From: Takakia lepidozioides
Taxonomy: Eukaryota > Plantae > Bryophyta
DNA length: 64,000 nucleotides
NCBI GenBank assembly: GCA_030704615.1
Contig: CM060732.1
Coordinates: 29,202,001 to 29,266,000, forward strand
Reading direction: 5' to 3'
The position numbers were made by a program, and so were the translations under genes. This document shows, in pieces, positions 1 through 64,000 of this stretch. The notes beneath the pieces are model-generated. The model searched no databases, was not told the DNA's origin, and saw nothing but the letters and a program-made list of their open reading frames with translations. The stretch's first letter is position 1, and each line of letters starts with the position of its first letter.

Positions 1-594
1 CCGAGGAATAAAGGAGATGGGCATATAAGACAAGGGAGGCTCATCTCCTCTCACTTCCTCTCCACACAACTTTTGTGTACGTGACATTTCATTATTCCAC
101 GACACGTAGTCACTTTGAGAATGAGTCCATCGGTTGGGTGGGGGGTATTTTTTGCCGCGATTTCTGTGAGGTCGTTGCAGAATGCTCCCATAGGCCCTCC
201 TCTGGCTTCCATGATCATTTTATTCTACAAAATTAGCAGATAGAAACTATTCTGACATCTACTCAAACTCGTTTATGGTGAAGGATTTAGAGTTACGTCT
301 TATTAGTAAACCTCGTTTAGTGTTGCTCCGATTGTTGTAGAATGGCCGAGGGCCATGACGATGAGCGTCATGGAAGAGATGACCCCAATGAACATGGACC
401 GCCCCCCGATTATCAGCATCACGTCCATCCGTCAAAGTCAGGTCACGTTAGACCTGACGCTAACGGGATCACCGTCACGTCAGGTTCGGGGAATATTCTA
501 GTAAAAATAGTACCAGGTAAAATACTTCCACTTAAGCAGCCACGTCGCCGACACGGTGGCGGTGGCAAATACATTTTGAAAATTAACAAAATGA

Positions 595-920
595 ACGCGA
601 CCGCCAATTATGGCGGTCACTTTGTAAAAAAGAAATAGCGACCGCTATAATTGCCGGTCGCTCCAATTTTATTTTTTTAAACAGCAAGATTGGCGGTCGC
701 ACAGACGGTCGCTCTAATTTTTAAATTAAAAAAAATAGTGACGGTTATCTTGGCGGTCGCACAATTTTGTAAATATATACAAAACAATCGACCGCAATAT
801 GGCGGTCGGATAATTTTAAAAATATATATTAAAAAAAAAACAAGCGACCGCCAAATGGCGGTCGGATAATTTCAAATATATATATTATAAAAAACAAGCG
901 ACCGCCATTGGGCGATCGCT
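595..920. repeat. Array of about 7 short hairpins (GCGACCGCC-N4-6-GGCGGTCGC-like) separated by A/T tracts; resembles DNA-transposon subterminal repeats
   Basis: gcgaccgccaattatggcggtcac (597), gcgaccgctataattgccggtcgc (638), cgaccgcaatatggcggtcgg (789), gcgaccgccaaatggcggtcgg (844), gcgaccgccattgggcgatcgc (898). Confidence 0.75.
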
Positions 921-947
921 TAATTTTTATTTTTATTTTTATTTTTC

Positions 948-1832
948 CTGAATGTGCCTTAATCAGGGTGGTCTTCTGGTGTGCTATTTGGGATGAATGA
1001 CATCTACAAATAGCTCGGATTACATAACTTATGATTCGTTGTCATGTCCTTCTTCAAGGTGACCAGAAATCGATGCTGGGTAAACGTCAGGTCTTTTGTT
1101 TGCTTGGGTTCATTTGGAAGTTTTCCACCAAAAACAAAATAATAATAATAATATTTTTATTTTATTTTATTTATTTTATCCGGAATGTGCCAGATTAAGG
1201 TGTCATTGACGACAGCTTTAATCTGGGTGGTCTTCTAGTCTGTGCATGACATCTACAAATAGGTCGGACTACATAACTTATGATTCGTTGTCATGTCCTT
1301 CTTCCAGGTGGCCAGAAATCCATGCTGGGTAACGCCAAGTCTTTTGCTTGCAAGTTTTCCACCGAATTGTTTTTTAAAAAATCTGTTTTTTTTTTTTTTT
1401 TTCCCCTTGGAATGTGCTAGATTAAGGTGTCGTTGACGACAGCTTAATCTGGGTGGTCTTCTGGTCTGCTGTTTAGGGTGAATGACATCTACAAATAGCT
1501 CAGACTACATATTTTATGATTCGTTATCATGTCCTTCTTCCAGGTGACCTGAAATCCATGATGGATAAACGCTAGGTCTTTTGCTTGCAAAGTAGGGGTT
1601 GGGTTCATTTGCAAGTTTTCCACCAATTTTTTTTTCATTTAATTTTATTTAATTTTCCAGAATGTGCTAGATTAAGGTGTCATTGACGACAGCTTAATGT
1701 GGGTGTAAGCTATGATTCGTTGTTATTTTCTTCTTCCAGGTGACCAGAAATCTATGTTGGATAAACGCCAAGTCTTTTGCTTGCAAGCAGGGGTTGGGGT
1801 TCATTTGAAAGTTTTCCAAAAATAACAATAAC

Positions 1833-1884
<52 letters not shown>

Positions 1885-1962
1885 CCGTTTTTGTTTTTTT
1901 TTTGTTTTTTTTGTGGAGATTAAGATGGCGTTGATGACAGCTTAATCTGGCTGGTCTTCTGG
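948..1962. repeat. Tandem repeat of about 230-250-bp units (4 full plus 1 partial) carrying a 32-bp hairpin
   Basis: Units share gaatgtgc...gacatctacaaatag...tatgattcgttgtcatgtccttctt...aagttttccacc. Hairpin agattaaggtgtcRttgacgacagcttaatct starts at 1192, 1419, 1669 and 1917. Confidence 0.85.
1822..1882. repeat. (AAT)n microsatellite
   Basis: About 20 AAT/AAC units; explains the poly-Leu in spurious ORF 1694-2083. Confidence 0.95.
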
Positions 1963-1963
1963 G

Positions 1964-2097
1964 TTGGAATTGATTTTGGCGTTTGCAAAAAATACGGAGG
2001 ACAAAATCACCGAAACACCGCCACAGTATCATGATTTTAAGGACGTGTTCGAAAAGAAGAACGTCGACATACTGCCACAACATCGACCCTATGACTG
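1964..2097 (+). pseudogene. Ty3/Gypsy pol fragment (linker preceding RT)
   Basis: PPQYHDFKDVFEKKNVDILPQHRPYDC matches the typical pre-RT motif PxxYxxFxDVF...LPxHRPYD; it breaks off immediately afterwards. Confidence 0.7.
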
Positions 2098-2329
2098 TCG
2101 AAAAACTTCATATGACATTCTAAATCACCTGCCGGCACACCAATACTCTTTGTAAAAAAGAAACATGGAACTCTACGAATGTGCGTGGATTATCGAGGTC
2201 CACTAGTGCAGCCACTAGTCCAACCACTAGGCTGCCACTAGCCACCATTAGTGCAGCCACTAGTCCACCATTAGCCACCACTAATGCAGCCACTAGTCCA
2301 ACCACTAGGCTGCCACTAGTCCATCACAA

Positions 2330-2847
2330 TGATAAGGAAAAAGAAAGATACAAGCACACAAGCTCTCTCAAACTCACATACTTGCACATGAAAACATCAC
2401 TCATATATTAAGTCGAGCCAAGGGCACCCCACGCCATGGGGAATCCACACTACGGCGCCATAGCTAGATGGGCTCAACTCGAGAAAGATGAGTCCACCGC
2501 GATCTGCCGTGAAGATAACAACGCTAGGTGCCCAAACATGTATTGGCCCCTAGATTGACACTTGGGTCAATCCCAAATGTCAATATATAAAAGCTAGTTA
2601 TTTCCTAGCTAACTTCACACTAGTGGTAAAATAACTTGACAGCTGTCGTGTACATACATATCGCTATACAACTACATCGCTGTCCAAAAAACAGATGTGC
2701 ACACCAAACACTAGTCTATCACTAGTCCACCACTAGTGCACCACTAGGCTGCCACTAGACAACCACTAGTGCAGCCACTAGTCCAACCACTAGTCAAATC
2801 ACTAGGCTGCCACTAGCCACCACTAGTGCAGCCACTAGTCCATCACA
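2330..2847 (-). mobile_element. 3' LTR of the Gypsy element (CACTAG-rich)
   Basis: On the minus strand the PPT-like ctaggggggcgat (2860-2848) is followed by TGTGATGG at 2847; putative end ...CTTATCA at 2330. Many ccactag repeats at 2710-2840, duplicated at 2200-2328. Confidence 0.6.
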
Positions 2848-3116
2848 ATCGCCCCCCTAGCTGGCGCTTAGGTCCCTCTAAGTCTAGGTAGCCACAAGAT
2901 GTAATAGTGGCCATAGCTTCACTAAGTCCTCCACCACTGTCCTTATTACACTCAAACTCGATAGATCAAGAGGCCGGGTACAAGAGTTGCCCCATCGTTA
3001 GTCGTCGTTTTGCAACCTGTGAACTTGAGCCTGAGATCTCGGGTATTGACTCCTGTGAGCTTGGCCTCCCATGTCTTGTTAGCTGCCACTTGTCATATCC
3101 ACTGTTACTATCCCAA

Positions 3117-4658
3117 TCAGTGTGGACATAACCAATCTCCATCTGGAACCCTCTCAAGAGGTGGTGTCAAACATCCCATATGCCAACCTTTTGAGCATCG
3201 ATCACACACCAGCATAGTGGCGGCACTACGAGCATGCCCACATAGCATGCAACGCAATCCTGTAGGTACCACTGCAAGGTTGGGATCTATCCTCCCATCC
3301 ACATATGGAAGGTGACATGGCGCACAATTACGCACATGGTCCTTCCATACCATGCCATCTCGACCCTCCAGAATCAACACTCCTGAAGGCAACACCTCCC
3401 TGACCCTCAGAATCACACGTCCTGCTGTGACATCCAAGGTCGTAGGCGCTGTCTGCTGCAGATATCCATAGTCCCCAGGGTGGAAACGCCAAACACCTGG
3501 CCGATATCCCCCTCCACGTATAGTGACATACCTCAATGTGTCTCGGTGTTGGGCAATAGCAAAATTCTCAAAAGCCATAGGCATAACTCTCTTGAACAAC
3601 TCTGCCCGCTGGGCACATGCTTGTGTCCATACATCCGGATCATCAAGGTTGAGGACTACTACAGCCTCCCTGCGAATAGATGCAGGCAAATCCGGCTCTC
3701 GGCCAAAGAGAAGGAAATATGGTGAGAATGAGGCAAGTGATGCTTGGTTGCTAAATCTGTAGCCCATGGCTAACCAAGGTACCTGAAGATCCCAATCTCT
3801 TAGGTGTCCCTTTTGCAAGCCATACTTGCGCAAACCCCTCTTCACCGTCTGCACCACTATCTCTGCCAAGCCATCGGCCTCAGGATGATCCCAGGAAGTG
3901 GTACGGTGGTCTATCAAGGCTTTATCGCACAAAGCCTGAAACTCCCCCAAGAACTCTCTCCCTTGGTCCGTGAGTACCTCAACTGGAGCACCGAATCGGC
4001 TAAGCACACGATCCAGGAATGCATACGCAGCCCCATCACTAGCCTTGTCAGGCAATGGAACCAACTCAATCCACTTGGAGAAGTGCTCCACCATCACCAA
4101 CACATATCTGTGGTGGCGCATCGTCAGTGGCAACGGCCGTGCGAAGTCAAGACTCCACCTGTAGCCCAATCCCATGATGGGTAAAAGATGCAACTGTGGT
4201 GTAGGGGTGTTGAAGGAAGCACGCACCCTGTCACACACCATGCACCTAGCCACGAACTGTTGTACCTCTGTGTGCATACCACGCCACCAATACTGCCCCT
4301 GCAGTAAACTATGAGTGCGTCGCACTCCAAAATGCCCCAACTCCTCACGGGCATGCCGCACTAACCATGCACATTGTGTTGGGTGAGGCACGATCCTCAC
4401 CCGACCATCCTCCCACACTCGAAGCAGGTGTATCCCCTCCCGCTTGAACCTCTTGGCTCGTTGCAGGATCCGATCCCTCTCCTTGGCAGTCACACTAGCT
4501 GCCGTGTCTCCAGTGCGGAGGTAGTCCAACACAACCGAATCCTCATGTATATTTCTGGCACCACCTGGCTCATCACTAGCCTCAGGGTCCTCAGACACTC
4601 CGTCTACAGTCATCCCTGTTGTAGGTCCAATCTGACCTCCCGATGCTAAGATACACAA
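3117..4658 (-). CDS. Gypsy integrase (HHCC zinc domain + rve core) with C-terminal PHD finger; part of a disrupted pol
   Basis: H...GHFG...YWW...CMVC; WSLDF...VEHFSKW...LTDQGREF...GLAE; C-terminal CMLC...VCDRCSKGWHMGCLTPPLERVPDGDWLCPH. Confidence 0.9.
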   Translation of the reverse strand: MCILASGGQIGPTTGMTVDGVSEDPEASDEPGGARNIHEDSVVLDYLRTGDTAASVTAKERDRILQRAKRFKREGIHLLRVWEDGRVRIVPHPTQCAWLVRHAREELGHFGVRRTHSLLQGQYWWRGMHTEVQQFVARCMVCDRVRASFNTPTPQLHLLPIMGLGYRWSLDFARPLPLTMRHHRYVLVMVEHFSKWIELVPLPDKASDGAAYAFLDRVLSRFGAPVEVLTDQGREFLGEFQALCDKALIDHRTTSWDHPEADGLAEIVVQTVKRGLRKYGLQKGHLRDWDLQVPWLAMGYRFSNQASLASFSPYFLLFGREPDLPASIRREAVVVLNLDDPDVWTQACAQRAELFKRVMPMAFENFAIAQHRDTLRYVTIRGGGYRPGVWRFHPGDYGYLQQTAPTTLDVTAGRVILRVREVLPSGVLILEGRDGMVWKDHVRNCAPCHLPYVDGRIDPNLAVVPTGLRCMLCGHARSAATMLVCDRCSKGWHMGCLTPPLERVPDGDWLCPH

Positions 4659-4993
4659 AAAGGCAGATGCATACTATCCCGGCACCATCTCCTCGTCCGT
4701 CTCACCATGCCACCGAGCTCCAGTATCATCCTACTGGCTCGTGCATGGATTGCGACTCAATCCATCCGCATCCCGATTGACCAAACTCAGTCGATGCATC
4801 ACCTGAATATGTCTCTCATGCTCCTCCACCGTAGCACGAGAGGCAAATAATTCTTGTAAGCCCTCAGGAACCGCCGTATACGTCGTCTCTCTCCTCCAGT
4901 GACAATGGGTCCAATGTCAGGCTCCCAATTGTCCTTCGTAACTGCAACCTTCAGTCGAGTAGACTTAGAGGTAGAAGACGCGTCCCGAGGTTT

Positions 4994-5885
4994 CTATGCC
5001 GCAACCTCTTGAGCAATACTCCCTGTCTGCTCAGTCAATGATAAGGCCTCATCCTGCCCCATCATCTCATCCTTGAGGACCTCCTCAACCCGAGAAGAAT
5101 CCCCAACCTCATCCATCACAGCCGCCTTGGCTGCCAACTCCCTCTGAACCTCGAGCACCTTCCACATGTGCCATGGATATCTACACCCCGTGGTCCTCAC
5201 CGGCTCGCCCCCACTCACTGCTTGTACCGTCTCGGTAGGCAGAGAGACCGTCAAGGGGAGTGCACTCCGCACTCTACGTTGCTCAGCCATAGCCAAGCTG
5301 ATAATCCAGGTCAAGCAATTTAGATCCATCGCTTGCCCCAACACTTGACGACGTGATGCCTCAGAAAGAGAAGGCACCGCCGTGGTCCCAGTGGAAAAAC
5401 CCATAGCCCACTGTCGCTCGTCAGCATTAGGCTCCACTAACTGCCGCAACTGAGCATCCCACATGAGGCCAGGTCCACTATCCCGGAAAGCATGCGATCC
5501 TGGGAAGCTGAGCAGTGTAGGTAGTGCTGCTCGTGGTTGACCCACCTTGTTGACCACTGCCAAAGGCGAACGGTCATCGTGTCTCACACGCTGAGACTGC
5601 CTCCCTATGTCCAAAATGCTATCCACTGTGAGATGTGCTGGGCGCTGCACCCCATCAAATGCACACTTAAGCAGTGCGGGTGACATCAAGTTAGTCCACC
5701 ATAACCGTGGACAATGAGCCCGTGACCCCACCGCAGCTGCATCCAGCAACACTACTGACCCAAGCCACGACCGGACTTGATGCACACTGGCCATCACCCT
5801 GGCCCGAGAATCGCCCATTAGTGGCACATTCTCCAAGATGTATGCTAGAGATACAGCCTGATGAAGCTGTAAGTGACGTAACCAT
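4994..5885 (-). pseudogene. C5-cytosine DNA methyltransferase, C-terminal half (motifs VI-X), inside the retrotransposon pol region
   Basis: YILENV (VI), LLDAAAVGSRAHCPRLWW (VIII), EPNADERQWAMGFS (IX), RRQVLGQAMD (X). Motifs I and IV are absent because of truncation at about 5885. Confidence 0.8.
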
Positions 5886-5889
5886 TTAA

Positions 5890-8800
5890 AACGAGGCGGT
5901 TTTAGGGCTACAGTAGTTTAATGGTTGAGTTTCCATCATTAACTTTTAAAAGATATAGCTAATATGTTTGAACAACATTATGCAGCTTTACAACTTACAT
6001 TTTCTCAAATTTATTCACATTTGTGATATATTGACAATAAAAAAAAAGTTTATTGCAAAAATAACTACTAAAAAATCTGTAGATACATCCATGGTAAATG
6101 TAAGTCCCAATAATAATGTGAGTAAAAAACAAACCCTATAAAAGCAGAAAAACCCAAACCCAAATCTAGTACTCGTGATACTCAATATAGAGAAAAATTG
6201 TTAGATACGCCTGGTAATCCATGTATGTGTTGTCATTTAAAAAACAAATTGTTAAACTCACGAAAGGCTTGTTGACTAAATTAGACGAGTATATTTCTAT
6301 TAATATGACAAAAGTACAAAATCAAGAATTATTTCTATGTCAAAGTTGTAAATTGATGCTTCATAAAAAAAAAATCTCCTAAATATATAGTACCTATATA
6401 TAATGTCCAAAAACTAAATGCACTAGAAGAAAGATTAATTGCACCATGTATGGTTTTTGCACATATATATATCAATTGCAAGGTTATGCTCCATATGGTA
6501 TTCGTGGTAGCATAATTAATGTTCCAGCAAATATTAATGATACACAGGCGGTTCTACCTCGCATGCCACGTGATGATGTTACAATTGGATTACTTTTGAA
6601 ACGTCGATTAGAATATAAAAATCCATATTTACCAGGAACTATACGTCCAAATTTTATCATGTTAGCTTTACATGATCTCATAACTATTCCATTATATATG
6701 GAAGCTCATGTTACTATTCGTCCAGAATGGTCTGGTTTATTTGCAATGTCTCGTCAAATAGAACAAAATAATCAAAAACATTTTTTTAATGAAGATAGTT
6801 ATGAGGAAGTTATCGAAAATACTCGAGATAGTTTTGAGGAAGTTACCGAAAATATTACTAGTGATACTTTGGTGGAAAATATTCTCACTTCGGAACAAAT
6901 TCAAGTATTTTAAGATGATCTTTTGACGGTAGCTCCTAGTCAAGATTTCAAACCATTAGGTCTATTTCAAGATATTCATAGCGAAGAATTAAATTTTCCT
7001 AGCTTGTTTTTTGGACATCCTCGATCAAATTGTTCAGCTTTATCTTATCAAGATATTGCACAGTGGGAACTATTGCATAAAGACCATGATTTTGCACGAC
7101 ATATTCTGAATCTTTTTTTTAAAGCTATAAAAGTATTAATTCATGGTGTTACTTGGATTCGTATTCGTAAAGGTAAACTTCATGGTAGACAATTAAAGGC
7201 AGGTGATCTCCTTGAAAAACCAAATTTGGATAAGCTATTGCGCTTAGATCTAGGCTATAGAGATCTAGAACAATTACAAACATCGCCCGATTATTTGGCT
7301 CGTCATCGAAAAGAAGCTTTTGCAATGATTCGACAATTAGGACCCCCTACTTTTTTTGTCACATTCACAAGTGCTGAAAGTAAACGGACACCACTATTAG
7401 AATCCCTTCATTCTCTCAACTATGAAAAATTAGAAATTCCGGATAATATACAAAACTTAGAAACTAAACACATTGCCAAGTTAGTTCGATCCGACCCCGT
7501 TACATGTGCTCGATATTATCATCATCGAATGGGTGCTTTTAGACATCTATGTAAAAAAGATCATACCATTTTTGGACCCCTACGTGATTTTTTCTATGTT
7601 ACGGAATTTCAAAGTAGAGGTGGTGAACATGACCATGGAATGTTGTTGATAGCTAATGCACCCATTTATGGAATAGACCAAAATAAGATAATTGAAGATT
7701 TTGTGAATAAATATATAACATTTGATAGTAATGTTCTTCCACCTAGTCTTCGTGAAGCTCAAATCCATCGACACAAACGGACATGTAGAAAACAAAATCA
7801 AGCTATATGTCGTATTCACCATCCATTGCCCCCAATGATTTGTACTACAATTTTGGAACCTTTCACTGAAGAATTAAACAGAAAGGATTTAAAACATTAT
7901 ACATTGATATCAACTCAAATATTTACTAAGTTAAATAAAATGGATATGGGTATAGATATTTCATTTGATGACTTCCTTTCATTATTACATATTGATGAAA
8001 AAACATATATATGTGCGTTGCGTATTAGATTGCAAAAACCTACTTTATTTTTGAAAATAGCATGTAAAGATATCCGTACTAATGGTATCTACGCTGGCCC
8101 ATTGTGGCAAGCTAATACTGATGCACAATATATTCTCGATCCTTATGCTGTAGCAAGTTATTGTACTTCTTATTTAACTAAGATAGATAAAACTATTACT
8201 AATGAATTTCGTACAATAATAGAAAAATATAAATCAGAACAAATTGACACAAATGTTAGAATCCGTAAGATGGGAAATGTGTGAATGCCCAGCAAATGTC
8301 CGCTCAATTAGTTGCATACGTTGTCTTATCTATACCCACTATATCATGCATCCAGAACTTTTAAATTTCTAAACACATCACCGCCTCAAGAACGGGCATT
8401 TTGTGCTGAAAGCTGATAAAGAATTACGACGACTCTCTCCTGAATCTACGGATATAAAGGGTTCATCTGCTATCGATAAATACATAGATCGCCCAACTAC
8501 ATTAAATCATTTAAGTCTCATTGAATATGTAGCAGATTATACAATGGAAAAAAATAATATAAAGCGTTGTAAAAAATCTCATATCATTAGATATGTGCAT
8601 TACAATGAGCATCGAGACTCTGAAAATTATTATCGAGAACAACTTTTACTTTTTTCATCCATTCATAAAAAATGAAGAATCTCAAAGAGACAACCATAAG
8701 ACTTGGTATAATGCATATGAATCATGAATCAACTATTTTATTAATACGGAATAAATTCATATACAAATTTTCTATAGAAAATACTAATACATCATCTTGG

Positions 8801-11219
8801 AGTATGTTAGAGACAAATGCTCACGAATTAGCCAAAATCAATGATACTAGTATATGGATGAATAACTTTCTTGATGCTGATGTTGATGCAGAATCCATTC
8901 CACAATCATTAATAAGTAGTGCTGGGATAGAACCATATGACATAGCTACTGAATTTCATTTGCGCCCTGAAATTGGTTTATCGACAGTGCCTGATGCGAA
9001 TATTTCTTCTGCGTCTGATAACATTATTTCCACAACGGAGTTTTATGCACAACTATGAAAACTTAATATAGAACAACGTGGAATTTTCGATTATTGTATG
9101 TATAGAAAACATTTGTTTCCCAATAAACCTTTGCACTTGTTTTTAACAGGGGAGGCAGGAACCGGAAAAACATTTACTTTGTTGCTTATTATTCAAGGTT
9201 TATTGAGATTTTACAATAGACATCCACAATCTGACCCCCTTAAACAAAAAGCAATTCTCATGGCATATACTGGAAAGATTGCTTTCAATATACAATCCAT
9301 TCAGGACTAAGCATACCTCTTAATTGCAAAGATTTGCCATCGCTAGGTTCTGAACGATTAGACACATTAGTAAAAAAAATTGATGAACTACAACTTATGG
9401 TATTAGATGAAGTATCTCTTGTAGGTAATAGGATGCTTGCGTTTGCTGATCAACGATTGAGATCAATAAAACGAATTCATAATTCTTACTTTGATAATAT
9501 TAATGTTATTATCATTGGAGATTTCTACCAAGCACCGCTAGTACGAGATTCATGGGTTTTCAAAATGAAAAAATGAAGGTCATGATGCTATAGTACCTGG
9601 TTTTTGGCAAGATTGTATTAAATGTTACGAACTTAATCAAATAATGTGTCAATCAGACAATGAATTCATTATCGATTGCGAATTGCAACCGCAACTCAAT
9701 TTGATGTTGATACTATAAATCGACAATGTTGTCGTCCTGCTCCTAACAATCCAACATTTCTACATTTGTATTATACAAACAAATATATGTTAGTTCATAA
9801 TCACAAAGCATTTGAACAAACTAAAGGAAGTATATATATTTTTGAAGCTGTTGATGAACATAATGATACATGTCCATCCACTTTTAAGCTTTCAGATAAT
9901 GTAGCCAATAGAGCTGGCTTACATACAATCATTCGTGTGAAAGAAGAAATGTTGGTGGAGTTATGTGCAGGCAACTATGCAACACATGATGGTTTAGTAA
10001 ACGGAGCAGACGGTATATTTAAACATACTTCAATGTTAACAGATTCAACGCCTTTAATATGGATACAATTTAATAATCCAACATATGGTGTTGCTACACG
10101 TGCAAAAAATATTCATTTATATAGCTCAACGATAAATAAGTTATGGAGTCCAATTCAACCAATTACAAAAGAAATTCAAATAGGATCCAATACATCACAT
10201 ATAATTACAAGAACACAATTTCATATTCAATTAGCAGCTGCACGAACTATACATCGTTCACAAGGTTTAACTTTAGACTATTTGGTGTTTGATCCAACAT
10301 GAGTACATAAACATGGTTTAAGTTATACAGCTTTGTCTCGAATACGTAAAAAAGAAAATTTGTATCTCCTATCAAATTTACAATTATCAAATTTTCATGT
10401 TGATAATGGTGTGGTAGAAGAAATGCAAAGATTGAAAACAACAGCAAAATGGGAGTTGATCATTCCAACTTTAACCATATATACACAATCACATGTTCTT
10501 ATACAACATTTAAATACTAGATCGTTGTTATTACATAGAGAAGATGTATGTGCAAATCACAACTTACAAGCAGCTCATATTTTATGTTTTAATAAAACAC
10601 ATTTTAATCCAAAAACTTCTGACATAAACTTATTCATAGATACCAAAAAATATTCGCATGTGGCTGTTCATGGTAGCCATGGTACAATGCTATTATATGA
10701 CAAAACAGTATCGTTAACATCGTATGAAATATTTTCATCTTCTGGTGCTGAATATATAATGGCTACTTTCAACCAAAGTACAAGAAGAGCTATCCACATT
10801 ATTGTCATTTACAAACCTCCATCGCTTTCAATACCCACATTTTTATCTTTTTTACAAACAATTGTTGATAAGATGCCAAGTTTTTGCCCCACCATTATCA
10901 TGGATGATTTTAATATTAACATGCTAGAAAACAATTCATCAATGTCAAAGCAACTGTTACAATTTATGAAGACGATTAACATGACACTTCAATTTATGCA
11001 AGCTACTACAATATATGGTTCACAATTGGATCACATTTGGACAAATACACCAAACCAACAATGCATAGCTGGAGTTACATAAGCATATTGGACAGATCAC
11101 AAACCTTAGCTTTCAAGTTGCCTTTTCACGTTGTTAAATATCATCATTCACATTAGTGTTGCATTATATATTTTATATTGGAGGGTGGAGCCATTACGCG
11201 TCAAGCCGCTTGTTCTTGT
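5890..11219 (+). mobile_element. Decayed Helitron with C-terminal AP-endonuclease (Helentron-like)
   Basis: AT-rich block of fragmented ORFs: GYAPYGIRGSIINVP; Rep GPPTFFVTFTSAE, TEFQSRGGEHDHG, YCTSYLTK; PIF1 GEAGTGKT, LDEVSLV, GDFYQAP, GLVNG, ARTIHRSQGLTL; EN IYKPP, DDFN, LDHIW, TDH. Possible 3' end gcgtcaagccgc...cttgt at about 11219. Confidence 0.85.
6200..11100 (+). pseudogene. RepHel-EN polyprotein with many frameshifts and stops
   Basis: Eight consecutive plus-strand ORFs (6446 to 11082) are colinear pieces of one protein. Confidence 0.85.
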
Positions 11220-12014
11220 ATGGAACATTTATATTTTGGGCAGCCTGTAAATTTTCTTAAGCACCATAAGTTTAAATTCCCCATACACATGGCGAGTTTT
11301 CAGTTTGTCTTCGGCAACACCCTCTTGCATAGTACCTCATATAGGGGAGAGTTTGACTGCAATAAACACACAATCTAGAACAGACTTTCCGAAAGACATG
11401 CAGACTTGAACAAATGAATTGAGCTCAAAGTTCTTGTCCTGCAATCTAGTCCTCCCCCAAAAAAGCCAACTGAATGAAGCCTGCCAAGTCACGTGCCAAC
11501 ACTCTATTGTTCTCAAGGAAAAATTTGCGCACGGAGAATTTTCAGTGAATACTTCTCTTGTTACACAAGGTCATCAAATTACAAACATGTCTCTCTGATG
11601 TTTACAAACATCAGTCGTGATGTCAGACAGCACTTTACAGAAAGTCAAATGCGGTTTCTTTTTTTTGGGGGGGGGGAAGGGATCATGTTTTTGAGTATAA
11701 GACAACTTGTACTCAATAGGCCACCAAAATGCTGGAAGATAGGGCGCTCACATACACATAAAACTAGAACACACAAGCAAGTGGATGTGGCGTAAGAGAG
11801 CAGACGAATTGGAAGCCATAATCCCTCCTTGACCAAGTAACCTTCATACTTCCATGGGAGTGGGACTTGCACAACAGAGCGCTCCAACAAAGCCCTTCTA
11901 ATATACTTCTGACGGATAAAAAACCCGCCAGAGACAGATAAAGACACCTAAATCACTGTAGACAGACCATTCCTTTTCCCTCTCTCCCTTTTGGCTGGCT
12001 GCGTCTGCCTGTAG

Positions 12015-13881
12015 TCATGACTGGTCATCTTTAACAACCGACTGCTCATAATCACTCCGCCAATAATTGACATCGTTGAAATCTGGGTCACCAGTTGCGT
12101 TGTCATGTGAAGTGGGTTCAACCTCATTCTGAAGCTCCATATCATGGGCTAGCATGGGGCCTGCCTCCCCAACAACCCCCTCCTTCAGCATCTTTTCCAT
12201 TGCTTTAGCCGTCCCACCGGGCTCCACTCCTATGATTTCTCGGGCCCCAAACAATGGGTTGCTTATGTGCCTGTCGTTTGCAATTGAATCATGACAAATG
12301 TTTGCCTTAGAACTAGCAGCTGGTGATGGAGTCAACTCAGTACAGAGTGCCTCAGCATTGGCTGAAACCCTCGAGACCCCTTCTGTTGATGGAGTTGGGG
12401 TGTTCCAAGCTGGCTCCATCGACTCACTAAAGTGCACCTCAAATGGGTTTTTATCACCAAACAAACCTGAGTCTGATGTGCCCTCCAAGGCCCAGGGTGT
12501 CCCTCTCAACACAATCACCTCCTCAGGCAGAGACTTTGATGCAGATGAATGTGATTTTTGTTCTCCAGACTGGCAGGACAAAGACAGGTTGTCTGATAAC
12601 TTAGCTTTGTTGACCTCTGAAGCTGGCTCCTCTTCAACAGTACACGTGAGGGGCTGCTCTCCTTTCTCAACTGGCACTACCATACTGTGCTCCACTCCGT
12701 TTTCAAACTGATGTTCAGAAGCAAGCTTCAAAGGTGATAAATGACTTGAAGAGGTGGCCGTGTCAACCAGGTCGTCATCCTCCCCAACCACTACATCATC
12801 ACTCATGCTACTATTCGGTGAAGACACTGCCTCAGTGGCCTGTCCATCCTCTTTGTAGTTTAGGGGAGAAGACATAAGGAACATTGGTGAGTTTTGTGGT
12901 TTTGTCCTGTCACTATCATCTTGAAATGCAAACCAGTTGGAGTTTGCAGCATACATACTGTCTTTCAATCGTTCGCTGCTGCAAAGCCCATGTCCAACAT
13001 GGTCAGTATAGTAGCTATAGAGGGGGAAGTACAGTCAACTTCTAAATCTCACAGCCTGAAGCAATTCTATCACCTACAATTGAACCAAGACTCCAAAACC
13101 TATGAAGAAAAATGTTTGCTCAAGTCAATCCAGAGTTACAAAAGGACAGTCAAACTTAAATCGGAAATGTACGTGGATAAGGCAACATTGCAGCTTACCT
13201 GTCCTGTTCGTCACCAAGTTGCAAGGACGAAATTACCACTTCAGCTGACTCATCATCAAAGAAGACATCCTGCAACCAGGACTGATGCTTTGTATTGTCA
13301 AAAGGATTGGACAGGAATGAACGGTAAAATGCTAAATTGTTTTCTTACACAGTTCTGCCACAAATAGTGCTATGAGGATATTCTGTTGATATGATTCGGA
13401 AAGTCCCTACGGTTTTATCAATGGTTTTTCATAGGAGATATGAACTGAATAGGTGGGAGATGCTCTTTATTACCGCGGCTAGGGACAGTGTCTTCTCTGT
13501 CTTCGTAAGGCCACAAAAGGGTGCATTGCTCTGAAGTCAGGGCAATGAACCTAAGGGCCCTCCCACTCTGGGCACTCCACTGAAGTTCAAACTGAGTCTG
13601 AACAGCAAACAAACCCATTGGGAGAAAAAGAACCCATGTGCCCAATCTGTGGACATGATGGGAAGAGCAGCGTACATTTTCAGATGCAGTGCAGTGGGTA
13701 TCCTGCTGACAGCAAAGCCCTCTTCGCATTTATCACAAAGACCGCTCCTGAATGTCTCTTCCATAGATTTGGAATTCTGAGGTGATTTCTCCCATAAAAT
13801 CGATGCAATGGGATAAAGGCCTTTCTGGGGACAATCTGGAAGGCCAGAACCAAATTTACCTATGCGGGTAAGTCCCACTAC

Positions 13882-13920
<39 letters not shown>

Positions 13921-16900
13921 ACAAGGCTATGTGGGTCAATGGCCACATGGCTACGGCAAACAACGTCTTATGAGTACAATCTCTCTCTCTCTCTCACACA
14001 CATACACAGGCACACTCCTGGATTTTGGACTCTCAAATACTGAAAATACTTCCACAGCCAGATCTTTGCAAGTTACTGGAAAACAAAGACCTAGAGTAAG
14101 AAGTAAGGGAAGTCGAGGGGGAAGGGTATATATATTACAAAGAGAGTCCCTCACCTCCTCATCTCTCTCAACAGCACTTTGTCCCTGTAAAACAACACAT
14201 ACACCACTTCCTGAATTAAGTCGACACTCAAAATGATGTTCAAATGAATGACAGAATGTAAACCTGCAGTTTTGAAGGGGAAAAGGGGCACACCTCAGCA
14301 TCCTCATTGTCAAACATGCCGTAGCGGTAACGTGTCAAGTTACTAGCCATGGTGGAAATGTCGTAGTCCCTATCGCGGAAGTTGTCTTCATCACTATCAA
14401 CAGGACGATCCTGTACGGCAGTGGGTCGCCTGCATTCATCACCCCTTGTCACAACTCAGATACCCATTTCACACCCTGAGACAAATCTGTCATGCGAACG
14501 TCTCTCTTTTTGAACAATTCAACACATTTGAACTACAAATAATCAACGTAGACATTGGTCAACTTTCATTTACTTTACCTTGGGAATAGTTCGTCACATA
14601 GGCACAACCATCCTTCCTCTCTCTTTCTGCAGATTTTTTCAGTCATTCTTTCTGTCTCTCTCCGCAGTTCTTTTTCTATCTTTACGTGCCTTACAATGAA
14701 AAGGGCTGCTTCAACCTTGACACCCTTTCTACAAGAAGGGTGAAGCTACTTTGAACACAACTTCCTCATACATGCTTTTGGTGCTCTGATTTTTCCCTTT
14801 CCCCAGGCGGCAGGTGGGATTTCAAGATAAGCACTGCCACTGCTGGTTCTCTGATCCAGTTACAATTGAAGCAACTGTTCCAACGATTTGCATGCATGTT
14901 CACACCTATGTTTATTGGAGGTCATTTACCCGCATGTCCATTGAAATACATTCTCCAGCATGTTACGCTTCTGGAGAACTGTTGATTGCCATTCACTCCA
15001 GCTTGGATTAACCTGGCAACGGGAATGAAAGTTTGGAAGGACCAGAACTCAGAACAAGCCTAAATGTTCATGGAAATGCCAGGTCCATTAGACCAACAAT
15101 AATCAACTTCACAGTAATGCCTATGGTTTCCCCCACAACAGCAGCCAACTCCAAGGCTCAAGCAACTGTTAGCACGTGCATACCATACTGAATCAGTTTC
15201 TGCAAATGTCATCCGTCCACAAGCTCTTAAAACTTGCTACAGTCGATTAATTGAGGTGTTAACTCTGAAAATGGATGGTGAAAAGCAAGTTCTGCCCAAA
15301 GAGGACATGGACAGCATGGCAGGAGAAGCTACACACCTGAAGATGGTTTTGAATGACACAGTTGGTCGCTGCAGCCTGAACAACTTTGTTGGCAAGGTGA
15401 GTCACATGCCCCATGTTGCCTATCCTCAGTGGTGCTCTGCTGGTTGGTGGCCGCGGCTACAACATACACACCCATACCCCTACAACTTTCAACAAACTAT
15501 CTCGGTCATCAGTCCGGATTGTGGAACGTCACTAACGTCAGCAACCTTATGGTTCTTACATCTACTTGGCAAGTCATATATAGAGCTGCAGTGTTTTCAG
15601 AGTGGAATAAAGTACCTCAGTTCGTGTATCTGGGGCATAAGGGTTGTCATCGGCAGCCAACAGTCTGGCTATGAACTCACAATCCTCGAAGAGATGGTCA
15701 AGTAGTGCCTGGTTATTGCTCTCCAGGCATGATGTCACAATACTCTCCACATGATGGTGCAACATGTTGTTGAATGGGTAGCTGCACCGACCCCCACATG
15801 GCCATCCATCCTTAGAAACGTGAATGTCTCGACTTAATAATGAACATATCTCCTGCTTCTTTCTCACCCCGATATAAGTCAAGGTTGTCTTAAAAAGTCT
15901 AACACTCACTAGGTGCACATAGCTCCATGTGGCTGCTCCTTGTTGAGATGCTGTTAGCTGCTGAGCTTGGACTACCCACAATGTGCACACACATTCTGAG
16001 TAGTTTGCAGGAATATGGATGCGAAGTACTTCGGGCTTCAAAGTTCTCATTTGAGTATCTTGCACAGAAAAGTCTGGATATATCTATAGGTCCTTGAATG
16101 TGGTTTGAGGATATCCATATGAACAACAGCGTCCAATGAAGGGTAAATAAGTGTCCAATTCCAATCCTGACAGTTGTAAGCACATCAAGTTGAGGAGCAT
16201 GTGTAAGAAGATAGAACCTACTTGAAGAAAAGCTGCAGCACAAGTTGGATGGCCCCAGAGCGGACCAGTTCTTGTCTGGCACCCTCACTGTTGGCTTGTA
16301 GTAAAACTGCAATGAACTCCACAACCTGTTCGGGAAACCTCAGAAGAAGTCAAAACGTGGCATGAAGAATAAGAAAAAAACCACACCAGAAACTAAGCTG
16401 GTCCTTTTTATGAGTGCCAACTGAGAGGATACCCAGACCACAGATTCTTGCTATGGCCTGTTGCCCATATAAGAGCCAGTTGCATTCCAGTCAAAAGGCT
16501 GTTTCTTTTGGATATTAAGGACAGGATCCTTAAGTGATAAGCTAAAAAGCAAAGCATGGTATAGACCACAAATAAGCAGATAAAACAATGCTAAAACTCA
16601 AAAAAGGATGAAAGAGAGAAAGAGAGGACTGCTTATAATTACTACTACCAAGAGATTGACTGCAAAGGCAACGCATATGATGCCAAGCTCTGTCCAAAAA
16701 GAACAGCATACAGCCACAACAATTGGAAAGAAGAAGAGACAGACCTTGAGTCGGTGGATGCCAAGAGGTGGTCGTAGCTCTCCATAGGTAGTGGGCAACA
16801 CTTTGTCATCCGTTGCCACATCCAATAATCTTAACAAGTCACCTGCCAGCCATGGCCAATAATCGTAAGTCCACAAGGTTGAATGAAAGTTTTGCATCAC

Positions 16901-19900
16901 CATTCTGTGCACCTTCCTAGTCTTTGACTGTACAATGTATAACAGTTCCTAGACATTTTAGATGATCGCCAGCGTAAACATAATAAAACCAAAATGATAG
17001 TGCGATGTTGTGCCAAACACAACCCACCATCATGAGGTGCAGACAGAGGAATCATGGGCTCTGAAACATTTTAACATGCATTTGTAGCAGTTGCTGAAGA
17101 AAGAAGGAAACTTATCACAAAGACATTTCTATATCTTATTCGAAACCCAACATCATACAATCTATTTAATAAAATGTGTGTGTGTCTGTGAGAGAGAATA
17201 AGAAATTGATTACATCAGTGGGAGACCAAAAGGGCCCCAATGAAAACAAGTAGAATAACAAAAACCAATGAAAAAAACCGTAGAACCACAGAAACAAAAT
17301 AACTAGTCAGGGCTAAGACATTGCACAAAGGCGAAACGCCTTATACAGGTAAGCCAATTCAGGTCCTCGTAGCCATGAGATGCTATGAGAGATTGGGAAC
17401 CTCTGGAGAAAGAGAAGGGGAGAGAGAACGAGGAGCGTCCAGTCCTCCAAAACTAGGTGCCTCTGCCAGGAATCGAAAATCTCTGAAGAAACTAAAATAT
17501 TTCCCCCTTGCATTTCAGAGTAGACTGGCCAGGAGGCAAAGGCGTTCTGTTTTTAAATGATCCAAGCAGGCATTGATTAACCTGGCTTTGCTGACGTCTT
17601 ACCTAGTCTCTGCAACATGCCTTCAACAGTTTCTGGATTAGGTGTGGGTACAGGCTCTGCCACATGCTGGCCCCGAGCAGCCCTTGCAGCTGCCACAGTT
17701 GCAGCTCTCTTTGGGTCCAACAGAGAAATACAAACAGAGAGAGAATGCACTAACGTGGACTTTGACTCTGGATCCTCCAATACATGGTGAAAGAGCCTCC
17801 CAACAAACCTGGCAAGCCATTCCAGTATTAGCAGCTTGAACAGGACCAGCTCTCTCTTTTGTCTGTTTATTTTCTCCAGTTCAGCTCCAATCTCAAGTGA
17901 GAGAATGAGAGGAAGGTCATAGACAGGCTGCTTGACATAAGCAAACTAGCTCGGAATCCAAGGAAAGTACTACTCTTGGACACACCTTCAACAGAATGAC
18001 AAACACACCTCTACCAATCAACAACAGCCTAGTTTTTGTGTAGCGACAGAGTTGATGCAAGCGACAGTACACAGTAAGACAGTGAAAGACATAGTTAGCT
18101 TTCTGCCTGGCCGAGCAATCCCATAGGCAAAAGACAGTACCTTGGGCTGGAGAGTTTTGAAGCAAGAGCAGAAGGGGCGATACGTGTGACAGCTGAGAGA
18201 GTCTCAGCGGCATTTGCATGGACTTCTGATGAATGCTGCGTCAAAGTCAAGAGAAACTGTGTTACCTCCTCAAACCAACAGCAATGCCTTGTGAGCAGAG
18301 AAGATGGTCTGCAATTTAGGTGCAGGCACACATCCTGGACTGGCAGCATGGAGTGTCAAAAACAGCTCAGAGACCTATCCTGCACATAAGTTGTATGACT
18401 GTGGAATTCAACTACACTTGAAGATGGGGAGAGAAGAGACTACCGGAGGACTAAGCTTGTCCACAAGCAAGTCAAGAAGATTGGTGCCAGCCAACCATTG
18501 CAGAGCATCCACATGAAAGGCATAAATATGTTCATCCGCTCCAACCAGTCGTATAAGTACCTGCAATGAGTAATAACTCAAATTACAGAAACACATCTCT
18601 CAGATACACCCAGCAATTCAACCAATATAGATTAAAATCTTGACAAGATGCTTCCATAGAAAATTTCTTCATAATAGTTGACTCATCAATCGTTCTACAG
18701 TTCCACACTGGAAGTAATGCTGCTTTGCATGTCGAGCCACACATTTTTAAGGAAGACGAACACACCTCCATGATTGAGGTAATTCCAATCAAATCCACCA
18801 ACTTTCTTAGTATCTCCTGATGTGCCTGAGAGGGTCATCCAAAAGCAGAAGCTATAAACCAAAGTAAAACTTATGGATAAGAAAGAGGGACAGAATCCAC
18901 AAAAGTAGCACTAAGAGAAAAGCGGTAGCAAAGAGATGAGCAAACATACAAGGAACCTGTTCACATTCGTATTTACACGTGCAATGCATGTATATTCTTG
19001 TGAATCCAACTAGCCCATAATTTGCTGAGAGATCCAAAAAAAGCAACGTGACACAACTCATTCTGTGCAAACTCAGGACAAATGCTGAATGCTAGCATGT
19101 GACCAGCACTCAGGGACCACTAAAACTAGAGCTCCCACTACAGAGCTGATGGACCAGTAACAGGTACCAATGCAAAACCACAGCCTGGCCTTTTGACGAT
19201 GCCACTCGAGGGGCAATGAGGCAGAAAACAACATTGCGCAGCACTGGCTACATTTAAACACATCCTTTATGGCAAGGCCATATATGATACAATCATATAG
19301 GACACGCTTGCAGGTGCACATCCTATATAGATCATGCAGGTAAAGCCGGATGGGAAAGTGTAGACGCACTTGCAAATATCGCATCACTGGAATAGTCTTT
19401 CTAAGCAGCAAGCAGATAACAACCTGCATCATGCATACACCACAGACACTGCCCTCATCATCCAGGTTTCACAACAGAATACCTACGGGCAGAAAGCAGT
19501 ACACCACCAATTGCCCAATTGACCATTCCCTTCATGGCAAAATGCTTGGAGACAATCATGTGCTTTACAGAATGCATCAGGCGCTTAGCCGGATGTTGCT
19601 CGCACCGTCTGCGTTGCAGATGGTGGACACGTCTGGGAGTGTACAGTGGCTGATTCACTATAATTATAGGTAGCAATAACTCATAACTGGCGCTATCTAG
19701 CATGACCAACTGTCTAGAATAGGAAAGTGAGTTTAAGACATCACTTTTGCTGGAAAACAAGGGGACAGTTACGGTCCCACAAGAAACAGACAGCAGTGCA
19801 CAAACGACCATACTCCTTACCGCTCACCATTACGATTCCAAACTTCCAAGCACCAAGAGGAAAGCACATACCTTACTAAAATAACCCGCCAACAAAGTTC

Positions 19901-22382
19901 CATGTGGTCGACCAGGTTCCAAAAAGGAAAATAAAAAGCACATGAGCTGCATCCACAACAGACAACCCCTCTCATGAGTACAATTCTCTCTCTCCCCCCT
20001 CTCGCAAAGGTAGTTCCTATTCCCTATATTTCTGTCCAAACTGGGCGCAGTGTCCATGGCCACAATGCTACGGCAAACAAAGTCTTATGAGTACATCTCT
20101 CTCTCCATTAGCAGTCTAACAGTACGTTCCTTACACACTTCTCTCCATTTCATCAACTGTTAGTACAATTGGAAAGCATTGAAGAACTCACAATTGCCTA
20201 ATATGACCTGCTTTTACTATCTGTTAGCAGATATTTGCAAGCCGTGTATAATATGCAAACTTGAGAACTCTAGGATCTACCAAGCACCTCATCGTCCTCA
20301 ACTAGTGTCTTGAACATGACATCTATCTCACACGTGAAAATCTCGCAAGCAATGAATGGAAATCTGCATGCCCACCATGACGCCATCAGCACCTCTCTTG
20401 ACAAGAAAATGGATGCAAGAGATATGTCCTCAACATATTGCACAAACCATGCCAAGACTTCAATCACTTCATTTCCACTGTTTTGAAATTTCATAGAGAT
20501 CCTATTCTCGGAAATTGGAAAGGACTGCAGCAACTTACTTGAAGGCACGTTTGTTCTCAGCAATATCAGGAGGCTCCTCTATCACATAGCGCAGCAGTGC
20601 AAGCACTTGTCTCTTTCCTCGCAGGCTGTATCAGCATTAAAAGTATCAGGGTCCATGGTCCAAATTAAACAAGCCAACAAATGATGAACATTTCAAGTGC
20701 TCAAGACGGCAACTTACAAATTAATGAGGCGGCTGTTGAGAGCTTTGCATTCCTGGAGGATTTCATCTTCATCCAGGAGCTCCTCCAGGGTATATACATC
20801 TTTGTCGAGCACTGACTCAACCTGTACGCCAGCAAAGAAATTATCTTAGCATGATGCACACTGTACCGTGTCAGATGCAAACTTTCCTAGTTCACCGAAA
20901 CAACAATATCCACAAGGTGGCTACAAAGATCTGAACACAAAAGATCTGAACCATGATACAATCATATGGACATTCACAGAAAATTCTTGCCAGCAGGCCA
21001 TCCATATAGGCGCAATCGCTACAATGGCTTGCACTTGTCCCATCAATCATTTAGCAATTTCATCCATAAATAGATGACGAAGTTAGCAATTCACCCTAAG
21101 AGACCATCGATGATAGACTTGGTCAACTACATAATAGTACAGCAAACAAGCATGACACAGATATTTACAGGAAGTGGGGAAACACATGCTAGGATGTGAA
21201 TATCAAAATGGAAACATCTAAATCTAATTAGCAGGTAAGATGCTAAGTGGAACGTGCTATACATGCCATACAAGGAACCATAGCTTTCTGTAACAGTTTG
21301 CTTCTGGCTGAAATCCACATGATCTTGTGACCCATGCAACTATGAAATCATCCAGATCAGACATGCAGACGTAAGAAAGACCTCCATTATCTACCGCTCC
21401 TCAAATGAACTGACAGGGTTGTTTGTCTGCACCTAGACAACTGTGGCCACGTACCTCAAGATATAAATTGCACTCAGAACACACGTGAGATTCCAGGCTA
21501 AATTTCTACCTACCAACATGAACAAATTCCATTGCTGTTGCCCATGGAACAAGAACACAGAAATCCCTCCCAACTACACATCAATTGGACACCTCCCGGT
21601 CATAAAGGGGAAGATGGAAGAAGGTCAGGGGGCCAAGGTCATCAAACCAATAAAAGACAGCTTGAATGTCCAAATCAGGCAGTATTCATACAAGCTTGCA
21701 AGGTAGTTTTAGCTTTTCAGATGAAGAGAGAGGCACAATTCATCAATAGGTGACAAAGAAAGGAAGAGGGAGAGAGGGAGAGCTCTCCACACAGACCAGA
21801 ACCACATATACTTTCCATAAATGTAAGAAAACTTAAAAATTGCAACACCTAGCCCGATGCCATCCACCAATATCTATGCCAGAATTAATTGGTACTGACG
21901 GCACCCTCTTGTAAGGCAGTGATTCAACTCTTAGAATCCCACATGTTTCATTCTTAAGCTCAGCCTTGAAAGTTGCAGCCAAATCACAACTATGCGAGGA
22001 AGACCACCCTACCCAGTCATTATGTCAAATTGACCAAGAAGGTCATACATGCCTCCCAATCCACACTTGTGCTGATCGAGCTGTCGGAGGCAGTAATTTG
22101 GAAACCTCCAGGCCAAGCAATGATGTCTGATGAAATATGATCCCTCTACCATTATTTTCCACAGTTAATTGGAGAAATAATGTATGTGCTTACGGGAGCC
22201 CCACTACTGAAGGGTAGGTCAGCCCATGGAGTGCCAATCTCTCCTCCCTGCTGCACAACCTGGGATGAGGGTCAATATTCACAAGGTTTCGGGAAGAAAT
22301 TCATTTCATATGCAGTGAGAACATAGATTGTGACCATACTCACCGGAGAAGTTGTGGATAAGCCAGCTACCCGCCAAAGCAT
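12015..22382 (-). CDS. SAPS-domain protein / protein phosphatase 6 regulatory subunit 3-like (multi-exon)
   Basis: Exon 1 MLWRVAGLSTTSP (22382-22344, gtgag donor). Further exons: VESVLDKDVYTLEELLDEDEILQECKALNSRLIN, FPFIACEIFTCEID, LLAGYFSKV, LIGITSIME, EVHANAAETL, TTYGELRPPLGIHRLK, YPFNNMLHHHVE, DDSDDEDNFRDRDYD-like; last exon ends DFNDVNYWRSDY. Confidence 0.9.
13884..13915. repeat. (CT)n microsatellite in an intron
   Basis: About 16 CT units. Confidence 0.9.
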
Positions 22383-23640
22383 TTTCTTAAGAAATCCTTC
22401 AATGTTGTTGGATCTTCTTTCCCTTTCAAGTGCTTGATTCCGAACTCTTGACAACTGGAATTTTTTTCAAGTACTTCGGCTTGCCCTGATCAGATTTCGC
22501 TTACTTTGGAGCAAACCATTCCACTGGCTCCCAACCTCCAACACCACCTGAACTCGTTATTAAGTCAAAGAAACCCCCTTTCCACCTTGAGCAGCTTCAG
22601 TCTCTCTAAAATTTCCTGAAAGCCAGCCTCTTTCCCTTCCGCTGGAAGAGTGTCCTCTCGCTCTTTCCCTGACGCCGGCTAGGTCCACACCTTCATCCCT
22701 TTTTGCAGCCCGGCGTATATCTCTGAGCTAAGCCAGCGAACATAACAGCCCTCCCACTACCTATGTCACGCATGACATTCCGAAAAGCAAGCCATCTCTG
22801 AGCTTCCCGCAGCGTGAGATGAAACCTCCGTCCACTATAACTCTGTCAAACCCCAAAAACAAGCATCACCAACTCCGGCACTGCTTATAACTGCACTCTC
22901 CCATCTCGAGCTCCGAACCCTAGCACCTCCAACAACTGAGCAGCAACGCCCTGACCAAGATATTACAACTGAAAAATCGGACAAGCTCCGAGACGCAGCA
23001 ATTTCCCAACCATGCAGTTAAATCCGGCGGCAGTTACGGAGATTCTCTGCTTCACAGCCCTCGCAACAGGGGTGTCCCAGAGAGACAAGAGAGTGAAGAG
23101 CAGCGCTAGAGAGTGGAATCCAGCATGTCCCCGTAAAATGTTTACCTTTCTCTTTGCAAGCGCATAACAACAAGCAGCAGCCCCTCAATGCACCTTTGTC
23201 ACTTATTTGCTTATAGCCTTAGGCCCATGGCACAAGCGTGGTGATTGGCGAGTACTCGGTCAACGCCCAGGCAAGCAGCACAAGTGCTGGGCACAATCCA
23301 CGCCTATGAGAGTAACATGTTTAACTCTCCATTTCACAAGTTAGACAACACTCGTCTGCCTGGTGAGAACGTTGCGCTGCCCGTCCTTCAAGTGTTTCGG
23401 GACCTGGACAGGTGGCACTTGGGGATGTGGACTGGAACGTGAAGCCCCAAACCCTCACCCCTCACCCTTGTTTCTTGTTTCGCTCTCCTGTCTTCTCCAC
23501 CTCCCGCGAGCACTAGATAGAGAGAGAGAGCTGTCTTCCTTAGCAAGGCAAAGACACCACCAGAAGATTTTTGAGTCGAGGTGAATAGACATTGAGAGCG
23601 ATTATAGAGAGGCGGGAAAGGGACTGAGGCGGAAGCAGAT

Positions 23641-26600
23641 ATGGCACACTTAGGGGGAGGTGCAGAGGCTCATGCAAGATTCAAGCAGTATGAGTATCGG
23701 GCGAATTCCAGTCTCGTACTCACAACAGACACAAGGCCACGTGACACGCATGAGCCTACAGGGGAGCCTGAAAGTCTGTGGGGAAAAATGGATCCGAAAA
23801 CCTTCGGTGATCGAGTGTACCGCGGTCGAGCAGAAGAGCTTGAGGAGAAGCTTACAAAATCGAGGCTAAAGAGAGATGCGAAAGACAAAGACAAGGCTCC
23901 TGGTGATGTTCCCAGGAAGGCCAGTAAGCGACTGCGCGGTGCTCAGGATGACAGTGTGCTCTCTATTGTTGATGATGGAATGTATAGGCCAAAGACAAAG
24001 GAGACGCGGGCAGCTTATGAGGCCTTGCTGAGCACGATTCAGCAGCAGTTTGGGGACCAGCCCCAGGACATTTTGCGGGGAGCTGCTGATGAAGTTCTTG
24101 GCGTTCTGAAGAATGATCGATTTAAGGACCCTGACAAGAAGAAGGAGATTGAAAAACTGTTGAACACGATGTCAGGTGAGCGGTTTGGACAGCTGGTTGC
24201 CATTGGGAAACTAATTAGTGATTATTCTGAGGCAGCGGATGCTGGGGTAGGAGGGGCTGGAGAAGCCCTCGACGACGACATCGGCGTCGCTGTCGAATTT
24301 GAAGAGGAAGAGGAGGAAGATGAGAGTGATTTGGACGAGGTTCAGGAAGAGAGTGACGGAGAAGAGGATGGGCAAGATACGAGACAATCGGCAGCTATGC
24401 AGATGGGTGGGGTCGACGATGAAGAAATGGAGGAGGCAGACGAAGGCCTCAATGTGCAGGACATTGATGCCTATTGGCTGCAGCGAAAGATATCACAAGC
24501 ACACGGGGACATTGATCCTCAGCAAAGCCAAAAACTCGCAGAAGAAGTTTTGCAAACCCTATCGGAAGCAGATGATCGCGATGTGGAGAATAAGCTGGTC
24601 ATACATCTGGACTACGATAAATTTGATCTAATTAAACTGTTGCTTAGAAACCGGTTGAAGGTTGTTTGGTGCACACGGTTGGCAAGAGCGGAGGACGATG
24701 AAGCCAAGAGGAAGATAGAGGAGAAAATGAGCGAGGGGGGAGTGGTCTTGTCGGCTATCTTGGAACAACTGCATGCCACGAGGGCCACCGCAAAAGAACG
24801 CCAGAAGAATTTGGAGCGAAGTATTAGAGAGGAAGCAAGGAAACTAAGAGATGAAGGAGGGGATACGGAAGATAAAGGGAGGAGGCCGGAAAGGGATGGT
24901 GGTGGTGGTGGTGGTGGTGGTGGTGATGGTGGCTGGCTAAAGGGGCAGCTCCAAATGCTTGATTTGGAGCAGCTTTCCTTTCACCAGGGAGGCCTCTTAA
25001 TGGCAAATAAAAGGTGCTGCTCTCTTTCCGTCTTCTCTTTCAAGAAGGCATCTTGTTTATTTGGAAAGGAATAAAGGAAGTGTCTGTTCAGCTGGATGTA
25101 TTGTAATTTCTATAGTGTCCCCTGGACATCAGGGCTATTGGTTTCTTAGACATGGTCACTTTCATGCAAAGGGCCAATTTCTTTCAGACCCGAAGATCCC
25201 CATTCTTGGTTCCGGCCATGGTTGCTGTCCCTCACAGGGTAACCTCCAACAGATGCTCATGTGGATATCTGAGACCACTTACATGTGATGACTTCGGTGT
25301 TATCAGGAAAACGTACTCTTAAGTGTAGATTTCGTGTTTAGATGTTGCTGCAGGATGAGACTTGTCTGGCTGGACAGCTGCTTGGACTTCTTTTCTATGT
25401 GCACTAAGGCTATGCACCTCACAAAACTTTTCTGTTCAAATGTGGTGTGTTTTCAGGTGTGAGCTGCCTCCAGGCTCTTTTCGGGCAACAAAAAAAGGTT
25501 ATGAGGAAGTCCATGTGCCTGTATTGAAGCCCAAGCCTTTTGCTGAGGGAGAGGAGCTGGTTAAGATTAGTGATATGCCGGAGTGGGCTCAGCCGGCATT
25601 CAAAGGGATGAAATCCTTGAATAGAGTGCAGAGCAAAGTGTATGAAGCAGCTTTGTTCACCCCGGAGAACCTTCTTCTGTGTGCTCCAACAGGTGCTGGT
25701 AAAACAAATGTGGCCATGCTTGCTATATTGCATGAGCTTGGTTTGAGAAGACAGGAGGATGGCACATTTGATCTAAGTGGGTTCAAAATTGTGTATGTGG
25801 CGCCAATGAAGGCTCTGGTGGCAGAGATGGTGGGAAATTTTTCACAACGCTTGGAAAGCTATGGAGTATTTGTTAAGGAGTTGACAGGTGATCAGACACT
25901 GTCAAGAGCACAGATTGAAGAGACACAGATCATTGTCACCACGCCTGAGAAGTGGGACATCATCACCAGGAAATCTGGTGATCGAACGTACACTCAAATG
26001 GTGAAGCTTTTGATCATCGATGAGATTCATCTGTTACACGATAATCGCGGACCAGTTCTAGAGAGCATTGTGGCGCGTACAGTAAGGCAGATTGAGACTA
26101 CTCAGGAGATGATTCGTCTTGTTGGATTGTCAGCCACTTTGCCGAACTATGAGGATGTCGCTCTATTTCTTAGGGTAGATAAGAAAAAAGGCTTGTTCCA
26201 TTTTGACAATAGCTATCGTCCCTGCCCCTTGGCACAGCAATATATTGGTGTGACTGTGCGCAAACCCTTGCAGCGGTTTCAGCTGATGAATGATGTTTGT
26301 TATGAGAAGGTTATGGAGGTTGCTGGGAATCACCAGGTCCTCATCTTTGTGCACTCCAGAAAGGAGACTGCAAAGACAGCACGTGCTATCAAAGACACGG
26401 CCCTTGGGAATGACACACTGGGCCGCTTCTTGAAGGAAGACAGTGCTAGCCGCGAGATTCTGCAAAAGGAAAACGAGGTGGTTAAAAGCAATGATTTGAA
26501 AGATTTACTACCGTATGGGTTTGCCATTCATCATGCTGGCATGGCAAGGGCTGATCGATCTCTGGTGGAGGACCTGTTTGCAGACAAGCACATTCAAGTA

Positions 26601-29600
26601 CTGGTTTCTACTGCAACGCTGGCATGGGGTGTCAATCTCCCTGCCCATACTGTCATCATCAAGGGAACTCAGATCTACAATCCAGAGAAAGGTGCTTGGA
26701 CTGAGCTGAGCCCTCTCGATGTCATGCAAATGCTGGGCCGTGCAGGTCGTCCCCAGTATGACACCTATGGAGAGGGCATCATCATCACAGGTCACAGTGA
26801 GCTGCAATACTACTTATCACTTATGAACCAGCAGCTTCCGATTGAGAGCCAGTACATCTCGAAGCTGGCTGATAATCTGAATGCAGAGATAGTACTGGGA
26901 AGTGTGCAAAATGCTCGCGAGGCAATTATGTGGTTGGGGTATACGTATCTCTATATTCGAATGCTACGGAATCCGGTGCTCTATGGTGTCAGCGTGGATG
27001 CCCTTGAAAAAGATCCGACCTTGGAGGAACGCCGAGCAGATCTTGTAAGTACTAATCTTGTATAATTCGTTCATTCATATTTCTAGGTTTCTGCCAAACT
27101 TCATTAGTATAATGTGGACAGTACAGTGGAATTCCTTTGTTCTGCAAAAATGTTGGTTCATGACTGAATTTGCCTTCTCTCTTTGAATGAGGTCAGGTCC
27201 ATTCGGCAGCAACAATATTGGACAAGAACAACCTGGTGAAATATGACAGAAAGACTGGCTACTTCCAGGTCACTGATTTGGGACGTATTGCAAGTTACTA
27301 CTACATCTCTCATGGCACCATGGCCACCTACAACGAACATTTGAAGCCTACCATGGGTGACATTGAGTTGTGCCGCCTTTTCTCACTCTCCGAGGAGTTC
27401 AAGTTTGTGACAGTTCGGGAGGAAGAGAAGATGGAGCTTGCAAAGCTGTTGGATCGGGTCCCTGTCCCTGTCAAAGAAAGCTTGGAAGAGCCCAGCGCAA
27501 AAATCAATGTATTGCTGCAAGTATACATCTCCCAGCTGAAGCTTGAGGGGTTGTCCCTTACTTCGGATATGGTGTTCATCACGCAGGTATCCAGTAATTG
27601 GGTGGTGTTGCTTGCTGTTTATTTGTGGATATTGTTGTCAGTGTGACAGTAGTTTTGGGATAGAAGTAGGGTTGTCTTGGGTACTGGAACGATATAGAGA
27701 GATGTATAGAAGTCAGCTACTAATAGCTCATTATGTCTATGTCTAAGTACTGTTGTGGCTTAGTTTGAGTATGGAGTGGTGTCTGTTATGACTGATGTCT
27801 TATTGGAAGGTGCCCACTTTCCAATCGATAGGCAGTAGCCCCTTTCAGGGTGAGGAGACACCACAATTTACCCTTGCTTTGGCTTTTTCTCTTGATGTGT
27901 TATCGCATCTTTTTTTGCTAGCTTGACTGCGGTTGTCATAGATTGGTGCCATAGATGTGTTTTGGCAGCGGATCTAGAAGTTGCAGTTCTATGTGTGTGA
28001 GGATAGTAACTTTTTTCAGCTACTCCACATCTATAGTCACATGGAGCTTTTGCTTCAGATAAAAATACAAAGAGAGAATTTTTTTATACTACATCATGCT
28101 TGTTATGGAAGGTACTGAATGTAGAAGGGAAACCTGCTGTGTTTGGTTACAGAGTGCAGGTCGGCTGATGCGTGCATTGTTTGAGATCGTACTGAAGCGC
28201 GGATGGGCGCAATTGGGTGAAAAAGCTCTCACCCTTTGCAAGATGGTGAACCGGCGCATGTGGAGTAGCCAGACTCCTTTGCGACAGTTTAAAGGGATCC
28301 CAAATGACATCCTGAGCAAGATTCAGAAATATGACCTACCATGGGAGAGGTTCTATGACCTCTCCTCCCAGGAAATTGGTGAGCTCATTCGCTATCCAAA
28401 AATGGGGAAGTCAATCCACAAGTTCATTCACCAGTTTCCTAAGCTGGAGCTTGCAGCCCATGTGCAGCCTATCACCCGCTCGGTTCTGAAAGTTGACCTT
28501 ACTATCACACCCGATTTCCAGTGGGATGAGAAGTTCCATGGCTATGTTGAACCTTTCTGGGTGATTGTGGAAGACAATGATGGGGAGAATGTTTTGCATC
28601 ACGAGTATTTTCTTCTGAAAATGCAGTATGTGGAGGAGGACCACAACTTGAGCTTCACCGTCCCCATCTATGAGCCGCTACCCCCACAGTACTTTGTGCG
28701 CGTTGTGTCAGACCGGTGGTTGGGATCAGAAACAGTGCTCCCAGTGTCTTTCCGTCACCTCATCTTGCCAGAAAAGTACCCGCCACCTACTGAGCTCCTT
28801 GACTTGCAGCCGCTACCGGTTTCAGCCCTCAGGAATCCGGCATATGAGGGCCTGTACCAGAAGCTACGTCACTTCAATCCAATTCAAACACAGGTACTGC
28901 ATATCTTTGGTTTCCAATCTTGCTTCATTATAAGCTTAGTGGGTGGGTATGTTGGTCCTACATTGCAGATGCTTTCTATTTCTCACAGATGTGTGGATTT
29001 TCATGGCTGTTCTCTTTGTTCCCAGGTGTTCCCTGTCCTTTACAACACGGATGACAACGTTCTCGTTGCGGCTCCAACTGGTAGCGGAAAAACCATTTGT
29101 GCAGAATTTGCTGTTCTGCGGATGCTCCAAAAGGGATCTGACAGTGGGGTTGCCCGCTGTGTCTACATAGCACCCATCGAGGCACTTGCCAAAGAACGTT
29201 ATCGTGATTGGGAGTACAAGTTTGGCCAAAGGTTGGGAGTTAAAGTGGTTGAGCTAACTGGGGAGACAGCTACCGACATAAAGCTGTTGGAGAAGGGCCA
29301 AATTATTATTAGCACCCCAGAGCGGTGGGATGTGTTGTCCCGCCGTTGGAAGCAACGAAAACATGTACAGCAGGTCAGTAAGACTGCACTGTTCAAGTCT
29401 AGAATTTTCCAATCTATCGTGGCTACATTGCAGTTGAGGTAGTCGATTGATCTGATTGTTGAACAGTGACACTTGTCCTTTGTCACACTGCAGGTAAGCT
29501 TGTTTGTTGTGGACGAGCTTCATCTGATTGGCGGCGAGGGCGGACCAGTTCTGGAAGTAATCGTCTCTCGCATGCGGTACATTGGCAATCAAACAGACAA

Positions 29601-31921
29601 CCAGATCCGAATCGTTGCTCTCTCCACCTCCCTTGCAAATGCCAAAGACCTGGGAGAGTGGATTGGAGCGAGCTCCCATGGCCTGTTCAATTTTCCTCCT
29701 GGGGTCCGTCCTGTGCCACTTGAAATTCATATTCAGGGTGTTGACATTGCCAACTTCGAAGCTCGAATGCAAGCCATGACCAAACCTACCTACACAGCGA
29801 TTGTCCAACATGTTAAGAAGGCAGAACCTGCACTGATTTTTGTTCCGACCCGCAAGCATGCGCGCCTCACAGCGATGGATTTAGTTACTTACGCAATGGC
29901 AGATGCAGGCGAGAAGTCTCCCTTCTTGCACTGCACAGAATCAGATCTGGCCCCTTTCTTGTTAAAGGTCAAGGATGTGGCTCTTAGCCATGCCATTGGC
30001 CAGGGGGTCGGGTACTTGCACGAAGGCCTGAGTCCAACAGAACAGGATGTAGTTCGTGACCTGTTCGCTGCAGGAGCAATACAGGTGACTCAGTCTTACC
30101 TTGGTTTTGGGGGAAATAAATTGTGGAGTTCTCTGCTGATTTCATTCATTAGAGATTGGTCAAATTGGGGGTTCTAAGTTAATATGTTGATTGTAAGTTT
30201 ATGCTTGGACTTCTCTGCCATGACCTATTATGATCCCAACACCCTGTTCTCTACTGAGAGGGCACATGATATACCCAGAAGGTAACATTTGGTCAAATTT
30301 GTATTTGCAGTCCATCACAGGACTGGCATCCTCTCTTTTAGCATCCCCTTGCAGGTTCTCCCTCCTTAGCAACTAACTGTTTCGGTCTCTATGGATGCAG
30401 GTGTGTGTGGCCAGTAGTACCATGTGTTGGGGGATGACTCTCTCAGCTCACCTGGTGGTGGTGATGGGGACTCAATTCTATGATGGGAGGGAGAATGCAC
30501 ATACAGACTATCCCATTACCGACCTGCTACAAATGATGGGCCGTGCAAGCCGCCCACAAATTGACACTGCAGGCAAGTGTGTGATTCTATGCCATGCGCC
30601 TCGCAAGGAATACTATAAGAAGTTTTTGTATGAGCCGTTCCCTGTTGAGAGCCACCTGGACCATTACTTGCATGACCATTTGAATGCCGAAGTTGTGGTG
30701 CGCACAATTGAGAACAAGCAGGATGCCGTTGACTACCTGACCTGGACCTTTATGTATCGCCGGCTGACCCAGAACCCTAACTACTACAACCTGCAAGGGG
30801 TCAGTCATCGCCACTTGTCAGACCATCTTTCAGAGCTTGTCGAGTTGACGCTCTCAGACTTGGAGTCTAGCAAGTGTGTGGCAATTGAAGACGATATGGA
30901 CCTCTCACCCCTCAATCTGGGAATGATTGCGGCATATTATTACATTAGCTACACCACCATTGAGCTGTTTAGTTCCTCTCTCACGGCCAAGACAAAGCTG
31001 AAGGGTCTTTTAGAGATTCTTGCATCAGCCTCAGAGTACAGCCGGCTGCCAATGCGACCTGGGGAGGAAGAGACAGTCCGGAAGCTAGTCATGCACCAAC
31101 GATTTTCTATGGACAAGCCCAAGTATACAGACCCCCATGTGAAGGCAAATGCGCTCTTGCAGTCCCATTTCGCCAGGCATGCCATGAGTGGGAATCTGGC
31201 ATTGGATCAAAGGGATATTCTTATTGATGCCAGCCGGTTGTTGCAAGCAATGGTAGATGTTATCTCAAGCTCGGGTTGGCTCAACCCTGCACTTGCAGCT
31301 ATGGAGTTGAGCCAGATGGTCACACAGGGGCTGTGGGAGCGTGATTCTGTTCTTATACAGCTGCCACACTTCACCAAGGAACTTGCCAAGTGGTGCGGAG
31401 AGAATCCTGGCAAACCCATTGAGACAGTCTTTGATCTGGTAGAGATGGAAGACAATGAGAGAAGAGTGCTTTTGCAAATGAGTGATGCCCAGCTTATGGA
31501 TATTGCCCGCGTCTGTAATCGCTTTCCAAATATTGACCTTACCTACGACGTGCTGGACAGTGATGATATCTCAGCAGGAGAGGCAGTCACTTTGCAAGTG
31601 ACCCTTGAGAGAGAGATGGAAGGTAGGCAAGACCTTGGCCCGGTCGATGCCCCCCGGTTCCCCAAGCCAAAGGAGGAGGGTTGGTGGCTGGTTGTGGGTG
31701 AACATAAGAGCAACCAATTGCTGGCGATCAAACGTGTGTCACTGCAACGCAAGGCAAAACTGAAGCTAGACTTCACAGCACCATCAGAACTTGGGAAGAA
31801 GACATACACCCTCTACTTCATGTGTGATGCATATTTGGGGTGTGATCAAGAGTACGAGTTCACTATCGATGTGAAGGAGGCGGTCGATGATGATGAGGAA
31901 GTGAATGCCATGGCTGAATAA
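23641..31921 (+). CDS. BRR2: U5 snRNP 200-kDa RNA helicase BRR2/SNRNP200 (plant DExH12-like), 7 exons
   Basis: N-terminus [27 protein letters not shown]; two Ski2-type cassettes ([12 protein letters not shown] and [12 protein letters not shown]), each followed by a Sec63 domain. Approximate exons 23641-25013, 25457-27044, 27197-27586, 28152-28893, 29026-29373, 29494-30084, 30401-31921 with GT-AG introns. Confidence 0.97.
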
Positions 31922-33049
31922 GGAGTTTATTAGTTAAAAGGAAATTGTGTTCTGAAGGGTATCGAAGGCGTTGCAAAGAACGGGAATTTCAGTGAGTCTT
32001 TGGGGATGGCTCAAGCTCAGGCCACCTTTTCTACCCCCATCCTTCCTCAAACTCCAAATGATGAACAGTCTGTGCCACGCCTGTTTCTGACCTGGTATAG
32101 TTTTAACTGTTCTCAGGCCCAAAACTATTTGGTACCTGGCTTGGTCAAGGAACTCCGTCTGGAGGCGAAGGACTTTCATTTGTGGCAAGAGGATTCCCAA
32201 TGATAAGATTTGTCAAATTCTCCGCCTTTGGAAGGTGCTGTAATATAGTTATGCAAGTTCACTTCTGACAGTTTACCAACACTAGGATGGATCCACAGCA
32301 TTTGAATGCACGCCGGCACTTTAAGAGGCATTTACTGTTGTCTATGTATGTGTGCAACTCAATGATTAAATGATGTCCTGGTCAAATGATGAGATAAATC
32401 AGCACCTCTTGTGTAAAACCTGATAGCTTTGTATCAGAGTGGCTCGTGTTGTTTCTGAGTGTTGGCTTGCCATAGCCTTACAACCATTGACCTGATGAGG
32501 GAACAGATACTACCTTTGTGAAGGGCTCACACCTGAGAGAGAATGTACTAGGAAGACATTGTTTGCTGTAGCCTTGTGGCCATTGACCCCATGCCCAGTT
32601 TGAGTGGAACACAAAGGGACAGAAACTATCTTTGCCAGGTTGTAGTATGACTTACCTTGGAACAGATAATGGATCTGAGTTATCCAGATATCGTCTAGAA
32701 ATCCCTTTTCACAAGCATCAACCTGCCCTGTGTGATTTGCCCAAGAACTAGGCCCCAAAAGGGCCTGGCTCAGCCTCGAGATTTTCAACTTTAGTCCAGA
32801 GAGAGAGAGAGAGAGAGATGCTGCTCTTGCTGAGATACTAACCTCCCAGACATAGATGTAAGCCCAACAGGGTAACTAAAGAGAGCCAGAAACACAGAGA
32901 GAGTTGTCTGGCTGTTGGGGCAATGGAGGCAGTCTCAGTATTTTCCTTTATGGTGCAGTAGTGTCTTCTCACATCTCTTTCGAATAAAGAGGTGGGAAAC
33001 ACTCCTGACTGCAAAACAGTATCAGTTCTGTCCTGCATGAGCCTAAGTG

Positions 33050-33433
33050 GTCACTTCCTAAAAGACACACCAACTAGTACTTCATGTTGGCACATGTAAA
33101 TGCTTCAACTATCTAGAAGCTATACAAAGAGCTAGAGCTATGGCAGTCTCGATACTGGGCTTGGTTTCCCGAGTGGTAGTTGCACAGAGGAAGGGATGTG
33201 CTGCTGAACTCATCAACAAACACACATTTTTTTTTCCGTTTCACCAAGCCAAAGTGATCACTTTCCAAAACATACACCAACTAGCACTTCATGTTGGCAC
33301 ATACAAATACTGCAACTATCTACAAGTTCTATAAAGAGCTACGAGAGCTATGACAGTTTCAATACTGGGCTTGGTTTCCCAAGTGGCAGTTGCACAAGAC
33401 CACATCAAGGGATGTGCTGCTGAACTCATCAAC
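33050..33433. repeat. Diverged tandem duplication of about 205 bp
   Basis: cacaccaactagYacttcatgttggcacat...gatactgggcttggtttccc...aagggatgtgctgctgaactcatcaac occurs twice. Confidence 0.8.
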
Positions 33434-34064
33434 ATACGCATAATCTCTCTTTTTTTCCATTTCAGAACTGTGCTATACATCACAGATATGATGAATAAAA
33501 AGTGGTGGTAGCCTTTTGCACCCATCTTTCTTCCTACAGATGGATTCCTGTATCACTCTGCATTCTCTTCCATTCAAACAGGGTGTGGGTGGCGCCACAA
33601 GGCTCTATCAAGCAGTGGTCTATTTTGTTCAGTCTTACAAAATTCGATACGAACGCAGTCAGGCATTTGCCTATTACACCACCAGCTCCTGGTGCGCGCC
33701 TGACTACCTTAACTCACCAAAGTGAGAGTTGGCGGGGGAAAGTAATGGCGCACTGCTCTCCCAACTTACAAAGTGTGCCCCTGTGGTTTTTTCCAGGAAG
33801 TTTAGGAAGTCCCCTTAGTGCTTTTCATCTGCATTAAAGGACCTGCTGACACTGTTGTATTTTGTTCGCAATTCCCTACAGAAACTGAAGCCCACCCTCA
33901 GAAACTCGTATGGGAGCACACAGCATCCTCTATATGGGCTTTTAACAACTAAGCACCAGGGGCAAAAAGTTACCAGGCACTGGAGTGTTACCATGCCCCA
34001 GAAGGTTACCAAGAGATGAAATCTTTGGTTAATCCCTGTGAGAACTGCACCAACGTTTTGTAAG

Positions 34065-36153
<2,089 letters not shown>

Positions 36154-36998
36154 TCATCCACCCTAACTGCGTTTGAATTTGGTGCCACCTGGTGGGTTCT
36201 TGGCTCAAATCCAGGTACAACATGCTCACTGTCTTTTTCTGTATTTTCCTTCAATATGAAACTTCACCTTTGTTGGCTCCAAGATATGGCATGGCTTTGT
36301 AGAAGGAGACATTCTAAAGTCAAAGCTCAAAAGGTGTGAGTTCACCCATTGAAACATCTACTAACTGGCTTGCATTTTGTACAAAAACTGTTGGTCAATT
36401 TCAAGGAATTTGGTGTCCATGCATCTTAGGGGACGACTATAAACTGCATTTGAATGTATTTGGCATGCCCATCACTGCAAGGCTTCAAAACTGATCTGGC
36501 CTTGAAGCCAAATATAAACTCCTTTGAGCTTCAGACTCAAGGGGGTCAAATCATCATTTCCCAGCAGAAGTCTGGACACACATGATGCTGAGCATAGACA
36601 GGATGTTCTGTCCTAGCCCCACTAGTTTCCTTTCTTGATGGAGCTTGACTCCTGCAAGAGCACCTCCTACAGCAGTTGGGACTCATCGGATGCCCTTGAA
36701 CACACACACACACAACAACACTATGCTCCTCAGCCCTCTATATCCGAGAAATTTAACACCTAATTTAACACCCAATGTCCTGGGTTATTCCGAGCAGACA
36801 TAACTTCCTGAATGCAGGTCCGATTGAAGAGCCGCCATCAGGACGATTTCCAACTGCACACCTGCCTGAGCTTTCATGACCAAAGGGACCTGCTTGAAAA
36901 GTCCAAAAACCATGAATCTATCTAAATGCCGCTTGCTTGCCTTTGCTATGGACTATATATAGAGAGAGTGTTCAGAGATCCATTACTTCCACTCCAAC

Positions 36999-37005
36999 AA
37001 AAAAC
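36999..37005 (-). terminator. Pol III oligo-T terminator of tRNA-Thr
   Basis: T-run on the minus strand about 22 nt downstream of the tRNA. Confidence 0.6.
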
Positions 37006-37026
37006 TACGCTCAACCATCTCTTCAG

Positions 37027-37098
37027 AGCCCTCGGCGAGAATCGAACTCGCGACCTTTCGCTTACGAAGCGAATGCACTACCACTATGCTACGAAGGC
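37027..37098 (-). tRNA. tRNA-Thr(CGT)
   Basis: GCCTTCGTAGCATAGTGGTAGTGCATTCGCTT-CGT-AAGCGAAAGGTCGCGAGTTCGATTCTCGCCGAGGGCT folds into a canonical cloverleaf. Confidence 0.95.
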
Positions 37099-37393
37099 CT
37101 GATACAGACATGAGTTGTCCACAGTTGGTAGAAGTAGGGTAACTAGGGCTTCACATTGCTCCACACTACTAGCGACGAATTCTGAGAACTACGTTCAATT
37201 TTTCAGAAAAAAAGGGTGGGTCATCCCCACTGTGTTACATGCAGAGATCCCGTGTTTTGTTTTTTTTTTGGAAGAAAAATGGCGGAGCTGCATTTCAATG
37301 TTCAATTTTCACAAGCCGCATCAATCAATAACAACATACCCAAATACCCTTACATTCACTATATGAACTTTCAAGCATCCACCGTGGGATTGG

Positions 37394-37575
37394 ATCTTGG
37401 TGGCTTAATGCTAGCTTTTGACAATATTCATGTAAGTTCATCAAGGGCTCCATCCAAAGCCACACCACGAGAAACAAACAAACATCTTGGTGGCTTAATG
37501 CTAGCTTTTGACAATATTCATGTAAGTTCATCAAGGGCTCCATCCAAAGCCACACCACGAGAAACAAACAAACAT
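37394..37575. repeat. Perfect 90-bp tandem duplication
   Basis: atcttggtggcttaatgctag...gaaacaaacaaac at 37394 and 37484. Confidence 0.95.
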
Positions 37576-38554
37576 GTCTAAATTTAAGATGTTGAACAAA
37601 CTCGTGCACAGGGCTGCCCATCTCATCAAGCTCATTAAAATTCGTATTCACTTCCATCTTCAAGCTTTGGAGAAGCTCCACCACCCAAACCCAAAATTAG
37701 GACAGCACTCTGATTTCCATCCACTGTCACCAGACACTAGCATCTTTCCAAGAAAACATCATATCACCACAAAAACAAATCCCATCTTCAAAGTGGTGGA
37801 AAGCAGGATCTGAGATTGTAGTGCACCCTGCATTGGAGTATCCATATTTATTTTCTGAAGCACTAAGTATATCATGAGGAGCCTCAGGTGGTCCAGTGGT
37901 CTCTCTTTTATTTCTCCTTCCCAAGTTTGGTCTGTCTGCTTTCTCTACGCACTTCATAGTTGCCAGTATCACAGTCCAGTGCTGGAATCACCATTACATT
38001 GTCCATACAGACTCTACATTGCAAACTGCATTCTTGCAATACATTCTCAGATCAGTTGCACTCCATCCGTTCAACAAGGGAAAAAGAAGCAACCGTCCAA
38101 GGCTTTTCACTGCAGAATATAATACACAGCAGGTGCCAATGACAGAATTTGTGTAGCAATAAATTATGTACCTAGAAGTAATGGTTGTTGCTATGATTGA
38201 GGCAGGACAAGTAACTGCCACCTTTATCGCTTCATTAATCTTTGGATTCCCCACTGATAGACTAGAATAATTACCTCACATTTCTGTATCAGACTCTTGT
38301 GGCACCGACTCTCTCTACAACTGAGCTAACCAAAAGCAAAGAAAACAATATTCTCAGCTAGAGGCTTTGTTATTGCAAATTCCCACTAGTGAATGGGATC
38401 CAGATGAATTTTCCAGTACCGCTAGAAGTGTTAACCATCAATCACCATCTTTCATGCATTACCATTGCTGTTGTATCATGTTCACAGCAGCACTATTGGC
38501 GCAGTTGTTAGATTATCTAAGATAGTGACAGGTATTTTTTCCTTGTTGTAAGAA

Positions 38555-38945
38555 TCAGCATGGGGACGCACCAAATTGCTTGCCTGTGGAATACCGCAGC
38601 AGAACAGCATCATGGACAGGGGATGGTGTCATAGAGAGGGGTCGAATTGTGTTCTGGACAGCCAAATTTTTCCGTGTCAGGCAGCCCTGGGCAGGCTTGG
38701 CAAGGAGCGAGCGGAGGATTGGGCTCACATCCTCAGTAAACTTTATCATGAGGAAGAAGATAAGTCTGTAGCCAATGACTATGCCAAAGACAACTGCCAA
38801 ATCTTCCCACTTGCTTCGGTTGGTATCGATCTGATAGAGCATACATATGGAAGCCTATGTAAGACATACGATAGCACCAGACGGCCTTAGGCAGATATTT
38901 GGGGAGTCGGGAAAATCCCGCCACCAGCATATATATACCCTGAGC
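38555..38945 (-). pseudogene. ABCG (WBC/ABCG11-like) half-transporter C-terminal fragment
   Basis: QGIYMLVAGFSRLPKYLPKAVWCYRMSYIGFHMYAL is joined by a deletion/frameshift to YQIDTNRSKWEDLAVVFGIVIGYRLIFFLMIK. Confidence 0.75.
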
Positions 38946-38989
38946 CACAAACAGGGTAACATTATGCAATGATGAATCTCTCTCAAACA

Positions 38990-40518
38990 CTCCCTCTACT
39001 TTATGTTGTCTACAACATGAATAACTGTGCCCAGGGCTGCCAGGCTCGCACACACATTGCAAATGCACAAGAACATGATGTGATTTGGCTTCACCCATTT
39101 CCTGCATCATTTGCTCATAGGTCTCCATAGCCTCCATCCCACACCCATGCTGCTGTCATGGCACTCCAAGACACCACATTTCGTTTAGCCATATTGTCGA
39201 ACACTCCCTTCGCGTCTTCAATGCACCCACATTTGGCATACATATCCACCAGGGCACTGTTCGGAATGACATCTGGTACAATTCCAGCTTTGACAATGTC
39301 GCTATGAACCTCTCTGCCCTTCTCCAGGGCTACGAGGCTTGCACACACGTTGCAAACACCAACACACGTGATGTGGTCAGGCTTCACCCCTTCCCACATC
39401 ATTTGCTTGTAGGTCTCCATAGCCTCCATCCCGTGCCCCTGCTGTGCATATCCTGCGATCATGGCACTCCAAGCCTACCACACTCGTTTGGCCATATGGT
39501 CAAACACTCCCTCCACATCCTCGATGCACCCACATTTGGCATACATGTCCAATAGGGTATTGTTCAGAACCACAGCTGGAATTTGTTGAATGCTTCCGCA
39601 TCTTTTGCTCATAGGTCCCCAAAGCCTCCATCCCACACCCATGTTGGGCATATCCTGTGATCATCGCATTCCACGACACCACATCCCGTTCAGGACAAAT
39701 ACTCTCTTTGCAATCTTCATGCTCCCGCATTTCGCATACATGTCAACAAGGCTATTGTTCAAAATCAGATTTGGTACAAGTCCAGCTTTCATATGTCAGC
39801 ATGGACCTCTTTGCCGTTTTCCAGGGCTGCCAGTCTCGCACAAGCCTTGAGAATGCAAACAAATGTGACCTGATAGGGCACCCCTTGCTGTATCAGTTGA
39901 TCATATGTCTCGAAGGCATTCCTACCACAACCATGCTTGGTATATCCTGCCACCATATTGTTGAACACTAGACAGGCCTCCCTTACACTCCCATATTTGG
40001 CATACATGTTAACAAGGGCAGTCTCCCAATTAACGTATGACGAAATTCCAGCATGGATATCTTTGCCCTTCTCCAGGGCCACCATGCTGGCACCAACATT
40101 GAGAACACGAATGAAATGTGGCTTGCACAAGCATTACAAATGCACACAAACATGATGTGGTCGGGTTTCCCCCCTTCCCCCATCATGGACCTCTTTGCCC
40201 TTTTCCAGGGCTTCCAGGCTTGCACAAGCATTGCAAACGCTCACAAACATGATGTGGTTGCATTTCACCCCTTCCCCCATCATTTGCTCATAGGTCTGAT
40301 CCAAGGCCTCCATCCCGCGCCCCTGCTGTGCCTACCCTGCAAGCATGGCGTTCCATGACACCAAATCTCGTTCAGCCATATTGTTGAACACTCCCTCCGC
40401 ATCCTCAATGCTCCCACATTTGGTATACATGTCCACGAGGGTATTGTTCAGAATCACATCTGTACAGCTTTGGCGATGCAACCATGCACCTCTTTGCCCT
40501 TCTAGGGCTGCCAGGCTT
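38990..40518 (-). pseudogene. Degenerate PLS-class PPR repeat array (left part)
   Basis: Repeated SWNAMIAGYAQ-G-G-EAL, GVKPDHITFV, ALEKGKEVH and ALVDMYAKCG motifs, broken by frameshifts. Confidence 0.9.
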
Positions 40519-40949
40519 GGAGCGTAGCTACGGCGTGAGCCCAGCCCCGTGAGCCTGGGAGCTGAGCTCACATCCAAGCTAGAAAGCGTGAGCGGCACCA
40601 ATCTGCTGGAGAAGAAGGTCCTATAGGCGAGGATTGCAGGAAGAGGGCCTATTACCGTGGACAAAACAAAGGGGGCCAACACACACCATGTGTGCAATGC
40701 CCGCTCAAAAACAGAAATATGAAAACATGGCAGATTTGAGCTCAGAATGATTGTCACAGTTTATTTCAATTCACAGATAGACGCTTACAATGAATTGCAT
40801 GTGCATTTGCCCTGGTTCCGTAAACGAAATCCATATGTTTGTCAGAAATGCAAAGTCTTCACATGGCAACCTGCAAACCAGTATGGGAAGCGGGCATGGC
40901 TCGTATGTGTTCAAAGAGAAGTTGGCGGAGCTCCACGCGAGGTGTCCCG

Positions 40950-43900
40950 CTATAGAAGGGTGTTCACTTCTCCATAGCCTAGTGTGGCTTGGTGGATGAA
41001 TTGGTCTCTCTTACCGTCGCAACACATAATCACAAGGTATATGTAATATTGATGCTTGCAGGGGACCCACTTCCCTCTCATGCCGAGAGCGCCCTCACGC
41101 ATCGTTACAAAGTCCGGACAAGTGCACGAAGGGAAATTCCCGATGGTAACCTGATATTCTTTGCCATGAAGAACTGACCCAATTGACAGCACTGTGTAAA
41201 TCCGTCCATACCCCGGAGAAGGGATTTCGGTGATACGAGACACCCGAGCCTGCAAAATTAGCAGATTCCATCTTGCATTCGTGATCTGCACCCGAAGCGA
41301 AACGGCACACTGTTTTTCCATCTCTTTTTGTTGGGTGGGAGTCGGCACCGGGTGGCGGCATTGCCGGAGCATGTGGCACATCTGTGCCGACAATGCATGA
41401 GGGCACCACCCGGGACCGTGCAAGACAGAACCCTCCCTCCTCCAGCATGCTTATCTCGGTTGATGACAACGACGTCCCAATTTGCACAGGCCAAATTGCG
41501 GGGGGAGGGGGTTTCATTATCACCAAAGGACGAACTGTTCCCTTCACGCATTGTGCCATATCGTCTGGGCAGAACCAAAATTTGTGGTCCTTTGACTCCC
41601 CACTATGATAAGGTCGGAACAACCCTGTGAATGTTGGAGCTGGAGTCCCCCTGGAGCCTTTGCATATCTTTGATTTGCATTTCTTGAATGAGGGGGTCCG
41701 AATTGCCATGCAAGCCACTCTAGATCCTGGTGGGGTGCGTTCTATATGCCACTCACTATCAATGCAATCGGATTCCTGCACCATGGCCACCGCCTCCTCC
41801 AATGGGATTCCCGCTGCTGTGCTTGTATGTTTTGCACCTGCTCCACTGGAGGAGGACCCACCTGGGAAGGGGCGGGCACACGACTCAGTCTGCAGTGGAG
41901 ACACCTTTGGCACAGAGAAATTGACCCTGTCTGGCCGATGGGAATCTCCATCTGACCCTGGAAGAGTGTTCAATTTCCTTTTGCATGATCCAAATCTTTC
42001 CTCGCCTTCCAAATGGGGGATCCTGGATTGTAGAGCGGACCCTTCAGTGCATCTGTTTAGAGCTCTGGCCATCTTCGACGGGACTCCGGACCTACTCGCA
42101 GCCCTTAGCATCAACAAAGTCGTATCAGGGCCCTTGCCTCCACCCCGTCCCATCAGAAAATTGCGGTACCTGGTTTGTTGTGTAAGTGCACGCACCATGT
42201 CATCAGCAGTGGCCACATACAAGTCACGACCTGCTTTGGTAGACTGCTGCATCCAGGCGTTGTGAACAGTCTCCGCCAAATTACAGGATGGCATGTCGGC
42301 CAAGTCCTCCAAGGACATGTCCTGCAGAAGGCATTGCATGGATATGTGAGGAACAAAAACAAATGGTAGAGGTTCTTCAAGTGACAATCGAAGAACCCCA
42401 AATGAACAGGCACGATGCAAAATTTCTGTTTTTGGGATTGAAGAGGCTTACCGTCGTCATGAAAGCTCCCCACTGTCTGTACCTGAAGTGCCAGAAAACC
42501 AACCAATCCTCCAACTCCTTTACGTGGTACCTGTTGCAGCACCAGAGGAGAACCACCAAGCCCGGATTGCCTGGTAAGTGCTCTCAGCTTCTCCCATTGA
42601 GGTGGCATTCTTGTACTTGAGACAGAGCCTTCTGTGCTCCAACTGCAGGTCAGGGCGAATGCAGCGCTTTGTATGACGTGCCAGAGATTGAGTCCAATGG
42701 AAGAGGCATGTGCGCTCCCTATTTTCCATTGGGATCTTAGGATCCCCCGAACCAAACACGCGTCGCACTGCATTGAAATTTGCCTGTGCACTATCAGCCA
42801 TGAAGTCCGCAAAATTTGTGTTTTGTATTCCATTGCGCTGCATGACGGCCAAGAGCGAATTCCACATGAGCATTTGGGATTCAGTGTCCTCCGACTGCAT
42901 ATCACAAATTGCTATGGAGAGCACACGCTGGTACGCCGGATCATACACATGGCACGCCATGGTTGTCCAACCCTTCACCCGTTTGCAGTGATCAAACATT
43001 AACCAACATTTAGCCAAATCTCCTCCTGGTTGCATACGGCGGACAATGCTCACACCACTGCCTTCGCCCACAGCGGACATCTTGAACAAATACACCTTGG
43101 ACGAGCCCTGGCCAGGGAAGACACTGTTTTGAATGAATTCATAGCGACTCCTCCGCTTCAGGTCCATAATGTTGTCCATGAATCCAGTAGTGCCTGTGCC
43201 CATTCTGAGTGCATTCACCTGGTTTCGAATATTGGGAGAGCTCAACACGGAGAAATGGTCCATGACTGCATTAAGCGAATCTGCATCCAGCATAAGTTGT
43301 GTCGCATCCCCTTCACCCAGTATGTGTTTCTCCAGGAATGCCTTGCTAGCTGCAAGCGCTATAGCAGAAGGTGTTGCAGAAGGGGCATTGTGGAACTCCT
43401 GCTTCAGCAGATTTCTAGCGATGTCCACGCTATCCCTGCAACTTCCTTTGGACACAGGATGCTCGTGTGCACCCATATGAATGCAGGCACGAGTCATTGT
43501 CTTGCATCGGTGTGCCACCTGATATATACGAGCGTGGCACACAGAAACACAGGACGGGGAAAGTTTGCAGAACCTGCACACGAAAGTATTGGTCCTGGGA
43601 GGGGCAAGCCCTGGGGTGAAAGGATTCAGGGGCACACCTTCCCACTCACTTTTGTTTGGTTGAGCGTTGTTTCTCAGGCGAGGGCAAGAAATATTCTGGC
43701 ACTTACAATGCCCAACGCAGACCGACCTCCGAAATTTCAAGCCAATGTCGGTATGGATGTTCGACATTTTTGTCCTGCACCAAGGATGTCCGTCATGTTT
43801 CTTGTCCATGCCCTGTAAAAGCCCAGCCAGTCCAGTGGAAGAGGTGGGAGGGTTGAGCTCAAATAGGATGTCCCCATCAAACTGTGCTGGCATGTATTGA

Positions 43901-44484
43901 ACCCGTTGCATAGGAAGGGACTCCCAATCAACAAAATGCAGCTCGCTCTTGCACCCAGGCACACCTGCGAGGGCTTTCAATTTTGGAATGACACTCGTTA
44001 TCTCTTGCAATTCGTCATCATCCAATGACGGAGTCTGCACTGGCGGAGGAATCTCAGAAACATCCTCCGAGGACGAGTCTGAAAGAGTCACGAAGGTAGT
44101 GGATGTGCTCACCTCTTGTTTCACAGGAACTGTGCCCTTCTGTTGCACGACCGATGCTGCAGTGCCAGGGGTAACGACCGATCCTGCTGATTGTCTTCTC
44201 TCTTTTCCAAGGACACGGTATGTGCCTGGAAGGACTCTCCATTTCCTTCCACACTTGCCAACCAATGGTTTCTCCAAGTGCCCAGAATCCAAATTCCCAT
44301 CCTCGTCATACACCTCCTTTTGAACAAGGAGAGAACCCAACTCCAGCGGGAACAATGTAACCAGCTCATCCTCATGAACAACTGCAAACCCATCGTCGTC
44401 TGCAGTGGCAGTCAGTGGAAGAGTACCTGCATTGGAATGGAATCGAGCAAGTGTATCTCGCTCCCTCGACATGTTTTCCCTCAC
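40950..44484 (-). CDS. MULE-type DDE transposase with GCM-like N-terminal zinc domain and C-terminal SWIM finger (spliced; one frameshift at about 42535)
   Basis: DGHPW...CVGHCKC...CRFC...CHAR...GAHEHP (GCM-like); WLMFDH, FMADSAQA, RTCLFHW (CxxH), CNLAETVH (third acidic residue); last exon PSCTCPDF...VPCKH (SWIM). Confidence 0.8.
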
Positions 44485-45089
44485 TGAACGAAAGTTGCGG
44501 AATCCTCGAACTGATATCCCGCAATTACCGAAAGGGGAATTAAGACAAGCAAACCGAGGTCAACAAGGGTAGCTCCAATCCAAAGGTTGCAGGTGATGCA
44601 TGCAAAGGATGTAGGGATGAGATGCACCTTCACTTCGGAAACAGCAACGCCAAGAGGCACTAACCAGAAAAATTGTTTTGAAATACTACAAGAAGCCGTG
44701 CTGTTTATGGATGAAAACAAACACTGAAAACGACATGAAGCGAAAAGGGTCCCCGACAATTGGGGAGTCTTCTGGAGCAGCCAAGAAAAAGGTGAAATCT
44801 TTAAGACCCACATTTGTGTTTCGTTGCTGATATGAATATAGCCCACACAGGACATCTGCACCAAGCTGAAAGCACTGCAAACTTGAAGCCCAAATAGTGT
44901 GCGGCAACGCACACTGTTTGGGCCTACCAATTTGGTTGATTGTTCAGGTGCGAAACGCCCAAACTTGGGCACTACAGCAGGTTCAATACAACCCAAATTG
45001 CAAGCTCAATCAGAGACAGTTGAGCTGAACATTTCACTGCTGTTTCCGTCTCGATATCGGTTTTCCAGGATATGTATGTCCGGACGACA

Positions 45090-47040
45090 GAACCCTTCAG
45101 TGGCAGCTCAAACAGTGTGCGTTGGCGCACACTGTTTGAGCTCTACATGTGACGATTTTGTCCGTGTTGAATTCGCCCTTTAGGGCACGTTTATGATGAC
45201 GAAATAACCATTCAGTGGCAGCTCAAACAGTGTGCGTTGGCGCACACTGTTTGAGCTGAACATGTAAGTGTTTTTTCCGATTGAAATTCGGACTTCCAGG
45301 GCAAGTTTATGATGATGAAATAACCATTCAATGGCAGCTCAAACAGTGTGCGCCAACGCACACTGTTTGAGCAGAACATGTCACTGCTTTTTTGGTGTTA
45401 AATTCGGACTTCCAAGGCAAGTTTATGATGATGAAATAACCATTCAGTGGCAGCTCAAACAGTGTGCGCCAACGCACACTGTTTGAGCTGAACATGTAAG
45501 TGTTTTTTCCGATTGAAATTCGGCATTTAGGGCACGTTTCTGAAGATGAAATAATCCCTCACGGGCAGCTCAAACAGTGTGCGCCAACGCACACTGTTTG
45601 AGCTGTACATGTCACTGCTTTTTTGGTGTTAAATTTGGACTTCCAGGGCAGGTTTATGATGATGAAATAACCATTCAGTGGCAGCTCAAACAGTGTGCGT
45701 TGGCGCACACTGTTTGAGCTGAACATGTAAGTGTTTTTTCAGATTGAAATTCGGCATTTAGGGCACGTTTCTGAGGATGAAATTATCCCTCACTGGCAGC
45801 TCAAACAGTGTGCGCCAACGCACACTGTTTGAGCTGTACATGTCTGCGCTTTTTTGGTGTTAAATTCGGACTTCCAGGGCACGTTTATGATGATGAAATA
45901 ACCATTCAGTGGCAGCTCAAACAGTGTGCGTTGGCGCACTCTGTTTGAGCTGAACATGTAAGTGTTTTTTCAGATTGAAATTCGGCATTTAGGGCACGTT
46001 TCTGAGGATGAAATAATCCCTCACTGGCAGCTCAAACAGTGTGCGCCAAGGCACAGTGTTTGAGTTGTACATGTCACTGCTTTTTTGGTGTTAAATTCGG
46101 ACTTCCAGGGCAGGTTTATGATGATGAAATAACCATTCAGTGGCAGCTCAAACAGTGTGCGCCAACGCACACTGTTTGAGCTGTACATGTCACTGCTTTT
46201 TTGGTGTTAAATTCGGACTTCCAGGGCAGGTTTATGATGATGAAATAACCATTCAGTGGCAGCTCAAACAGTGTGCGCCAACGCACACTGTTTGAGCTGA
46301 ACATGTAAGTGTTTTTTCCGATTGAAATTCGGACTTCCAGGGCAGGTTTATGATGATGAAATAACCATTCAGTGGCAGCTCAAACAGTGTGCGCCAACGC
46401 ACACTGTTTGAGCTGTACATGTCACTGCTTTTTTGGTGTTAAATTCGGACTTCCAGGGCAGGTTTATGATGATGAAATAACCATTCAGTGGCAGCTCAAA
46501 CAGTGTGCGCCAACGCACACTGTTTGAGCTGAACATGTAAGTGTTTTTTCCGATTGAAATTCGGACTTCCAGGGCAGGTTTATGATGATGAAATAACCAT
46601 TCAGTGGCAGCTCAAACAGTGTGCGTTGGCGCACACTGTTTGAGCTGAACATGTAAGTGTTTTTTCCGATTGAAATTCGGCATTTAGGGCACGTTTCTGA
46701 GGATGAAATAATCCCTCACTGGCAATTCAAACAGTGTGCGTCAACGCACACTGTTTGAGCTGTACATGTCACACTGTTCGAACTCACCTTTTCACTTTTT
46801 TCATCCAAATCGGCCGCATATCTTGGAGTTTACAATGAACACTTACCTGGCACAAGTAGATGTTCAATGATCATTTACATGGCAAGTGAAACAATGTGCG
46901 TCAACGCACACTGTTTGAGCCCACTTTTACATTGTCTATTTCTGTGGAATTCGGCAACATAGGACATGTCTGTGAGGGTCAATGTACACTTACCTGGCAG
47001 CTTAAAATACTGTGCGTCAACGCACACTCTTTGAGCCCAC
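45090..47040. repeat. Tandem array of about 17 x 115-116-bp units, each with the 40-bp palindrome CAGCTCAAACAGTGTGCG-(TTGG/CCAA)-CGCACACTGTTTGAGCTG
   Basis: Palindromes start at 45104, 45219, 45335, 45451, 45566, 45682, 45797, 45913, 46028, 46144, 46260, 46376, 46492, 46608 and 46723; degenerate copies at about 46883, 46998 and 44889. Confidence 0.97.
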
Positions 47041-47110
47041 TTTTTCATGCCTAAGCCGACGTTTCATGCCTCTCTAATATCAAGTTGAATGAACAACCCT
47101 GCAGGAGAAG

Positions 47111-50100
47111 ATGCAAAGTGTGGCAGATGAGGTCCCTTCGGGTCAGGAGAAGGAGATAATTGTTGATGTGGACGATGAGTTCTATGAAAGCAAAGCCGCT
47201 GAGATGCTGGGGGGTCAGAAGGTAAACTCTCAGCTTGTGGTGCAAAGTATGCTTGCCCTGGGTGGGAGGTTGAAGATTCCCCTGTGTAGGTTGGTTTCCA
47301 TGCCCGTCGTTCGTACACCCCTCGTCAAGGACATTCTCAAGCTGGAGGCCGAGTTTGTGCATGGGTATTTGGATGGATCCGCAGTCTTTTACGTTTCTAC
47401 TAGGGATTCCAAAGGTAATGAGCTCCTCGTGGATCAGTCAATCGTGGACTCCTGGGACCCCATTTGGAGACAGCTGAACGAATCCTTCGAACTTCTTCTC
47501 TCCAGGAAACCTTCCACCCATGCATTCTTGGGAAAGATGTTTCACGTTTGGGATGGGAACCACCGCTTGCTTGCATGGATGGCTGTCATTGGGAGGCTGC
47601 ACTCACAGGAGGAAGAGTGGCATTACTCTGTTCGATCGATGGTGCTGGATTGTGACGGGAACATGATGGGTCTTCTGACGGCAATGAATGATGTGAACAG
47701 GTTGGTTTCTCATTCTACATGTTCCACTTGTGGTTCCGTTCTTCTTTGATTGAAGACCTTGAATTTCATTCTGACTTACAGATATCATTCTGCAGAGGAA
47801 CGGAGACATCGCATGTCAAAATGAGTTTGGTTCACACATTGTATAGGATACAAAGGATAGGGCAGATGCCCTTGACCAACTTCAAGACCATCCTTTCAGC
47901 AGAGATGTACAAGAAGTGCGAAAGCTCCAAGACATCGGAAACGTGGTACTCGTTGACCCGTGAGGCTTTCATGGAGTACATGTACACGGTGAGATACATC
48001 TTCCTTCATCTGGTCTTCCATATTCCACATGTTAGTTTCTGTTTGTTTCCCTTGACCTTGTGCTGATGCAACTCTCTTGCATTCCCTTGCAGCAAGACAT
48101 TGCAGATGCAGGGGAGCGTGGCAAACTGGAATACTACAGCTCTACCCCTGAGGAGAGAAGGACAGCAAAGGGGGTTGAGAGTCGCATCCAGAAAGAGATG
48201 ACCGCTACAAGAAGGACTATAATGAGTGCTTTCGTGAAGCAGTTGAGAATTGCCGACCCATCATTCGGACCGCAGTTTCTCCTGGAGATAAAAAAACCAT
48301 TATAACAAGCCAGGCAAGCCAGAAATGACCCAGGAGAAGTTGCACAGGCTGTCTACCGCCGTTGTGTCTCCAGAACAAAAGGTGAAGTGGCTGCAGATAT
48401 GGAACTCCGATCCCACAGTTAGGGATACCCACATGTTCCCAAGGTCGGAGAAAGAGAAGAAGACCCAGCGTGTCATTCCTGTCAGTGACAATGTGCTGGA
48501 CACCTGGCTTCACAAGGCCACTTACTGGAGCCAGGTGTGATGTCCTTCCCTGTGTCACTGTCTTTTCTCTTTTCCTGTCCTTATCTTTCTATTGCCTCTT
48601 ACATTCGCTGTGATTGCTTTTGGTTTCATTCTTGCATTTGTATTGTTTTGCAGTTGGAAGAAAGGGCCAGATCGGTTCTGCATACTCAACTGGCTGACTA
48701 TGGCATCAGTATGATAGCACCAAAGGTGTCCTTCAAGCATACATGAGGAAATGGAGAGCCACAGTGTGGCACTCTTGTTTCTTTAGAGAGTTCAGCAAGG
48801 AGGGTGGCATCAGTCGAACAAATGAGCTGGACCAGCAAGAAAAAGGAGAGGAAGCCTGGAAACGATGCCTTTACAGGTGCACACTCTTGCACTACTTATT
48901 TGTGCTGTGGTTGCAATGTGTTGTGTGGCATACTGTTTAAGGGGGTCTTCCTGGTGTGATGGAAAAGTTGCCACACAATATTTCCATTGTAAAATGAGGC
49001 TGTCTCTGTTGCTGCAGGTACATAAAGTTTGTTCTCCTGGAAGAGAATTGCCTGGACAAACATCCAGATTTCGTGGACCTGTGGCTTGTCCCTGCTGGCA
49101 ACCAGACCATGTTCACTACTGGGATCTTGCATGACTGGGGCCCATACCATCTTTCTTCTTGTGGTTGGTATTTGGATTGCCCTCCTTCTGAGACCCCAGC
49201 TCCAGAGGTGTCTTTGAGGAGAGAGAATGACCGTATTGCAGCCACTGCCGCAGCAGCCGACCTCGACATTCATGAACGAAATTTGAGGACTCTTGCAGAG
49301 AAGGAGCCTCCCGCTCACAATACCCCAGGTAGAGGAAGAAAGGCAAAGGGAAAAGATGTTGCTGGTGTTGTGGGGAAGGGAAGGGGTAGAGGGAAGGTGA
49401 CACAAGGGCAGGGAAGTGTTGTAGATATTGGCCCTGTGGAGCATGTCCAGCAGACTCCACCGCATGGTAGGGGATCCGGGAGAAAAAACAAGGGGGTGGT
49501 TGATCCCAAGGACCCGTACCATGCAGTGGAACATCCCACGAGGGTCATTCGCCCAACCAGGTTGGAGATGGCCAACGTCGGGTTCCTTGCCATGATGGAG
49601 TCGAAGAAATCTGATTACAAGGGCGAGCCATCACCAGTGTGGGACAGGATTGTGCAGTTCCTCAGCACGGTGCGTGTTCTCTTTGGGTTCTGTGGCTTCT
49701 GTTGTTTTTGTCTGCTGTGGGCATGGATCGTTTCTAAACTTGTGAGAATTCCATTGTATTTTTGTTTGCAGGCTAAAATGACCAAATCCTGGGTGAACGG
49801 GAAGGAGAAGCCATATGCAGCCGAACTCATCATCTTGGACATCCCTGATGGGTTGGCAGTCCCGGATATCCCTCCATCGGGTGCTTGTCCGGGTTGGAAT
49901 GCTTTTGATGAGCGCTACTAGCGGTGGGTTTTCTCCTTTTGCAACTTCTTCCTGTCCGATGCAGGTATTTTGGTGCTCATCCAGTCCATCGACGGTCGGT
50001 GTCGCCGTGCACTTTCCAACTATTTGAAAGCCTCGGGCATGAGAGTCGTGAAGACATGGAATTGTGTGAACAGCATGTACCTTACGAAGGGGGATCGCCC

Positions 50101-50832
50101 GGGAGAGATGGTGAGTTTGCCTTCTTCTTCCTCTTCTTGGTTGTTCTCCGATGGGGTTGTATAGGTCGCTCGAACTCATATGTAGGGGCCCGATTTTTTT
50201 TTGCTTCTTAATTCCTTGTGGATGTCATGTTCGCAGACTCGTCTGTTTGAAGCTGTTTGTCTCGTCCGGGTGCATCCACAAATGACTCCGGCCGGCATTA
50301 CCGAGTTTGCCATCACTCATGGGGCCAAGTTCATAGATGACAGGACAGATCCCCCCACGGATGACATGCATCACAACTACGTCGACAGCAACGTGTGCTT
50401 GCGAAGGGGGGATGGGGTTCTTTGGAGAGGGGCGAGGGAGAGGAGTCCGGCTTTCATTCAAACGATTGTGGAGTGCTGCACCTACACAGACGCCAGAGTT
50501 CTGGATTTGTCGATGGGCACAGGTTCATCTCTTCAACATTCACATTTCATGAGGTTTGATTGAGCTTGCACTTTCAGCACTTCCCACCGTTCCGAATGTG
50601 TCTTCAATGTCTTCTTCATTCATTCTATTCCACTGCAGGTGCTTCTTACCACGCTTGCAAGGCCAGTGCGCGACATGTCTTTGGGATTGAAGGGGATGCT
50701 GAGATTTACAAGAACCTCCTGATGGGTTTGGGTGGACACACTTCTCAAGTCCTTCCGAAGCCCCGTCCCGTTGATACTGATACAGAGGAGACTTCTGACA
50801 AGGAGCTGGACTCCGACTTTGCCTGTGAGTAA
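47111..50832 (+). CDS. ParB/Srx-like domain + beta-class N6A/N4C DNA methyltransferase-like fusion, 8 exons, mildly disabled
   Basis: Approximate exons 47111-47700, 47796-47988, 48093-48534, 48654-48875, 49018-49669, 49772-50110, 50237-50522, 50639-50832. ParB motifs FHVWDGNHRLLAW (GxxRxxA) and MNDVNR. MTase AELIILDIPDG (motif IV position), then ERSPAFIQTIVECCT...VLDLSMGTGASYHACKASARHVFGIEGDAEIY (motifs X-I-II). Frameshifts at about 48295 and 48730; TGG>TAG at 49919. Confidence 0.75.
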
Positions 50833-51579
50833 GTTCAACCTATGCATGCTTTCATTGTTGTTTCAATATCGAGAGTCGCTGTTCTTCAGGCAAAGTGCAC
50901 ATGGGAGACATCCTCTTTGTTGGACTTGTGCATTGCATCATTGTGTTAAAAATGGGGTTTTGTGGACATGTGCAGGAGTCCGCGTGCTTCCACTTGCCCT
51001 CCAGGGCTATCACACCTATTTGGACTTGTTTGCAGTCCTCCTCGGTCTTGCGTGCTACCTGTCTATGCGGAGGCACTCGCAGCAAGCATGTCCGTTCATG
51101 GCACTCCGAGTCCACCTTACGACGGCCTTCGTAGAACACGTGGTGTTGGGGCCAGAATCTTTGTAGTTGACATAGCACAGGAGGTGGACACTGATTGTGA
51201 TGACTGCGACACTTGATATGAAGTTTTCTTTTGGTTTAATTCTAGGCCAAATTTGAAATGGGATGGTTGTGTGTCCTTGTTGTCCTGTTTGCAATGTGTG
51301 CGTGGAATTCACATTCATGGTTACAAACTATTGTTGGAGATGGGGGTTGCATGGACTGCCTGGATTGTTCCTTCAATCTATTTGATGTTTTGTGGACCTC
51401 ACAGACTGGAGTACATTGCGAAAACAAACAAACCACTTTGGTTCGTGTAGAGCATTCTCGCATCATTTGCTAGTTGGTCCCCAAACTATTCCTGCTAGAA
51501 GAATGGTTGGTGAATCCATCACGGTGAAGTCCACCTCATCAAAAACTGTTCAGGCATTCTCAATTCTACCCACATCAAC

Positions 51580-51729
51580 CCGCGGAAATAGGTGACACCA
51601 CTCGGAAATAGGTGACATCCGCGGAAATAGGCACTGTTTGCATGCTGACGTGGCGTGAGCCTGTGCTGGGCTCACGCTTTCCTGGGCTCACAGGCTCACG
51701 CCTCCGGGCTCACGGAATAGCACCCCCCC
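51580..51729. repeat. Right subterminal repeats and TIR of the Mutator-like element
   Basis: (cc)gcggaaataggtgaca x3, followed by clustered GTGAGC/GCTCAC motifs. Confidence 0.8.
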
Positions 51730-53930
51730 CCAGGCTTGCACACGCACACAAACGTGATGTGGTCGCGCTTCACCCCTTCCCCCATCATTTGCTCATAGGT
51801 CTCCAAGTCCTCCATCCCACACCCTACTGTGCATATCCTGCAAGCATCACGTTCCACGACAACAAATCTCGTTCAGCCATATTGTTGAACCCTCCCTCTG
51901 CATCCTCAATGCTCCCACATTTGGCATACATGTCCACCAGGGCAGTGTTCAGGATCACACCTGGTACAGTTCCAGCTTTGGCGATGCAACCATGCACCTC
52001 TTTGCCCATTTCCAGGGCTGCCAGGCTTGCACACGCATTGCAAATGCACACAAACGTGATGTGGTCGGGCTTCACCCCTTCCCCCATCATTTGCTCATAG
52101 GTCTCCAAAGCCTCCATCCCACGCCCCTGCTGTGCATACCCTGCAAGCATCGCGTTCCACAACACCACATCTTGTTCAGCCATTTGAAAACTCCCTTCGC
52201 ATCCTTCATGCACCCACATTTGGCATACATGTCCACCAAGGTAGTGTTCAAGATGACATCTGGTACAAATCCAGCTTTGACGATGTCACCATGGACCTCT
52301 TTTCCCTTTTCCAGAGCTCCTAGGCTTGCACACGCATTGCAAACACCAACAAATGTGTTGCGGTTGGGCTTCACCCCTTCACACATCAATTGCTCATAGG
52401 TCTCCAAAGCCTCCATCCTGCATCCTTGCTATGCATATCTTGCAATCATTGCACTCCACGACACCACATCTCATTCAGCCATACTGTCGAACACTCCCTT
52501 TGCATCCTTGATGCACTCACATTTGACATACATGTCCAGCAGGGCAGTGTTCAGAATGACATCGGGTACAATTCCAGATTTGACGATGTCACCATGGACC
52601 TCTTTGCACCTTTCCAGGGCTGCCAGGCTTGCACACGCATTGCCAATGCAAACAAACGTTATGCGGTTGGGCTTCACCCCTTCGCACATCATTTGCTCAG
52701 AGGTCTCCAAAGCCTCCATCTCGCGCCCTTGCTGTGCATATCCTGCAATCATTGCACTCCACGACACCACATCTCATTCAGCCATACTGTCAAACACTCC
52801 CTTCATACATGTCCACGAGGGTATTGTTCAGAATGACACTCGGTTCAATTGCAGCTCTGACAATGTCGCCATGGACCTCTTTCGCCCTTTTCCAGAGCTG
52901 CCAGGCTTGCACATGCATCGCAAATGCACACAAATGTGATATGGTCGGGCTTCACCCCTTCCCCCATCATTTGATCATAGGTCTCCAAAGCCTTCATACC
53001 ACGTCCTTGCTGTGCATACCCTGCATGAATCCACTCTTGGCGTGAATCCACTTTGGATAATGTGAGTGTGCACCTGCTTTCCAGCTTCCAGACCTTTCAT
53101 CTTGATGCACTTAAGCAAGAGACAGACAAACGTATCTGAATTTGCTGAAATGCCTCCTACATTTGGCATACATGTCCACGAGGGTATTGTTCATAATCAC
53201 ATCTGGTACAATTCTTGCTTTCGCGATGCAACCATGCACCTCTTTGCCCTTTTCCAGGGCTGCCAGGCTTGCAAACACACAGACGTGGTGTGGTCGGGCT
53301 TCACCCCTTCCACCATCCAAAGCCTCCATCCCACGCCCCTGTTGTGCATAAGCATGGCGTTCCGCGGCACCACAGTTCATTCAACCACATTGTTGAACAC
53401 TGTTATCTGTTTTTGGATACTTTCCTACTGCCACATTGGCAGTTACTTGTCAAAGTCATTCCACCCAGACAATCTTCTCAGCTCAGCATGGATTTCCTTA
53501 ATTCTGGGATGCAACTTGTCATCTACAATGAAGGTGTGCACCCTGTTGCCAACCTCAATGCAGCAGCGACCTGGCTCCTAGCTCCTTTCTAACCCCTCTA
53601 ACCGTGATCATTCTTCTCACCTTTGCAGTATCATCCCACCTGCCAGCTGCGGCATAGATGTTTGATAGCAACACATAAGTCGTGCCATTTCCACATTGCC
53701 ATGGATTCTGTAGGCACCAAGCAAGGCCTTCCACACCACAACATCTGGATTTCAGTAGGCCAGTGTGGCTGCATGCAGAGAGAACACATATAAAGGTGAC
53801 ACTATCCGGCTTCAAGTCGTTCTTTCGCATTCCTTCAAATAGTTGCAGGACCTTGACAACCATGTTGGGCATATCCTGTGATCATCGCATTCCACGACAC
53901 CACATTTCATTCAGCCACATTGTCAATTTA
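51730..53930 (-). pseudogene. Degenerate PLS-class PPR array (right part), including an E-domain fragment
   Basis: Many P/L/S motifs; YVLLSNIYAAAGRWDDTAKVRRMITVRGVRKELGARS (E domain) at about 53570-53680; multiple frameshifts. Confidence 0.9.
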
Positions 53931-54674
53931 ACAGGAGGCAGAGATTGAAACACAGCCTGACAATAACCTGTTGTGTGTGCTGCTTGTGTCTGTAGTCAGA
54001 TAATGTCGGATCGATCTATGAATCTGGACCCACACTCGATCCCTGCTCCTTCAGCTATCCATGCCTGTGCTTTCAAGGTGAACGATGGCGGAAAACGCAG
54101 AGCTCCTGCAATTCAAGAAGATCAAGATCCGGGCATTGCGGGCAGTTCCAAAAACGTTGGCGCGGCGATTTCTATTGGTCTATTTCTCGCGGGCCGTCCG
54201 GGCAGATTCCAAAGAAATTGACGACGACGATGACCTGGCTACAATGATGTGGTGACGATGATGTGTCTACGATGACGTGGCACTATGGCACCTTATTCCT
54301 GCTCTACGCTAAACTAGCTTCCGACCTTCGGTCGTCGCTAGAATAATAACTGCACCAACGGTAAAGCAATGTTGATGCTCTCACTAAATCCAATCTTCGA
54401 CCATTTGAGCCGTGTTGATTGTTTGGGATTATTCAAATCAACCATCCAAGCTCAACTCACCAATTTTGAGATGTTTTCTTGTTTGATTTTTGTGAGATTT
54501 TTTTTTTACATAATCATAAAAGAAACCTGGGAGCGACAGCCCACAATTCAGGCCCTTGAGGAGGGGGATAAATGAACCCCCTTTCAGTTATTGGCCATGA
54601 GACCTACAGGACAAACAACGCCCAGACATACCGTCACGAACAATCCACACAAGGCACAACAGCAGGTTTGAACT

Positions 54675-54933
54675 AGTGTTGGGCGGATCCAAACCTTTTT
54701 TCACTATCCACCAGTTCCGGGTATTACCAACATGACAATCAACGGATCCAGGTATGCATCCGGTTATTAAGTTTAGGGTTGAGATCCGCCAGGTATTGAC
54801 GGGTATCGGCCAGATAGCCGTCAGATATTACACCGGGTATAGGATTTTTTTTTCGCTGGTTTTGCATCGAACCCGGATACTAAAAGATGTCGGTTCCGGG
54901 CCCAGATACCTTGATATCCGGGTTGACATCCTG
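54675..54933. mobile_element. Possible hAT-like MITE relic
   Basis: Starts TAGTGTTG, ends ...ttgacatcctg; internal clustered ccgggta/ggatcc/gatacc motifs; no clear TSD. Confidence 0.35.
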
Positions 54934-54960
54934 CTGTTGATATTCTGAAGACTATATATC

Positions 54961-55031
54961 AGCCCAACTCTGGTTTGAACCACAAACCACCAAAGCGTCA
55001 CACTATGCACTTACTAGCTGAACTACCAACC
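54961..55031 (-). pseudogene. Degenerate tRNA-like sequence (A/B boxes)
   Basis: TAGTTCAGCTAGT (A-box-like) and GGTTCAAACC (B-box); stems are degraded; shares an upstream flank with the intact tRNA-Thr. Confidence 0.3.
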
Positions 55032-55503
55032 AATTTGCGTGAGACTTTTAACCTTTAAAAATACAACGCACACAACAGCTAGTGGTGCGCGTTACTCCGC
55101 ACTACTAGCGACGAATTCTGAGAACTCCATTCAATTTTCAAAAAAAATAAAAAATGGGTCATCCCCATGGTGTTATACATACATCACGTTCATTGTTTTC
55201 AGAAGAAGAATGGCGGAGTGTTGCCGAAACGTCTCCGCCGGCTTTCATATCTTTATTTATTCTTGAGATCGCAATGGTGAGATTATTAACCTTGCCCCAA
55301 TTAGTAATATTTGCATCAAAATGCTTCCAATACCCAATTAAACTTCTACATAGTCTAAAATTAGACTTAATAAGCTCTGAGGTTACATGAAGATGGGAGA
55401 GATTGTGTTCTAAGACCTGCAAAATACACGAGCAGATTTTCAACCAAAAAACCCAGCTGGTGTAATCTTCAAGTGAGCTCCCACTTTGAAATATTTTGGT
55501 TGG

Positions 55504-58253
55504 TTGGTGGCGATCATCACTTTACAGAGTAATGTAGTTGGTGTTGTAGTTCAATAGATTCAGGAAGGAAGGCAGACAGGCAGGCAAGTATACGTTTCAC
55601 GACGAAAGTGATGATCGGTGCCGACTGTCACCTTTGCCATTGCTATATGTAAGCCTAGAAGGCCAATTTGATGGTGATGCAAGAGTGCCAGGGAACTTAA
55701 GTCGCATCTTGCAATGACGTAGAAGCGATGATCGGTGGCGATCATCGCTTTCAGGTCCATTCCCGTTTTGTTCAGACCAGTTTGGCAATGGCGTGGTTCT
55801 TCAGGAAAGTGATGATTGGTGCCGACCATCACATTCAGACCTCATGGGTTGTGCATCCCAGGGCAGTCTGATTGTGATGATTGGTACCGATCATCACTTT
55901 TTGAACTGATTGGGCACTACACCAGAATCCAAAAGAGGAGACCAACCCTTTGCAAACTGAAAAGTATTAGGATGTAAGAGGTCCAGGCAATTCATAGGAG
56001 GAATAGCAGTGACACAAAAGCGATGATCGGTGGCGATCATCGCTTCCAGGTCTATTCCTTCGCTAAAAAGCTCAGTGATTGAAAGAAGGGTTTCTGCAGA
56101 AAAGTGATGATCGGTGCCGACCATCACATTCAGACCTCATGGGTGTGTGCATCCTAGGGCTGTCTTGTTGTGATGATCAGTACCGATCATCATCTTTATG
56201 ATTCCAAATGTGATTTGAAGCTTTAGGGTATATCGTTTTCAAGCACAATCCAGCCTGGCACAAAGGTCGAGGGAATAAGTGACATTGTTTTTTTATCACT
56301 GGCTTCACAAGGCCACATTTTGGAGTCAGGTATTTGTTGATTGAAGTGCCTATTGTATATCAATTATCCTATGACTTTGTCATGTGCAGTTCTGATAGAT
56401 GTTCTCTTTGCAGCTGGAGAAACGTGCCATTCTTGTCCTGGAGCAGAATTTGAAGGACTTGAATATTTCGATGGACTCACCACCACAGATGACCTTGGAG
56501 GCGTACATTAGAAAGTGGAAAGGTCTCACATGGCGATACTCTTTCTTCCGCGAGTTCCAAGGATGGTAACATATTGAGGTCGAACGATTTCGACAGTCAA
56601 GTTGGAGGGGAGTGGGCTATGATGCGTGTTGTGTACAGGTGCAGTACCTAAAGCCTATCCATCACATTCTTTCAAATTCTGTCATGCCTCAATTGAGAAA
56701 ACCTTAATATTTTCTTTCTGCTACTCAACAATTTGGTGATGGTCGGTACCGATCATCACTTCCAGTGCTCTGAGCTTCTCCCGTCAAACAAATAAATACT
56801 GCAAATCATGTCCATGTTACATCCTACCTCCGTTAACATAGGCAATTTGCTTCTGATCAGTGATCTGTTGATCGGTGCTGATCATCAGATTTCCCAATTG
56901 TGCAGTGTAGATAATTATAAGGATTTGCACACCCATGTTGCATTCTCTCTGATGTGAAAGTGATGATCGCCACCGATCATCACATTCTGCTACTTTTTGA
57001 TATCTTGTTTTGGGGGATGGTGTTTGTTTGAGTGTCCGCAGGTACACTAAATATGTGTTGATGGAAGGAAAATACCTGAGTGGAATCCCAGATTACTTGG
57101 ACATGTGGTCGGGCCCTGCCAACGATCCCACAATGTACACAGCTGGTATCTTGAGGGATTGGAGTCCTGCCTACTTTAGGGACTGTGGATGGTACCTCGA
57201 CTGCCCTCCTGAGCACACGATATTTCAAGAGCAACAAATGAAGTATTTGAACGACGAAGAGTACCAGAGGAACATAGCTTCTTGGCCGCCAAGGTGCCAA
57301 ACGCGCAGGCAACTCCCCAGAAAGGCAAGAAGGGGGCCGCAAGGTGAAAGACAAGGATGCAAAGGCTTCGGAGGGAGTAGCCAAGTCACCTGGGAAGACA
57401 AAGGAGAAAGAGAAGTCGAAGGAGAAGGAGAAGGAGAAGGAGAAGGGGAAGGAGAAAGAAAAATAAAAATAAAAAGAGAAGGATAAAGAGAAGGACAAAG
57501 AGAAAGACGAGACAACTGCGAGGTACACCCGCACTATTGAATGCATTTTCGATGCCAAGCCACACCCTTCCCGTGCGGACTTGGCAAGGCAGATCAAGAT
57601 TGTCAATGAGGGATGGCTGGCGATGATGGAGACTCGGAGAAAAGGGTACTCGGGGGTGCCATCACCGACTTGGGATAACATGATTTCTTTTCTTAATCTG
57701 GTAAGAATCTTCCTCTTCAAATTGGGACATTCGAAATTGTCAATGCCAATGTAGATGTTGGTTTCTGTTGAGACCCTCATTTTTCTTTGTTTTTAAATTG
57801 GACCTGTATGCTGCAGGTGAGCACTGGTCCTTCATTCGTATGCGGTGTTCAAAAAACCTTTGCCGCTGACATGGTCATCCTTGACATCCCCGACGGCCAG
57901 CCTGTCCCCGATGTTCCTCCAAAGGGAAAGACTCCATTCTGAACAGTTTCGATGAGAACTACTGGAGTTGGGTATTCGGGTTCTGCAATAATTTCCTTTT
58001 AGATGCAGGAACGCTTTTGCTCTTCCAGTCATGTGACAAAGATAGTCGTCGGGGACTGGCATCATACCTGAAGTTGTCTGGGTTTGAAGTTTTGAGGACA
58101 TGGAATTGTGTGAACATCCTCTACCTTCTGAAAGGTGGTTGCCCTGGACAGCTAGTATGGCACCGCCCTCCTTAGTATTGTTTCCCAATGTCTTCTTGTT
58201 ATTTCTGCTGGCTTGCTCTACCACCATTTGTGATGATCGGCACCGATCATCAC
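55504..58253. repeat. About 12 copies of the 24-bp palindrome GYGATGATCG-N4-CGATCATCRC
   Basis: Copies at about 55504, 55608, 55726, 55809, 55874, 56020, 56104, 56170, 56736, 56866, 56960 and 58230; includes a 294-bp higher-order duplication. Confidence 0.9.
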
Positions 58254-58610
58254 AAATACATTCCATTGTAGTTTTCATTTGCAGTCCATGTTTTATTCCT
58301 TCCTGCGCCAAACTTCCTCCAATATTTCCATGTCTCACCCCAACCTTGCATCTTTGCCAGACGAGGATGTTTGAGGCAATCTGCCTGAGGAGGATTCACA
58401 CCTCCAAAACACCATCTTCCGTCCACAACTTTGAAATTTCCGACCAAGGGTGTTTCATCAACCCCCCTTATGAACCGCATGTGGATGACATGCTCTACAA
58501 CTTCATGCACTCCAGTCAGATTATCAAAAGACCAGTTGGGTTTTCATGGAGAGGTGCAAGGGAGAGAACCCCAGCGTTCATGCAGACACTCTTAGAGTCA
58601 TGCAACCACC
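56285..58610 (+). pseudogene. Paralog of the ParB-MTase gene (exons 3-7), truncated
   Basis: WLHKATFWSQ, AYIRKWK..W...FFREF, GILRDW...CGWYLDCPP, WLAMME...PSPTWD, ADMVILDIPDG, TWNCVN, WRGARERTPAFMQTLLESC; intron positions match 47111-50832. Confidence 0.85.
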
Positions 58611-60935
58611 TGACGTGCCCTGAGCACGCGCGGTTAGGGTGACGGCATAATAGTCTAGGGGGGCCGAGGTAAGCTGCGGTGTAGGTTGGGCTCACTATAC
58701 CGCCTACCCGACTGCGGTTAGTGTAGGGGGTCCGCGGTCGTACATGGTGGTTATAATCACTATCTAAGTCCTACCTGCAAAGAGAAATTACGTATTCCTC
58801 TTCACAGGGTGAGTTTGCATTTCTAAGTCCTACGGTATCCTACAATCTACTCAGTGACTGCCTTCCAAGTCTTTGTGTTTTATTGTCTAATTCCTACTGC
58901 CTAGGCCCCCAAGCCGCCTATAGCCGGGACATGTTTTAATCCCTTCACAAGGCACCTGCCGAGCCTAGGGAGAAGAGGGAAAATCGTCCTCTCCCAATGC
59001 CCCTCCTTCGCCGAGGGCTGGAGTTCAAGTCACCTCTAAATGGAAGGGCCCACACTTCCTACCCCAGTGCCTAAATACTTTGTTTTAGCAACGGAGTGGC
59101 CAACAAGCCTATTGTCATCCAATAGGTTCACTCAGTTCAATAAGGTGGTTCTAAGCCCCTCAACTCAACAAGTTCAATCAATTTAATCAACGCCCTGCAG
59201 GCTATAACGAGCACCACGTGCATCTATCCTATTTAAGCAATTTCGCAAATCAGAAATGCTGGAAATTAAAAGAAATTAAGAAAATTAGAAAAAATACCTC
59301 CCCTATGGGAAATCATGTGGGGAATCCAAAGATACCCTTGGTGCCTAAAGATGCCCTTGGCAACCCTATGGGAACCCCATGAGAACCGAGGAACATCCAG
59401 GAACCGTTCCCTGCTGCGGGGAACTATCGCGGCTCTATCGGATGAATGAATCTCGCTGAGAACTCATCCCTGCCACTACATTCGTTAGTCCAGAACATGC
59501 ACTCGTAAATAATAAAATAACCACTGGTGGGTCCAAGCCAGATTTCATCCCCCTTACATTATTTTAAGGTGCTAATGCGCTTTTCCCTCCGTGGAAAAAG
59601 TCATCCTCTACTTTGGGCTCTAACACAAAGGCTCACTGTAGCCGAGTTTTTAGGACACAATACTTTCTCTCCTCCCTTGTCTCTCGAGGTCACCGCCTCT
59701 AGCTCACTGCTCCCAGGCCCACTTGGCTTTCTCTTGGAGTCCTAAGAACACTCCCCTCCAAAGCTACGTCCTCCCAAAATCCTAGATTTTATCTACCACT
59801 GGCGCCTTAGATAATGGCTCCTAAGGAGCTAAAGGTAAGAATACCCCCCTTTAAGGGGATTTGCAGACGCATTGCCTGCTGGGTAAAACGCTCCGCCACG
59901 TGGCGGGGCGCAGATCCGCGCATAGCGGTCCAAACCATGGACCGTTGCGTTAACGCCAGCGTCCGCCGACCCGTCTCAACTTTTGGTTATCCAGCGGGTA
60001 AAGACCCGCGCCTTGCTCGCACGCTTCAGGGCCTCACGCCTGAGCCACGCGGCTGATGTACTTGATCTCAGTACGACTTAAGGTCAGCGCTGGGGCCCCG
60101 CTCCCGTACGTCGTGGCTGGGCCACGGCTGCCTCCATGTTTTTAGTAATCGAGTCCTTGCTCTCTAGGCGCAGCACCCGGGCTCCTCCCGGGTTGCTCGC
60201 GACTTTGGGGCAGCTGCTATCAAGCGAAATTAGCCCGCCCAAACCCCAAGACAAAAAAAATACAACCCACCCTCCCCTAGGCCTCCATGGCTTGCTAGTG
60301 GGGGGGGGGGGTGATTAGCACATAGTGGCCTTATAGTGGTCTTATATCATAGATTGAGCCTACTGGCCTGCCTTTGCCAGAGCTGGCTATATTTCAAATT
60401 AGTAATCAAATACAAAGATTCATTCTTCCAACAATTCAAATACACCCTTGTCACTTCTAGACATGAAATAATGGGATTCCACAATGCACTCTCCCTTGAA
60501 GAGTCTAAATCAGATTTTCAACTTCAAGCTTTGGTGAAATGGTAAGATGGGATCAACCTTTCTATGCGAGAATGCTTGGGATGCTCTATGGACTCAAGTA
60601 ATGGTACTCTATGCGGCCTGCACTTGGGTTCTCGGCCATAAGTCCATACCAGCCCCTCCTACTCGTCTTCAAGTCACTTTCCTCCACATGAAATTGCCCT
60701 CTTCCTTCACAAATGAAAATGGCTCAAAGGCCCACAAGCTAGGCCACTTTCATTAGCTTACAAGAATCCTACCTAACTAGGGAGCTTCAAGCTCCACTCC
60801 CTAGGATCTAGCCCCTCCTCAAGCCAAAAGCTAGCAAGCACTACAACAACAAGCAAGAGGAAACTAAGCAAATGAGCTAGATAAAGAATAAGAGAAGCCT
60901 TGCCCCCTCTTTTATACTGTTGTTGTGCCTAATAG
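58611..60935. mobile_element. Non-coding LTR-retrotransposon-like insertion truncating the second MTase gene
   Basis: Homology ends abruptly at TGACGTGCCC (58611); G-run at 60300-60311 followed by TGATTAGCAC; no coding domains or TSD identified. Confidence 0.4.
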
Positions 60936-62679
60936 TTTAAGGGAAAATATTTATTAAACTATTGTTTCCTTGCAGGATCTATAATATACTATTCCACATG
61001 GATGAAAAGTCTTAGAGGCAAATGAAAGCTGTCTTTTCATCCATCCAATTGGATGACCAGTTGGCGCGAGTTATCATTTCATCCATCCAGCTCATCAAGG
61101 CGAATTCCAGGATTTTTCATCCATCCAAGAGGAGAAATGCAAATAATAGGCCTTGTGAGTGCCGTCGACTCAATAATTTGGCCCCGCTGCTATCAGCTCC
61201 ATAAATCACCAAACTTGGTGGCAACTACAATTATATACCCTGATCATCCTGTAAATTCTCAGCTCCATTGGTGGTAAAAAGTTGCACTTCTTGCATTCGT
61301 GGGTATTTCGCTACACCACATATTTTGTGGTATATTTGAAAATCAAATCCTTGGTGATGGCTCTGGGGTCTTTGACCCTGCCACTGAGTCATAGGTTATC
61401 CGGAGTCCCCTCCAGTTGTCCCGCACCGCTAACAAGTCCATGCTTTGCCATTTGAAGTCGTCCTGACTTGCTGTCATTCTGATGCGCCAATTGCTTTGTT
61501 GCGATATTTCATCATCGCTATACATGTCGCTCCCCAACCAATTGCCAAGCTCCTTGCTGTGTGTTCCACTGGACTTGAAAGGCGGGAGAAAAGAGAGATC
61601 GCAATCTGGGATTGGAACAGTCGTCATGTATTGTTTGAACAGGATTAACTCGTCGTTTCTGGTACGAAATTGGGCAGCCTAATCTGTTGTCGATGCAGCT
61701 TACGGTCATCTTGACGCTCCATGGTCATCGTAGACACTATGTAATTTCTTGTGTACTTTACCAATGATTTCCAGATAACTAACAAACTAACATGTTTTGG
61801 CAGTACATTGCCGAAACCGCTTGTCTTATGATAAAAATGATCTGAAAGAAAAGTGTAACCACTATATGCATCTACACCACCATTCTGCAAGGTGGGTCGA
61901 CCTCACACTATCCACAGTTTCGTTGGTTCAATACTGTTTCATTTTCGGTCTTCCAGTTTGTATCCGCTTTTGCATCCTCTACAACCTTCTTGAGGCTTTC
62001 TGTCTTGGCAGGTGCAACTTATCGTGCTTGCAAGGCAGCCGGGAAAAGCCTTTTTGGCATGGAGGGCGACACCGAACTATTCAAGAGTGTCATCCTCCCT
62101 CTTGTGTCTGGCTCTATGTCTGGCACACAGACTGAATAGATTCTTTTCAGAAATGATGAGGATTCCGAGGATAAGCGACAACGACTTTTCATGTGAGTAG
62201 GTCTGCCATGGAATTTTCATTCCACTTTGGGTGCCCTGTTAATCACCGACATCAAATTTAAACATAATAACTTTTTTTCTTGCTATGACTTGCAGGAAAG
62301 GCAGCGATGGATCTTCAGAAGAGACCCCCATTTGCGGCGAGACTGTATTCGACAGCCCCCTTTCCACTTTAGTACTTCCTATGTATGCCAAAGCAATGGC
62401 ACTTCAAATGACCGAGGCTCTATCCCCTGACTTTTTATTGCCCGATCGCAGGTGTAGCCATTGTAGATCCGGAGTTCTTAAATTCCTGGACTTGGATGCA
62501 GAGGACGCGGGGATACATTGTACTGACTCTGAGTCAGACTAAACTTTGCATTTTTAATGTTCTGTTTTCATCCTCTTCGGAAAAGATTGAATTCCCTTAC
62601 TTCATTGCAGTTGTTCCGGCAGGAAAAACAAAATTGAAACAAATAATCCACTCAGATTCAATGCCATTCTTCAATGACT

Positions 62680-63060
62680 CCATCCCACAATCCCACACAC
62701 TCATTTCATATCCATTGTTCATTCATCTACTATGTATTCATATCCATTGTTCATTCATCTACTATGTATTCATGCATCATCCATTCATGAATGTTTTCCA
62801 TTATTCAACATCCATTGTACATTCATCCACTGTACTCTTGAATCCCCACAATCCCCACACACTCATGTCATGTACATTGTGCATTCATCTACTGTGTATT
62901 CATGCATCCTCCATTCTTGAATGTTTTCCATTATTCAACATCCATTGTACATTCATCCATTGTACTCTCATCCATCCCACATTCATCCATCTGCTTGCAT
63001 TGTTCGCACTCATCCATCTAATTCTCATCCACTCTACATTCATCCATCCTGCATTCATCT
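62680..63060. repeat. Low-complexity CATTCATCC-type repeat
   Basis: Repeated cattcatctactatgtattcat and ttcaacatccattgtacattcatcca blocks; explains His/Ile-rich spurious ORFs. Confidence 0.8.
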
Positions 63061-63529
63061 GTTGCTTTCAGGTGGGAATGACCACGTCCTTTTATTATTT
63101 CGTCCAACTTGTTTCCGCGGTTGAGGGTGCTCTTCCGCGGAAATACACTTTACTTCTTCCTTGGCGCGCAGTGACGCGGCGTTTAAGCGCGATGATGTGC
63201 CGTGAGCCCGGTGACGTGGCGTGGGGGCAAGGTGATGTGGCGTGAGCGCAGCTGTGCTCACGCCGAGGCATCCTTACGCCTATGATGAGTGGTCCATTAA
63301 TAGATAAGTTCTTTTCCCTATTGACGACTGACGGGTATCCCTGCATTGATGTATATTCAAGTGACTTCCACAAAAAAGGCTGAGTATGCAATCACGCGGC
63401 ATCTACCAAGCTCATGAACTAATACATGAGAAGTATGTCCATGTTTTCACAGTGTGCTTGTATCGAATAAGTATCAGTTTACGATTTAGCAGGTACTAGG
63501 CCAATGTCAAGGTGACTCTGAAATTGTAT

Positions 63530-63945
63530 CAAATGTCATTATGAACACTGCCCTGGCAGCTCTGGAAAAAGGGGAAAGAGGTCCATGGCGACAGTCTGAA
63601 CCATACCCTGGTGGACATGTATGCGAAATGAAGGGCAAGAGGTGCATGGGGATATCATCAAAGCTGGAATTGTGCCAAATGTCAATCTGAACACTACCCT
63701 GGCAGCTTAGGGGAAAGAGGTCCATGGCGACATCTTCAGAGTTGGAATTGTACCAGATGTCATCCTGAACAAAACCCTGGTGAACATGTTTACAAAATGT
63801 GGGTGCATCTAGGATGCAAAGGGAGTGTTCGACACTATGGCTGAACGAGATGTGGTGTCGTGGAGTGCGATGCTTGCATGGTATGCACGGCAGGGACGTG
63901 GGATGGAGGCTTTGGAGAGCTATGAGCAAATGATGGGGGAAGGGG
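63530..63945 (+). pseudogene. Degenerate PPR fragments, opposite orientation to the main PPR array
   Basis: LAALEKGKEVHGD, LVNMFTKCGCI*DAKGVFDTMAERDVVSWSAML. Confidence 0.8.
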
Positions 63946-64000
63946 GGGCACCTTCTTCAATAGCACAATGGCTACGAGTGGGTAGATGGTCAACTGGAAA

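Follow-up and report, generated by a model that had tools for sequence, protein, structure and literature searches.

Inverted palindrome centres in a satellite-like repeat of a putative Mutator-like transposon: probable origin by spacer inversion and dimer duplication

Palindromes in a 116-bp tandem repeat inside a putative Mutator-like transposon carry one of two reverse-complementary 4-nt centres, TTGG or CCAA, on flanks that keep their orientation. Our overall reading, which we regard as probable though by no means secure, is that the repeat is satellite-like, that a mutation inverted the spacer between the palindrome arms and that the result was spread by dimer duplication and subsequently reshuffled. 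It looks like an ordinary, already described type of mutation in an interesting host element, with no sign of ongoing or programmed flipping. The features on which this account draws are listed by their positions in the window, that is, the whole stretch of 64,000 nucleotides that was analysed; loops are taken as the positions from core start +15 to +18.

40520–51733: putative Mutator-like DNA transposon of ~11.2 kb that encloses the array, recognised by an interrupted 303-bp repeat, a duplication and inverted end motifs
42523–44559, minus strand: 679-codon open frame, candidate MULE-type transposase (relatives and ESM-Atlas clusters)
44889–44922: u0, an isolated diverged palindrome upstream of the array, loop GCAA
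45091–46772: 116-bp tandem array (231-bp dimer), units u1–u15, one 18-4-18 palindrome per unit, loops TTGG, CCAA or TCAA
TTGG loops: u1 45122, u2 45237, u6 45700, u8 45931, u14 46626
CCAA loops: u3 45353, u4 45469, u5 45584, u7 45815, u9 46046, u10 46162, u11 46278, u12 46394, u13 46510
TCAA loops: u15 46741, u16 46901, u17 47017
46886–46919: u16, degenerate palindrome, loop TCAA, three arm mismatches
47002–47035: u17, degenerate palindrome, loop TCAA, with the ATG of the ParB-like frame 76 nt downstream
47093–47746, plus strand: coding exon 1 of a ParB/Srx-like gene, start codon at 47111 (motif VWDGNHRLxAW, AF2 model)

Anatomy of the array and copy number of its units

Tandem Repeats Finder describes the array at 45091–46772 as 14.5 copies of a 116-bp period, and a higher-order period of 231 bp scores better (7.2 copies, 90% matches). 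Each unit contains a 40-bp palindrome with 18-bp arms and a 4-nt centre; the stem, CAGCTCAAACAGTGTGCG / CGCACACTGTTTGAGCTG, has no mismatch in 12 of the 14 core units, and the right arms of u8 and u9 have one or two changes. The palindrome CTCAAACAGTGTGCG-NNNN-CGCACACTGTTTGAG is present in 18 copies at 44889–47035, with a chance expectation of 0, and a search for AACAGTGTGCGNNNNCGCACACTGTT allowing up to 3 mismatches likewise returned 18 matches, every one within 44893–47031, where 100 shuffles gave an expectation of 0. An earlier note on this DNA had assigned TTGG, CCAA and TCAA loops to individual units and had described 75-bp spacers that never invert; the pattern search returned identical assignments and also the copy u0, which the note does not list, and in the alignment the inter-stem spacers, 75–76 nt long, have the same orientation in all units. 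As single-stranded DNA, the hairpin folds with −23.8 to −23.9 kcal/mol in either loop form (z about −9). Between u0 and u1, at 45003–45033, there is a decayed unit whose palindrome centre is gone (AGCTCAA-TCAGAGACAG-TTGAGCT); it is a centre deletion, the type of damage to which hairpins are prone.

The sequencing data consist of Logan contigs, about 100 nt long within the repeat and placed at 90% likeness. The array bins collect thousands of contigs and the word depth reaches 3x10^5, compared to about 2,800–12,600 in the lowest-depth neighbouring bins, indicating that the unit family is present at satellite copy number. The bin of u0 (44882–44975) has a word depth of 266,162 in X1 next to bins of about 2,800–12,600, and spacer-like sequence precedes other copies of the u0-type palindrome (loop GCAA, arms CCCAAATAGTGTGCG), implying that u0 belongs to a separate high-copy sister array subfamily elsewhere in the genome. 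Contigs matching at 99% or more number 2190 in X1 and 47 in X5 and come from four runs in two studies. Among the 40 best-supported differences, outside which there are 25 further ones, none falls on the loop except one A>T at 46164; within this best-supported set, the result weakly suggests that TTGG on one of the two spacer backgrounds, the B type defined below, is rare genome-wide.

These contigs also bear on the question of whether the two loop states could have been created during assembly or polishing at a hairpin-forming repeat. Palindromic tandem repeats are difficult to assemble and no placed contig covers the whole stretch, but placing a read on the wrong strand cannot flip the loop without flipping its flanks, and the contigs of at least 99% match, from four runs and two studies (2190 and 47 as above), add no loop site to the listed differences beyond the A>T just mentioned. 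We therefore give an artefact almost no probability. Searches for further copies of the family were negative in the collections covered: a pattern scan of metagenomes gave only one unrelated high-GC bacterial palindrome, palindrome scans of viral and prokaryote genomes gave 0 matches, a word search with a 55-aa frame spanning one unit found no match, and an exact-protein look-up of a 212-aa ORF found none either.

Origin and inheritance of the two loop orientations

At 0.46 pairwise differences per site, the loop varies more than any other part of the unit; the spacers have 0.13–0.16, the right arm 0.04 and the left arm 0.00. All four loop sites vary, as against 30 of about 112 sites outside the loop. 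CCAA and TTGG differ by four changes, all of them transitions and perfectly linked, whereas the variable sites outside the loop comprise 10 transitions and 20 transversions. Of the 16 loop haplotypes that these four sites could form, the units bearing CCAA or TTGG show just these 2, which are exact reverse complements of each other, as the earlier note had stated. In addition, u13 (CCAA) and u14 (TTGG) match without a single difference across 110 flanking nt, 59 nt on the left side of the loop and 51 nt on its right. Given the variability of the loop, the linkage of its reverse-complementary states, the exclusive transitions amid a transversion-rich surrounding and the identical backgrounds of u13 and u14, the two forms are, judged from their sequences, almost certainly related by inversion of the 4-nt spacer with the flanks fixed, rather than by substitution.

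Such an inversion would be expected where near-perfect arms of about 9 bp or more enclose a short spacer, and the array offers 18-bp arms and a 4-nt spacer. It would leave exact reverse-complement states on unchanged flanks, which is the relation of CCAA to TTGG, and it would appear as a multinucleotide change beyond the local substitution process, as do the four linked transitions (4/4) set against the 10:20 spectrum. In the mechanism that we propose, polymerase template switching between the arms, or equivalently an exchange between them, would invert the 4-nt spacer, and the same template switching would keep the arms identical. The earlier note had named template switching among several possible sources of flip isomers; it is a documented cause and sufficient for the CCAA/TTGG pair.

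Without any inversion, the two forms might have decayed from a centre that was symmetric (CCGG, or the TCGA that relatives suggest) through strand-symmetric C>T deamination of methylated cytosines. Consistent with this, all four differences between CCAA and TTGG are transitions, and other palindromes, discussed below, have centres for which the simplest reading is that a central CpG has decayed: those of a second element in the window (TG in 6 copies, TA in 3, CA in 2) and those of a related contig, L006 (TCAA, TTGA and TTAA, with a co-oriented arm asymmetry). For the array itself, the route would require two unmixed hits on each strand, four in all, but the 18 copies lack any intermediate (CCGG, CTGG, CCAG, CTAG or TCGG), the CpGs adjacent to the loop are intact in 17 of the 18, transversions dominate the local spectrum, and u13 and u14, which differ in the loop alone, are left unexplained. 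Moreover, TCAA and GCAA have the AA half in common with CCAA, which suggests an xCAA rather than a CCGG ancestor. With intermediates missing and a transversion-rich local spectrum, we rejected CCGG deamination as the origin of the array loops and regard decay without inversion as unlikely, while granting it some merit for the 2-nt centres.

The spacer halves fall into two deep types each: the half that follows a palindrome is A or B, and the half leading up to the next palindrome is x or y. CCAA is the loop in all six B-type units and the TTGG-B combination is absent among the array units, TTGG being limited to A-type units and the diverged edge unit u1. The run from u5 to u9, in which CCAA and TTGG take turns (C-T-C-T-C), consists of copies of one dimer, x-TTGG-A-y-CCAA-B. 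Accordingly, u6-7 and u8-9 both have TTGG followed by CCAA; all 9 sites at which they differ lie outside the loops, and a derived CG>CA site is common to both. Further along, u10-11 and u12-13 are identical at 232 of 232 positions. Because u5–u9 are copies of one dimer and u10-11 equals u12-13, the alternation appears to have been mostly inherited through duplication of the 231-bp dimer. According to the proposed scheme, a dimer with TTGG in the A slot and CCAA in the B slot would have been duplicated, producing the apparent alternation, and unequal crossover or short gene conversion would then have reshuffled the dimers.

The earlier note had singled out perfect co-segregation of loop state with spacer haplotype as the sign of one ancient inversion followed by duplication. 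We find discordance instead: u2 (TTGG) shares one haplotype with u11 and u13 (CCAA), and u14 (TTGG) likewise with u4 (CCAA). The units u2 and u11-12 (CCAA) differ at 10 of 232 sites, of which 4 are the loop, and u4-5 (CCAA) and u6-7 (TTGG) differ at 13 of 231, again with 4 in the loop. Both dimer classes (A then x, A then y) hold both orientations, in copies that are 2.6–3.9% diverged, and in a four-gamete view the loop forms three combinations with A/B, three with the left x/y and four with the downstream x/y. The unit u3 resembles an A/B recombinant directly beside the stem. The few discordances need one or two extra events, each of which could be an unequal crossover or a short conversion, processes that build arrays anyway.

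A neighbour-joining tree of the flanks requires 3 loop changes, compared to a mean of 4.3 with shuffled labels (P=0.13), a comparison made among the units of this array and confounded by recombination within it; since 3 changes are not significantly fewer than with shuffled labels, clustering by descent is weak. Taken at face value, the rate of switching per hairpin would be about 15 times the substitution rate per site, as expected of a template-switch hot spot. The earlier note had also suggested looking for independent switching; the discordances leave room for it without demonstrating it, because one inversion with crossover or conversion fits the 3 changes as well as 2–3 inversions do. 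The event count would be equal for one inversion with two unequal crossovers or short conversions and for two inversions with one crossover, and crossovers are needed in any case, since both A-x and A-y junctions exist. We estimate at least one and at most about three inversions in the history of these 15 units, with the chances of one event and of two or more roughly even.

A more active process can be envisaged, in which cruciform extrusion, or nicking and resolution by a protein of the element or the host, switches the loops frequently, possibly in somatic cells, in the course of replication, recombination or protein loading. The 3 loop changes on the flank tree, the loop difference between the otherwise identical neighbours u13 and u14, the high stability of the hairpin and the hairpin-type damage of the unit at about 45003–45033, which has lost its palindrome centre, would all agree with frequent switching. 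Against it, the identical dimers of u10–13 show zero switching since their duplication, TTGG is missing from all B-type units, 1–3 events suffice for the pattern, the element showed no gene of HUH/Rep or resolvase-like type, and the hairpins are internal rather than terminal. Taking these together, we consider active switching very unlikely. The earlier note's proposal of recombination or replication sites at which cruciforms are extruded or processing takes place thus gains no support, dimer duplication explaining u5–u9 and TTGG being found on A-type units only. Its analogy to parvovirus and poxvirus termini fails on position, the hairpins lying about 4.6 kb or more from the element ends, and was rejected.

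The host element and its ParB/Srx-like gene

A 303-bp PPR-type (PLS-like) host-gene repeat breaks off at 40519 and continues from 51736 without a change of orientation, the junctions carry a direct duplication, (C)CAGGCTTG, of 8–9 bp, and inverted CGTGAGCC subterminal motifs are found at both element ends; together, the interrupted repeat, the duplication and the end motifs place the array inside an ~11.2-kb insertion with an 8–9 bp target duplication. The array is internal, about 4.6 kb and 5.0 kb from the element ends at 40520 and 51733, and lies between the transposase gene and the ParB/Srx-like gene. The stretches of PPR-type repeat that flank the insertion cover 39031–40519 and 51736–53400, and an additional inverted copy of the 303-bp repeat is found at 63709–63945. 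Elsewhere in the window there are a tRNA gene at 37027–37098 on the minus strand (Rfam, 70 bits), a perfect 90-bp tandem duplication beside it (37394–37575) and, at 2200–2846, two arrays of 11–12-bp units built on CCACTAGT with higher-order periods of 33–57 bp.

Pfam and PDB sequence searches with all frames flanking the array, the transposase and ParB-like frames included, were blank. The frame at 42523–44559 has relatives with 41–55% identity across 94% of its length, and its nearest ESM-Atlas clusters carry PF10551 MULE (score 0.93). It is a candidate transposase, resembling MULE transposases by language-model features only; its AF2 model (pLDDT 51.9, pTM 0.25) is too poor for a structure search. 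The array palindrome is absent from the transposase relatives L001 and L002. We rejected the palindromes as transposase-binding subterminal repeats, as the element ends bear a different motif, CGTGAGCC.

On the other side of the array, the first exon of the ParB/Srx-like gene encodes the motif VWDGNHRLxAW, which is invariant in an alignment with 4 relatives, DGNHR being invariant in 5 relatives. The core of its AF2 model has a pLDDT of 60–92. An exhaustive PDB structure search with VIA over 48,161 representatives returned 10 chains with Z of at least 2. Each of the first 8 is of ParB/Srx fold; they include KorB (Z 5.1), PadC (4.9), sulfiredoxin (4.1), pNOB8 ParB-N (3.9), SerK and SbnI. Foldseek with the same model gave no match at E≤0.001. 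With a best Z of 5.1, a modest match, we have moderate confidence that the exon encodes a ParB/Srx fold, as modelled.

Several relatives of this gene have palindromes of their own. The Logan contig L006, whose ParB-like exon is 61% identical, has four in positions 1–314, the last one 91 nt upstream of the gene, of the form AACCTTGCG-(TCAA/TTGA/TTAA/TCAA)-CGC(G/A)AGGTT; the inner core TGCG-TCAA-CGCA is common to L006 and units u15–17. Among the L006 centres, TCAA and TTGA are reverse complements, but the arm mismatch stays on one side, a pattern that speaks for a TCGA centre decaying at its CpG or for a flip restricted to the innermost bases. In L004 and L005 the gene is preceded, at a distance of 53 nt, by a different palindrome, and no palindrome was found in the 177 and 448 nt of upstream DNA of L007 and L008. 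The palindromes of the array are plausibly binding sites of the element's ParB-like protein. The earlier note had listed protein loading among the possible roles of the sites, and this part of it gains support from the adjacent ParB/Srx-like gene and the relatives' own palindromes; the flips lend it none.

If the palindromes served a dimeric ParB-like protein, the two orientations might be interchangeable: on duplex DNA, inverting the centre would present a symmetric dimer with the same site rotated by 180 degrees. With both orientations equivalent to such a dimer, a flip would be neutral and could persist, and the arms would be maintained by selection or by template-switch homogenisation. A stronger role, in which ParB-like loading or associated nicking drives cruciform extrusion and hence above-background, perhaps somatic, loop switching, seems to us highly improbable; if true, each unit would be a two-state heritable mark within a eukaryotic transposon.

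A second, diverged element at 55608–58254 shows 35–60% aa identity to the gene part at 48.5–50.8 kb. In this element (about 55.6–58.3 kb), 11 copies of GTGATGATCGG-NN-CCGATCATCAC are dispersed in the non-coding stretches of the homologous gene region; their TG, TA and CA centres, counted above, are most simply explained by central CpG decay and not by flips. No ParB-like exon was found there at E<1e-3. Plus-strand frames downstream of the ParB-like exon position contain SPPY at 51109 in the first element and NPPY at 58460 in the second, motifs that, as sequence, are compatible with an amino-methyltransferase part.

Related systems and significance

The closest likeness is to template-switch spacer inversion of the Ripley quasipalindrome type. 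In both, perfect arms of more than 9 bp enclose a spacer of 2–5 nt that is reverse-complemented with unchanged flanks; in both, the arms are kept identical. Yeast nuclear genes show spacer inversions of 2–5 bp between arms over 9 bp that are recurrent and reversible, with homogenised arms (PMC8604942), and template switching at inverted repeats has been described in human (PMC5453318) and in the maintenance of hairpins (PMC8794818). The present case differs from these in that the target occurs ~15x in tandem within a transposon, where one event can be multiplied by duplication and blurred by unequal crossover. Hairpin-loop microinversions of plastids, e.g. in the trnH-psbA spacer (PMC2903610), resemble the array in their short loops on palindromic stems. 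They flip repeatedly even within species, misleading haplotype trees, and they are single-copy and lie in organelle spacers, whereas the array is nuclear, transposon-borne and tandemly repeated.

Parvovirus and poxvirus hairpins form the termini of linear replicons, where they flip in each round of replication, via hairpin transfer or nicking, which produces equimolar mixtures. They share with the array two reverse-complementary isomers of a hairpin tip, but here the hairpins lie in internal chromosomal DNA and the assembly shows one state per unit.

For the combination of gene and array, the nearest counterpart is found in red-algal Plavaka elements of the CACTA type, whose PAG3 has a ParB-like N-terminal domain and adjoins tandem inverted-repeat arrays proposed to be self-binding sites (bioRxiv 10.1101/2025.02.11.637652). 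The present element also bears a ParB-like gene adjoining tandem inverted repeats, and differs in its superfamily (probably Mutator-like, with an 8–9 bp target duplication), its fusion partner and its host genome, which is land-plant-type to judge by the PPR-type repeat at the insertion. Both sides of the PAG3-type design are seen here: a domain of predicted ParB/Srx fold (Z 5.1, DGNHR invariant) is encoded beside the array, and multiple inverted repeats beside the gene differ among relatives (the array, L006 and L004/L005, with none in L007/L008). The Plavaka preprint (10.1101/2025.02.11.637652) is silent on loop orientation. The bacterial pairs ParB-parS, KorB-OB and Noc-NBS resemble the element in having an N-terminal domain of ParB/Srx fold that contains a GxxR-type box (DGNHR in this element), along with palindromic sites that often occur in several copies; the likeness draws on predicted fold and motif, and the bacterial sites are 16-bp perfect palindromes with no asymmetric spacer, unlike the 18-4-18 arrangement of the array.

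The array provides a clean case, of textbook quality, for inverted-repeat spacers inverting in nuclear DNA, multiplied here by tandem repetition. For haplotyping or dating of satellites, the four loop sites should count as a single character or be masked. Biologically, the setting is the more interesting part: a Mutator-like transposon combines a ParB/Srx-like gene with perfect palindromes, and relatives with the same gene have different palindromes. That both loop orientations are tolerated while the arms are near-invariant is what a symmetric dimer site would predict. These features suggest that eukaryotic transposons harbour co-evolving protein-site pairs, an arrangement that until now has been proposed only for the red-algal Plavaka elements.
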